From Candidatus Hydrogenedentota bacterium (lineage in GTDB: Bacteria; Hydrogenedentota; Hydrogenedentia; Hydrogenedentales; SLHB01), in contig CAXXTH010000017.1 of NCBI GenBank assembly GCA_963668025.2, positions 1 to 64,000 of the forward strand: a stretch of 64,000 bases of DNA, read 5' to 3'. Positions within the stretch are counted from its first letter, which is position 1. Every line of letters starts with the position of its first letter. The notes below the pieces were generated by a model. The model worked only from the letters and a program-made list of their open reading frames with translations, did no database searches and had not been told where the DNA came from. A program made the position numbers and the translations under genes. Below, piece after piece: positions 1-64,000 of this stretch.

Positions 1-538
1 AGGCCGGCGACGCCGGCACCGATGACGAGCACCCGGGCCGGGCGGATGGTCCCGGCGGCGGTGGTGAGCATCGGGAAAAATTTGGTACAGCGGGCGGCGG
101 CGATCAGGCCGCACTGGTAGCCGGCACAGGCACCTTGCGAGGACAGGGCATCCATGCTCTGGGCGCGCGAGATACGCGGCAGGAGTTCCAGCGAGAAGGC
201 AGTGATCTTGCGGGCGTTCAGGGCGGCCAGGCGTTCCTTCGACTCGAACGGCTTGAGCAGACCGATCAGGATGGAACCTTCGGGCAGCGAAGCAATCTCG
301 CCAAGACTCGGCGGGGTGACGCGGAGAATGAGATCAGCCGCAGCGTAGGCTTCCACCGGACGGGCATGAAATCGACGTCGGTGTAGTCCGAATCGAGAAA
401 ATGACTCTGGATGCCGGAGCTTTGTTCCATGCGGAGTCGGGCGCCGAGAGCGGCAAATTTCTTGGCTGTCTCGGGAGAGAGCGCGGTACGGCTTTCGCCT
501 TCCGCGCTTTCGCGAGCAACCGCCAGGGTCAGCGGCAT
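1..538 (-). CDS. pntA: NAD(P) transhydrogenase subunit alpha (part 1); runs off the left edge, one frameshift near 360
   Basis: N-terminus MPLTLAVARESAEGESRTALSPETAKK; after the shift it reads ...LELLPRISRAQSMDALSSQ...FFPMLTTAAGTIRPARVLVIGAGVAGL (PntA signature and Rossmann GxGxxG). Confidence 0.9.
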
Positions 539-696
539 TGAAGTTCTCCTAGAGGGGTTGATTTGAATATTGCGTGCATCGCTGCCGATAGCTGGGTATC
601 GGTCATTGTTCTATTAATGCGCTTGGGCGAAAGATAAGTGATTTGTTATGACGTGAGTAGTCAGAGTTTCTGATCGTTGATTCAGCAATGCTTTAA

Positions 697-2476
697 CTAT
701 TGGCCATCTGCCATCGTTGTCCCGGCATTGATGAAGCGCAGTTCCTGCGGGTAAGGGAAAAAGTCTTCGACATGGCCGCTGCGGATTTTTTCCTGGGCGC
801 CTTGCCAGAACCTGGGGCTGAGCAAATCCTTGTGATGTTTCATGAAAATCTTGCGGACCTGCGGCGAAGTGAGCAGGAAAGTGGCGAACTCTTCCGGGAA
901 AACGTCGTTTCTGGCGACCGGGGTACCAGATTTCGCCGGACATTTCCGTTTCGAAGTCCGGGGCTGGCGGGGATCTGACGGAAGTTGATGTCGGTCATGT
1001 ATTCGATTTCGTCGTAGTCGTAGAAAACGACCCGGCCGAAACGGGTGACACCGAAATTTTTCCACAGCATGTCACCCGGGAAGATGTTGGCCTGGGCCAT
1101 TTCGCGGATGGCGCTACCGTATTCGCGGATGACGTGTTCCAGCCCTTCGACGTTGTTGGAGCGCTCCATCCGGTCGAGGTGGATATTGAGCGGCTCCATC
1201 CGGCGCTCAATATAGAGGTGTTTGATGATCAACTGGTCGCCATCGACTTCGAAGCAGGAAGGGGCCAGTTGTTGCAGTTCGGCCAGCACCTCGTCGTCGA
1301 AGCGCTTCAACGGGAACAGCACGTTGGAGAACTCCAGCGTATCGGCCATCCGCCCGACACGGTCGACCTGCTTGACCATCATGAATTTCTTTTTGACGGT
1401 GGCGCGGTCCATCTCCTTGGAGCTACCGAAAACGTCCTTGATCAGCTTGAAGACGTAAGGGTAGGACGGCAGCGTGAAGACCAGCATGACCAGGCCGCGG
1501 ATGCCGGCGCCATGATGAATTTATCTTCCGAATGGTGCAGGTGATAAATGAAGTCGCGGAAAGAACATGGTTTTACCCTGCTTGCCAAGGCCGAGCATGA
1601 TGTACAGCTCGGAGCGCGGCTTGGCGGGCAGGATGGAGCGCAGGAACTGCACGTAGCCGGACGGCACTTCCATGTCGACCATGAAATAGGCGCGCGACAG
1701 TGAGAAGAGCAGGCCGATCCGCCAAGCATCGAGCAGTATGGTGTCGAGGTAGAGCTTGGCGTCCTCGTTTTGCAATACCGGATGGCGAAGGGGTATTCGG
1801 CCGCGCCATTGATCGCCTTGCCGATGATGTAGGCGGCCTTGTTGCGATAAAAGGCGGAGCCAAGGACCTGAATCTGGAAATTGACTTCACGGCGCGGCAT
1901 GCCCTTCAGGAAGTCATGAACTGCCTGATAAACGTAGTCGACATCGCGCGCAAGATCGTCAAACGGCCGGTGCCATTGGAAATCCTCGACGATCTTGCGA
2001 ACCGCGCCACGCAGGCCGTCATCCTTGGCGTAATAACTGCGATAGGTCTGGGTCTCGTCACCCTCGATGTTTTCGGTGGAAATGCTCGGCCGAACAAAGA
2101 TGAAATCGTTGTGGAAATAATTGCGGTGCAGGATCTTGGTCGTCACCGAGTGAAGAGGTCTCGGCCAGTTCCGGCTGCTTGTGATTGAGCAGCAGCCCGA
2201 TATAGAGCAGCTTGACCTGCTGCCAGGTAGTGTCGTCGATCGAGGCGGCATCGAACTCGTTGCGCAGGCGCTCGACGCATTCATCGACCCGGTCATCGTA
2301 AAAGCGGATGCGCTCCTTGACGGCCTTGTGCACGCCCAGCCAGTCAGCCTGCTCGAACCGGTTTTCGCTTCACGGCTGGTCTGGCGGAACAGCGTGTAAT
2401 GCTTGTTGAAGCCTGAATCATGGCCAGGGCGATCTGGTGTGCGTTGGTGCCGTAGAGGCCGACGAGGATATTTCAT
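697..2476 (-). CDS. aceK: Isocitrate dehydrogenase kinase/phosphatase, broken by at least 7 frameshifts (probably sequence errors)
   Basis: AceK motifs spread over frames: [98 protein letters not shown]. Confidence 0.93.
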
Positions 2477-2690
2477 GGTCGAAAAGCCTGAGTTCAGCGG
2501 CAAATATTAGCACCAGCGAATAGCGTCGATGTGCATGAATTTGCAGCGAAATCGCATGTGAAAAGGCATTTCGTTGACTGAGATGGAACAGGGGTTGATA
2601 CTCTCAATGTTTTGCTTCAGCAAACCGGTTCACAAAGGGCCGAGCGTTACCCTCGGCTCCAAAAATTCAATCCAACGCAAGGGGATATTC

Positions 2691-4003
2691 ATGGCTGGTG
2701 GAAAGTCGAAAATCATTTACACGCTGACCGATGAGGCGCCGCTGCTGGCGACTTGTGCATTTTTGCCGATCATCCGCACCTTCACCGGTCCGGCCGGCAT
2801 CGAGATCGAAAAGGCCGACATCTCCGTGTCCGCCCGCGTTCTCTCCGAATTCTCCGATTTCCTGACCGACGAGCAGAAGGTTCCCAATACGCTGGGCGAA
2901 CTGGGCAAAAAGTGCCTGCTGCCGGAAACCAATATCATCAAGCTGCCGAATATTTCGGCCTCCGTTGCCCAGCTCAAGGCCTGCGTCAAGAATTGCAGGA
3001 AAAGGGGCTATGCCCATCCCCGATTACCCGGAAACCACCAATACCGACGAAGAGAAAGCCCTCAAGGCCCGCTTCGGCAAGTGCATTGGTTCCGCCGTCA
3101 ATCCGGTGCTGCGCGAAGGTAACTCCGATCGCCGCGCCCCGGGGGCTGTCAAGAATTACGCCAAGAAGCGTCCGCACTCGATGGGTGAATGGAAGCAGTG
3201 GTCGCAGACCCACGTTTCCCACATGGAACACGGTGACTTCTACCACGGCGAAAAGTCGCTGACCCTCGACAAGCCGCGCGAAGTGCGCATGGAACTGATC
3301 GCCAAGGGCGGCAAGACCACCGTATTGAAGCCGAAGCTCTCCCTGCTCGAAGGCGAAATCATCGATTCGATGTTCATGAGCAAGAAGGCGCTCTGCGACT
3401 TCTACGAAGCCCAGCTCGAAGACTGCCGCGAAGCCGGCATCCTCTTCTCGCTGCACGTCAAGGCTACGATGATGAAGGTTTCGCACCCCATCGTCTTCGG
3501 CCACTGCGTCAAGATCTACTACAAGGAAGCCTTCGAAAAGCACGGCAAGACCTTCGACGAGCTCGGCATCAACGTCAATAATGGCATGGTCGATCTGTAC
3601 GAGAAGATCAAGCAGCTGCCGGAATCCAAGCGCGACGAAATCATCCGCGACCTGCACGCCTGTCAGGAACACCGTCCGCGTCTGGCCATGGTCGATTCGG
3701 CCAAGGGCATCACCAACTTCCATTCGCCGAACGACATCATTGTCGACGCTTCCATGCCGGCCATGATCCGTCAGGGCGGCAAGATGTGGGGCGCCGACGG
3801 CAAGCCGTACGACTCCAAGTGCGTCATGCCGGAATCGACCTTCGCCCGCATCTATCAGGAGATGATCAACTTCGTCAAATGGCATGGCAACTTCGATCCG
3901 AAGACCATGGGCACCGTCCCGAACGTCGGTCTGATGGCCCAGCAGGCCGAAGAATACGGCTCGCACGACAAGACCTTCGAAATCACCGAAGCCGGCATCG
4001 TGG
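2691..4003 (+). CDS. icd: Monomeric-type NADP-dependent isocitrate dehydrogenase; frameshift ~3000, truncated at ~4000
   Basis: [81 protein letters not shown]; only ~435 of the usual ~740 aa are present. Confidence 0.93.
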
Positions 4004-5569
4004 GGCGAAGCAGGCCTCGATAGTCCCAGTATCGAGTCGCGATGGGAAGTGTCCGGGCCGCTCGAGATCAATTGCCTTGCATGCCACAACGCCGAGCCTT
4101 CGCAGAATATGACCGAATGGACCATCCAGATCGCCCGCCAGAATTTCCAGTGGGCGGCCACGGCCGCGAGCGGGCTAGGCATCGTGCGCGGAACGGCTTC
4201 CGAGTTGCCGGAGACATACGATCCGTATAACGGCTTGGGCGCGAACAACGAATGGCTGACGGAACCGGGCGTTTCGTACGACGCTTCGAAATTCGATGCG
4301 AAAGGCCGCGTCTTCTTCAATCTCACCCGCGCTGTTCCGAATGAACGCTGCGCGTATTGCCATTCGAGCGCCTGGAATGGGGAAGAGGCGTGGAACACGG
4401 ACCAGGATGTCCATCTCCAGGCGGGCCTGAGCTGCACGGATTGCCACCGCAACGCCCTCGATCACCAAATCACGCGCGGTTATGAAGGCGAAGCCGCCAT
4501 GCGCGGCGGCGCGCCCGCTTCCTTATCCTGCCGGGGCTGCCACCTCGGAGATGAAGCGGACACCTCGTCCAATGGCATGGGCGGGCGGCTCGGCGCGCCG
4601 AAACCCAAGCACCTCGGATTGCCCGCCTTTCACCTTGACCGCTTGTCTTGCACGGCGTGCCATTCAGGCCCGTGGCCTGGTGCGAAAACGGGCGTGATGC
4701 GCACTTCCCGCGCCAACCGGCTCGGTATTCATGGCAAGGCGCAATGGGACACGGAGCTCCCGCGCATCGCCTCGCCGGTCTTCGCCAAGCAAGAGAACGG
4801 CATCATCGAAGCATGCAACATGGTGTGGCCCGCGTTTTGGGGCGTGATGCGCGGCGATAAAATGACTCCACTGCTCCCGGAACAAGTGAAGCCCGTGCTG
4901 GAAGGCGTAATACAGGCGTCCCTCCTAGCGGTGGCGGAGAGCGTCCAAACGGCAGCAGTGGATGCGCCTGCCGCTGCAGAAACACCTGAAACCGAAGCAC
5001 AGGCTGCGCCCGCATCCGAACCTGCCGCGCCCGCACCTGCGCCTGCGCCAAGCCTGGACGAGGCGATGATCGCCCATATGCTTACGGCGTTAAGCCAGCC
5101 GGGGACACTGGATGGAACGCCCGTATATGTAGCTGGGGGCATGCTGTACCAGTTGCGTGATGGCCAGTTGGACGCATCGAGCCATCCCGCCGCACAGCCC
5201 TATTCGTGGCCCCTCAGCCATGACGTACGCCCGGCGTCGCAGGCCCTCGGCAGCGGAGGCTGCACCGATTGCCATGGAGCCGATAGCGGCTTCTTCATGG
5301 GAACGGTCAAGCCCATGCCGCCTGGCGTGATACAAGCCACGTCCGATACGCCCATGTATGCGCTTCAAGGCTCCACGGAGCCGCTCGTGAACGCCTGGAA
5401 CCAGCAGATGGCGTTGCGGCCTTATTACCTGGCGGCGGACGCGCTGGTGTGCATTTTCCTGGCCCTGGGCCTCGCCATATATGGGTACAGGGGAATCGAG
5501 CGCTTCGCGCGTGCGCGAACGGTTCAGGCCGGGGCTCGGTTTTCGGGTTCCGGGTCTCGTAATGAATAG
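4004..5569 (+). CDS. Multiheme c-type cytochrome with C-terminal membrane anchor; N-terminus missing
   Basis: Six CxxCH motifs (CLACH, CAYCH, CTDCH, CRGCH, CTACH, CTDCH), Pro/Ala linker, C-terminal TM helix; frame is open upstream of GTG 4049 with no signal peptide or RBS. Confidence 0.85.
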
Positions 5570-5704
5570 CTGAAATCGACGGATGACCGGCGAGGGCGCC
5601 GGTTATATTTATACTGGGTCATTTCCGCGAAAGGGGATTTCCAAAAAAAAGAATTGGCAAGCCAAAACACGGAAATACTGGTGAAATGCGCCAAAGAGAA
5701 CAAG

Positions 5705-5790
5705 AAAGCGGTAGCAAGCTACCGCACTCCACATGCGCTCTAAGTCTTTTTTTTGAAACTATTTGGAGTGCGGCAGCTTGCTGCCGCTTT
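5705..5790. repeat. Inverted REP pair (REPIN-like)
   Basis: AAAGCGGTAGCAAGCTACCGCACTCCA (5705-5731) and TGGAGTGCGGCAGCTTGCTGCCGCTTT (5764-5790) are near-perfect reverse complements, each an internal palindrome. Confidence 0.75.
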
Positions 5791-6020
5791 GGGCGTGCGG
5801 ATTTCGTTTGGATGCCTGTTTTCGGCTTTACCGCGATGTAGATTCACACAGGGCGCATTTTTGGAAAGCCCCGTTCGCGAAGATGACGATAACGTGCGTT
5901 TGATACGACAATAAAGGATTTTCGCCTTTTGCACACACCCAACGGGTGATCGAACATGACCGCGAACGCGGCGCAGGTATTTGTGCCTATTGTTCGGCGA
6001 TTGGGGAGGAACACAGAGGC

Positions 6021-6755
6021 ATGTTTCGTGAAATAAGCGCCATCATGCTGGCTGCGGCGGTTGCAGCCGTAGTGCTGCATTTTACGCTGTTCAACTGGCG
6101 GCGTCCCAAACCCGCCCTTGGCCCCGCCACGATGCGCCGGTTCAGCCTATGGGAACGCGGCGCGCACTTGCTCTTGATTGCGTCGCTCTTCACAGTAGCG
6201 TTGACCGGATTCATTCCCGTGTTGGGATGGGATGGCCCGCTCAGCGGCTGGTGGCGGCTAGCGCATGTGGCGGCTGGCCTGTTGCTGGGCCTCGCATTCA
6301 TGCCCATGATCACGTTGTGGGCCGCGGATAGCCGTTTTGAACCATATGACATGGGGTGGTTCATGCGGATGGGCGGTTATCTGGGCGGAAAGAACGAACC
6401 GCCTGCGGGCCGGTTCAACGCGGGCCAGAAAGTATTTTTCTGGATGGCGGCGTTGCTCGGGCTCGCCGTGCTGGCCACGGGATTCGTGCGGATGTATCCC
6501 CTCTTCGACGCGGGAATACAAGACATGGTATTGTACGTGCATCGGTATTGCGCGCTGTTGTTCGGCGCGATGATCATCGTGCATGTCTATCTGGGAACGA
6601 TTGCTTCGCCTGGAACACTGCGCAGCATGCTTCTTGGCAAAGTAAGCCCTGAATGGGCGAAACAACACCATCCCATATGGTTTGAACGTGCGCAAATCGC
6701 GCCACCAACAGAAATGGAGCCTTCCCCCGCTTCCATAGGAGATCCTCACTCATGA
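6021..6755 (+). CDS. Formate dehydrogenase gamma-subunit-like (FdnI/FdoI) di-heme cytochrome b
   Basis: RRFSLWERGAH, RLAH, PPAGRFNAGQKVFFW, VH..IVHVYLG, WAKQHHPIWF; RBS GGGGAGGA before ATG 6021. Confidence 0.88.
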   Translation: MFREISAIMLAAAVAAVVLHFTLFNWRRPKPALGPATMRRFSLWERGAHLLLIASLFTVALTGFIPVLGWDGPLSGWWRLAHVAAGLLLGLAFMPMITLWAADSRFEPYDMGWFMRMGGYLGGKNEPPAGRFNAGQKVFFWMAALLGLAVLATGFVRMYPLFDAGIQDMVLYVHRYCALLFGAMIIVHVYLGTIASPGTLRSMLLGKVSPEWAKQHHPIWFERAQIAPPTEMEPSPASIGDPHS

Positions 6756-7465
6756 AACACGCATGCTATCTAGCCGCCATCCTGTTCTTGTTCGCCGCCG
6801 CATCCGCCATGGCGCAAGATGCCGCCGCGCCGGCTGCACCGCAGGCCGCCGCCCCCGCCGCCCAGGAACAACTCGCCCCCGTCAAAATCGCCTTGCCAAA
6901 GCCCATGTTCATCGGCACGCCGAAGAACATCGCATCGGATAATCTGGAGGAGCCCACCGGCAAGCCGCGCGAACCGTTCATGGCCCCCGTGGGAACCACG
7001 AACGTGGCGCTGAACAAACCGGTGACGGCCAGCGACACGGAACCCGTTATCGGCGAACCGGCGCTCATCACGGACGGCGATAAAGATGGAAGCGATGGCT
7101 GCTTCATCGAATTCGGCCCGGGCACGCAATGGATTCAAATCGATTTGGGCGCGCCTTGCTCCCTGTACGCCATCGTCTTGTGGCATTATCATTCCCAAGC
7201 GCGGGTATACCACGATGTCGTGCTCCAGGCTGCCGATGACGACAAGTTCACGCAAAATGTCCGCACGCTCTTCAATAACGACCACGACAACTCTTCGAGC
7301 CTTGGCGCAGGCAAGGACAAGGAATATGTCGAGACCTACGAGGGCAAACTGGTGGACGCCAAAGGGGCGAAGGCCCGGTATATCCGCTTGTACAGCAAAG
7401 GCAACACCTCGGACGATTTGAACCACTACGTGGAGGTGGAGGCTTACGGAAAGCTTGCGGAATAG
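6752..7465 (+). CDS. Secreted discoidin (F5/8 type C)-domain protein
   Basis: Sec signal peptide, NVALNKPVTAS, TDGD, WIQIDLG, ARYIRLYS, YVEVEAYG; ATGA overlap with the upstream stop. Confidence 0.8.
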   Translation: MKHACYLAAILFLFAAASAMAQDAAAPAAPQAAAPAAQEQLAPVKIALPKPMFIGTPKNIASDNLEEPTGKPREPFMAPVGTTNVALNKPVTASDTEPVIGEPALITDGDKDGSDGCFIEFGPGTQWIQIDLGAPCSLYAIVLWHYHSQARVYHDVVLQAADDDKFTQNVRTLFNNDHDNSSSLGAGKDKEYVETYEGKLVDAKGAKARYIRLYSKGNTSDDLNHYVEVEAYGKLAE

Positions 7466-8999
7466 GCCTTCCGCTCGTTTTCACGGAGCGCTGTTGGCCG
7501 TTGCGGTATTCGCCCTCGTGTCACGGCTGCCCGCTCTCCGGGAGCGACCGATGCACTGCGATGAAGCCGTGCATGCCGTCAAGACCGGGATGTTGATGGA
7601 GTCTGGGGTCTATACGTATGACCCCAGCGATTACCACGGCCCAACGCTCTATTACTGCGCCCTGCCTATCGCATGGCTCCAGGGCGCGCGCACCTTCGCG
7701 GAAACGAATGAAACCACTTTTCGCCTCGTGCCGGTTATCTTCGGCGCGGGGCTGATTCTTTTAGCGGTGGGCCTGGCCGATGGCATCGGAAAATCCGCCG
7801 TGCTTGCATCCGCCGTGCTCGCGGCGGTTTCACCCGCCATGACGTACTATGGACGCTACTATATCCAGGAAATGCTACTCGTCTTTTTCACGTTCGCGGC
7901 CATCGTGTCAGGCTGGCGCTATGCACGGACGCCGTCTTGGAGATGGGCCATCGCGGCGGGCGTTTTTCTCGGGCTTTCCCATGCCACAAAAGAGACTTGT
8001 GTGCTCACCTGGGCGGCCATGCTGGGCGGGATCATATTGACCAAGCTCTGGCTTCACCACCGGGGGGAACCGTGGAACTGGCGCAGTGGAATTCAACGAA
8101 AACATGTATTCGCGGCGCTGGCGGCCTTGCTGCTGGTTTCGGCGGCATGCATGTCTATGTGCTTCACCCAGCCGCGCGGCATCTTGGATTCGTGGCTCAC
8201 GTATGCCCATTATTTCCAGCGCGCCGGGGGCGCGGGAATGCATGACAAGCCTTGGTATTATTACCTGCAATTGGTGCTATATACGCACAACGCCCCCGGA
8301 CCGTGGTGGAGCGAGGGATTCATCGTAGCGCTCGCGGGAATTGGAATTTCGGCTGGGCTCAGGCGAACAGCGGCGCAACCCTTATGGTGTTTCTTGGCCT
8401 TTTATGCCATGCTGCTTCTACTGTTCTATTCGCTCATTCCGTATAAAACGCCTTGGTGCGTACTAGGGCCGCTCCATGCTCTTATCATACTAGCGGGCGT
8501 GGGGTGTGCCGTATTGTTCCAACTCACCCGGCGGACGTGGCTCAGGGCCGTATTGGCGTTGCTGCTTGGTATCAGTGTATGGAATCTCAGCCAGCAGGCG
8601 CACCGCGCCGCGTTTCAATTCGCCAGCGATCCACGCAATCCGTATGTATATGCCCATACCTCGCCGGATGCGGCGCATCTCGCGGAGCGTGTGCTCAAAC
8701 TCGCCCGCATGCATCCAGATGGCCTGGATACACGGGTCAATGTGATTGCGCCAGAGTATTGGCCGCTGCCTTGGTATTTCCGCACACTGCGTGCTACAGG
8801 GTATTGGAACGCCGTACCGGAAACGCCCGATGCGCCAATTCTCATCACCAGCCCCGATTTCACGGCGGAATTAGACGATCATCTGATCCACCAGTATCAA
8901 AAAAGCTACTATGGATTGCGTCCCGGCGTTCTGCTCGTGTTGTATGTCGAGGAGAATTTGTGGAACGCCTTTCTGGAACGCCAGGAGGCGGCTACGTGA
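7455..8999 (+). CDS. TIGR03663/Agl23-like GT-C membrane glycosyltransferase
   Basis: RPMHCDEAVHA, YDPSDYHGPTLYY, RYYIQE, HATKE, HDKPWYYY, YKTPW, NPYVYAHT, YWPLPWY; many TM helices. Confidence 0.82.
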   Translation: MRNRPSARFHGALLAVAVFALVSRLPALRERPMHCDEAVHAVKTGMLMESGVYTYDPSDYHGPTLYYCALPIAWLQGARTFAETNETTFRLVPVIFGAGLILLAVGLADGIGKSAVLASAVLAAVSPAMTYYGRYYIQEMLLVFFTFAAIVSGWRYARTPSWRWAIAAGVFLGLSHATKETCVLTWAAMLGGIILTKLWLHHRGEPWNWRSGIQRKHVFAALAALLLVSAACMSMCFTQPRGILDSWLTYAHYFQRAGGAGMHDKPWYYYLQLVLYTHNAPGPWWSEGFIVALAGIGISAGLRRTAAQPLWCFLAFYAMLLLLFYSLIPYKTPWCVLGPLHALIILAGVGCAVLFQLTRRTWLRAVLALLLGISVWNLSQQAHRAAFQFASDPRNPYVYAHTSPDAAHLAERVLKLARMHPDGLDTRVNVIAPEYWPLPWYFRTLRATGYWNAVPETPDAPILITSPDFTAELDDHLIHQYQKSYYGLRPGVLLVLYVEENLWNAFLERQEAAT

Positions 9000-9856
9000 C
9001 ACAGGCGGACGACTCGAAAGGCGATGCCATCGCCCGGTTCACCCACGACGTGATGTCCACCACGTTTCAAGTGCATATCGCGGGCGAATCCCAGGCGTAT
9101 GCACGATCCGCCGCCACGGAGGTCTTTCGGCTCTGGGACCGGCTGGAAGGATTGCTCAGCCGTTTCGTCGAGTATAGCGACATCTCACGCATCAACCGCC
9201 TGCGGTGCGGCGAGGCCGCACGCGTGGGCATCGAGGCCTTCACCTGCCTGCAAACCGCCGCCGCCATGGCCACGGAAACCGGCGGCGCATTTGACGCCGC
9301 CATTGGAAGCCTGACCAAGGGCGGCAGAGGAAACGGGGCAGACGCCGCCGTAGGCATGCATTATGTCGCGCTGGATGAATCGGCCTTCACTGTGCGGATA
9401 TTAGCGGAGGGCATCGAACTCGACCTAGGCGGCATCGGCAAAGGATTCGCCCTGGATCAGGCCGCTGCCCTGCTCGACGAATGGGGTGTGGATTCCGCTT
9501 TGCTCTGTGCAAGCGAAAGCACCGTGCTCGCGCTGGGAGCGCCGCCGTGCCAGCAAGGCTGGCGGGTGGGGATCGGCGGACAACCAGCTTGGCTCACTCA
9601 CCGGGCATTGAGCGGCTCGGGCGTGGCGGTGAAAGGCGGACATATCATAGACCCGCACACGCGCCAGCCCGTTCAGGATAAAGCCGCCGCATGGGCGGCT
9701 TGCACCAGCGCCACCGAAGCGGACGCCTTATCGACGGCGTTCATGGTGATGCCGCCTGGCCGGATTAAAACATATTGCCGCGCCCACCCGGAAGTGAGCG
9801 CGGCAATACAGATATCAGAAGGCGGTGTATTCACTTATTTTGGCCGCCCATTTTAG
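8996..9856 (+). CDS. apbE: FAD:protein FMN transferase (ApbE family)
   Basis: MSTTF, SDISRIN, GAFDAAIGSL, LDLGGIGKGFALD, HIIDPHT, ADALSTAFMVM; GTG start overlaps the upstream TGA. Confidence 0.9.
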   Translation: MTQADDSKGDAIARFTHDVMSTTFQVHIAGESQAYARSAATEVFRLWDRLEGLLSRFVEYSDISRINRLRCGEAARVGIEAFTCLQTAAAMATETGGAFDAAIGSLTKGGRGNGADAAVGMHYVALDESAFTVRILAEGIELDLGGIGKGFALDQAAALLDEWGVDSALLCASESTVLALGAPPCQQGWRVGIGGQPAWLTHRALSGSGVAVKGGHIIDPHTRQPVQDKAAAWAACTSATEADALSTAFMVMPPGRIKTYCRAHPEVSAAIQISEGGVFTYFGRPF

Positions 9857-10026
9857 TTGCCGCTCCGCATGCCTATGGGGCATACCCGCGAAAGCGAGGC
9901 CCCAAAAGAAACGCCCTGGATTCCCGCTATCGCGGAAATGACAGAGCGTTCGTACATTAAGTAATATGCGACGCCTTACATCAATTGCTCAAAAAACATG
10001 GCTCCCGTATTCTGTTCCCGTTTTAT

Positions 10027-11466
10027 TCATTCCGCCGCGTCAAGCGGCTTGATTTTCATATTGCGGAACTGGACAGGCATGCCGTGGTATTGGAATCCAA
10101 CAAATCCCGTACGCGCCATGTCTTTGTAGGCCGTGTTGAATTTATTCGCCGTGCCATCGGGATTCTTATGGGCTTCCGTCCATAAATCGAGATTCATGTC
10201 CGTGGCCTGTTCCCCGTTCAAGAACACCAGAATCCGGCTACCCTTCGCGATAATGACATAGCGGTTCCACTCGCCCGGTGCTTTCACCAAGCGCTTGGCG
10301 GGTGCGAGGCAATCGAAAATGCCGCCGCAATTTTCGCGTGTATTGGCCGCCTCAGGTTGTAGAATCTGCACCTCGATGGACGTTTGCAGCCATTCCACGG
10401 TATCGGTGCAGCGCAAAAACACGCCGCTGTTGGTCTCGGATTCACAACGGAATTCCAGATCGAGCACGAAATCGCCATACTGCTCCTTCGTCCAGATGTC
10501 GCCGCCGCCTTTTGCGGCCAGCACGCCATCCTCGTAGGACCAGCTATCTTTCGAGCAAACCGCGTTTTTGAGATTGGATTGAAACAGCGGTTTATATCCC
10601 TTCTCCGCCAGCGCCGTGGCTACGAGGCGGTAATAATCGACGCTTTGTTGAATCTCCGGCATGGATTCGAGCCAGTTGTATTCGTACTCGATGCTGAACA
10701 GGCCTTTGAACTCCTGGCGCTTCAGTTCGGCAAGCAGGCCGTATACGTTACAGGAGCCCGTGCCCCAGGGGACATCATGGGGCTCCGCGCCAGAGGTTAT
10801 GTCTTTGAAATGGAGGCTGATCACCCGGCCTTCGAGCTTGCGCAGGCATTCGAGGGGATCAAGGCCCGAGCGCAGCCAATGCCCGTCATCGACGCACGCG
10901 CCGATGCGCTTGCTCCGCCCCTTCACGGCATCCAGGAACGTATCCGGACTCCAGTAGAAGGATGGTTTCGGATGGTTATGGACGGCCAGGTTGACGCCAT
11001 ACTCTTCGCATAACGCCTCCATGAGATCCATTTCTTCTGGTTTAGGCTCCGAGGAAATCGAGGAGATCCCGAGGGACTTCGCGAATTCGAAGATCTGCCG
11101 CCATTCGGCTTCATTCGAGCCACCGACTACGCCGTATGCCGCGAGTTTCACTCCGGCGCTCTTTAACTTATCCGCTACCTTTTGCCGGGTATCGGCATCC
11201 ATCGTATGCAAGAACTTGGCATCGCTGCCGTTCTCGATGCGCTGGCCCGGGAAAGCTTCGATGTAACCAAGGCCGAGAGCTTTTGTTTTGTCAACAGCTT
11301 CAAAGAACGTGAACTCCTTGAAGCTCCATGCTTGAGCGCCCAGCTTCCAGCCAAGCTGCTCTTCGGGCGGGCCCGCCGCTTGTGCTGCGGCCGTTCCTGT
11401 GAACACGCCAAAGCCTATCATCGCAATGGCGCATCCCCGCATGAAAATACTCAGGCGTATCTTCAT
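10027..11466 (-). CDS. Secreted sugar phosphate isomerase/epimerase (AP-endonuclease-2 TIM barrel) fused to DUF1080
   Basis: Signal peptide; AVHNH, DDGHW, LHFKD, IEYE TIM-barrel motifs; C-terminal YGDFVLDLEF, NSGVFLR, EVQIL, GEWN, GFQYHG..VQFRNMKI; RBS AGGAGG. Confidence 0.85.
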   Translation of the reverse strand: MKIRLSIFMRGCAIAMIGFGVFTGTAAAQAAGPPEEQLGWKLGAQAWSFKEFTFFEAVDKTKALGLGYIEAFPGQRIENGSDAKFLHTMDADTRQKVADKLKSAGVKLAAYGVVGGSNEAEWRQIFEFAKSLGISSISSEPKPEEMDLMEALCEEYGVNLAVHNHPKPSFYWSPDTFLDAVKGRSKRIGACVDDGHWLRSGLDPLECLRKLEGRVISLHFKDITSGAEPHDVPWGTGSCNVYGLLAELKRQEFKGLFSIEYEYNWLESMPEIQQSVDYYRLVATALAEKGYKPLFQSNLKNAVCSKDSWSYEDGVLAAKGGGDIWTKEQYGDFVLDLEFRCESETNSGVFLRCTDTVEWLQTSIEVQILQPEAANTRENCGGIFDCLAPAKRLVKAPGEWNRYVIIAKGSRILVFLNGEQATDMNLDLWTEAHKNPDGTANKFNTAYKDMARTGFVGFQYHGMPVQFRNMKIKPLDAAE

Positions 11467-11509
11467 GGCAAACGCCTCCTTTCTAACCGCTCACCAAGGA
11501 GCGTAGTGG

Positions 11510-12487
11510 TTATTTGTCAAGTGGTTTGACCCAGATATTTTTGTACTGGACCGGATCGCCGTGGTTCTGGAGATGCAGTGGGCCAACGGGCGCTTCATCC
11601 GGGCTCACGCCGCCGGGGGTGACATGGGGCAGCACGACATTGTCATGAATCAGCACGCCATTGTGGCGTACGGATATCAGCGCATCCTTTGTTTTTTTGC
11701 CTTGCGCATCGAATTGTGGTGCGTGAAACGTGATGTCATACGTTTGCCATTCATCGGGCGGCAGGCAGGCGTTCACTTTCGGCGTGGCAAGCTGGTAGAT
11801 GCCGCCGCACAGGTTATCCGCAGGCTCATCGCCGAAGCTATCGAGCACTTGGATCTCATAACGCCCCGCCAGATACACGCCGCTGTTCCCTCGAGCTTGG
11901 CCGCCGAGCCAGGGCATATAAGGCGTACAGAATTCGACATGGATTTCCGCGCTGCCGAATTCTTGTTTGCTATAGAATTGGCCGCCTCCGATGACAATCC
12001 TTCCATCCTGGATCATGCCATAGTTCCAGGCATCAAGGTTCGTGCCATCAAACAAGACAATAGCACCCTCCGGCGGAGCCGCATTCAAGGTGGGCGGGAT
12101 TTTTCGCACCTGTTTCATCTCGAACGCGGCTTCTTCTCCCGCTTCGCCTTTGGCTGGCTTCAACGTCCCAGAGAAGACGCCATCCGCAATCCGGCCCGAC
12201 ACGGCATACACGCCCGCCAATTTGCCTTCCAGGGTAATCTCCCCGGAAATAGCGGCTGTTTTGTTGTCCTGTTTCCCTTGGAGTTCGCCTTTGGCTCGAG
12301 TGCCGTCCACTTCAAACAGAATGCGGTAGGCGTTATCGGGCATTCCGATAATTTTGGCCGCTAACGCAGTGTTTTCCCATCCTTTGGCTTCGGCCGCGCC
12401 TTCCCAATTGCCCATGATGGGATCAGCGGAAGCCGAGGCTGCCACGAGCAACAGAACACAACCTATTATGCTTATTATGCGATGCAT
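11510..12487 (-). CDS. Secreted DUF1080 (3-keto-glycoside hydratase-like) protein
   Basis: Signal peptide; PPEGAIVLFDG, HVEF, RGNSGVYL..RYEIQVLDS, WQTYDI, LQNHGDPVQYKNIW. Confidence 0.88.
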   Translation of the reverse strand: MHRIISIIGCVLLLVAASASADPIMGNWEGAAEAKGWENTALAAKIIGMPDNAYRILFEVDGTRAKGELQGKQDNKTAAISGEITLEGKLAGVYAVSGRIADGVFSGTLKPAKGEAGEEAAFEMKQVRKIPPTLNAAPPEGAIVLFDGTNLDAWNYGMIQDGRIVIGGGQFYSKQEFGSAEIHVEFCTPYMPWLGGQARGNSGVYLAGRYEIQVLDSFGDEPADNLCGGIYQLATPKVNACLPPDEWQTYDITFHAPQFDAQGKKTKDALISVRHNGVLIHDNVVLPHVTPGGVSPDEAPVGPLHLQNHGDPVQYKNIWVKPLDK

Positions 12488-12493
12488 GGATTC

Positions 12494-13867
12494 TTACCTC
12501 CCCGGATTCAGTTTTTTTGCGCCCGGAATGTTCCAGCCTTTCCGGTATTCACGGATCAGGAAACGATTGGCTTCGGGAGCATTCGTAACCTTCATCGCGG
12601 CGTCGTCCCATTCGATTTTGCGTCCCGCGCGCAGGGCCACGGTTCCGAGAATCACCATTTCGGTCAAGGGCACGGAATACTCGAAATTCGAGCAGGCGGG
12701 CTGCCCGGTCAGGCAAGCGTTGAGCCAGTCTTTATACACGCCGCCCACACGAGGGATATACGGCTCGGGCGCATTGAGCGTTTTTTGCTCCGATTCCGGG
12801 AGAAGCCGGGGTTCGCCGCCGTAGCAGCCACACGTCAGCACGCCTTTTGTTCCGACAAAAAACGAGCCATTAGCGCCATCGCCTAGCTTGGCGTCGCCGA
12901 TGCCCGCCGGGCGTTCGGGCAAAATACCGCCATCGTACCAATACAGGCTTACCGGAGGCAGTGTTTTGTCTTTCCATTGGCGCTCGGGGAAATTATACCG
13001 GATGACGGATTTGGCGGGGGCGGTCATTTCGTTGCCGCCTTCTTTTTGCAGGCATTCCACGGATTGGGGAGCGCCCAGATGCAGCGCCCAAAATGCGGGA
13101 TCGATGATATGGCAGCCCATGTCACCAAGCGCGCCTGTGCCGAAATCCCACCATGCCCGCCAAGCGAATGGGCAATACGCTTTGTTATAGGGGCGCGCTT
13201 GGGCTGTGCCCAGCCACAGATCCCAGTCCAGCGTTTCCGGCACGGGCTCGGCAGGCCATGGGCCGGAGAGGTTTTGCGGCCAGATGGGCCGGTCGGACCA
13301 GCAATGGACTTCCTTAATGTCGCCAATCACCCCGGCCCAGATGACTTCGCACAAGGCGCGCACATCATCGGCGGAATGGCCCTGGTTGCCCATTTGCGTG
13401 GCGACCCGGTGTTTGCGCGCCGCTGCACGCAGCATGCGGGCTTCATAGATGGTGACTGTCAACGGCTTTTGGACATACACATGCTTGCCCTTGGCCATGG
13501 CATACAACGCTGCGGGGGCATGCGTGTGATCCGGCGTCGAGACCATGACCGCGTCGATGTCTGTCTCGTTATCAAGCATCTCGCGGAAGTCGGTGTAATG
13601 AGGCACTTGCGGATACCAGTCAAAAGCCTCGGAGCCCATCCGGGCATCGACATCGCACAAGGCGGCAATCACGGCGCCGTCGCGTTCGACTCCCACCACG
13701 TCATTTTTTCCCATGCCGCCGCATCCGATGGAGGCCACCCGGACAGGGCCAGCGCTTTTCTTGACTAGAATGTTTGGCCCCGCGCTCCTCGTGAGGGTCG
13801 AGCATCCGCCCAGCGTAATCAGGCTTCCCAGCAGAAATCCGCGTCTTGTGAGGTTTTTATCCATCAT
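12494..13867 (-). CDS. Tat-exported Gfo/Idh/MocA oxidoreductase
   Basis: TRRGFL twin-arginine signal, IGCGGMG, STPDHTH, HVYVQKP, QMGNQGHS, WDFGTGALGDMGCHIID. Confidence 0.92.
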   Translation of the reverse strand: MMDKNLTRRGFLLGSLITLGGCSTLTRSAGPNILVKKSAGPVRVASIGCGGMGKNDVVGVERDGAVIAALCDVDARMGSEAFDWYPQVPHYTDFREMLDNETDIDAVMVSTPDHTHAPAALYAMAKGKHVYVQKPLTVTIYEARMLRAAARKHRVATQMGNQGHSADDVRALCEVIWAGVIGDIKEVHCWSDRPIWPQNLSGPWPAEPVPETLDWDLWLGTAQARPYNKAYCPFAWRAWWDFGTGALGDMGCHIIDPAFWALHLGAPQSVECLQKEGGNEMTAPAKSVIRYNFPERQWKDKTLPPVSLYWYDGGILPERPAGIGDAKLGDGANGSFFVGTKGVLTCGCYGGEPRLLPESEQKTLNAPEPYIPRVGGVYKDWLNACLTGQPACSNFEYSVPLTEMVILGTVALRAGRKIEWDDAAMKVTNAPEANRFLIREYRKGWNIPGAKKLNPGR

Positions 13868-13911
13868 GAATTTCCTTCCCTACATAGCGCAACCCCAGCG
13901 CCGTGCAATTG

Positions 13912-13941
13912 GCATCTTCGTTGCATGATCAACGAAGATGC
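13912..13941. promoter_or_regulatory. Perfect 12-bp inverted repeat (operator or hairpin) upstream of the Gfo/DUF1080 operon
   Basis: GCATCTTCGTTG-CATGAT-CAACGAAGATGC with no U-tract. Confidence 0.5.
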
Positions 13942-14019
13942 TTGCTACCTAGAAACGTTCTCTCTGTAAAAACGTTTTATGCATTCAGGCCAGGGCGCAG
14001 GACGCCACGGCCGGTATTG

Positions 14020-16212
14020 CTATGTGTAGTTGCGCGGGGTTATTTCTTTGAATGGGGCCAGCCCCATTTCCAAACGTTCCACCAGCGCACAAGCGGGCTC
14101 CCCCTGTTCTATACCCAAACGCACCGCTTGGGTTCCCGCTAATGTGTCAAACCAGCCAGGACGCTCGAAAAGGAAATCTTTGGGGTGTATTTGCCGCATG
14201 GCGGCGATAAGCGCCACGGCCATGCGGAATGGCCGGGCGGAGATGGGATCGGTGATATGAATGCGCACGCCCTGGCAGGAGGTATCTTCGTAGCGGGGAT
14301 GTGCGGCCTTGCCTGGCATGCTTATGGGGGTGAACGTAGCGGCCTCCAGGCGGAATCCCTGGATATCTGGGGCCGCCAAGGCCGAGATGACACGCGCGGC
14401 ATCGAGCCACGGCGCGCCCACAAGCTCGAAAGGCGCTTCGGTGCCGCGCCCCTCGCTCACGTTCGTACCTTCGAATAGACAGGTTCCTACGTATACGAGG
14501 GCCGTATCGGGCGTGGGAATGTTGGGAGATGGCGGAATCCAAGGCAGGCCGCATTGCCCAAACAAACGCGCCCGGGGCCATTTATCGAGGGCGTTAATCG
14601 AGAGTTCGAGGCGTTTTCCAGGCCCGGCGGAAGCCGCGAACAATGTGGCGATTTCGCCCATGGTCAGGCCATGGCGCACCGGCACGGCTCCCCAGCAAAC
14701 AGGCGAATCGGTTTTTTCCGCGATAGGCCCTTCCATGATTTCGCCGCCGATGGGATTGGGCCGGTCGAGCACGAGGACTGGCGTCCCCGCTTCACGGCAC
14801 GCTTCCATGCAGTCTTTCATCGTTGAGGCATAAGTGTAATAACGTGAGCCTATGTCTTGCAGGTCGATAACGAAGTAATCGATCCCGCTCAGTTCCTCAG
14901 CGGATGGCTTTTTGCGTTTCCCCATCAAACTGATAATAGGTGCGCCGCCCTGTTCAGATGGCACGGCTTCGCCTGCCTCGGCTTGTCCCCGCAGGCCATG
15001 CTCGGGGCTGTAGATATAGCGGAGCTGCACCTCTGGCGCTAAAGCGAACACGTCGGAAATGGGGCGTCCCAGTTGATCCACGGCGGCGTGGTGCGTCAGC
15101 AGCGCGGCGCGCTTGTTACGCAACGGCTTAAAATCTTCGTACATCAGCCGGTCGAGGCCGCTATGGGTTGAAGAGGCGTCCGGGTAGTATTGTTTGGCTA
15201 TGGCGTCGAAAAAGGTGCGCCGAAGCACGCCGCCATTCGCCGCGCTGCGTGTGGGATGGCAGGTGTTGCTGAGTAAAATGGCGAAGAAGCCGCGCTTGCG
15301 GTCCATCCAGAGGCAGGAGCCCGTGAATCCGGGGTGGCCGAACGCTTCCCGGGCGGGAAGATAGCCTGCGGAACTCGACGCCCATGGATCCAGCGCCCAG
15401 CCCAGGCCTTGCCAAGGATAAACAGGCGCCTGGCCCAAGCGCAGCGCTTCATCAAGGGTTTGTTCGCGCAAGAGTTTTCCACCCAACAGGCCCCGGCAAA
15501 ACCGGGCCAAGTCCTCCGCCGTGGAAAACAGCCCCGCATGGCCTGACACGCCCCCCACCGCATACGCATTTTCATCATGCGGTTCGCCGCGAAGCAGCTT
15601 GTTTCGCCAGGGGCATTGTTCGGTGGGCGCACAACGCGAGGCGCGCCCGGCGGGCGGATTATAACCCGTGTCTTTCATGCCCAGCGGTTCGAAGATCTGC
15701 TTGGCGCAAAACGCATCGAGCCGGTCGCTGGCCGCCATCTCGAGCACGCGGCCCAGAATCATGAATCCGAGATCAGAATATTGCCGCCGTGTTCCGGGGG
15801 GGTAACGCAGCTCTTCCTGAGCGATCAGTTGAAGCGCTTCCGTCATGCTGGATGCCTGTTTGTACAGCGGAATCCATGCGGGAAGCCCCGCCGTGTGGGT
15901 GAGCAATTGCCGTACGGAGATGGCTTGAAAAGCTGGAACCGGCACATACTCCGCCACCGGTTTATCTAGAACAAGCTGTCTGTTTTCATACAACAGCAAT
16001 GCGGCAGTCGTCGTAGCGACAGCCTTAGAGACCGACGCAAGATCGTAAATGGTGTCCTTTGTGGCCGGCTCGGATGTTGGCGTGGACTGCCGTAGCCCAG
16101 CCGCTTCAAAAAATTCACATGCTTCAATCGTGCCGACATAGGCCACCGCCCCAGGGGCATGCGATTCCGCAACGGCATCCGCCAGCGCGCTTGAAAGCGT
16201 ATCCTGCGCCAT
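14020..16212 (-). CDS. Beta-lactamase-family serine hydrolase fused to NamZ/DUF1343 exo-beta-N-acetylmuramidase
   Basis: DLASVSK (SxxK), LLTHTAG, YSDLG, GHAGLFST, GHPGFTG; then SPEHG, DLQDIGSRYYTY, VLDRPNP, RHGLTMGE, PSPNIP, SEGRGT. Confidence 0.9.
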   Translation of the reverse strand: MAQDTLSSALADAVAESHAPGAVAYVGTIEACEFFEAAGLRQSTPTSEPATKDTIYDLASVSKAVATTTAALLLYENRQLVLDKPVAEYVPVPAFQAISVRQLLTHTAGLPAWIPLYKQASSMTEALQLIAQEELRYPPGTRRQYSDLGFMILGRVLEMAASDRLDAFCAKQIFEPLGMKDTGYNPPAGRASRCAPTEQCPWRNKLLRGEPHDENAYAVGGVSGHAGLFSTAEDLARFCRGLLGGKLLREQTLDEALRLGQAPVYPWQGLGWALDPWASSSAGYLPAREAFGHPGFTGSCLWMDRKRGFFAILLSNTCHPTRSAANGGVLRRTFFDAIAKQYYPDASSTHSGLDRLMYEDFKPLRNKRAALLTHHAAVDQLGRPISDVFALAPEVQLRYIYSPEHGLRGQAEAGEAVPSEQGGAPIISLMGKRKKPSAEELSGIDYFVIDLQDIGSRYYTYASTMKDCMEACREAGTPVLVLDRPNPIGGEIMEGPIAEKTDSPVCWGAVPVRHGLTMGEIATLFAASAGPGKRLELSINALDKWPRARLFGQCGLPWIPPSPNIPTPDTALVYVGTCLFEGTNVSEGRGTEAPFELVGAPWLDAARVISALAAPDIQGFRLEAATFTPISMPGKAAHPRYEDTSCQGVRIHITDPISARPFRMAVALIAAMRQIHPKDFLFERPGWFDTLAGTQAVRLGIEQGEPACALVERLEMGLAPFKEITPRNYT

Positions 16213-16469
16213 CCGCTCCCTCCAGTAACTATTCCACTTGAACGCAGTGGAACCCACGCGGCGTCATGCCGCGGAGAAAGTGTAAAGCGCATGCTTCAAG
16301 ATCGCAAGAAAGACATGGCGCCATTTGGCGGCATACCGCCTTCCGCGCATGCTATGCGCATGGCGCCATCCCCTTCCTTCCCCTGCCAGCCTGCCATTGG
16401 GAGAGCGCGGCTGTCGCGTAATAGACTGGCGGACAGTCCGGTTGGGCCATTCCCGCCATCCAAATAACG

Positions 16470-16760
16470 CTAGGCGCTTGCTTTCTTTTTGGCAGGCGCT
16501 TTTTTCACGGCGGGCTTCGCCGCGGGCGCTTTCTTTGCAGCCGGTTTCTTGGCCGCGGGAGCTTTCTTTGCCGCAGGCTTCGCCGCAGGAGCCTTCTTCG
16601 CGGCGGGCTTCGCCACAGGGGCTTTCTTCGCGGCGGGCTTCTTTGCAGCGGGCTTCGCCGCAGGCGCTTTCTTTGCGGCCGGTTTCTTTGCAGCGGGTTT
16701 TTCCACAGGTGCTTTTTGGGCGGCTGGTTTCTTTGCGGCGGGCTTCTTTTCGAGAGCCAT
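16470..16760 (-). CDS. Histone H1-like Lys/Ala/Pro-repeat DNA-binding protein (HctB/AlgP-like), 96 aa
   Basis: MALEKKPAAKKPAA...KKKASA, almost entirely KPAA/KKAPAA repeats; RBS AAGGAGAA upstream. Confidence 0.8.
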   Translation of the reverse strand: MALEKKPAAKKPAAQKAPVEKPAAKKPAAKKAPAAKPAAKKPAAKKAPVAKPAAKKAPAAKPAAKKAPAAKKPAAKKAPAAKPAVKKAPAKKKASA

Positions 16761-17593
16761 TCTTAGTTCTCCTTTTACACGGCTTCTGTTATCCAGCAAA
16801 CGCGATAATGCGTTCACCGGCATACGGATTGCGCTGCCCAATCGTTTGAGAGCTTGTGACTTGAAACCGCTAGGCGCATAGCCGCCTTCGGCTTGTTCTC
16901 TCAAACGCCCCCGCTTCACATACGGCGCATGGGGCAGCGCTATCTAACGCACGCCGCGGCGCTGGCCGCATGCGGTGCGAATTAGCACATAACAGAGTTG
17001 CATATAAGGATTATATGAATGGCTTGGCGGCATTATAGAACGGCAATGCTCGTGCGCATGGTGCGGATTGCCTGTTTCCATGCCTCGCATCGTCATGCCG
17101 AATCCTCGTTACGATACGCCCCGCCTCGAGTAGTCTATGGGCCCCACTCATCATCTGAAGCACTTGCTTGGAGCATCCGCGAATCCCTCACGCCATCCTG
17201 TATCTGCTGGCGTTTCGCGGCTCCCGCCGCCCTAACGGCTGGGCGGCCCTGCGACGCTTCTTGCTAAGGCCCTTTATAAAAGCCTTTAACATCTATTTGT
17301 GTACCATACAACGCCTCACGAAGCAAGAGATTTCTATGCAATTCTCGCTTTTTTCAAAATGAGGGAAATCATTGTTGCGCATGCCGGATAAACAAGGATG
17401 GCCCACATGCATGAAAATCATAAAAAATGCCCACAAATTAGGGAATTTTCAAATATGGCAACCACCATCTTCCATCACGGCCACGTATATTGCGGATTCA
17501 CATGCCTTAATGGATCTTCGTGAGAATTTGCGGGCGTTCGAGAACTAGGGATAGCATGCAGGTAGTGGCAATCCTATTCAGAGAAGCTTTTTT

Positions 17594-17750
17594 ACCACGG
17601 GAACATGGGGAGGCGCGGGGAACGAAAGGCGTTTACGAAACAAATGTCCAAGAAATGGAGCTTAACATTCTGGGTAAACTGCAACGACTATAATGCTGAA
17701 TGCCATGGGACACGGTATGAGTTCCCCGTGTTTCCCCGTGTCCCCGTGGT
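17594..17750. repeat. MITE-like element bounded by 29-bp imperfect inverted repeats of CACGGGGAA-like units
   Basis: ACCACGGGAACATGGGGAGGCGCGGGGAA (17594-17622) vs TTCCCCGTGTTTCCCCGTGTCCCCGTGGT (17722-17750). Confidence 0.6.
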
Positions 17751-17856
17751 GGAAAAAAGACAAGTGCATATGTCCATGTTTCACCCCATCCGGCTGCCAT
17801 ATCTATTCGCATTCGTGTAAAATGCGCATACCAAACGCAACCCAGGAAAGGCGCCC

Positions 17857-19479
17857 ATGAATATAGGTCCGGCATCTTTGCCCGTTGTGATATGGACGGC
17901 GTGTTACGGCTGGCTGGCGTTAGTCGTGGCGAGTGCATGGTGGTGTACGCGCCGCTTGCCCGCCGAGTTGAATTCCGAGCCGGAACCCAAATGGGCGCGG
18001 CGACCGCTAGGATTCCGCCTCGAACCGCTGGACCAGGCGAGCCTATGCCTGCTGGCGGGGCTGGCGCTGATGCTCTGGCTCGCACGCGAGCAGTTCATTC
18101 CGCGCCCGCCGGATGGCTACTACCACATCACCGTGGCGCGCGAGATCCTGCGCACGGGATGTATTCCGTTGTGGGACGCCTGGGAGCTGGCCCCCTATGG
18201 CCGCCCGCACCTTTATCCGCCCGGATTCCATCTGCTCATGGCGGCCCTGAGCTGGCCTTCTGGCGACGCCTTGCACGGATTCCGGGCTGTATCCGCGCTG
18301 CTGCCGTCCGTGGCGCTAGGGGCCGTGTGGTATCTGGCGCGGTGGCTGTTCGACGCGCGGCGCGGCTTTCTGGCGCTGCTCATCACGGGCATGGATGCGC
18401 CATTCATGGCCATGGGCCTGATGGCCATCCCGGCGCTCCTCGCAGGGGCCATGCTGGCGTTCATGCTAGCGCTTTTCCTCAGCAAACGGCCCGTGGCGGC
18501 GGCCATTCTTGCGGCCCTGGCGATGTATATGCATCTGGGCATGGCCCCCTTCGTGTTTCTGGGCCTATTCCTGTTCACCTTGCAGCGGCGCGAATACCTG
18601 CTTTCATTCTTTGGCGTGCTGGCGCTCACGTTGCTGCTGATCGCGCCGTGGTACGCCCATATCTGGACGTATCGCGAATGGTTTGGACATCCTATTGACC
18701 GGGGCCTTTGGGGAGAGTTTTCACCTGGCCGCGCCGTTCTCCTCAAGCTCACCTGGATGCTCGTGCTCAACGTGGCGCTGGCCATCGTACTCGTCCGGGC
18801 GGCGCGCATCATCCGCTGGGGCGAGGCGCGCAACCGGCTTCTTCTAAGCCTGGCAATCGCCTTTTTACCGGTCTGGCTCTCTTACGGCGGGCGGTATTGG
18901 GCGAACACCATTCCGTATTGGTCCATCCTCGGAGCCGCCCTTTTCGCCCCCCTGCTGGCGAAGCCGCTCCGCCTTCGGCGGATAGCGGCGGCGCTGTTGC
19001 TGGCGCTCTGTCCCACGGCGGCGGTGATCACCGGTTTCGGCGGCCTCGTGCCCAATGGCGCGTATCCGATGATTTCGGGATGGATGCTCCCCCCCGCCAC
19101 GGCTGTGGCGGGCCGCGCCATTCTCGACGCCTCTTGCGAGGCGAAGTGGAACGAACTGGAAGAGTTGGGCCGTTATATTCGGGAGAACACACAGCCAGGC
19201 CAGATCATTTATTGCCTCGATGTGCAAAGTAGGCAACTGGCGGCCATGATCGGTTATCATGCCGAACGCCCCATCGCCACCGCCGTGTGGGAAGAGGCAT
19301 GGCCGGACCCCAGCATCGAGCGCATGCTGGACTGGAACGTCCAGCATGATCCCAAAGGCGTTTTAGTCCGGCGTGCGGGCCGGTTTGTTTCAGGAAACGC
19401 AGGCGAACGGGCCGGTTTCACGCGCTCCAAAACATGGACGCCCGTAGGAGGTTTTCAGGTGCACATCTCTAGCCAATGA
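17857..19479 (+). CDS. Polytopic membrane protein, probable GT-C glycosyltransferase
   Basis: PDGYYH and GRPHLYPPGFHLL in the first loop, about 12 TM helices, soluble C-terminal domain; adjacent to a GT2. Confidence 0.65.
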   Translation: MNIGPASLPVVIWTACYGWLALVVASAWWCTRRLPAELNSEPEPKWARRPLGFRLEPLDQASLCLLAGLALMLWLAREQFIPRPPDGYYHITVAREILRTGCIPLWDAWELAPYGRPHLYPPGFHLLMAALSWPSGDALHGFRAVSALLPSVALGAVWYLARWLFDARRGFLALLITGMDAPFMAMGLMAIPALLAGAMLAFMLALFLSKRPVAAAILAALAMYMHLGMAPFVFLGLFLFTLQRREYLLSFFGVLALTLLLIAPWYAHIWTYREWFGHPIDRGLWGEFSPGRAVLLKLTWMLVLNVALAIVLVRAARIIRWGEARNRLLLSLAIAFLPVWLSYGGRYWANTIPYWSILGAALFAPLLAKPLRLRRIAAALLLALCPTAAVITGFGGLVPNGAYPMISGWMLPPATAVAGRAILDASCEAKWNELEELGRYIRENTQPGQIIYCLDVQSRQLAAMIGYHAERPIATAVWEEAWPDPSIERMLDWNVQHDPKGVLVRRAGRFVSGNAGERAGFTRSKTWTPVGGFQVHISSQ

Positions 19480-19633
19480 ATGGCCGCGCTTGCCACAAAA
19501 TGCACAAGAGATGCAAAAGAAAAACGGCCCGAACTCTTGTGTCCTTTTACGTTTTTGCAGCAGATATACAGCTTGCCGATGGCCCTGGACGCTTTTGGTT
19601 GACGCTCCCCTCAGGCCTGCGTACACTGCTGGC

Positions 19634-20344
19634 ATGCACCAAGACACGTTAATCATTTTGCCCGCACATAACGAGGAGCGCCATGTGGCCGAGGTGGTCC
19701 GGGCGGCGCGCGCCGCCGCGCCAGGGGCAGCCGCCGTGGTGGTGGATGACGGCTCACGTGATGCGACTCGAGAGCGCGCTCTCGAGGCGGGGGCCATTGT
19801 GTTGTCGCTCCCCATCAATCTGGGCTATGGAACGGCGCTTCAAACGGGGTATAAATATGCCTTGCGGCATGGATTTACTTATGCCGTGCAACTGGATAGC
19901 GACGGCCAGCATGACCCGGCGGGCATACCGCTGCTGCTTGAGCGCGTGAAATCGGGCGCGTGCGATGTATGTGTGGGCTCGCGCTTTCTCGAAGGCAGCC
20001 CGTACGCGATTCCTTTTACACGCCGCATGGGGATGTATCTCTTCCGCCGCGTGGCCTCGCGCCTCATCGGCCAAACCATCACCGACCCGACCAGCGGTTT
20101 TCAAGCCATGAACCAGCGGGTGCTCCGGTTTTTTTCGAGCGAGGTGTATCCCGTGGATTATCCCGACACGGACATCCTTGTGCTGCTCCATCGCAACCGG
20201 TTCCGCATCGCCGAAGCTCCTGTTGTTATGCGGGCCGCCGATACCGGCAAATCGATCCACGCGGGCCTGCGCCCAGTGTATTACCTGTTCAAAATGGCGC
20301 TGGCCATTCCCCTCAACCTTATCCGTACGGAGAAAACGCCATGA
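19634..20344 (+). CDS. Glycosyltransferase family 2 (DPM-synthase-like)
   Basis: PAHNEE, VVDDGSRD, NLGYGTAL, DSDGQHDP, GSRF, DPTSGF. Confidence 0.92.
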   Translation: MHQDTLIILPAHNEERHVAEVVRAARAAAPGAAAVVVDDGSRDATRERALEAGAIVLSLPINLGYGTALQTGYKYALRHGFTYAVQLDSDGQHDPAGIPLLLERVKSGACDVCVGSRFLEGSPYAIPFTRRMGMYLFRRVASRLIGQTITDPTSGFQAMNQRVLRFFSSEVYPVDYPDTDILVLLHRNRFRIAEAPVVMRAADTGKSIHAGLRPVYYLFKMALAIPLNLIRTEKTP

Positions 20345-20706
20345 CCCGGCACCAGCAAATCGTCGCCGCGTTGTTCGCCATCACGCTGCTTGTGACCATT
20401 ATCGAGCTGGTGCGCAGGCGCAAGTTGAAAGAAGAATATTCCTGGCTGTGGATCATCGCGGGCATTGGCGGGCTCCTCATCGGCCTGAATTATAACTTGC
20501 TTTTGTTTCTGACACGCTGCATCGGCGCGGGCTGGACCTCCTCCACGCTGTTTTTTCTCGGGATTTTTTTCGTGGTGGCGTTGTGCCTTCAGTTCAGCGT
20601 GAAAATCTCCCGCCTCGAAAATCAAGTGAAAGAGCTTGCCCAGCAGCAAGCTATTCTGCATGCGCGCAAGGCGGACGCCTCGGACGACACCACTCGCTGC
20701 ATCTAG
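20341..20706 (+). CDS. DUF2304-like small membrane protein
   Basis: ELVRRRKLKEEYSWLW, SVKISRLENQVKELAQ; ATGA overlap with the GT2. Confidence 0.82.
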   Translation: MTRHQQIVAALFAITLLVTIIELVRRRKLKEEYSWLWIIAGIGGLLIGLNYNLLLFLTRCIGAGWTSSTLFFLGIFFVVALCLQFSVKISRLENQVKELAQQQAILHARKADASDDTTRCI

Positions 20707-20811
20707 CTCCTGAATCCAAGGAAACCAAAAAGATATGGGTTTTATGCAAAATCTTCGCAAGAAAACAACATTTTGACAGATAGTAGTACCACGTATCGGT
20801 ATAGTGAACGT

Positions 20812-21471
20812 ATGAAGATGAATCAGGAAAACCAGCCATCCAGCCCGCCGGGCTATTACGCGGAGGAGCGCCCGGAGATGCGGCGGTTCATTCCGCGCCA
20901 AGCGCGGCGCGTGCTCGATTGCGGCTGTGGCGAGGGCGTTTTCGCACAGTGGATGCGGGAATCGCTGGGCGCGGAGGTGTGGGGCATCGAGCAAGAGCCG
21001 CAAGCGGGCCAATGCGCCGCGAAAGTGCTCGACCGATTGATTTCGGGCGATATCGTTGAAGTGATGCCTGCCCTGCCGGAAGCCTATTTCGATTGCATTG
21101 TTTTCAACGATGTGCTGGAGCATATCATGGAGCCGGATGTAGTGCTGCGTTTGATGCGCTCCAAACTCGCCCCAGGCGGCGTAGTGGTGGCCAGCATCCC
21201 GAATGTACGCTTCTTCCATGTGCTGTGCGCGTATGTCTTGCGCGGCAATTGGCGGTATACCGCCCGTGGCATATGCGACACGACTCATGTCCGTTTTTTT
21301 ACTCGGAGCAGCATCATCGAGCTGTTTCATGAAACGGGCTACGCCATGGAGGCCATCGAGGGGATCAACGGCATCGTTTTTTGGAAATACGCGATCATCA
21401 ATGCGATTACGCTCGGGGCATTCTGGGACACGCGGTATCGCCAGTTCGCATGCGTCGCGCGCCCGATATGA
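20812..21471 (+). CDS. Class I SAM-dependent methyltransferase
   Basis: VLDCGCGEG, FDCIVFNDVLEHI, SIPNVR, DTTHVRFFT. Confidence 0.9.
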   Translation: MKMNQENQPSSPPGYYAEERPEMRRFIPRQARRVLDCGCGEGVFAQWMRESLGAEVWGIEQEPQAGQCAAKVLDRLISGDIVEVMPALPEAYFDCIVFNDVLEHIMEPDVVLRLMRSKLAPGGVVVASIPNVRFFHVLCAYVLRGNWRYTARGICDTTHVRFFTRSSIIELFHETGYAMEAIEGINGIVFWKYAIINAITLGAFWDTRYRQFACVARPI

Positions 21472-22972
21472 CGGCGCCGGAACCATTGGAAGCGCCCGCG
21501 AAAAAACGACTCTCGGCGCTTTCGCTCTCACATATCGTGCTGCTGGGCATGGCGTTCGCCGCATGCGACGGCGCGAGCTATTTCCTGCAAGGTGGAACCG
21601 CAACAGCCTCGGTGGCGGTGCAATGCTTGATTATCCTGCTGGCCGCCCTATTCGATATCCGGCTGGGAATCACCTGTTTCGCCGTCTTGCTCGTGTTCGC
21701 CGACGAAATTTCCCGTTATCTATATGACACGAGCGGCGATTCTGGCGTGGCCAGCATGTTGACCGTATCCGCTGGCGGCATCGCGGCGGCAAATTTCGCC
21801 GCGCTTGCGCTCATGCTCCTTGCCGCCGCGGCAGCCCTGGCTGCGCTGGCTCAAAGCACCTAAGGCCTTTACACTCACCCAGGCGGATCGTGCCATGGCT
21901 GCGGTGGGATTGCTGTTTGGCGTATCGGCGCTGTTGCATGCGGGTGCATTGCTGCCAAACTTCCGCATCGCCGCAAAACCAGCTCAATCTTCCGATCATG
22001 GCCTGCGGGCTGTATTTTGTTATGCGGACCGCGTTTACCCGGCGCGAAGAAGCCATTTTTTTCTGGCGCATCCTCATGGCGGCGATAGCGGCCAAGCTTA
22101 TCGCCTGGACGATGCTCGCCGCTATCGGGATAGGCTCGGAATTCGGCAGTACATTGAGGGTCGGGTTTGGCTCGACGTGGACGCTCTTTGTGTTGCTGCT
22201 GGCCTATTGCCTGATTATGCAGCAGAAGGGATTGCGCATCCGGAGGCGGGATAAAATGCTGGCGCTGGGTTGCGCCATCGCGGCGGTATTTTTGCTGCTC
22301 ATGTCCGCCGGACGCATGTTGTGGGTGCTCACGGCGGGCAGCGTGGGCATCATGCTGCTCTTTGGCCCTGGCCGCGCCAAACTGACTATGCTGTTCGGCG
22401 GTGTGTTGTGCATGGGGTTGGGATACGTGGCGCTCGTGCATTACCGCCCCGAATCCCTTGAAACAGTCCATTCCATGTTAAGCACCTTGCGGTTTTGGGA
22501 TGAGAGCAGCGTGTCCTCTTCCGATTCCACCCGCGTTCGGTTGTATGAGTTGGCCAATATTCATGCGCAATTGGCGGAAAACGGACAACTCATCACCGGA
22601 GCCGGACCCGGCGGAACCTTCTCAGATACGCACTATCCCTACCCATTCGGCATCTACGCCGCTGATTATCCCAATGAGGAGATCGAGGTGCGGCAGTTTC
22701 GCAATCCTCACACGCTGATTGCCTTCCTGCTGCTTCAAGTGGGCTACGGAGGAATGGTGATCTACCTTGTGGCCATGGCCGTGATATGGTGGTCTTGCCT
22801 TCGAGCGTATCGGAAAGAGGCCCATCCCATGGGTAAAGCCATTGCATTATCCCTGTTCGCGTTTCTTCCCTGCATGATCTACATGACCTGGAACTCGAAA
22901 GCGAACATGCTGCTGGGAATCCTATTGGGCATGGCGGGTGTTGTACAGGCCAGCCAGCAAGTGAAAGAATAA
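21468..22972 (+). CDS. O-antigen ligase/Wzy-like membrane protein, with two frameshifts (~21850, ~21975)
   Basis: Hydrophobic coding continues across three frames; periplasmic loop STRVR..E, GAGPGG, NPH..LLQVGYGG. Confidence 0.65.
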
Positions 22973-23249
22973 TAAAAACAGCCGGGAAGCTTTTTAGACC
23001 ACGAAATACGCGGCGCGGCGTGGCCGCAACCAAACGTCCAGCTCTTTTGACCGCGAATGGATGCGAATGAAGACGAATATATCCTTTAAGATGTTTTTGC
23101 AACTCCGTGGCATAGGCGTCCCGCCCATGTGGTGAGTAAACCTTGAGCAAAACGCCATCTATAGAGCCGGTATATGAAACGATGTAATGTGACTGGATTT
23201 GTGGTCCAAAAAATCCGCTCCCGTGGCGGCGACTAGAAGGAGGCGGCAC

Positions 23250-24200
23250 ATGCCGGTTGGAAAACGATTCAAGATTGGGGTCATCGGCGCAGGCAACGTG
23301 GGTGCGACAGTGGCGCAATACTGCCTTGACATGGAGCTGGGCGATGTCGTGCTCACGGATATCGTTGAAGGCCTGCCACAGGGCAAGGCCCTTGACCTCA
23401 CCCAGGCGGGGCCGGTGCGCGGCTATAGCTGTGCGGCCACTGGCACGAATGACTACGCCGATCTCGCTGGCTGCGCCGTGGTGGTGGTGACGGCGGGCCT
23501 GCCTCGCAAACCGGGCATGGACCGGCTGGATCTGCTGGGCAAAAATGGCGGCATCATCTCCGGCATTTGTGAAAACATCGCGCGTTACGCCCCAGAATGC
23601 GTGGCGATCATTGTCACCAATCCCCTTGATGTGATGGCCTATCTCGCATTGAAAAAACTCGGATTCCCGCCCCGGCGCGTCGTGGGCATGGCGGGCATTC
23701 TCGATGCCGCCCGCCTGCGCTCCTTCGTGGCGGCGGAACTGGGCGTAAGCATGAAAAACGTGGACACCATGCTGCTGGGCTCCCACGGCAACGAGATGGT
23801 GCCGCTGGCGCGCTATACCACCGTGTCGGGCGTGCCCATCACCCAGCTCATGCCACAAGACCGCATCGACGCGCTCATCGACCGCACGCGCAAAGGCGGC
23901 GGCGAAATCGTTTCACTGCTCAAGACGGGCAGCGCCTTTTATGCGCCAGGGGCCAGCGTGGCGCGCATGGTGCAGTGCGTTCTAAATGGTGAAGAGCAGA
24001 TTGTACCCTGTTCCGCCTATTTGACGGGGCAATACGGGATTCAAGACGTGTTCATCGGCGTGCCGGTGCGCCTGGGCAAGATGGGCGTCGAAGAGATTCT
24101 CGAACTCGGCCTGAGCAAGGAAGAACTCGATGCCCTGCACAAATCCGTGGCCGAAGTGCGCTCGGGAATCGACGGCCTCAAGGAAGTCGGCGTGCTCTGA
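23250..24200 (+). CDS. mdh: Malate dehydrogenase (LDH-like)
   Basis: IGAGNVG, GLPQGKALD, TAGLPRKPGMDR, VTNPLD, GMAGILD, LGSHG, RTRKGGGEIV. Confidence 0.95.
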   Translation: MPVGKRFKIGVIGAGNVGATVAQYCLDMELGDVVLTDIVEGLPQGKALDLTQAGPVRGYSCAATGTNDYADLAGCAVVVVTAGLPRKPGMDRLDLLGKNGGIISGICENIARYAPECVAIIVTNPLDVMAYLALKKLGFPPRRVVGMAGILDAARLRSFVAAELGVSMKNVDTMLLGSHGNEMVPLARYTTVSGVPITQLMPQDRIDALIDRTRKGGGEIVSLLKTGSAFYAPGASVARMVQCVLNGEEQIVPCSAYLTGQYGIQDVFIGVPVRLGKMGVEEILELGLSKEELDALHKSVAEVRSGIDGLKEVGVL

Positions 24201-24486
24201 TCGATGTAGGGTGGGGCTCTCCTCGTGGCCTGGGCGTCCCGGCCATGCCACGATATGGGATGATGCTGAAGGTTGCAGAATGGTGTGCCGAAAGCACAAT
24301 CCCACCACAGCTCAGGGCCGCCCACCGCCTGTAAGGCAAGGGCGTCCCTGGGTATACGTATAGATGAATCTCTAAATTACCATGAAGGAGCATCCCTCAA
24401 AAAAACATCCAGAGATCGCCCTTCCGGCTTGTCCGCGCATAGGCATTAGTGACACAATTAAAAACCATAACGCGGAGAAATATGCC

Positions 24487-25062
24487 ATGAAAATACAAGA
24501 GAATGATATCCTGGTGGTGGTGGATATGCAGAATGATTTCTGCCCGGGGGGTGCTTTGGCGGTCGAGGGTGGCGATGAACTCGTGCCGATCATCAACTCC
24601 ATTATACCAAAATTCCAGCATGTGGCTTTCACACGTGACTGGCACCCCGCGAATCATTGCAGTTTCAGCGCGAATCCTCTCTTCATGGATAAGAGCTGGC
24701 CTGCCCATTGCGTACAACACACCCACGGCGCGGAATTCCATCCGGGCCTGAATATGCCAGAAAATCCCTGGATTGTCAGCAAGGCGATGGATCCCGCCCG
24801 CGAGAGTTATAGTGATTTTGACGGTACGGGATTTGGAGATATGTTGCGCCAGCGAGGGATCTTTCGCATTTTTGTTTGCGGCATAGCCACGGATTTTTGC
24901 GTGAAGGCCACGGTTTTTGACGGCCTTAATGAAGGTTTCGCTGCCGTGATGATCGAGGATGCCTGCCGCGCCGTGGACAATCCGCCCGGCACGGGCGCGG
25001 CGGTTATTGAGGCTATGCGGGCAGTGGGCGTAACCTTTTGTATGACTGGAGAACTCGAATGA
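24487..25062 (+). CDS. pncA: Nicotinamidase/pyrazinamidase
   Basis: VDMQNDFCPGGALAV, TRDWHP, WPAHCVQ, GIATDFCV. Confidence 0.93.
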   Translation: MKIQENDILVVVDMQNDFCPGGALAVEGGDELVPIINSIIPKFQHVAFTRDWHPANHCSFSANPLFMDKSWPAHCVQHTHGAEFHPGLNMPENPWIVSKAMDPARESYSDFDGTGFGDMLRQRGIFRIFVCGIATDFCVKATVFDGLNEGFAAVMIEDACRAVDNPPGTGAAVIEAMRAVGVTFCMTGELE

Positions 25063-26522
25063 ATTGCGCTTCACAATCTTGGCTTCGCCGGGAAGGCCTC
25101 GCCCTGCTCACGGATTTCTACGAACTAACAATGGCGGCCGGCTACATAAAAGAGCACCGGGTGGATAAGCGGGTATGTTTCGAGTATTTTTTCCGTTCAT
25201 TGCCTCCCCACAATGGATTCGCCATCGCGGCTGGGCTTGAGCCTTTTCTAGATTATCTTGAGAATTTGCGCTTTTCAGCGGATGACATTTCATACCTGCG
25301 CAGCCTTGGGATTTTCGATGAATCATTCTTTTCCTTTTTGGAGTCTTTCCGGCCGCAATGCACCGTGCGGGCTATCCGGGAAGGCTCGGTGGTGTTTCCC
25401 CATGAACCCATCATCCAGTTTGAAGGAACCATTTGCGAAGGCCAGATTATCGAGGCGGCGCTGCTGAATTTTCTCAACTATCAAACCCTTATCGCCACGA
25501 AAGCATCGAGGGTTTGCCTGGCCGCCATGGGCGAACCGGTATACGAATTTGGCTTGCGCCGCGCCCACGGCCCTGACGGCGGGGTGAGCGGCTCCCGGGC
25601 GGCTTATATAGGCGGTTGCGTTTCCACCTCGAATGTCCTTGCGGGGCGGGTATACGGCATACCGATTTCCGGCACGCACGCCCATAGCTGGGTCATGAGC
25701 TTCAAAAATGAACTCGAGGCCTTTCGCGCATTCGCGCGGATATATCCAAACCGCTGCGTGTTGTTGGTGGACACCTACGACACCTTGGATAGCGGCGTAC
25801 CAAATGCCATTCAAACTTACCGGGAAATGCGGGAGGCGGGCCATGCGGTCCGCCCGGCGATACGGCTTGATTCGGGCGACTTAGCGAAGCTGAGCAAAGC
25901 GGCCTACCGCATGATGGCCGATGCAGGATTTGACGATCCCTTGATTGTGGCTTCCAACGACCTGGATGAAGACTTGATCGCCGACCTCAAACGCCAAGGC
26001 GCGCGCATCAATGCATGGGGCGTCGGCACCAACCTAATCACTTCCCATGACTGCCCATCGCTTAGCGGCGTGTACAAGCTGGTCGCGGTCTCGGAGCATG
26101 GCCAGTGGATTCCCCGCATGAAAACCACTTCCAACATGGAAAAAAGCACCGACCCCTGCCGGAAACAAGTCATGCGCTACTTCAATGAAGCAGGCCAGCC
26201 CCTTGGAGACGTCCTGTGTGACCGGGAAGAAGAGCCGCTGCAATCAGGCGATATCAACGGCCATCATCGCACCCAGCGCAACGTCCATTCCCGCTTGCGC
26301 GCCACTCATCATGCCCAGCCGCTCCTGGAAGAAGTGTTCCGCGCTGGACGCCGCACACGCCCAGCCCCATCCATGGAGGAAATCCGCCGGCATGCCCAGG
26401 CGCAAATCGCCTGCTTGCCCGATGAATTCAAGCGCTTGCGCAATCCCGAGATCTATAAAGTGATGCTCTCGGAAACCCTCGGCCACATGAAAGAAGAAAT
26501 ACTAACGTTTTTGGATAGATAA
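25059..26522 (+). CDS. pncB: Nicotinate phosphoribosyltransferase
   Basis: LLTDFYELTM, EFGLRRAHG, GTHAHSWV, LVDTYD, IRLDSGDL, GVYKL. Confidence 0.95.
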   Translation: MNCASQSWLRREGLALLTDFYELTMAAGYIKEHRVDKRVCFEYFFRSLPPHNGFAIAAGLEPFLDYLENLRFSADDISYLRSLGIFDESFFSFLESFRPQCTVRAIREGSVVFPHEPIIQFEGTICEGQIIEAALLNFLNYQTLIATKASRVCLAAMGEPVYEFGLRRAHGPDGGVSGSRAAYIGGCVSTSNVLAGRVYGIPISGTHAHSWVMSFKNELEAFRAFARIYPNRCVLLVDTYDTLDSGVPNAIQTYREMREAGHAVRPAIRLDSGDLAKLSKAAYRMMADAGFDDPLIVASNDLDEDLIADLKRQGARINAWGVGTNLITSHDCPSLSGVYKLVAVSEHGQWIPRMKTTSNMEKSTDPCRKQVMRYFNEAGQPLGDVLCDREEEPLQSGDINGHHRTQRNVHSRLRATHHAQPLLEEVFRAGRRTRPAPSMEEIRRHAQAQIACLPDEFKRLRNPEIYKVMLSETLGHMKEEILTFLDR

Positions 26523-26572
26523 AGAAAATCCAAGCCAATGCCGCGCCATGAATAGCTCTATTATGAACAACT

Positions 26573-26615
26573 TTTGCACACCAATTTGGTGCAAATGTTG
26601 TCAACTCTGACAACA
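26573..26615. promoter_or_regulatory. Two adjacent palindromes, candidate enhancer-binding-protein sites
   Basis: TTTGCAC-N9-GTGCAAA (26573-26595) and TGTTGTCA-N4-TGACAACA (26596-26615), ~100-140 bp upstream of the sigma-54 site. Confidence 0.55.
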
Positions 26616-26710
26616 CGATAACGGCTAAAAATCCGCGATGGGAGTATTCTTTTAGTTCTCCTGCACCAAAATCAGGTGTAACTCCTTCATTTTCAATGGT
26701 GTCAAAAAAC

Positions 26711-26726
26711 TGGCACACCTCTTGCT
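26711..26726 (+). promoter_or_regulatory. Sigma-54 (-24/-12) promoter
   Basis: TGGCAC-ACCTC-TTGCT, an exact match to TGGCAC-N5-TTGCW. Confidence 0.8.
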
Positions 26727-26848
26727 CTTCTATTGTCAGTCGGGAGAACACTCCTCCGAAAAGCGGGGTAATCCAACTAGCCCTTGTGGAGTTGGCAAGA
26801 GTAAAACGGGAAACGATGCGTATTTCTAGCGCAGAAGGAGAACATGAG

Positions 26849-27502
26849 ATGAAGAAAATGATGCTGTTAGGCATGGCTGTAATGATGGCCGCCTCCTTTG
26901 CCGCGTATGCGGATACAGTAGGAGCAACGACGGACACCACTACGTTTACTTTCGTACCGTCAGACGCGGATCTCGGCGATTTGGCGCATGAGTATGCGTA
27001 TATCTGGGGCGTTACGAGAAACAACTCCTGGATCCCCGAAGGGGAAGAAATCATCAGTGCGACACTGACGCTTACAGGAATTAGCAATTGGGACAATAAC
27101 ACCAACCATCTGTACATTCATCTATTAGATGAAACGACGTATGGCCTTACCACCAAGAGTGATAATCCCAGCGATCGGGCAAATAACGGCGACTATTTCA
27201 CGACCGTATATACCGGCGAGGAAACGGCGCTTGTCACGTACGATAATCTGACCACCAGGGCGGTGACGCTGACCTATACCTTCACGGCGGATGAACTTGC
27301 CGCGTTGAATGATTATGCGTCGGCAGGCACCTTTGGTCTCGGTTTTGATCCCGATTGCCACTATTACAATAGCGGCGTCAAGCTGGTCATCACGACCGCC
27401 CCGAGCAAAGTGGTGGTGCCAGAACCGGCCACGATTTCACTGCTCGGTTTGGGTGTCGCCGGCATGGCCCTGCGCTTCATGAAGCGCCGCGCACGCGCCT
27501 AA
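26849..27502 (+). CDS. PEP-CTERM sorting-domain surface protein
   Basis: Signal peptide, Thr/Asp-rich body, VPEPATISLLGLGVAGMALRFMKRR; RBS AAGGAG. Confidence 0.93.
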   Translation: MKKMMLLGMAVMMAASFAAYADTVGATTDTTTFTFVPSDADLGDLAHEYAYIWGVTRNNSWIPEGEEIISATLTLTGISNWDNNTNHLYIHLLDETTYGLTTKSDNPSDRANNGDYFTTVYTGEETALVTYDNLTTRAVTLTYTFTADELAALNDYASAGTFGLGFDPDCHYYNSGVKLVITTAPSKVVVPEPATISLLGLGVAGMALRFMKRRARA

Positions 27503-27527
27503 TTGGTCTCATGCATCTGAAATAAAT

Positions 27528-27565
27528 TCCCCGGCTTTCCGCTAAGGAAAGCCGGGGGATTTTCT
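27528..27565. terminator. Intrinsic terminator between convergent genes
   Basis: CCCCGGCTTTCC-GCTAA-GGAAAGCCGGGG followed by a T-rich tract. Confidence 0.8.
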
Positions 27566-27583
27566 TTCAAGCGCATGGTTTTG

Positions 27584-28936
<1,353 letters not shown>

Positions 28937-29114
28937 TTAGTTTGACTATTTGCCCGGAATTGAACGACACTCTAGCAGGTTGAAATGAATGCGTAAAGTA
29001 GAAAATCACACTAAAACAACAAACGGAATATTGATGGCGGGGTGCCGCGTCTTCGAAGCTCACTTCATATGCAGGCTGCGACGTTCCGCCAAGGGCGGCA
29101 TCCGCTTGGCGCAC

Positions 29115-29148
29115 TAAAAAAACGAGGCTGGCCTTGCGCCAGCCTCGT
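29115..29148 (-). terminator. Intrinsic terminator after the MerR gene
   Basis: ACGAGGCTGGC-N5-GCCAGCCTCGT with a U-tract on the minus strand. Confidence 0.75.
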
Positions 29149-29174
29149 CTGCATTCCATCCGTGTTTCAGAAGA

Positions 29175-29696
29175 TTATTTTTGCGACCACGCCCGGATCT
29201 GCTTGATCTCATTCGCATCAATCCCCAGGGACGCCATGAATTCCTCGTGCGCCTCGCCGGACATTTTTTCAAATTCCTTGTGCCAGCGCTGCATATCCGT
29301 ATCCGACAGGCCGGCTGACCGCATCAGGGCGATCCATTGCTCTTTGTTTAACATCATATTTCCTTCCTGAACACCGTGCGGACTCAATAACCGCACGATT
29401 AATCGTTGCTGCCGTTTGAGGGCCATGATCTCTTCATTCAATTCGGTGAACCGGCGTTTGAGAATTTCCTTGTAGCCTTTTGGGCAATCATCGTCCAGCA
29501 TCCGGCGGATATCCGCCAGCGGCACGCCTGCGGAACGGTACAGGCATATCCGCCTCAACCTGTCGGCATCCGTATCCGTGTATACCCGGTAACGGCTGCC
29601 GCTCCGAAGGGACGGTTTCAGCAGGCCGATGGCGTCGTAATGAAGCAATGTGCCCCGGCTCAAGCCAAATTCCCGCGCTAATTCACCAATACTCAT
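29175..29696 (-). CDS. MerR-family transcriptional regulator
   Basis: MSIGELARE..TLLHYDAIGLLKP..YRVY; start may be 29711. Confidence 0.9.
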   Translation of the reverse strand: MSIGELAREFGLSRGTLLHYDAIGLLKPSLRSGSRYRVYTDTDADRLRRICLYRSAGVPLADIRRMLDDDCPKGYKEILKRRFTELNEEIMALKRQQRLIVRLLSPHGVQEGNMMLNKEQWIALMRSAGLSDTDMQRWHKEFEKMSGEAHEEFMASLGIDANEIKQIRAWSQK

Positions 29697-29839
29697 ATTT
29701 TTCTCCACCATCACTATCGCCCGGCCGGACGTTTTCTTCGCCACCGCTTCGCTTCAGGCGTCCCCAAAATGAAAGCGGTACGGGACTTCTGGCCAAGGGC
29801 GGGATCCGCGTAATGACCCTTGGCCGCGCGCTGATGAAA

Positions 29840-29870
29840 ACTCTACACTGTATAGTCATGATCAGGTCAA
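29840..29870 (-). promoter_or_regulatory. MerR-type sigma-70 promoter with 19-bp spacer
   Basis: Minus strand TTGACC-TGATCATGACTATACAGTG(19)-TAGAGT with an imperfect dyad in the spacer. Confidence 0.7.
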
Positions 29871-29933
29871 GGGAATAGATGCATGTACGGGAGAGAATTC
29901 GAGTCCTGGGTAAATACGGTTTATCGGACACAT

Positions 29934-29965
29934 AAAAAAGGGGAAAAGCACGCTTTTCCCCTTTT
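29934..29965. terminator. Intrinsic terminator
   Basis: AAAAGGGGAAAAGC-AC-GCTTTTCCCCTTTT, with a U-tract on the minus strand. Confidence 0.8.
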
Positions 29966-30019
29966 CAGTACATCTTATATGCGCCGCCGGTTCGCCCAGC
30001 GGCGCAAACTCAACCTAGT

Positions 30020-30166
30020 TTACGCTTCATCCTCATCTTTGGCGATATGTCCCATCAAAACACCAATGGGATCAGCCAAAAATCCCGTAATCGAATCCTT
30101 GAGATCAGGATGATTGGTCACGCAAAACGCCGGCGCCTGAATAGAGATATGCTTCGTGTGTTTCAT
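30020..30166 (-). CDS. Small protein (48 aa) of unknown function, absent from the ORF track
   Basis: MKHTKHISIQAPAFCVTNHPDLKDSITGFLADPIGVLMGHIAKDEDEA*; RBS GGGAGAAG; own promoter and terminator. Confidence 0.7.
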   Translation of the reverse strand: MKHTKHISIQAPAFCVTNHPDLKDSITGFLADPIGVLMGHIAKDEDEA

Positions 30167-30211
30167 GTTTCTTCTCCCACTTGTTTGGTTAAGTTGGTCC
30201 CATTTAGTAAA

Positions 30212-30240
30212 AACGTAACACAGAAGTGCTTATAATGCAA
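30212..30240 (-). promoter_or_regulatory. Sigma-70 promoter of the small ORF
   Basis: TTGCAT-17 bp-TACGTT with an extended -10 TG. Confidence 0.55.
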
Positions 30241-30334
30241 CATCTATTTTTTCTACATTTGCCCCGGGTTCCAGTAGCAGAGGAGGTGGACTCTATATAC
30301 ATACGGCCGTTTTTCTTTAGTTTTCACAAAAATA

Positions 30335-30367
30335 GCGCCAGGGGAACCGTATGGAATCCCCTGGCGC
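30335..30367 (-). terminator. Terminator after pfk
   Basis: GCGCCAGGGGA...TCCCCTGGCGC hairpin followed by TATTTT on the minus strand. Confidence 0.7.
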
Positions 30368-30378
30368 GGACATGAAAA

Positions 30379-40302: not shown

Positions 40303-41589
40303 TTACTGCTTCCGGGGCCGTGGATGATTCTTTTTATACCGCTTTCCCGTGGTCCAAATCACCAGCGCGCAACAGGCGTATGCCGCTTTGCCGGAGCCGC
40401 CGCATCCGCCGGTTCCGGGCTTCGATAGTGTAAGCTCCACGGCGGTCACTGTGATGGACGACACCGTGACTTGTTCGGATTCGCTTGTATACCCGTCCGC
40501 CGCAGCTTCCACATCGTGCTGGCCCGAAGAAACCGCATCGAATATGAAAGTCAGACTCGTGGCGTCCCTCACGCCCGCTACTCCCGAAAGGGTGCATGTC
40601 GGATTGACGCCGTCCGAAACAGGGTCGCCCGCTGAATCTAGGAGGCTCACCACGACCGTCCCCGGCCCGATGCTCTTCGTGAAGTAATCCGTCGTATCCA
40701 CATCGCCAGCCGTTTTATCGTCAATCTCGGTGGCATCGGCAGTGCCCCAATCGTTGGATTCGGCGCTTACTTCTTCATCCGTTACGTTTTGGACATACAG
40801 GCCCTCCGTATCATCGAACTGGTTGAGGCCTGTCTTCTCGATATTTTCGGAGTCGCCCAGCATGGGAACCGTTTCGCCCGACTGCTTATCGGCGGCGTAA
40901 TCCACATAAACCGCCGCGACGGTGGTGCTCTCAAAACGGCACCGGGTGATATTCACCCCAGACCCATAAGCCGCCACGCCATACGCATGGTTGATGATTT
41001 TACAGTCGGCTATGCTCGTTTTCATCCATTCGCCCCCGTACACTTCGACGGCGGTGGTGTCTCTCGCTGCCGTTCCCGTAATCGAGCATTGCCACAGCGA
41101 AGTGATTTTACCCGATGCGCCATACATCCGCACGCATGCCGTGTCGAATGCACCTGCGGAGCCTTTAACAGAAATGGAGCCTGCCGCCTGGATATCGAAG
41201 CCCAGCACATTTGAACTAGGCCCCATGGTGATACACGCGCCGTATCCCGGCAGTTCGATGACCGGCGTGTTCCATCCGATGAGATTCACGCCCGGCGCTA
41301 CGGTTATCCCGGAGATGGGCGCTTCATATGGCACAGTCACATTGTTTACGATGACGCTCCACCCAAGGGTGGCGGGATGATTTTCGGCCATGGACGCCGC
41401 GATGGACAAAGCATAGGGTATGCTTTGAAACGGCTGGCTGATGGTTCCGTAAACCGTGGCGTCTCCGTCAATTCCATCCACATTGTTGACGAAATATGTA
41501 TTTAGGTAAGTTTCCCCTGACGCCTGCCCCCCAGCGAATAAGGCGATCCCCACCCACACAGGAAGTAAAAAACGTATCCGTGCATCCAT
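40303..41589 (-). CDS. Secreted right-handed beta-helix (DUF1565-like) protein with carboxypeptidase-regulatory-like domain and Cys-containing C-terminal tail
   Basis: Signal peptide, GTISQPFQSIPYAL, beta-helix repeats, NDWG, AADGY, GGCGG tail. Confidence 0.65.
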   Translation of the reverse strand: MDARIRFLLPVWVGIALFAGGQASGETYLNTYFVNNVDGIDGDATVYGTISQPFQSIPYALSIAASMAENHPATLGWSVIVNNVTVPYEAPISGITVAPGVNLIGWNTPVIELPGYGACITMGPSSNVLGFDIQAAGSISVKGSAGAFDTACVRMYGASGKITSLWQCSITGTAARDTTAVEVYGGEWMKTSIADCKIINHAYGVAAYGSGVNITRCRFESTTVAAVYVDYAADKQSGETVPMLGDSENIEKTGLNQFDDTEGLYVQNVTDEEVSAESNDWGTADATEIDDKTAGDVDTTDYFTKSIGPGTVVVSLLDSAGDPVSDGVNPTCTLSGVAGVRDATSLTFIFDAVSSGQHDVEAAADGYTSESEQVTVSSITVTAVELTLSKPGTGGCGGSGKAAYACCALVIWTTGKRYKKNHPRPRKQ

Positions 41590-41802
41590 GTCGCATGCCC
41601 CTTATGCGTCGGCGCGCCTTGGGCGAAGCACTTCACGCCCAGCAACACGCAGGGCTTCCGCGCCCATCCATTCACAGCAGCACTTCCAACTCATCTTATC
41701 CCTGCATGGAAAAAGTGTCAAGGCGGCGCTTAACGGCGCTTTTTCACATCAGGTGCGCTGTTGTGTATCGCGTTTCATGGATAACAGGATGGTTCCCGGG
41801 CG

Positions 41803-41955
41803 CTATTCCCCGCTTTCGTTGCGATCACGCAGGCGGCCAAGCATGCCCCGGATGTCAAAGGCGCCACGTATGGAGACGTAGACCGTCACGGTGGAATACC
41901 AGACGACACATGCGATGGTGAGCAGCAGCCAGAAGTTTTTTAATAAGCTCATCAT
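41803..41955 (-). CDS. Small single-TM protein coupled to the symporter (50 aa), absent from the ORF track
   Basis: MMSLLKNFWLLLTIACVVWYSTVTVYVSIRGAFDIRGMLGRLRDRNESGE*; ATGA overlap, RBS GGAGG. Confidence 0.72.
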   Translation of the reverse strand: MMSLLKNFWLLLTIACVVWYSTVTVYVSIRGAFDIRGMLGRLRDRNESGE

Positions 41956-43493
41956 GCCGTTTTCCTCCACAGTTTAAGCAGCAGGCCGATCACCTTTTTA
42001 AGCAGCGGGCCGATCACCTTTTCAAGAAGCGGACTAATCACCGGTTTGAGCAGCGAGCCAATGATCATGGCTGCGGCGGCTCCCACGTAGGCCGAAATGC
42101 CGGTGTAATAGGAATAGGGTGCTTCACCGAGCCACGCGGTGGCGTCTTGTTGTTTGAGTATGAGGAACGACACGGGGATCACCGCGCCCACGATGATGGC
42201 CCCGCCCGCGCCCCAGCTATTGGCGCGCTTCCAGTAGCAGCATGCGATCAAGAGCGTGGACATGCTCGACAGATAAATGGTGCCCGTGATGGTGAGGTAA
42301 TCCCACACCGAGCCTTGCAGGGGATACCATAATCCGTACACCAGTAAAAACACCCCGATGCATCCCACGATGCAGCGGCTCCAAAGGAGCCCCTTGCGTT
42401 CGCTCCAAACTGTTTTGCGGAATGGAGCCAGGATGTCGTTGTAGATCACGCTGCCCCAGGTTAGCATGTATGAGGAATCGGTCGACATATCCGCCGCGAG
42501 CATCGCCGCGATGAGCAGGCCCATGAGGCCTACGGGCACGACGCTCGATAGGAACATAGGCATGGCGCGCATAGTGTTTCCGCTCACGGCATCCGGGGCA
42601 AGCGTGGCTAGAGCGGCTACGCCCCACAACACGGGAATCAGGAAACGGCATACGAAGAAGAAACTCGTGCGGGTGTATACCTTTAAACCGGTGGCCGTGT
42701 CTTTCGCTGCCAGCAAGCGCTGGACGGTGGTCTGCCAGGTGAGGACCGCGGCGAGGTTCACCAGCGCATTAAATAGCACATACGGCCAGCCCATTTCGCT
42801 GTTCACGAAGGGATTAAATCCGCCCGCGCCGTAATGGGTTTCCACAGTCTCCACCAGCGTGCCCCAGCCGATTGTGACGAGAATGAGAATCGTCACCGCA
42901 AGGAGCCCCACGCTCATGACAATAAATTGGAGAAAATCCGTGATTAATACGGAAAGCATGCCCCCGAGGATGGTGTAGACCGCCACGCCCACCAGCAACA
43001 CCGTCATGATGATTTCCAAATTATAACCGTCGGGATTCAAGCCCGCCACGAGCACGAGAAATTCGCCGCCCGTGCGCAGGAAGATGCCCATGTTGAGCAG
43101 GCCGCCCAGTACGATGACCACACCCGCCAGCCAGCGGATTTTTTTACCGAACTGGCGGTCAAACATTTCCGGCACCGTCATCACGCCTGAGTCGCGCAGA
43201 GGCCGCATGCAGAAGCCCGTCTTGCCCACCACGAACATCCAGAAGGCCATCAGAATGCCGGGCACGGCCCCCGAGAAGCCCTTGTCATACCCGTTCTGCG
43301 CGGTGTACATGCAGGTGACGATGCCGAACTCGGTGGCCGCCAGCGATGCGATGCCCAAGTACAGGTTCATTTCGCGCCCAGCGATGAGGAAATCCTCGAC
43401 TTTCCCCACATAACGGCGCACCATGATGCCCGCCGCCATCGTTCCCGCCAGATACAGTCCGATGATGCCGCCGTCTAACAGGCTCAAATGCAT
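41952..43493 (-). CDS. Sodium:solute symporter family protein
   Basis: DFLIAGR, SLAATE, YTILGGM..V..TDFLQF, VQRLLAAKD, AMLAADMST. Confidence 0.92.
   Translation of the reverse strand: MHLSLLDGGIIGLYLAGTMAAGIMVRRYVGKVEDFLIAGREMNLYLGIASLAATEFGIVTCMYTAQNGYDKGFSGAVPGILMAFWMFVVGKTGFCMRPLRDSGVMTVPEMFDRQFGKKIRWLAGVVIVLGGLLNMGIFLRTGGEFLVLVAGLNPDGYNLEIIMTVLLVGVAVYTILGGMLSVLITDFLQFIVMSVGLLAVTILILVTIGWGTLVETVETHYGAGGFNPFVNSEMGWPYVLFNALVNLAAVLTWQTTVQRLLAAKDTATGLKVYTRTSFFFVCRFLIPVLWGVAALATLAPDAVSGNTMRAMPMFLSSVVPVGLMGLLIAAMLAADMSTDSSYMLTWGSVIYNDILAPFRKTVWSERKGLLWSRCIVGCIGVFLLVYGLWYPLQGSVWDYLTITGTIYLSSMSTLLIACCYWKRANSWGAGGAIIVGAVIPVSFLILKQQDATAWLGEAPYSYYTGISAYVGAAAAMIIGSLLKPVISPLLEKVIGPLLKKVIGLLLKLWRKTA
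41973..42068. repeat. Four 24-bp tandem coding repeats
   Basis: TTTAAGCAGCAGGCCGATCACCTT / TTTAAGCAGCGGGCCGATCACCTT / TTCAAGAAGCGGACTAATCACCGG / TTTGAGCAGCGAGCCAATGATCAT. Confidence 0.8.
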
Positions 43494-43576
43494 GCGGAAT
43501 ATCCCCTTTGGTTGATTTGCTTCGTTTATGTTCGATTATAATAATTGTGTTTACGCTCTTCCACCTATCACCATAC

Positions 43577-43780
43577 AAAATTTTGTAACACTTTAGCCAA
43601 GTGAAGCGGCATTGGATGGTTTCTGCCTTGTTCATTGCATCGCAACGAGATAGATGCATTATATTCCATATATCGACCGCTGGGGGCAGCGGTCCCACAC
43701 TTTTTTATAGTAATCAATGTGTGGGACCGGCGCCCTCGCCGGTCATGCTTCACCACTTGGCTAAAGTGTTACAAATTTTT
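43577..43780. mobile_element. MITE-like element with 22-bp perfect terminal inverted repeats
   Basis: TTTGTAACACTTTAGCCAAGTG (43582-43603) and CACTTGGCTAAAGTGTTACAAA (43754-43775); non-coding interior with a REP. Confidence 0.65.
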
Positions 43781-43794
43781 TCATGCTTTGGAAA

Positions 43795-44892
43795 TCACGG
43801 CTGGTATGCCCGAACCGCATCCATGAGCGTATTGGCCTCTTTCTCCCCAGGCGTTTGCCGCACATTATACAACACCCCGCCCGTCAATTCCCTGTTGCGG
43901 AGGGCGTCGCGGAAAGATTCATAGGGGACCGAACACACCAGCGGCATATCGCCAAGCTGGCGGCGCAACTGTGGCAGCACCTCAAACGCCAGCGGATATC
44001 CACGGTCATCCCCCAGATACACGGCTTTCAATCCGCGGACATCCCGGATGGCGTCCAGCAGGTGCCGGCCGTTTCCATGAATATGCACGACGCCGCCGTC
44101 GAACTCGGAAAAGATGCGTTCGAGCACGCCCCGGCCCCATTCATCAAAACACGCCGTCGAGGCCATGTGGAAAGGGTCCACGCTTTCGGAAACAATCCGG
44201 CCAGGAAGCCATTGCGCCATGTTGCTGCATGTCCCGCCGCATACGAAAGGCGCATTTTCGAAGAAAAAGGCCTGCACTTTTTTATTAAGCTCGAATGCAA
44301 AGTCCAATACAAGGCGCACCTGTTCCGGATGCTCCAGCATCTCGACATACGCGCGTGTCGCCCCAAAAAGTTCAAACAAAAAATTAATCCCGTTGATTAA
44401 AATGAAATGGCTAAGGCCAAATTTCCCGCTCGCTCCATCCGCAAAGATAGCGAGCTGCTTCTTGAAAAGGCAAAACCACTCCGCATCATCATCCAGGCGC
44501 AAATGGGGAAATTCGGCCCATTCATTCATGAAAGGCATCACCATGGACGAAATCCAGCCCGTTTCCGGATCGTAAATAAAATGGGGTTTCGCCCCTACCA
44601 TGCCCCCGTACAATCCTTGGTCCATTTCGGAGAGATAGGCGCTCGGCACCGAGTCATCGAAAATAGCTCGTTTTTCGCTCAAATAACGGTCCCAAAAAAT
44701 GGCCCGCTCCTCCAGCTCTGGGAATTCACATGGGCCTGCCGGATGGCTGGCGCGAAATTCTTCCAGCGTCTTGCTTGGGACCTGAAAAGAAGCCAGCACG
44801 ATAGGAGCGCGTTCATCCAGCCATTTTTTCAGCCGGGCGGCCGTCTCTTCCAGATAAGGGCAATACTCAAGATTTTTTTCAATTGTTTGCAT
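43795..44892 (-). CDS. Uroporphyrinogen decarboxylase/MtaA-like TIM-barrel protein
   Basis: LFGATRAYVEMLEHPEQV, FDEWG..LERI, VHIHG pattern. Confidence 0.55.
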   Translation of the reverse strand: MQTIEKNLEYCPYLEETAARLKKWLDERAPIVLASFQVPSKTLEEFRASHPAGPCEFPELEERAIFWDRYLSEKRAIFDDSVPSAYLSEMDQGLYGGMVGAKPHFIYDPETGWISSMVMPFMNEWAEFPHLRLDDDAEWFCLFKKQLAIFADGASGKFGLSHFILINGINFLFELFGATRAYVEMLEHPEQVRLVLDFAFELNKKVQAFFFENAPFVCGGTCSNMAQWLPGRIVSESVDPFHMASTACFDEWGRGVLERIFSEFDGGVVHIHGNGRHLLDAIRDVRGLKAVYLGDDRGYPLAFEVLPQLRRQLGDMPLVCSVPYESFRDALRNRELTGGVLYNVRQTPGEKEANTLMDAVRAYQP

Positions 44893-45394
44893 TGGTTTCC
44901 TCTAGCCTTTATGTGGGTGTAGCCAATCCAGAATCCCCGTCCGGTAAGGATAACGGTATTTATGACGTTTGGATATAGCGTATTCCGCCAATTTATTTAG
45001 CAGATTGAATCATCGCCGCCGCCGGGGGAAGAGGCAGAAAGCGTCTAGCGGCTTGCGATTGCGGGGATTTTAAAAACAGTAGTTTCTCGAGGAAATCCGT
45101 TTATTTTGATTTTTGGTGGCACTTTAGCTGCTTGAAGTAAAAGCATCGGGACGGTTTTTGAACGGAGAATACATAATAATCGCCGATGATGGAAAAAATT
45201 TTTCTTAGACTTGATTTACAAGAGGAAACAAGATCATTCCGCTAAAGTATTACGAATTTCGAACCTCGCTGAATGCAGAGACGCCAAGCAAGCAAGTGGC
45301 TGGCATGAATGCCGTTTTCTGCATATGGACGCTTTGTATAAACGTTGCTATCCTGCCTGAATTTTCATCCGGCGGCACTACGTTGGACTGGCCC

Positions 45395-46357
45395 TTAGCA
45401 CGCCAGCACGATTTTCCCAAACGCCTTTTGTTGTATGACCGCGTCATGGGCGGCGGGCGCTTCGGCCAGCGGGAATTCTTTCCCGATCACCGGAATCAGC
45501 GCGCCTTGCGCCAGGAGGCGGTCGATGGCGTTGAAGGCTTCGGCAATCTCATGTTCGGGCACGCCGCGCGGGCCTAATCCCCGAATATCCGCGTTGCGCA
45601 TCATGAGGTCGCGGGCGTTGATCTCGACGGGTCCGCGGCTGCCCACGACGACCACCCGGCCACGCACGGCCAAGAGCTTACAGTCCGCGCCCAGGTTCAC
45701 ATTGGCGAGCATCTCGATGATGATATCCGCGCCTTTCCCGCCGGTGGCTTCGAGGATGGCGTCCTGATAACCCGCTTCGTGGTGGTTGAAGGCCGCATCC
45801 ACGCCTTGCTCGCCGAGCAGGCGCATGCCTGCTTCGGAGCCTGCCGTGCCGAACACGCGCAATTTCGCCGCCCGGGCGAGCTGGATGGCCGCGACACCCA
45901 CCCCGCCGCTCGCGCCATGAACGAGCACGGTCTCGCCCGATTGCGCGCCTCCCCGCGCGAACAGGGCGCGGTGCGCCGTGCCGTAAGGAACGCCTATTGC
46001 CGCGCCTTGCGCAAAGGATAACGCCGCCGGAAGGGGATGCACCTGCGCCGCGCGGCACAGGCAATATTCGGCGTATGTCCCGGTAAGCGCATGATGGACG
46101 TAGACTCGTGCGCCCGGCGCAGCGCCTTCCGCATCCGCGTCTACAGACGCGATAACGCCCGCGCCATCCATGCCCGGCGTATAAGGCAAGGCGGGGCTAT
46201 ATCCTTGCGCGCCCGAGCGCAAGTAGGTGTCCACGGGATTCACGCCCGCCGCATGGAGGCGGACTACGATTTCGCCCGCGCCCGCGGCAAGTTCGGGCAC
46301 ATCCTCGAACACCATGACCTCGGGTGCGCCTGTTTCATGTACGCGAATCGCTTTCAT
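45395..46357 (-). CDS. qor: NADPH:quinone reductase (zeta-crystallin-like)
   Basis: AAGVNPVDTY, PYTPGMDGAG, VLVHGASGGVG, GKIVL. Confidence 0.9.
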   Translation of the reverse strand: MKAIRVHETGAPEVMVFEDVPELAAGAGEIVVRLHAAGVNPVDTYLRSGAQGYSPALPYTPGMDGAGVIASVDADAEGAAPGARVYVHHALTGTYAEYCLCRAAQVHPLPAALSFAQGAAIGVPYGTAHRALFARGGAQSGETVLVHGASGGVGVAAIQLARAAKLRVFGTAGSEAGMRLLGEQGVDAAFNHHEAGYQDAILEATGGKGADIIIEMLANVNLGADCKLLAVRGRVVVVGSRGPVEINARDLMMRNADIRGLGPRGVPEHEIAEAFNAIDRLLAQGALIPVIGKEFPLAEAPAAHDAVIQQKAFGKIVLAC

Positions 46358-46437
46358 CGCACATTCCTCTCCCCTGCGGTTATGCCGCTTGCCGTTACTT
46401 ATGCAAAAAAGTATACACTCTAATACACTATCACAAT

Positions 46438-46464
46438 GTCATTCCCGCGAAAGCGGGAATCCAG
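46438..46464. repeat. GTCATTCCCGCGAAAGCGGGAATCCAG palindromic repeat
   Basis: Degenerate copies at 5618-5643 and 9916-9942 (reverse strand). Confidence 0.75.
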
Positions 46465-46556
46465 AGTGCTTTCGCTGGGATGTCTATATATTGTTTTCTA
46501 GTTTATATATTCAAATACATAAATGGCTGCCATCTTCGCCATGTCCCATGCACCTT

Positions 46557-47498
46557 TTACTCCCCGTCCGCGTTTTTCAGTTCATTATAGAACTCGCTGA
46601 ACGTATCGCCATGCACGCCTTTCATGAAGGCCATGGCGGCGCGGGGGTGTTTGTTGAGCATGCCGGTGATGGCGTAGGGCGTCTCGTAGCCCCAGCGCAG
46701 CTTTTGCTTTAGCGGTTCGAAATAGCGCTGCACGAGATCAAGCACGGGCCGCACGTCGAATTTGGGATTGCGTAAAAATCCCATCATCAACTCGAGGGGG
46801 CAATTGCCAGCCGCCCGGCCGATGCCATAAATCGTGGCGTCCAGATAGGTGGCCCCATGGAGCAGGGCCTCGATGGTGTTGCTGAAGGCCAGTTGCTGGT
46901 TGTTATGGGTGTGGACGCCGAATTGCTTGCCTGGCAGGCGGGAAATGTATTTTTCACAGTAATAGCGCACCTGCTCGGAATAGAAATACCCGAAGCTGTC
47001 CACGAAATAAACCATGTCCACCTCCGCACCCGCGATCTGATCGAGCGCCGAGTCCAGGTCCACCTCGATGGCGTGTGAGACGGCCATGATGTTGATGGCG
47101 GTGGTATAGCCGAGATCCTTCACGTGCCGCGCGAGGCGGAGGGCCTCGTCGATGTCATTGATATAAGTGGCCACGCGCACCAGGTCCACGATGCTCTCCT
47201 CTGCGGGCAGGAAGCTGTCGTAATCCGTGCGGCCCACGTCGCACATGATGGCCACTTTCGTGTTGCAGGGATAGGCCACATCGCGCAGGTCATCTTCATC
47301 CGAGAAACGCCACGGGCCGAAATCGTCCGTGGAATACTGCTTTTTGTCGGCGCGGTAGCCCAGTTCGACATAGTCCACGCCTGCCCGGGCGAGGCCGTCG
47401 AAGACGTCTTTCACGAGCGCCTTATCGAAACGCCATTCGTTCATCAATCCGCCGTCGCGAATGGTGCAATCCAATACTTTCACTTCCGGCCGGTACAT
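46557..47498 (-). CDS. DRE-TIM (HMGL-like) aldolase catalytic-domain protein
   Basis: LDCTIRDGG, VDSFG, HTHNNQQLAFSNT, GIGRAAGNCPLE. Confidence 0.88.
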   Translation of the reverse strand: MYRPEVKVLDCTIRDGGLMNEWRFDKALVKDVFDGLARAGVDYVELGYRADKKQYSTDDFGPWRFSDEDDLRDVAYPCNTKVAIMCDVGRTDYDSFLPAEESIVDLVRVATYINDIDEALRLARHVKDLGYTTAINIMAVSHAIEVDLDSALDQIAGAEVDMVYFVDSFGYFYSEQVRYYCEKYISRLPGKQFGVHTHNNQQLAFSNTIEALLHGATYLDATIYGIGRAAGNCPLELMMGFLRNPKFDVRPVLDLVQRYFEPLKQKLRWGYETPYAITGMLNKHPRAAMAFMKGVHGDTFSEFYNELKNADGE

Positions 47499-47564
47499 GG
47501 CGTGGGTTCTCCTATACTATATTGCTGTTTTGAAGACGGTGCGGCCTGTTCGCCGCACCCGTTC

Positions 47565-47610
47565 TAGCATGGCCGTCCCCGTCATGTGCATGGGCGGGAC
47601 GCCCATGCCA
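47565..47610. repeat. REP doublet of the GTGGCATGGGCGTCCCGCCCATG family
   Basis: Related copies at 23107-23129 and 24225-24251, all intergenic. Confidence 0.7.
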
Positions 47611-47630
47611 GAAAAATGATCAAAACAAAT

Positions 47631-48635
47631 TCATTCGCTTGCCACTTCATCGCCGGACTCCAGTTTGTCATCTTCCGGGGCCTCCGGCGCAGGAAATAGC
47701 GGGCAATTTATACAGTGTTCTTGCGGTGATGAAAAAAGCTTGGCCTGCCTGCGTTTCATATCCTCTTGGAAAAAACCGCCCGCGCCGCGATGAAACGCTT
47801 GCAACATGCGGCCCATGCGGCGCTCCAGCGCCATTTTCAGATCCTGAAAAGCGGATGCAGGCGGCGCGCTGGGCGTATGCGCGGCGGAGTCCTGCGACGA
47901 TTCAGCCACATAATCGCGCAACACCCGCAGATCATTCCACAAGCCTAGCGATTCTTGCGCGGCCTTCAAATGTTTAATAAAGCTGCTCATCGGCTTGCCA
48001 TACAGCTTCTCATGGCATTCGCATGCATACCGCAGCTTTTTGAAACACACGCGCACCCGATGCAGATGCTCTTCGTCCGGCTGCTCTTCCCATCGTGTGT
48101 AAGCTTTATGCACGCGCTTGTGCAACTTGCCAATCGATTTGCGGGCATGTTCGAGCAAGCATTTCTTCGATGCATGGCGGCTCTCGTCTAGTTCCACCCG
48201 CATCCGCTCGAAATCCGGCGCATCCGCCAGCGCGCACGCTGCTTGCACTTGAGGCGCGGTTTCCTTGCGCAAACGGTCCATATATCGTATCGAGAATGTG
48301 GCCGCCCGCCGTATATCCCCCCTGAATTGCGGGCGGATGTGCTGGAGCAGCAGCATGCTGACATCCAGCTCGCGGGCTTTCCCCAAGAGCCGTGTGATGG
48401 CGGCCGCCCGCTCCGTGAAATCACGCCGGGCCTTCTTGGCATGCACAAGGGCCGTTTCGTTGAGGGCGCTCCGCAGCCGGCGCGACGCGACGCGGAGGTC
48501 GTGGATGCCGTCCACGTCCTGCCTGCGCGCGGCGCTGGCCAATTGGCGTATTTTCTCCGTGCAGACATCCAGCAAGCGAGCCGCTTCTTCCACCGCCACA
48601 ACACAACCTGTGGCGCTCTGCGCCTCTTCATCCAT
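47631..48635 (-). CDS. CHAD-domain (polyphosphate-binding) protein
   Basis: IHDLRVASRRLRS, LGKARELDV, LHRVRVCFKKLRY..E, QESLGLWND. Confidence 0.9.
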   Translation of the reverse strand: MDEEAQSATGCVVAVEEAARLLDVCTEKIRQLASAARRQDVDGIHDLRVASRRLRSALNETALVHAKKARRDFTERAAAITRLLGKARELDVSMLLLQHIRPQFRGDIRRAATFSIRYMDRLRKETAPQVQAACALADAPDFERMRVELDESRHASKKCLLEHARKSIGKLHKRVHKAYTRWEEQPDEEHLHRVRVCFKKLRYACECHEKLYGKPMSSFIKHLKAAQESLGLWNDLRVLRDYVAESSQDSAAHTPSAPPASAFQDLKMALERRMGRMLQAFHRGAGGFFQEDMKRRQAKLFSSPQEHCINCPLFPAPEAPEDDKLESGDEVASE

Positions 48636-49060
48636 GGCTGGCCCTTTCATGCTCGAAAAAGAACTCAAGCAACCAGCCTACCCGTCATTCACGGCGGCTG
48701 TCAAACACCTATTTCATGTCCCGGGAGAAGCGCTGAAGGGGTCTCGAAACCACCGGTTAGGGCATTTGAAATGTAGTGAACGGCTTGACTTACGAAATGG
48801 GCATATGCCATACTTCCCCGGATTGTGGAATGAAAAGGGAAAGGCCCTGGCAGGCCATATCGATACGCCAGGGCGGAGAATGGATTCCCCGAGGCGGTAT
48901 CGCCTATCTACATGGCCTTGGCTCCATCAATCATAATACCTGAAGGCGTGCTCGATCCATCTGGTGAAGATTGGTTTACATACACGGGAATACCGTAGCA
49001 AAAAAACGGCAATACCATCGCGTATAACGCTCAACAAAACGGGTGAAAGGAACAGTGAAC

Positions 49061-50056
49061 ATGGCTACCAAGATTGGCATCAACGGATTTGGCCGCATCG
49101 GCCGCAACGTTTTCAAAATCCTCATGGACAACCCCTCGTTTGAGGTGGTTGGCATCAACGACCTTACCGACGCCAAGACGCTTGCGCACTTGCTCAAGTA
49201 TGACAGCACGTACGGCGTATATGGCAAGAAAGTGGAAGCCGTTGATGGCGCTATCATCGTTGATGGCAAAAAGATCATCATCAGCGCGGAAAAAGACCCG
49301 GCCAATCTGCCTTGGGGAACTCTTGGCGCGGAGTTGGTGCTCGAGTCCACCGGCGTGTTCACGTCGAAGGAAGCCTGCCTGAAGCACATCGCCGCTGGCG
49401 CAAAAAAAGTCCTCTTGAGCGTTCCTCCTAAGGACGAAGTGGACGCCATCGTCGTGATGGGCGTGAATGACGACACGCTGAAAGCCACCGATCAGGTCGT
49501 CTCGAATGCAAGCTGCACGACGAACTGCCTGGCCCCGATGGCGAAAGTCATCCATGAGGCCTTCGGCATCAAACGCGGCCTCATGAACACCATCCATGCC
49601 TACACGAACGACCAGCGCGTGCTGGATATGCCGCACAAGGACCTGCGCCGCGCCCGCACGGCCGCGAATTCCGTCATCCCGACAACGACCGGCGCCGCCC
49701 GCGCGGTTGGCAAAGTGTTGCCGGCCCTCAAAGGCAAGCTCGATGGTTTCTCGATGCGCGTTCCCGTCATCGATGGCTCGGTCGTGGACCTGACGGCGGA
49801 ACTCGAAAAGAACGTCACGATTGCGGAAATCAACGAGGCCATCAAGACGGCGGCCGAAGGCCCGCTCAAAGGCATCCTGAGCTACTGCACCGATCCGATC
49901 GTGTCCTGCGACATCATCGGCAACACGCACTCGAGCATCTTCGACTCGCTCCTGACCATGGTCATGGACGGCAATATGGTGAAGGTCGTCTCGTGGTACG
50001 ACAACGAGATGGGTTACTCGAGTCGTTGCGTCGACCTGTTCAAGAAAATGGCCTAA
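49061..50056 (+). CDS. gap: Glyceraldehyde-3-phosphate dehydrogenase, type I
   Basis: [27 protein letters not shown]. Confidence 0.98.
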
Positions 50057-50066
50057 CACTTCCATC

Positions 50067-50101
50067 GGGCTCGCGCGGGACCACCGCGCGAGCCCTTTTT
50101 T
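50067..50101 (+). terminator. Intrinsic terminator after gap
   Basis: GGGCTCGCGCGG-N5-CCGCGCGAGCCC-TTTTTT. Confidence 0.85.
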
Positions 50102-50115
50102 GAGGTTGGAATGCT

Positions 50116-50889
50116 ATGGAAGAAAAGACAGAACAAACTGCTGCTTTCATGATCAGTGAAATTGGAAAACCTGACTCACTAGAGCGTAGGCGCAGTGATA
50201 ATGTTTTGGATTTTATAGTACAGCCGGCTTTAGAAGCAAAAGGATATAAGATTATAAGATCAGACCACATTTGTAAATTAGGCGAGATCACGAGGCAGGT
50301 AATAGACGCCATTCTAGAAGCTCCTTTCCTTGTAGCTGATCTCACAAATCATAATCCAAATGTATTCTATGAGTTAGCGGTAGCGCATGCATATGCCAAA
50401 CCGGTAATACAAATGATTCAATATGGTCAAGAGCTTCCATTTGACGTGTCGATGATGAGATGCATTTATTTTGATTATGCCGATTTGCGTAGCGCAGACA
50501 ATGCTAAAGCAGAAATAATGAAGTATATAGATGAAATTGTGCGGGGTGAATTCGGGGACCCAACACCTATTTCAGAAACCTATTTTGGAAAGGCCATTCG
50601 TGAAACTCCCAGTCAAGACAATGAGATTTTAGTGCATACATACGAATTATTACGTTCGGTATCTGAGAGACAAATTCAGTTAGAAAAGAGAGTTAATACT
50701 CTTTCTTCTTCTATAGACCAACTCGGAGTACTCCGGGGGAAAGATGGGTCGATTCATCTCCAGCCGAATTTTGAAATTCTTTCTGAGGGGCCATCATCTT
50801 TGGAAAGATTACTTAGATCTGATCACTCCTTTACGGGACTTGATGGATCTTCGTTGAGCAAGGCCTATGGGTCTTTGCATAGTGCTTAA
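50116..50889 (+). CDS. Low-GC protein with nucleoside 2-deoxyribosyltransferase-like N-terminal domain
   Basis: FMISEIG, IRSD, VADLTNHNPNVFYELAVAHA, LPFDV. Confidence 0.75.
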   Translation: MEEKTEQTAAFMISEIGKPDSLERRRSDNVLDFIVQPALEAKGYKIIRSDHICKLGEITRQVIDAILEAPFLVADLTNHNPNVFYELAVAHAYAKPVIQMIQYGQELPFDVSMMRCIYFDYADLRSADNAKAEIMKYIDEIVRGEFGDPTPISETYFGKAIRETPSQDNEILVHTYELLRSVSERQIQLEKRVNTLSSSIDQLGVLRGKDGSIHLQPNFEILSEGPSSLERLLRSDHSFTGLDGSSLSKAYGSLHSA

Positions 50890-50939
50890 CAGAATGCACT
50901 TGTTAAAATGAATATATTGACTGAGGGAGAGACCTAACT

Positions 50940-52172
50940 ATGAACAAGCTGTCGATTCAAGACCTCGACCTTAAGGGCAAGAAAGTCCTGATGCGGGTTG
51001 ATTTCAACGTGCCCCAAAACGAAGACGGCACGGTGCGCGACGACACCCGCATCCGCGCCGCCCTGAAAAGTATTAATTACGTCCGGGAGCAAGGCGGCAT
51101 GGTGATCCTCATGTCGCATCTGGGCCGCCCGAAGAATCCGGATAAAGCAGAAACGCCCGAAGAGCGCGAGAAAATTATTAAAAAGAACAAGCTGTATGTA
51201 ATGGATCCCGTGGCGGACCGCTTGCGCGAACTCGTGGGCGGCAATGTAACGAAACTCGATGCCATCGTCGGCCCCGAGGTGGAAGCGGCCGTCGCGGCGA
51301 TGAAGCCCGGCGACATTATCCTCCTCGAGAACACGCGCTTCCACAAGGGCGAGGAAAAGAATGACCCGGAATTGTCACAACAGCTCGCCAAACTGGGCGA
51401 TGTCTATGTGAGCGACGCTTTCGGCACGGTCCACCGCGCCCACGCTTCAACGGAAGGCGTGACGAAATATATCAGCCCCTGCGCGGCGGGCTTCCTCGTA
51501 GCGAAAGAAATGGAGTATTTCCTCAAGGTGTTGAATAATCCGGACCGCCCGTTGCTGGCCCTGTTGGGCGGCGCGAAAGTGTCGGATAAGATCACCGTCA
51601 TCGAGAACCTGTTGAACTTGGTGAACACCTTGGTGATCGGCGGCGGCATGGCCTACACGTTCTTCAAGGCCCTAGGCATGGAGATCGGCAATTCGCTGCT
51701 CGACGAGAACGGCATCGAAGTGGCCAAGACGGTCATGGCCAAGGCCAAGGAAAAGGGCGTCGAGCTGCTCCTGCCCGTGGACCTCGTAGTCGCGACGGCC
51801 TTCGAAAACAACGCCGAAAGCAAGATCGTGGATGCGAACGCCATCGAACCGGGCTGGCAAGGGCTTGATATCGGCCCGAAGACCATCGAAGCCTTCTCGG
51901 CGGCCATCAAAAAGTCGAAGATGGTCGTGTGGAACGGCCCCGTGGGCGTCTTCGAGATGCCGAATTTCTGCAAGGGCACGCGGGCCATCGCGGAGTTGCT
52001 TGCGGCAAGCTCGGACATTACGAGCATCATCGGCGGCGGTGACACGGCGGCGGCGGTCACGCAGTTCGGCCTCGAGGACAAGATGAGCCATGTATCGACG
52101 GGTGGCGGCGCGTCGCTCGAGATGCTCGAGGGCAAGATTCTGCCCGGCCTTGCGGCGCTCACGGATAAATAA
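50940..52172 (+). CDS. pgk: Phosphoglycerate kinase
   Basis: RVDFNVP, SHLGRP, LLENTRF, GGAKVSDKI, WNGPVGVFE, STGGGASLE. Confidence 0.98.
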   Translation: MNKLSIQDLDLKGKKVLMRVDFNVPQNEDGTVRDDTRIRAALKSINYVREQGGMVILMSHLGRPKNPDKAETPEEREKIIKKNKLYVMDPVADRLRELVGGNVTKLDAIVGPEVEAAVAAMKPGDIILLENTRFHKGEEKNDPELSQQLAKLGDVYVSDAFGTVHRAHASTEGVTKYISPCAAGFLVAKEMEYFLKVLNNPDRPLLALLGGAKVSDKITVIENLLNLVNTLVIGGGMAYTFFKALGMEIGNSLLDENGIEVAKTVMAKAKEKGVELLLPVDLVVATAFENNAESKIVDANAIEPGWQGLDIGPKTIEAFSAAIKKSKMVVWNGPVGVFEMPNFCKGTRAIAELLAASSDITSIIGGGDTAAAVTQFGLEDKMSHVSTGGGASLEMLEGKILPGLAALTDK

Positions 52173-52288
52173 GCGGACACCGGGCCGGGGATTGTCCCCG
52201 GCCCGTTACATACATGCCCGGCGCTCGGGCGCGCGCTCCACCGGCGGCGTACTGGGCTTTGGGTGAATCGGAAGGAAAAAGGTGAACA

Positions 52289-52561
52289 ATGTCTACAGTA
52301 ACTAAAGAACGCAAGGCGGAAATCGTCACAACGCATGGCAAGCATGAAGGCGACACGGGTTCAGCCGAAGTGCAAATCGCCCTGCTGACGCAGCGCATCA
52401 ACGACTTAACGGAGCACTTCAAGGCCCACCCGAAGGATTTCTCGGGACGCCGTGGGCTTCTCAAGCTCGTTGGACACCGCCGCAGCCTGCTCGATTATGT
52501 GCGCGCGCAGGATGTTGAACGCTACCGCGCTATTGTGAAGGCGCTGGGCCTCCGCAAGTAA
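52289..52561 (+). CDS. rpsO: 30S ribosomal protein S15
   Basis: [34 protein letters not shown]. Confidence 0.98.
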
Positions 52562-52745
52562 GTACACGGAGGCGGGATAGGCGTGGAGTGGCGCCGGTTG
52601 CCAAACCGGCGCCCGCCGCGAACCCTCCCGGCGTATACGGGACGCCAGAAAGGCGCTCCCTGGAAATGTGTGAAGAAGGAAGAAAAGGCAGTGAAGCACA
52701 GGGAACGTATCGAGAGACGTTCCGGCAACACTGGACAGGTGTGAA

Positions 52746-55043
52746 ATGGCAAACCAAGTCGAACGTCTCTCCGTAACCATAGGTGCAGATGAAATTGTTT
52801 TTGAAACGGGCCGTATCGCCCGGCAAGCCCATGGAGCCATATTGCTCACATGCGGCGAGAGCATGGTTCTTTCCGCTGTGTGCGTATCTCCGGATCTGCG
52901 CCCAGGGCAGGACTTTTTCCCTCTCACGGTCGAGTATCGTGAAAAGTGCGCGGCGGCGGGGCGCATTCCCGGTAATTTCTTCCGCCGTGAAGGCAGGCCC
53001 AGCGAGCGCGAAATCCTCGTATGCCGCCTGACGGACCGCCCCATGCGGCCCTTATTCCCCAAGGGATTTCTCAACGAAGTGCAGGTGTTTTCCACCGTGT
53101 TTTCGGCGGACAATGTCCACAACCCCGATGTCCTCTCGATTATCGGCGCATCAGCGGCGCTGCATATTTCGAAGATTCCCTTCAATGGACCCATCGGCGC
53201 CGTGCGCCTGGGCCTGATCGAAGGGGAATTTGTCGCCAATCCCCCCATGGCGGATATGGCGAACAGTGAATTCGACATTGTCATGGCGGGCACAAAAGAC
53301 GCGATCACCATGGTCGAAGGCCAGGCTACCGAGGTGGATGAAGACACCATGCTCGAAGCCCTCGAATTCGGCCACGAGCAGATTAAAAAGATCTGCGCCG
53401 CCATTGAAGAATTCCGCGCGCGCGTGGGCGTCGAGAAAATGGCGTACACAAGCCCCGAAAGCAATCAGGATGTGATCAACGATGTCGAGCACCACGCCGG
53501 TGGAGAGCTGACCCGTATCTTGTCTATTGCGGATAAGCACGAGCGCCAAGATGCCTTGTCCTCGCTCAAAACGGAGATGCAGGAACAATTCACCGAGCAG
53601 TACGGCGATGAATTGTATGAAGAGCGCAAAGAAGAGATCGTCGAGGTGTATGAAGACGCCATCAAGCGCGCCATGCGGCAGAAAGTGATCGAGACGAATA
53701 CCCGCCTGGATGGCCGCACTCCTACCGAAATCCGGCCCATTACGATTGAAGTAGGCGTTCTGCCCCGCACCCATGGCTCCGCCCTTTTCACGCGCGGTGA
53801 AACCCAAGCCCTCGTATCGACCACTCTCGGCACCAGCCGCGATGAACAGCGCTTGGATGAACTCACCGGCGAAGAATTCCGGCGTTTCATGCTCCATTAC
53901 AACTTCCCCTCGTATTCGGTGGGCGAAGTGCGGCGCATCAGCGGCCCGGGACGCCGCGAAATCGGCCACGGCAAACTCGCCGAGCGGGCGCTCGAATGCG
54001 TGCTGCCTATCGGTGAAGAATCCGAATTCCCCTACACCATCCGCGTGTTGTCCGATGTGACGGAAAGCAACGGCTCCAGCTCGATGGCCACGGTATGTGG
54101 CGGAACGCTGAGCCTCATGGATGCGGGCGTGCCGATTTCCGCTCCGGTGGCGGGTATCGCCATGGGCTTAATTAAAGAAGGCGATAATGCGGTCATTCTG
54201 AGCGACATCTTGGGCGCGGAAGACCACCTGGGCGATATGGACTTCAAAGTCTGCGGCACGCGCGAAGGCATCACGGCCTTCCAGATGGACTGCAAAATCG
54301 CGGGCGTCTCGAGCGAATTGATGAAGGCGGCTCTCGACCAGGCCCGTGCGGGCCGTATCCATATCCTCGACAAAATCGAGGAAGCCCTCCAAACGCCGCG
54401 TACGGAAATCTCGAAGTATGCGCCGCGAATCTACACCATCAAGATTGATGTCGATAAGATCCGCGAAGTGATTGGACCTGGCGGCAAAGTCATCCGCGAG
54501 ATCCAAGCCAAATCTGGCGCGGAGATCGACATCGAAGACGACGGCACGGTGAATGTGGCCGCAGTGGACTCCGAGAGCGCCAACTTGGCCCTCGATATGA
54601 TCAAGCAGATCACGGCGGTGCCCGAGGTTGGCCAGGTCTACAAAGGCGTCGTGGCGCGCATAATGAATTTCGGTGCGTTTGTCACGATCATGGGCAGCAA
54701 AGACGGCTTGGTTCACATTTCCGAACTGAGCGTCAATCACGTGCGTGAAGTCGAGGATGTCGTCCACATTGGCGACGAGATCAACGTCAAGGTCATCGAA
54801 ATCGACAAAATGGGCCGGTTGAATCTCTCGAAAGTCGAGGCAGACCGCGAACTCGGCATTATCGAGGAAGTGCGTGAAGGCGAAGAACGCCGTCCGCGCC
54901 CTGAACGCACGGAGCGCAGCAGCAGCGACCGTGGCGGTTCACGGGATCGCAACGGTCGTAGCGGCGGGAGCCGTGGCGGCAGTGGGGGCGGCGGTGGAAG
55001 CCGTGGCGGGCGCGACAGCGGCAGCCGGGATCGCCGGCGCTAA
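52746..55043 (+). CDS. pnp: Polyribonucleotide nucleotidyltransferase
   Basis: FFPLTVEY, RTHGSALFTRGETQ, SNGSSSMA, GDMDFKV, KH and S1 domains. Confidence 0.98.
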   Translation: MANQVERLSVTIGADEIVFETGRIARQAHGAILLTCGESMVLSAVCVSPDLRPGQDFFPLTVEYREKCAAAGRIPGNFFRREGRPSEREILVCRLTDRPMRPLFPKGFLNEVQVFSTVFSADNVHNPDVLSIIGASAALHISKIPFNGPIGAVRLGLIEGEFVANPPMADMANSEFDIVMAGTKDAITMVEGQATEVDEDTMLEALEFGHEQIKKICAAIEEFRARVGVEKMAYTSPESNQDVINDVEHHAGGELTRILSIADKHERQDALSSLKTEMQEQFTEQYGDELYEERKEEIVEVYEDAIKRAMRQKVIETNTRLDGRTPTEIRPITIEVGVLPRTHGSALFTRGETQALVSTTLGTSRDEQRLDELTGEEFRRFMLHYNFPSYSVGEVRRISGPGRREIGHGKLAERALECVLPIGEESEFPYTIRVLSDVTESNGSSSMATVCGGTLSLMDAGVPISAPVAGIAMGLIKEGDNAVILSDILGAEDHLGDMDFKVCGTREGITAFQMDCKIAGVSSELMKAALDQARAGRIHILDKIEEALQTPRTEISKYAPRIYTIKIDVDKIREVIGPGGKVIREIQAKSGAEIDIEDDGTVNVAAVDSESANLALDMIKQITAVPEVGQVYKGVVARIMNFGAFVTIMGSKDGLVHISELSVNHVREVEDVVHIGDEINVKVIEIDKMGRLNLSKVEADRELGIIEEVREGEERRPRPERTERSSSDRGGSRDRNGRSGGSRGGSGGGGGSRGGRDSGSRDRRR

Positions 55044-55070
55044 GCAGAACCGTCAAACCATGTAAATCGC

Positions 55071-55100
55071 GGGGGAGCCTCTCACACGAGAGGTTCCCCC
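55071..55100 (+). terminator. Hairpin after pnp
   Basis: GGGGGAGCCTCTC-ACAC-GAGAGGTTCCCCC. Confidence 0.6.
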
Positions 55101-55140
55101 TATATGCTTTCCATAACCGCTTTGCGCGCAGGGTTGAATC

Positions 55141-56406
55141 ATGCAACAGGCTATTCCCAATTCCACTGAAGGTGAAGTGCGCGTGCTTGCGAATGGCATG
55201 CGGGTCTTATTTGATGTGATGCCCCACGTGCGCTCGATCAGCGCGGGCGTTTGGATCCGCACCGGCTCGGCCAACGAGCGCGCCGAACAGGCGGGCATCT
55301 CCCATTTTCTCGAGCATTTGTTCTTCAAAGGCACCACCACGAAGACCGCACGGGAATTGATGGTGGCTATCGAAGGCCGCGGCGGCAGCATGAACGCGTT
55401 CACTACGCGGGATTATACCTGTGTATACGCCCGCACCCTCGATAGCCAGACGCAAACCGCCATCGAAATTCTAGGTGATGTGTTGCGCGATTCGCAGTTC
55501 TTTGATTTTGAAAAAGAACGCAGTGTCATCCTCGAAGAGATCGCATCCATCGAAGACGTGCCCGAGGACTACGCCCACGATTTGCTCATGGAGCGCGTAT
55601 GGCCCAACCACGCCCTAGGCCGCTCTGTGTCGGGCTACGATGACACGGTGTCCGCGCTCACTATCGAACAAGTCCGGGCCTATTTTGAGGCGTGGTACCG
55701 ACCGGAAAATATGCTCTTTACGCTCGCGGGCCGTTTTGATCCCGATGAAGCCTTTCAATGGGTGCGCGCCCAGTTTGAGGATCTGCCCGCCACGCCCGCG
55801 CCGGAAACATACGCGCCTCCCCTTTTTGGCGGAGGACTGGATACGGAAGTGCGCGATATCGCCCAGAGCCATTATTGCCTGGCGTTTCCTGGCCCGAGCG
55901 CGACGGACCCCCAGCGCTATGTCTATGAAATGCTCACCAACGCGTTAGGCGGCGGCTCGACCTCGCGGCTCTTCGAGCGCATCCGCGAACAGGAGGGGCT
56001 TGCGTATAGCATTTATGCGTTCCGCTCCAGCTACCGCCCTTGCGGCCTCGTGGGCTTATACGCCGCAGTGGCTCCCGAAACCTTGCGCCATGCGATAGAT
56101 ATTACCTGCGAAGAACTCCGCAAATTGCGGGAAACGCCCATGTCGGAACATGAACTCGAATTGAACAGGGAACAGCTCAAGGGCGGATTTTTGCTGTCGC
56201 TCGAGAGTTCATTTAACCGCATGTCCCGTTTGGCGAAATCCATGATGCATCACGGGCGCATCTTGAGTATCGACGAGATCATTGCGGGCGTCGACGCCGT
56301 GGCGTCCGATGAGGTCATGCGCCTGGCCCAGGCCATTTTCACGGCTTCCTCGTGTGCAGGCATCATACTTGGCCCAGAAAGCCAATCCGTTGAGGTGGCC
56401 CTGTGA
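55141..56406 (+). CDS. M16 (pitrilysin-family) zinc peptidase
   Basis: HFLEH inverted zinc motif, [20 protein letters not shown]. Confidence 0.93.
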
Positions 56407-56861
56407 GCATCCGTGAGACTGTCGTCCGGGTCACCCGCGAACCCGGCTGCGAAGACATCCCCTTGCCCGCCTACGAGACGGAACACGCCGCCGGCATGGA
56501 CCTGCGCGCCGCCGTGGCAGAGCCGCTCACCTTGGCTCCCGGTGAGCGCGCCATCGTGCCCACGGGCATCCGCATCGCCTTGAATCCCGGCGTCGAGGCC
56601 CAAGTCCGCCCGCGCAGCGGCCTGGCGTTGCGCCATGGCCTCTCGATGGTGAACACGCCAGGAACCGTGGACGCGGATTACCGGGGCGAATTGCGCGTGA
56701 TCCTCATCAACCTGGGCCAGGAGCCGTTCACGATTCATCGCGGCGACCGCATCGCACAAATAGTCATTGCCCCCGTATGCAAAGCGATTTGGGAAGAAGT
56801 GGACGCCCTGGATGAGACTGTTCGCGGCGCGGGCGGTTTCGGGCATACTGGGCATCGGTGA
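56403..56861 (+). CDS. dut: dUTP diphosphatase
   Basis: [38 protein letters not shown]. Confidence 0.97.
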
Positions 56862-56882
56862 GCAGGGGATAGACCAGTACCA

Positions 56883-57992
56883 TTAGGAACCTGCTTTGCT
56901 GCTAGCCTTTTTCAGCTCCATCTCTTGTTCGAGTTTAGCAATTATGTCCGGCCTACGAAATGACGGATGATATTGCCTAGCACTAACCGGCTCACATTTC
57001 AGAAATGAAATGTCAGGCATATAGTTTAACTGCGGTTCAAAGACATGAAGAATCGGATGCTCTGTAAGGTGACCATCTATAAGCAAGTCCCTTCGCGTAT
57101 GATATTCAAATATTGGCATCTTAATGGTTGAACGATGTGTCCGCCATAAATTCGCCACATATTTGGTACAAGACGCAACACCGAAGTATATAGTGTCCAT
57201 TGAATTATGGAGTTGCAATGCATTGATCTGGGTAACATCCCTTTCGGTAGTAATATCATACCGAAGACGATTTTTATATGGCCCCTCATATTTTGTCCCG
57301 TCAAGTAGCATTACCATGGTCCTGGAATCGAGTGGCCAGAAAATCTGAAACCCGGGCAATTGCAGCCCTAAAGTTCCTCTTGTCTTTATGTTATGTAAAT
57401 AGGTATTAATGAAAATTACTGGAGCGTCACTAAAAATGAAAGGTAACTCTGTCTTATTGAGTAGCAAATGTATATCTAGATCAAGAATTAAAGGTACACA
57501 TTCTAGTGCGGCTTGGATATTCCTTCCGACGGTGGCGCACATTTTCTCACTAATAGAAATGCAGCCATCGTCGATCTCCTTAATGATGTCTGCATCATCT
57601 TTTTCTTCGAGGGACTCTTTAAATAGTTGGAGGAGAGTATTCTCTAGAGCAGGTGCCACTTTCTCTGCTTGATGAACAGTTCGGGCGCGCTGAAAGAGCA
57701 ATGATTGCAGAAAACACATATAATCTTGCTCCGACCACAGAGGAGCACTCTCGTTCCAAGCAACCTGTAATATAGTGCGTATGGCTTTACTGTGTTTTCC
57801 TTCAATTAAAGCAAAGCTCTTTTCAAGCTCTTCTGAGCCATAAATATTCCTCTTCTTACATTGCCCTAGGATTGATGCTCCGGTTATGATTTTACCATCT
57901 TTGATCCGTAATAAGCAGATTCTTTTTTTATCGGTAGAGAATTGTTTTATATAAAACTGTGGCACATAATGCTGATTAGAGTGTGCTCCCAT
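56883..57992 (-). CDS. DUF4238-domain protein (low GC)
   Basis: QHYVPQFY, FIFSDAPV, FWPL. Confidence 0.8.
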   Translation of the reverse strand: MGAHSNQHYVPQFYIKQFSTDKKRICLLRIKDGKIITGASILGQCKKRNIYGSEELEKSFALIEGKHSKAIRTILQVAWNESAPLWSEQDYMCFLQSLLFQRARTVHQAEKVAPALENTLLQLFKESLEEKDDADIIKEIDDGCISISEKMCATVGRNIQAALECVPLILDLDIHLLLNKTELPFIFSDAPVIFINTYLHNIKTRGTLGLQLPGFQIFWPLDSRTMVMLLDGTKYEGPYKNRLRYDITTERDVTQINALQLHNSMDTIYFGVASCTKYVANLWRTHRSTIKMPIFEYHTRRDLLIDGHLTEHPILHVFEPQLNYMPDISFLKCEPVSARQYHPSFRRPDIIAKLEQEMELKKASSKAGS

Positions 57993-58135
57993 TTCTTGGA
58001 TCCTCTCTAACATATATGATTTTTACAACTATTGTATGTAATAAAACTTATTTACAGATATTAATGAACAATCGTGCTTGAACGAGAGAATCATCGCTAT
58101 TTATCTTAGTTCATGTATTTGCATTTCTACAAGAA

Positions 58136-58789
58136 TCAAATGTCCCAGAAGGCCTCGGCGATGCGCAGGTCTTCTTCCGTCTTGATGACGTGCCCCTCGA
58201 TGCGGCTCACGGGGAAAAAGCCTACGCGCCCCGCATAGGTGGCGGTTTGCTGGGCGTCTTTCGCGGCAAGATAGGTGGACCGCCTCCAGCCGGTGACGCT
58301 CCAGGTAATCCGCTGGATAGGCTTGAGCTCTTGGGAGTTGGTCTTCTGGTCGAACCTGAAATTCACCGGTTCGCCTTCCATGGCGCATTCGATTTGTTCC
58401 AGCACACAGCTCAACATCGCATCATAGCCGCCTGTTTCCATGGCCGACACAAACTCGGCCACGCGCGGCGCGGGCAGCAGTGGCGCGATGGAGTGGACTT
58501 GAAATACCCGTTCGCATGGATGCGCCATTAAGAACTCATGGACGAATTCCTCGCTAGTGGCAGTTGGACCGGCCAGATCCAAGGGCCGTTGGTGAAATTG
58601 GACGCCCTCTTGTTCGGCGATCTCGGCGAAGAGCTCGTGGTCCGCATTTACCCAAATTTCGGCGAAACAACCCGCCGCCTTGCATTTACGAATCGCCCGC
58701 GTGATCAGCGGCACACCGCGCAATTCCCGGAGATTCTTGCGGGCCAACCGCTGGCTGCCCATCCGGGCGGGAATCATGGCGATATTCAC
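58136..58789 (-). CDS. Acylneuraminate/Kdo-type cytidylyltransferase
   Basis: IPARMGSQRLARKNLR, IKTEEDL. Confidence 0.85.
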   Translation of the reverse strand: MNIAMIPARMGSQRLARKNLRELRGVPLITRAIRKCKAAGCFAEIWVNADHELFAEIAEQEGVQFHQRPLDLAGPTATSEEFVHEFLMAHPCERVFQVHSIAPLLPAPRVAEFVSAMETGGYDAMLSCVLEQIECAMEGEPVNFRFDQKTNSQELKPIQRITWSVTGWRRSTYLAAKDAQQTATYAGRVGFFPVSRIEGHVIKTEEDLRIAEAFWDI

Positions 58790-59409
58790 TTCGAGGATTC
58801 CTGTTCAGCCCGCTTCAACGCGATATACCGCGACACCATATGGAGGATAGCGCCGAACAAGTCTTCGATGATGCCGTATTCCTTTCGGGCGCTCTCGATG
58901 TGGATGCAACGCTGGCTCAGGCCTTTAAGCTGGCCGCCATCGAAACCGGCGCAACTATACGTGCGTCCGCCGTGGGTGTTGGCGTATTCAATTGCGCGGA
59001 GAATATTCGGGCTGTTTCCGCTCACGGACAGGGCAATGACCAGATCGCCGGGCCGCATATGGGCCTCGAGCTGGCGGGAAAAAATCTCTTCGAAGCAATA
59101 ATCATTGCCGATGGCCGTAATGGAGGAGACATTATCCGTGAGGGCCTGCACCCGCAGCCCCCGGCGTCCCGCAGCCGCCCCATGCACGCTCAGGTCACTC
59201 ACAAAATGGCTGGCCACGGCGGCGCTGCCGCCATTGCCAATAAGAAATACGGACTGGTCGCCCGCTGCGGCTTCTTCGATGGCGCTAATCAGGCCGCTGA
59301 CTGCTTGCGGCTCGATGCGCAGGACCGTCTCGGCGATATGCCCGCAGAAGCCTTGGATAAAAGCTTCCGGCGAATTGGTATCGCGAAATAACTGCGAAGC
59401 GGCGCTCAT
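58786..59409 (-). CDS. SIS-domain phosphoheptose isomerase-like (GmhA family)
   Basis: GNGGSAAVASH, TAIGND, SVSGNSPN, IIED..H. Confidence 0.85.
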   Translation of the reverse strand: MSAASQLFRDTNSPEAFIQGFCGHIAETVLRIEPQAVSGLISAIEEAAAGDQSVFLIGNGGSAAVASHFVSDLSVHGAAAGRRGLRVQALTDNVSSITAIGNDYCFEEIFSRQLEAHMRPGDLVIALSVSGNSPNILRAIEYANTHGGRTYSCAGFDGGQLKGLSQRCIHIESARKEYGIIEDLFGAILHMVSRYIALKRAEQESSK

Positions 59410-59439
59410 GCGCGATTCCTTATGGCAAGCAAGCAAACA

Positions 59440-60606
59440 TCAGGTGCCTGACTCATGGTTTTCCTTTGAATGAATTTCCCGGATGGTGTATATAGCCTTC
59501 CGCTGGCTCTCATAATAAGTCCGCACACTGATCTCGCCCAGGAGGCCCATTCCAATCAATTGTATCGCACCCATGGTGCAAAACATGGAAATATAAATAT
59601 AGGGATTGCTCGTGATGTCATGATGCTTTGCGTCCACTATCTTCATCGTGAGGGTGTACGCGCCGGATATAAACGCAATAAACAGTGACAAAACGCCCCA
59701 CGCGCCGAACACCTGCATGGGTTTTGTGGAGTAGGATAATAAAAATTTCACGGTGATGAGATCGAGAACAACGCGCACGATGCGGGTATAGCTGTACTTG
59801 GATTTTCCAAAACGCCGGGGGCGATGGTTGACCTTCATCTCCGTTACCCGTGCGCCCGCCCAGCTCGCCAGGGCAGGAAGAAAACGGTGCATCTCACCGT
59901 AGAACTGAATGTGCTGGGCCATATTCTTTTGATAGGCCTTGAGCGTGCATCCATAATCGTGCAGGCGAACCCCAGTCATCCACGAGATTAACAAATTAGC
60001 CAGTTTTGAAGGAATCCGCCTGCTGATAAAATTGTCTTTGCGGGACACGCGCCATCCACTTACGACATCATACCCTTCGTCGATCTTCGCGACCAAGCGT
60101 TCGATATCGGTGGGATCATTTTGCAGATCCGCGTCCATCGGTATGATGAGGTCGCCTTTAGCTAGATGGAATCCAGCGGCCAGAGCCGCCGTTTGGCCAT
60201 AATTCCGAGTAAATTTTATAACATGCACATGATTGGGATCGCGCTCATATAGCTCACAGCATATTTCGTGGCTGCGATCCGTGCTGCCATCATCAATAAA
60301 GATAATCTCATAACTCTCGAAATGCGCTTGAATTAGCGTATCCGTAATCTCTTGATATAAGGCAACCAGAGATTCTTCTTCATTCAGGAAAGGCACAACA
60401 ATAGAAATATAATGGCCCTGGGGGGTGTGTGGCGGCTTCACTGCTTTCCACTCTTCGACTATCGGAGAACGATCGGTAGCATCTTCTGGCGCAAACGTCT
60501 TTTCGGTAACGGCGTTATCGGCAGGGCATACAGTTGTTCCCCGCCCATACCCCTTCTTGGGCTTGGCTGACTTCACCTCTTTAGGGTGGCCCACTGCTGT
60601 CTTCAT
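59440..60606 (-). CDS. GT2 ArnC/GtrB-like polyprenyl-phosphate glycosyltransferase
   Basis: VPFLNEE, DDGSTD, RNYGQTAA, DADLQNDP, YGEMHRF, two C-terminal TMs; start uncertain. Confidence 0.9.
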   Translation of the reverse strand: MKTAVGHPKEVKSAKPKKGYGRGTTVCPADNAVTEKTFAPEDATDRSPIVEEWKAVKPPHTPQGHYISIVVPFLNEEESLVALYQEITDTLIQAHFESYEIIFIDDGSTDRSHEICCELYERDPNHVHVIKFTRNYGQTAALAAGFHLAKGDLIIPMDADLQNDPTDIERLVAKIDEGYDVVSGWRVSRKDNFISRRIPSKLANLLISWMTGVRLHDYGCTLKAYQKNMAQHIQFYGEMHRFLPALASWAGARVTEMKVNHRPRRFGKSKYSYTRIVRVVLDLITVKFLLSYSTKPMQVFGAWGVLSLFIAFISGAYTLTMKIVDAKHHDITSNPYIYISMFCTMGAIQLIGMGLLGEISVRTYYESQRKAIYTIREIHSKENHESGT

Positions 60607-60971
60607 GCGATAGCCTTGTCTTCGTGCGCTAATGATAGGAAACACCCTCTAGAACAGGCTGCGTATCTCAAATCGGCACAGCCTTTTCCACTAAATGCGC
60701 ATTTACGATTTACTGCACCCGCATTATTGTAACTTAACTCGGACGTTCAGGCAAGAGTAGATTCTTCTGAAAGATCCCCCAAAATTCGACAAGAACACTT
60801 CCATAGACGGGTAACTCTATTCAATACAATTAATTGCGGTTATCACTCCCATTTTTTGGGGAACTCCTGTGTGGAATGAGCTCCGGGCATATAGGTGTTT
60901 ATACCATGTTCGTGCCGCCACCATGAATACGGGTATGATGTGTAATCTTTCACGATAAGGAGAAATATCAG

Positions 60972-61466
60972 ATGGTAAACAAGGGTGATAGTGTGTTGGA
61001 ACCGGGCCAGCAAGCGCCTGATTTTGAGTTGAATTCGAATAATGGCGGAACCATCCGATTATCGGGCCTCGTGGGTAAGCCCGTGGTGCTTTATTTCTAC
61101 CCGAAAGATGATACGCCAGGCTGCACCATCGAAGCCAACGGTTTTCAGCGGCATCTGCAAGCGTTCGAGGATGCAGGCGCGGTAGTGCTGGGCGTAAGCC
61201 CAGACAGTGTGAAATCCCATTGCAAGTTTGCGGAGAAGTATGCGCTGGCGTTCCACTTGCTGGCGGATGAAGCACACCACGTGGCGGAATCGTATGGCGT
61301 ATGGGTCGAGAAGAAGCGTTGCGGCCGCACGTATTGGGGAATCCAGCGGGCGACATTCCTCCTCGACGCACGCGGAAAAATCACGCATCTTTGGCACGAT
61401 GTGAAGCCGGAAGGGCATCCCGAGGAGGTGCTGTCGGCATTAAGCGGCTTAACGTCTTCGGAATGA
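60972..61466 (+). CDS. bcp: Peroxiredoxin BCP/PrxQ
   Basis: YFYPKDDTPGCTIEA, GVSPD, RATFL. Confidence 0.93.
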   Translation: MVNKGDSVLEPGQQAPDFELNSNNGGTIRLSGLVGKPVVLYFYPKDDTPGCTIEANGFQRHLQAFEDAGAVVLGVSPDSVKSHCKFAEKYALAFHLLADEAHHVAESYGVWVEKKRCGRTYWGIQRATFLLDARGKITHLWHDVKPEGHPEEVLSALSGLTSSE

Positions 61467-61533
61467 ACACGGAAATAAAAATCCCGGAGAAGCCTTTGTA
61501 TCAGGCCTCTCCGGGATTCGACAGGCATCAAGC

Positions 61534-62088
61534 TCATTGAAATCCTGGACTCGGATTAGGAACCAGGTCCGTTTCTTGGTAGTAGCTTACCCGAGGGAAT
61601 TGCTCAGGTAAATCGCCTACTTGGTTTCCATCGAAATCAAAATAATAAACCAGCGGCTTAGATTCCTTGTGGTGTAATATGAAGTTAGTAACTTTCTGAG
61701 CTTTATCCAGGCCTTCAGGATCATCTCGTGGAATAGCAGGATCAGTTGCGTACACGTCGAAGTTATAACTAACAATGACTTTGATAGGCCGTTCGAGAGA
61801 GTTTTCCATTGTAATATCTTTGATTTCAGAACCGGTAAATTCACGATACGCTTTGGCGTAGACTCCCCATGTGGGATCAATAGGATGCCCCATGCATTGA
61901 TAGAACATGGCTTCATCTTTATGTTGATATTCAAGCGGCTGGAACCGTTCAATTTCCTTTTCCGCGAGCGTGGAAGCCGCCGCCCTAATTTTTGCAATAT
62001 CGTTCGCCCCGAACTGCTTGCCGCCACATCCATAAAAGACCAATCCGATGGCTATGGCCATACAACAAATTCCCACCAACCGTTTCAT
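61534..62088 (-). CDS. Hypothetical lipoprotein (lower GC)
   Basis: Lipobox FYGC, RBS AGGAGG. Confidence 0.7.
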   Translation of the reverse strand: MKRLVGICCMAIAIGLVFYGCGGKQFGANDIAKIRAAASTLAEKEIERFQPLEYQHKDEAMFYQCMGHPIDPTWGVYAKAYREFTGSEIKDITMENSLERPIKVIVSYNFDVYATDPAIPRDDPEGLDKAQKVTNFILHHKESKPLVYYFDFDGNQVGDLPEQFPRVSYYQETDLVPNPSPGFQ

Positions 62089-62153
62089 TAAAAAACCTCC
62101 TTGAACTTATTACGCGCACATCTGTGTAAAAAAAAACGTTGCCGGAAGCTTTA

Positions 62154-62729
62154 TTACGAATGGGGATTTTCCGGCCCGCCTCCTACATAGGCGACTTTTC
62201 CCGATTCATCTTCGTATTTCTGCCCTTTGTTCATGAAGCGCAGCCGTTCTTCAAAGAAGATGCGCTTGATGCTCGAAAGTGCCTTAGGCGGCAGATTGCT
62301 CGATTTGCGGATGCCTTCGTATATGGTCCAGCGGTTCTCCGCTTCGCTGGCCACCATGAGGGCGGCCCTGTCTCGATCTCGCGACGAGCCTTCTTTTTTA
62401 TATTCCCGTGTGCGCAAGATGGATAGCATGCCGTCGCTGCGTTCCCACGCATGGCCGGAATCCAGCAAAGCCATCACGAGAGAAGAGCGGGATATGCGGG
62501 TTCGGATTGCTTGCTGCACTGCTTCATCACTCACAACAATGCCATCTATATCCTGGAATGACGCCTGGCGGTCGCCTGCGAACACCGCTTTCTCGATGGA
62601 GCGAGCGGCTTCCCGCATCGCTTGTTCATTTATATCAGAGTAATCCGCCTTTGCATGGCTGAAGACGCCTTGGACGGTCGAGCAGCCAGCCGCCGCTACA
62701 AGCAGAACGAAGCAGGTGAAATATCTCAC
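62154..62729 (-). CDS. DUF1318/YdbL-like lipoprotein
   Basis: Lipobox AAGC, E..DG.L, V..E.ENR..IY. Confidence 0.65.
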   Translation of the reverse strand: MRYFTCFVLLVAAAGCSTVQGVFSHAKADYSDINEQAMREAARSIEKAVFAGDRQASFQDIDGIVVSDEAVQQAIRTRISRSSLVMALLDSGHAWERSDGMLSILRTREYKKEGSSRDRDRAALMVASEAENRWTIYEGIRKSSNLPPKALSSIKRIFFEERLRFMNKGQKYEDESGKVAYVGGGPENPHS

Positions 62730-62884
62730 GAATCAGGCCTCCTGTGTATGCCGCAGTAAAATCGCATCTATATACCCGGTGCAACAAGACGGAAGAACAC
62801 TCCCTTCTCGTTTCTGGCGCATCCGGAATGCACTGAAGCCACATGCGCGCATAAGCGCTATTATTGCCGCCAAGCAAATGCTTG

Positions 62885-64000
62885 TCAAGATGGAGGGGCG
62901 GCAGGGACTGGCGCATTGGCCTCCGGGGGTTGGGGAGCCGCATCCGGCGCAGGCGCCATGCTGGGATTATACACATCCACAATATCGACTTGCGTGGAGC
63001 GGACGATAAGATCATAGAGTTCTTCCACGTCTTCCTTATGCATGCGCGCGCAGCCATTGGACGCGCATGTGCCGATTGTTTCGGGATGAATGGTGCCATG
63101 AATGCCCAAATCTTTAGGCAATCCCTCGGCGATTGGAACTAACGGCATCCATCGTGTACCTAGTTCATTTTCGGGAGCAAGCGGAGCTACCATGCCCGCA
63201 CCCGGTTTGTACCAGGCGGGGTCTTTTTGTTTGTTGCCTATCCGGTAGCTCCCTAATGCGGTTTCCTGGCCTGGCTTGCCAAGGCCGCAATAATAACGCT
63301 TGAACAGTCCATCTTTATCCCGCAAGAACAGCCGGCATGTCGAGCGTTCGATGATGATTTGAAAATCTTTTGGGGTGTATTTCAGGCGCTGGCCGATGTG
63401 CAAGCGGGGCTCTTCAGTTCCTAAGTTATTGGCGCGCATCAGCATGCCTTGAGTCGTATTGAGCTGGTTGCCAATCGAGGTGATGCTATCCCCTTTTTTG
63501 ACCTCGTAAATCTTGCTTTCTGGGGTAGGCTCCGGGGAAAACACGAGCGACACGTTCGCTTTTCCTAATTCGTCCAGCGCATCATTCCAATCCGCGCTGT
63601 TCCAAGGGGCGTCTTGGACGGCTTGGGCGAATAACGCATGCGCCCCCAGGGTGTCGCCGGAAGCCATGGCTTTCCGGCCCTGTTCGACTAGTGCGGGAGC
63701 GCGCAAATCTGGCGGCGCTGTGTCGCGGACGCGCTGAAGAAGCGCCGCGGCTTCCTCGGCCCGCCCACTCTTCTCGAGCAAGCGGGCATAAACGACTTGG
63801 GCGCGGGCCAAGCTTGGGCTGGATGGAAATTCCTCAACCGCGCGCTTCAGGTTTGCAAGGGCTTGTTCCGTCTCACCAGCGGAACTCTGAATCTGAGCCA
63901 GCAGCATAAGGGCTTCGGGGGTTACGCCGGAACTTTTTACGATGGATTCGAGCAGCGGGCGCGCTTGCCCCCCATTTCCTTCCTCGATCCATTTTTGGGC
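62885..64000 (-). CDS. L,D-transpeptidase with TPR-like and LysM domains, 5'-partial
   Basis: LysM YEVKKGDSI; YkuD LGTRWM..GIHGT..ASNGCARM; frame open to the window edge. Confidence 0.92.
   Translation of the reverse strand, partial: AQKWIEEGNGGQARPLLESIVKSSGVTPEALMLLAQIQSSAGETEQALANLKRAVEEFPSSPSLARAQVVYARLLEKSGRAEEAAALLQRVRDTAPPDLRAPALVEQGRKAMASGDTLGAHALFAQAVQDAPWNSADWNDALDELGKANVSLVFSPEPTPESKIYEVKKGDSITSIGNQLNTTQGMLMRANNLGTEEPRLHIGQRLKYTPKDFQIIIERSTCRLFLRDKDGLFKRYYCGLGKPGQETALGSYRIGNKQKDPAWYKPGAGMVAPLAPENELGTRWMPLVPIAEGLPKDLGIHGTIHPETIGTCASNGCARMHKEDVEELYDLIVRSTQVDIVDVYNPSMAPAPDAAPQPPEANAPVPAAPPS

Follow-up and report, generated by a model that had tools for sequence, protein, structure and literature searches.

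The FdnGHI and HyaABC complexes combine a Tat-exported catalytic subunit with a C-terminally anchored electron wire and a quinone-reactive dihaem cytochrome b. The operon described here, part of which lies in the window (the whole 64,000-nucleotide stretch of DNA that was analysed), resembles them in its Tat catalytic subunit, its wire with a single C-terminal helix and its cytochrome b of the FdnI/HyaC type. However, its predicted catalytic subunit is an NAD-type Gfo/Idh/MocA oxidoreductase (GFO) instead of a Mo-bisPGD or NiFe protein, its wire is a heptahaem cytochrome c (MHC) instead of a 4x[4Fe-4S] protein, and the operon adds an ApbE, a CBM32-like protein and a GT-C.

Other related systems oxidise sugars. 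In the accessible parts of the sources, LacABC and ThuAB are described as cytochrome c-dependent 3-ketoglycoside dehydrogenases (PMC8121099); like the gamma-alpha-beta FAD glucose dehydrogenase (FADGDH), and as we propose for the present operon, they oxidise sugars or glycosides in the periplasm and pass the electrons through a haem c subunit to the respiratory chain, and genes of 3-keto-glycoside lyase and DUF1080 proteins adjoin (PMC8121099, PMC6719666). Their catalytic subunits, as far as these sources go, are FAD proteins of the GMC or ThuB type, with a 3Fe-4S cluster in FADGDH, whereas here we find a Tat-GFO with presumably non-exchangeable NAD, followed by an OTR-like heptahaem cytochrome and then by cytochrome b. 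AL3 and BT2158 of the "alternative glycan breakdown" and DgpA belong to the same superfamily as our GFO, have a Tat signal and are expected to bind NAD tightly, and xylose-isomerase-like lyase and DUF1080 partner families occur nearby. For GFO proteins of the AL3/BT2158 type, recycling is assumed to occur by reduction of the 3-keto sugar product, which would make them redox-neutral, cytochromes being merely speculated on in the available part of that study (10.1101/2024.03.25.586180). In the present operon, by contrast, cytochrome c, cytochrome b and ApbE genes are coupled to that of GFO.

Literature searches gave no description of this gene combination, in line with an earlier note on this DNA, and the operon type appears to be uncharacterised in the literature searched. 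We consider it fairly probable that the operon encodes a membrane-anchored periplasmic glycoside dehydrogenase:quinone oxidoreductase of FdnGHI-like build. The head of the operon was lost here to an assembly chimera.

Layout of the operon

The ORF list contains five co-oriented plus-strand genes, for MHC, cytochrome b, a discoidin, a GT-C and ApbE, in a block that is cut at 4000/4001 and whose ORFs reach 9856. The stretch 4001-9856 is the distal part of a widely conserved six-gene operon, which in full comprises a Tat-GFO, a heptahaem cytochrome c, an FdnI-type cytochrome b, a CBM32-like protein, a TIGR03663 GT-C and a signal-less ApbE. The features are as follows.

1-4000, unstranded: chimeric contig start, DNA of another organism, outside the cytochrome operon
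within 1-4000, minus strand: aceK fragments (label read by eye)
2709-4002, plus strand: frameshifted 5' 58% of a monomeric isocitrate dehydrogenase (IDH) gene (PF03971)
4001-5569 (ORF 4049-5569), plus strand: 3' three quarters of the MHC gene, six CxxCH (PF14522, 43.1 bits)
5618-5887, unstranded: palindromic REP/MITE-like repeat with inverted repeats, an insertion in the spacer from MHC to cytochrome b
5946/6021-6755, plus strand: FdnI-type dihaem cytochrome b, quinone-reactive membrane subunit (TIGR01583, PF01292)
6752-7465, plus strand: small secreted discoidin/CBM32-like protein (PF00754, PF22633)
7455-8999, plus strand: membrane glycosyltransferase of GT-C fold, TIGR03663, PMT/ArnT-like (profile matches)
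8996-9856, plus strand: ApbE-family FAD:protein FMN transferase without signal peptide (PF02424, 135.7 bits)
10027-11466, minus strand: xylose-isomerase-like TIM barrel fused to DUF1080, with export signal (Pfam)
11510-12487, minus strand: DUF1080 protein with export signal (Pfam)
12494-13867, minus strand: Tat-lipoprotein GFO oxidoreductase with export signal (Pfam)

Stop/start overlaps were read from the sequence as ATGA at 6752-6755, 11 nt at 7455-7465 and GTGA at 8996-8999. The MHC and cytochrome b genes lie about 450 nt apart, against about 20 nt in relatives, because the REP/MITE-like repeat was inserted between them; its inverted repeats are at 5705-5734/5761-5790 and 5618-5647/5858-5887, a depth spike and alternative joints are seen at 5700-5810, and blastn gave about 30-38 partial copies in the source genome (G000). 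No molybdopterin, hydrogenase or Fe-S gene was found in the five-gene block. On all these points, the co-oriented and overlapping genes, the five family identities (with which the profiles agree) and the absence of such partner genes, the reading of the earlier note held. Signal peptides were assigned by eye and from hydropathy.

The junction at 4000/4001

Positions 1-4000 carry broken aceK and IDH genes whose source is a different, far more abundant organism. PF03971 was matched in two frames (positions 1-112 and 102-431 of 734), and G000 gave no 3' half of the IDH gene. Over 2000-4003 the read depth is 800-1800, versus 4-40 from 4004 on, with a 20- to 400-fold ratio between the two sides of base 4000. 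The contig start is therefore chimeric, and the junction is an assembly chimera, not biology. In all four sequencing runs (4/4) the IDH-side contigs extend beyond base 4000 with different letters, no contig bridging that base is among those listed for the four runs, and the chimeric piece differs from the short-read contigs by at least 12 indels. Runs X4 and X5 contain the IDH half alone, with a 3606-nt contig at depth 1610.

The earlier note had suspected a junction and proposed to recover the upstream sequence. The break is real: the IDH homology stops at 4002, which is Pfam position 431 of 734, and the window MHC lacks its first ~165 residues, corresponding to the signal peptide and the haem-1 domain. 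A 3044-nt contig of run X1 spans 4001-5720 and carries another 1324 nt on the upstream side that do not resemble the window, and the start of the GFO gene of this operon was found at the end of another contig of the same genome (G000:C19:1-567, minus strand). That piece encodes the first 189 GFO residues, including the Tat motif SRRGFL, and relatives would lead one to expect a gap of about 1.3 kb between it and the window operon. The operon head, meaning the GFO gene and the first ~165 MHC codons, is thus absent only because 1-4000 is chimeric. It is extremely improbable that the junction is a true rearrangement in the strain and the operon a decaying remnant. The junction is present in the assembly as given, and the query used did not locate the 5' end of MHC anywhere else in G000 (completeness 93.75%); however, the lack of a spanning contig, the difference in depth, the one-sided X4 and X5 runs, the X1 contig that takes the MHC side upstream with other sequence, and the GFO 5' end at a contig end all speak against it, as do the four intact genes downstream of MHC.

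Conservation and the GFO subunit

An MHC relative is encoded in 218 of the 291 candidate stretches (contigs from one genome per species), and the counts of operon loci refer to the best 80 loci, which come from many phyla. Directly upstream of MHC, a Tat-exported GFO is encoded in 67 of the 68 loci with at least 1400 nt upstream, and it is also present in the remaining one, L062; GFO-MHC stop/start overlaps were seen in relatives. A cytochrome b-like ORF follows MHC in 65/68 loci, and in 2 more it is in the same frame as MHC. Of the 49 loci with at least 7 kb of downstream DNA, 39 have ApbE there, 37 discoidin and 35 GT-C, and 33 have the full trio; 12/49 lack discoidin, 14/49 lack GT-C, 7/49 lack all three, and 10/49 lack ApbE within 9 kb. 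The downstream genes come in two orders, one seen in 26 loci and the other in 15.

The five-gene arrangement is far beyond chance, the same set recurring in the 80 loci, and the neighbourhood that the earlier note had singled out as a candidate system is thus conserved across genomes. The related loci showed no subunit of a formate dehydrogenase or hydrogenase, and the missing upstream gene is not an ordinary one of either kind, a case that the note had named as a refutation. Its picture of a bare electron conduit, on the other hand, has to be abandoned, since a Tat-exported GFO catalytic subunit, translationally coupled to MHC, was lost at the junction.

The RR of the GFO Tat motif is conserved (71 sequences), and its NAD-type GxGxxG, EK and D..H motifs do not vary. 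Among solved proteins, DgpA (4e-20) and GFOR (1e-15) come closest, both of them sugar enzymes with tightly bound cofactor. The operon GFO forms a distinct subfamily, scoring 350-1100 bits where the same query gives other GFO paralogues 25-160 bits. A paralogous cluster, without discoidin or GT-C, encodes ApbE, Tat-GFO and an MHC with 8 CxxCH motifs fused to Ni_hydr_CYTB in 5/5 loci examined, and its composition supports an ApbE/GFO/MHC/cytochrome b core.

The neighbours at 10027-13867 are convergent with the operon, and their N-terminal signals were read from the sequence. Their families are those of 3-keto-glycoside pathway enzymes, according to the accessible part of 10.1101/2024.03.25.586180. 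Within 4 kb upstream of MHC, a match of at least 100 bits to the TIM-barrel/DUF1080 fusion was found in 16/55 loci with at least 5 kb upstream, and catabolic 3-keto-glycoside enzymes (lyase, DUF1080) are frequent neighbours of the operon.

The cytochromes

The window MHC retains haems 2-7 of 7 (six CxxCH motifs, against seven in full-length relatives); it has a one-haem domain and a membrane helix at the C-terminal end, and a linker of low-complexity Ala/Pro sequence. In the 68-sequence alignment, the 7 CxxCH motifs and 7 further His are invariant and no Lys is, a pattern that agrees with a wire whose haems are all bis-His-ligated. The AF2 model of the full-length MHC of locus L024 (pLDDT 83; C-terminal helix at residues 641-688) matches best the octahaem cytochrome OTR (1sp3; Z 9.3, rmsd 4.4 A, 285 residues aligned, 18% identity), the sole solved fold above background, with the next rows at Z 5.0. 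Unlike OTR, the operon-type MHC has seven haems, an added linker, an anchoring membrane helix at its C-terminus and cytochrome b as a partner or fused part. Because its fold resembles that of a catalytic octahaem reductase, MHC might itself be the enzyme: an OTR-like periplasmic reductase of tetrathionate, nitrite, hydroxylamine or another small oxidant, fed with quinol via cytochrome b, with GFO as an alternative periplasmic donor or accessory. The weak TIGR04315 match (22.4 bits) and the 8 CxxCH of the paralogous MHC, as in OTR, are in favour of this, and cytochromes b of the FdnI type can run in either direction. We nevertheless find it unlikely. The TIGR04315 score is far under the cut-off of 375 bits, and the Tat-GFO gene coupled to that of MHC in 67/68 loci would be left unexplained. 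The catalytic haem of OTR is ligated by Lys, whereas here the seven haem motifs are paired by seven other invariant His and no Lys is invariant, so no open or Lys-ligated catalytic haem is suggested.

Cytochrome b matches TIGR01583 (121.7 bits, cut-off 115.85) and PF01292 (68.9 bits). Its start is likely the Met at 6021, and the resulting 244-residue protein has His at 20, 49, 82, 174 and 188, of which the last two share a helix and are spaced by 14 residues. Electrons likely flow from the periplasm to quinone, opposite to the quinone-to-periplasm wording of the earlier note. Many host lineages belong to groups of anaerobes, for which a quinone sink is less obvious. The operon could instead serve as an extracytoplasmic outlet, taking electrons from sugar oxidation, or from quinol via cytochrome b, out through MHC to soluble or extracellular acceptors and not into the quinone pool. 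MHC being a multihaem wire with a long flexible linker would suit this role, as would the many host lineages known as anaerobes, such as Aminicenantes, Sedimentisphaerales and Omnitrophota. However, the modelled C-terminal helix anchors MHC to the inner membrane, a quinone-type cytochrome b follows or is fused to it, and the loci inspected contain no porin or outer-membrane cytochrome partner, which makes such an outlet quite improbable.

The discoidin/GT-C pair

The discoidin (PF00754, 29.3 bits, cut-off 28.2; PF22633, 30.1 bits) has an F5/8-C jelly roll together with a signal peptide, an Ala/Pro linker and the conserved segment LPKPMFVGTPKNI; Foldseek matches of its AF2 model (pLDDT 85) are CBM32 modules and fucolectins, at best E 2e-8. 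The GT-C matches TIGR03663 (193.5 bits, cut-off 126.25), PF02366 (57.9 bits) and PF13231 (38 bits), and its translation shows N-terminal DE and HGP motifs. Such enzymes use polyprenyl-phosphate sugars as substrates. This could place GT-C at the centre of building or remodelling an envelope glycan: GFO, acting in the periplasm, would carry out a DprE1-like oxidation of a sugar that is lipid-linked or part of the envelope, electrons would reach quinone via MHC and cytochrome b, and the product would be transferred by GT-C and bound by the CBM32-like protein. The two genes do lie beside the cytochromes in 33-37 of 49 loci and in two gene orders, and in locus L112 a GT2 gene adjoins a stand-alone pair. 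However, discoidin/GT-C pairs are present in 40/41 related genomes, also away from cytochromes and in unrelated contexts, including genomes with no MHC match (20/41) and others with the paralogous cluster alone. The pair is a separable two-gene module and therefore accessory, not core. Since, in addition, the paralogous cluster does without it, discoidin and GT-C are each missing from a fraction of the loci, and the frequent neighbours are catabolic, we give this role of the operon a low probability. The combination of ApbE, discoidin and GT-C with the cytochromes that the earlier note proposed does recur, with discoidin and GT-C as accessories. The pair may act as a transferase of lipid-linked sugars whose lectin subunit is encoded in trans; the operon would often have recruited it, and its task there may be to glycosylate the redox complex or to anchor it.

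ApbE and the flavin

ApbE aligns with the T. pallidum flavin transferase entries 4xdt/4ifu via GGIGKG, HIIDP and DALSTA, and the motifs of the catalytic region are kept. No hydrophobic N-terminus was found in the orthologues examined. The [S/T]GA[S/T] motif, for which the earlier note saw no clear candidate either, is absent from the window MHC and shows no conservation in the cluster proteins of the 80 loci (MHC 11/81 ORFs, scattered; GFO 2/85; discoidin 0/52; cytochrome b 1/43). To our knowledge, direct transfer from NADH to haem without a flavin has no precedent. The ApbE signal is absent in the operon type and present in the paralogous-cluster type, and a Tat-exported GFO would fit, by inference, as the common target of both. 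A dedicated ApbE in a membrane or periplasmic redox operon is also found in NQR, RNF, NosR, PplA/EET, DUF2271 and DUF3570 systems, as covered in the accessible part of PMC8238504; here, however, ApbE is signal-less, and there is no FMN_bind, DUF2271 or DUF3570 domain. In the same part of that survey (Meheust et al. 2021), genes without signal peptide or lipidation site were dropped, so the ApbE of this operon would lie outside its coverage (PMC8238504).

Proposed function

In the glycoside dehydrogenase:quinone oxidoreductase that we favour, GFO would fold around NAD in the cytoplasm before Tat export and would then oxidise a hydroxyl of a sugar or glycoside in the periplasm, most likely at C3. 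The hydride of the bound NADH would pass to a putative covalent FMN, probably attached by ApbE, and from there electrons would enter the bis-His haem chain of MHC, reach the two b haems and reduce quinone at the cytoplasmic face. The genome encodes a cytochrome bd (G000:C9:62249-63589), by which the quinol may be re-oxidised, and the complex could form a pmf-generating redox loop.

Gene content of the block

According to the earlier note, five co-oriented genes of a candidate envelope system follow one another near the start of the contig, and this description is correct, since the plus-strand ORFs between 4049 and 9856, their family scores and three overlapping gene boundaries all agree with it. 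The genes and their neighbours are as follows.

Genes of the block and convergent neighbours (coordinates, strand, description)
4049-5569, plus: multihaem cytochrome c (MHC), six CxxCH motifs; PF14522, 43.1 bits
5946-6755 (likely start 6021), plus: FdnI-type cytochrome b; TIGR01583, 121.7 bits; PF01292, 68.9 bits
6752-7465, plus: secreted F5/8-type-C (discoidin) protein; PF00754, PF22633
7455-8999, plus: TIGR03663 GT-C enzyme; 193.5 bits against a cut-off of 126.25
8996-9856, plus: ApbE; PF02424, 135.7 bits
10027-13867, minus: exported TIM-barrel/DUF1080, DUF1080 and Tat-exported Gfo/Idh/MocA (GFO) proteins, assigned by Pfam and N-terminal signals

The last three boundaries overlap by ATGA, 11 nt and GTGA, as read from the sequence. 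The MHC of the window reached the cut-off of no NCBIfam model, and in the protein atlas the cluster names were just "hypothetical protein" or generic cytochrome and F5/8-C names. The spacer between the MHC and cytochrome b genes is 450 nt long and contains a palindromic repeat (5618-5887), against about 20 nt at this place in relatives. The repeat is a nested, REP/MITE-like element with arms at 5705-5734/5761-5790 and 5618-5647/5858-5887, it has about 30-38 partial copies in the source genome, mostly on contigs C17 (the contig of the window) and C10, and contigs from public sequencing runs carry alternative inserts of 31-32 nt between its arms. An Rfam scan of window 1-14000 at gathering thresholds gave no match, and a promoter and terminator scan of 5500-10200 returned weak consensus matches only, including a hairpin at 5583-5606 just 3' of the MHC stop. 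RNA runs X16-X21 contained 0.14-0.17 of the sampled words. Further along, the minus strand at 14020-16257 encodes a 745-aa protein in which a beta-lactamase-fold domain is joined to the N- and C-terminal domains of NamZ (exo-beta-N-acetylmuramidase).

A chimeric contig start

The earlier note had also suspected a junction ahead of the cytochrome gene. A break is indeed present at 4000/4001, and both read depth and contig divergence identify it as an assembly artefact. On its left side, a gene for monomeric isocitrate dehydrogenase (IDH) is broken over two frames and its homology ends at base 4002, at Pfam position 431 of 734; the other half of IDH was not found in the source genome (6.1 Mb, 24 contigs). 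On its right side, the MHC lacks the signal peptide and the first haem domain, both of which are present in all relatives. We aligned contigs of four public runs to window 2000-7000. In runs X1 and X3 the read depth was 800-1800 over 2000-4003 versus 4-40 from 4004 on, and in X4 and X5 only the IDH side was recovered (in X5 as a contig of 3606 nt at a depth of 1610). The IDH-side contigs diverged from the window past base 4000 in all four runs, and a by-eye reading of the 30 letters that follow showed that they keep the IDH reading frame. A 3044-nt contig of X1 matched 4001-5720 and then continued upstream for 1324 nt unlike the window, and the first 4 kb of the window differed from the short-read contigs by at least 12 indels. 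The depth step, the divergent contigs, the X1 extension and the indels together establish that bases 1-4000 are DNA of another, far more abundant organism, foreign to that of the operon, and that the junction is an assembly chimera. The same segment also carries minus-strand fragments which we read by eye as aceK. The chimeric start matters for users of this metagenome-assembled genome, and window 1-4000 should be trimmed. The genes beyond 14 kb, of which 18 ORFs were scanned with Pfam, appeared intact.

The search for the missing upstream part, which the earlier note had recommended, recovered the 5' end of the operon's first gene, which encodes a GFO, on a different contig of the source genome (G000:C19:1-567, minus strand, the gene being cut by the end of the contig; locus L110). 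The fragment comprises the first 189 GFO residues and is 55% identical to the gene preceding MHC in relatives. It has a PF01408 Rossmann domain (71.6 bits), a twin-arginine signal (VSRRGFL) and the GxGxxG motif as GAGAQG, which, with the EK motif conserved in the family alignment, are the features of a Tat-exported Gfo/Idh/MocA protein. From the relatives, about 280 GFO codons and about 150 MHC codons, that is about 1.3 kb, are expected to be missing, in agreement with the 1324-nt extension of the X1 contig. The MHC N-terminal segment (173 residues of the query) was not found in the source genome and falls in the unassembled gap. C19 and C17 (from base 4001) are probably neighbours about 1.3 kb apart.

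Conservation of the operon

Close MHC orthologues (E <= 1e-100) were detected in nine genomes besides the source genome, in a set of 41 related genomes that includes it. Eight loci were fetched; four had the order of the window (MHC, cytochrome b, discoidin, GT-C, ApbE), two were cut by contig ends and two had some of the members missing locally. A GFO-like match lay directly upstream of MHC in all eight, and the six upstream GFOs that were read as ORFs all had the RR Tat motif and an Ala/Pro linker, the stop codon overlapping the MHC start in four.

A pattern scan with one genome per species gave 291 candidate stretches with 218 MHC relatives, and our locus counts rest on the best 80 of these 218 loci, whose six-frame ORFs were scored with phmmer and an HMM. 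According to the sequence records, in which some names are probably mislabelled, the hosts belong to Hydrogenedentes/-ota, Verrucomicrobiota, Planctomycetota (Pirellulales, Phycisphaerae, Sedimentisphaerales), Aminicenantes/Acidobacteriota, Omnitrophota and others. The operon-type GFO, which scored 350-1100 bits where other GFO paralogues scored 25-160, was directly upstream of MHC in 67 of the 68 loci with at least 1400 nt of upstream sequence; the remaining one, L062, also has a GFO, placed outside our distance rule. A cytochrome b-like ORF followed MHC in 65/68 loci, was in the same frame as MHC in two more and was absent in one. In the 49 loci with at least 7 kb downstream we found ApbE in 39, discoidin in 37 and GT-C in 35, with none of them in seven; all three lay downstream of MHC in 33, so the co-occurrence proposed as a check in the earlier note does recur. 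Two gene orders were frequent, MHC-(cytochrome b)-ApbE-discoidin-GT-C (26 loci) and MHC-(cytochrome b)-discoidin-GT-C-ApbE (15 loci). A profile search of 1.84 billion proteins returned 523 MHC-type sequences at E <= 1e-30, each representing a cluster of 50% identity.

The earlier note had considered that the upstream genes might encode an ordinary formate dehydrogenase or hydrogenase. What we found in their place was the pair of Tat-GFO and MHC, so that, in contrast to formate dehydrogenase-N, the cytochrome b is accompanied neither by FdnG (Mo-bisPGD) nor by FdnH (Fe-S). Pfam scans of the window and of the upstream genes of two relatives, L017 and L019, likewise revealed no molybdopterin, Fe-S or hydrogenase genes. 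The upstream genes in these two loci were further Tat-GFOs, xylose-isomerase-like TIM barrels and giant ThuA/HEAT/discoidin proteins. The latter (L017:3657-6857 and L019:1362-3797) are large secreted proteins in which ThuA and HEAT repeats are combined with an F5/8-C domain at the C-terminus, and represent another discoidin-bearing class linked to periplasmic sugar oxidation genes.

The cytochromes

An alignment of 68 MHC sequences had, as invariant features, seven CxxCH motifs and seven other His residues, and no invariant Lys, which suggests seven bis-His haems and hence a wire. In the AF2 model of a full-length MHC relative (locus L024; pLDDT 83, pTM 0.81) the linker was disordered and the C-terminus formed a long helix (641-688). 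Foldseek gave no PDB match to this model at E <= 0.001, and the MHC sequence had no PDB match at E <= 0.01. With an exhaustive structural aligner, the Shewanella octahaem cytochrome 1sp3 stood alone on top, with 285 residues aligned at an rmsd of 4.4 A and a Z of 9.3, the rows below it (Z 5.0) matching the terminal helix only. Members of the octahaem tetrathionate reductase (OTR) family have eight haem motifs and a Lys-ligated catalytic haem. The operon MHC differs from them in having seven CxxCH motifs, not eight, and no invariant Lys, and with 22.4 bits against a cut-off of 375 for TIGR04315 it falls outside the family; the likeness is one of fold only.

The cytochrome b scored above the curated cut-offs (TIGR01583, 115.85 bits; PF01292, 30.1 bits). 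In the FdnI pattern the haems are bound by four His residues of transmembrane helices, the last helix carrying two of these at a spacing of about 14 residues; His 49, 82, 174 and 188 fit this pattern, and an extra His 20 is located in an added N-terminal helix. The source genome encodes a cytochrome bd oxidase, and a haem-copper oxidase was not found in it (completeness 93.75%). Complex prediction from alignments of the GFO domain of a relative (L024, residues 70-478) and of the six-haem domain of MHC (28-460) gave 0.51, 0.38 and 0.38, versus 0.24, 0.00 and 0.00 for the controls, scores that speak neither for nor against binding.

Eleven related genomes had weak MHC matches only, whose frames span about 560-1230 aa and mostly exceed 1070 aa. 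In the five loci fetched these belonged to a paralogous cluster in which ApbE and Tat-GFO accompany an octahaem cytochrome c that carries Ni_hydr_CYTB as a C-terminal fusion:

Paralogous three-gene cluster
L118-L122, e.g. L118:5751-11654: cytochrome c/b fusion of 1070-1193 aa

This fusion supports the view that MHC and cytochrome b act as one unit, and the recurrence of ApbE in the paralogous cluster ties ApbE to the GFO/cytochrome core.

GFO, ApbE and candidate flavin sites

In the GFO alignment the GxGxxG motif, an acidic residue after strand 2, the EK motif and a D..H segment were invariant or nearly so. The best PDB matches were DgpA (4e-20), 1,5-anhydrofructose reductase and Zymomonas GFOR (1e-15). 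An Fe-S cluster held by three conserved Cys of GFO was considered and rejected, as the paralogous GFO lacks Cys444.

The GGIGKG, HIIDP and DALSTA segments of ApbE align with the flavin transferase of T. pallidum (4xdt/4ifu), and the catalytic segments GG(I/V)xKG, H(I/L)IDP and DAxxT were kept in 48 orthologues. Characterised ApbEs are extracytosolic, with a signal peptide or lipobox, whereas the operon ApbE has no signal by hydropathy: none of the operon-type orthologues had a hydrophobic N-terminus, the domain begins 5-30 residues past the first Met, and no upstream 15-residue window exceeded a mean hydropathy of 1.8 (43 ORFs out of 48, those with a domain start located by the pattern). In the paralogous cluster, by contrast, ApbE had a hydrophobic N-terminal signal in four of five loci, and in the fifth it formed a fusion with a membrane region. 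A role of ApbE as a cytoplasmic redox subunit docking on cytochrome b was rejected for this reason, the ApbE of the paralogue having a signal peptide. A second, distant ApbE paralogue is encoded at C8:39226-40065 of the source genome (E 1.3e-13 to the operon ApbE), so that the operon copy is a dedicated, extra one.

The absence of a canonical flavinylation target, observed in the earlier note, held across the cluster ORFs of the 80 loci, in which the motif was scattered. The relaxed pattern [ST]G[AS][ST] occurred in 0/52 discoidin, 2/85 GFO, 1/43 cytochrome b and 11/81 MHC ORFs, at positions that did not align, and Pfam found no FMN_bind, DUF2271, DUF3570 or NqrB/RnfD-like domain in the window or in the upstream genes of L017 and L019. 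Conserved Ser and Thr residues in the GFO, MHC, cytochrome b and discoidin alignments gave no convincing flavin site either. Among the candidates in MHC, the segment WAATAAS, which resembles [ST]-[AG]-A-[ST], was unconvincing with its Thr and Ser just 60-80% conserved, and Ser64 is invariant in an unrelated context.

The discoidin and GT-C proteins

The discoidin protein was marginally above the threshold of PF00754 (29.3 vs 28.2 bits) and also passed that of PF22633 (30.1 vs 27.8 bits). Its model (pLDDT 85) had 258 Foldseek matches in the PDB at E <= 0.001 (best 2.2e-8), including CBM32 modules and fucolectins, and the protein is thus predicted to have a jelly-roll fold of the F5/8-C/CBM32 type. 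The TIGR03663 family, which bears the name Agl23, has N-terminal DE and HGP motifs, and the GT-C translation shows them as HCDEAVH and DYHGPTLYY. Agl23 is named in a paper on Rft1 and lipid-linked oligosaccharide flipping (PMC11182771); our literature search found no publication naming TIGR03663, and the other titles found for Agl23 concerned plant genes.

Orthologues of both proteins were present in 40/41 related genomes, and in all seven loci fetched they formed adjacent pairs with varied neighbours and no nearby cytochrome. Discoidin/GT-C is a module of two genes that can be separated from the operon, to which it has often been recruited, and such pairs are near-universal in this order. In these loci (L111-L117; G039:C1:2686863-2692785 in a related genome) the pair often followed 2-4 tandem discoidin paralogues, and its contexts included GT2, sugar epimerase, sulfotransferase and SecDF genes. 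PMT and Emb enzymes have lectin-like domains, and by analogy with these we propose that the pair is a lipid-linked-sugar transferase with a lectin subunit encoded in trans, the target of which would be the complex or what surrounds it.

A possible mechanism

The operon has the same layout as FdnGHI and HyaABC, in that a catalytic subunit exported by Tat is combined with a wire anchored at its C-terminus and a cytochrome b of the FdnI type. From this analogy, the core is probably a periplasmic sugar/glycoside dehydrogenase:quinone oxidoreductase. The earlier note had pictured a quinone-to-periplasm electron conduit co-expressed with two modification enzymes and a lectin-like protein, a view that our results support in part. 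It had also known of no characterised system with this combination, and our literature search likewise found no description of one.

A hydride carrier cannot feed one-electron haems directly, which makes a flavin the obvious adaptor between the two, and ApbE would supply it. We favour GFO as the flavinylated protein, since it is folded before Tat export and is the sole protein that both the cytoplasmic and the exported ApbE could reach; this is the weakest step of the mechanism. Taken together, we tentatively suggest, as a possibility that we hold to be less probable than not, an undescribed class of respiratory dehydrogenase in which electrons would pass from an NAD-loaded Tat-GFO sugar 3-dehydrogenase through a non-canonical covalent FMN and an OTR-derived heptahaem MHC to the FdnI-type cytochrome b. 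The operon-type, cytoplasmic ApbE would attach the FMN before export, the whole would form a pmf-generating redox loop for periplasmic glycoside oxidation, and the GT-C/lectin pair would serve as dedicated maturation factors.

Significance

Planctomycetota, Verrucomicrobiota, Bacteroidota and related degraders of glycans have hugely expanded sets of periplasmic Tat-GFOs, which include GH109-like enzymes, DgpA and the AL3/BT2158 3-dehydrogenases. Passages of the study on alternative glycan breakdown (10.1101/2024.03.25.586180) state that periplasmic Tat-GFO 3-dehydrogenases retain non-exchangeable NAD, and its authors raise there the re-oxidation of this NAD in vivo as an open point. LacABC and ThuAB are described as cytochrome c-dependent 3-ketoglycoside dehydrogenases of another enzyme class (PMC8121099). 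Cytochrome-based re-oxidation of the GFO NAD is a suggestion of the glycan-breakdown study rather than a finding (10.1101/2024.03.25.586180).

Our literature search found no publication joining Gfo/Idh/MocA proteins with multihaem cytochromes and ApbE. The 2021 flavinylation survey excluded genes without signal peptides (PMC8238504), and related clusters might be listed in its supplementary tables via other members. We read the conserved system as a respiratory module of the dehydrogenase/wire/cytochrome b kind in which the catalytic subunit and the accessory set are without known precedent; the mechanism proposed for it is plausible.

The operon family offers a concrete candidate answer to the question of NAD re-oxidation, in the form of a dedicated cytochrome c/cytochrome b/flavin-transferase module. 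If the proposed mechanism is true, it would represent the long-sought in vivo re-oxidation route for the non-exchangeable NAD of periplasmic GFOs, as well as the first case in which ApbE flavinylates a cytoplasmic Tat substrate before export, and thus a new kind of ApbE substrate. It would also provide a functional context for the uncharacterised bacterial TIGR03663 GT-C family and a new entry of sugar electrons into the respiratory chains of abundant uncultured lineages.
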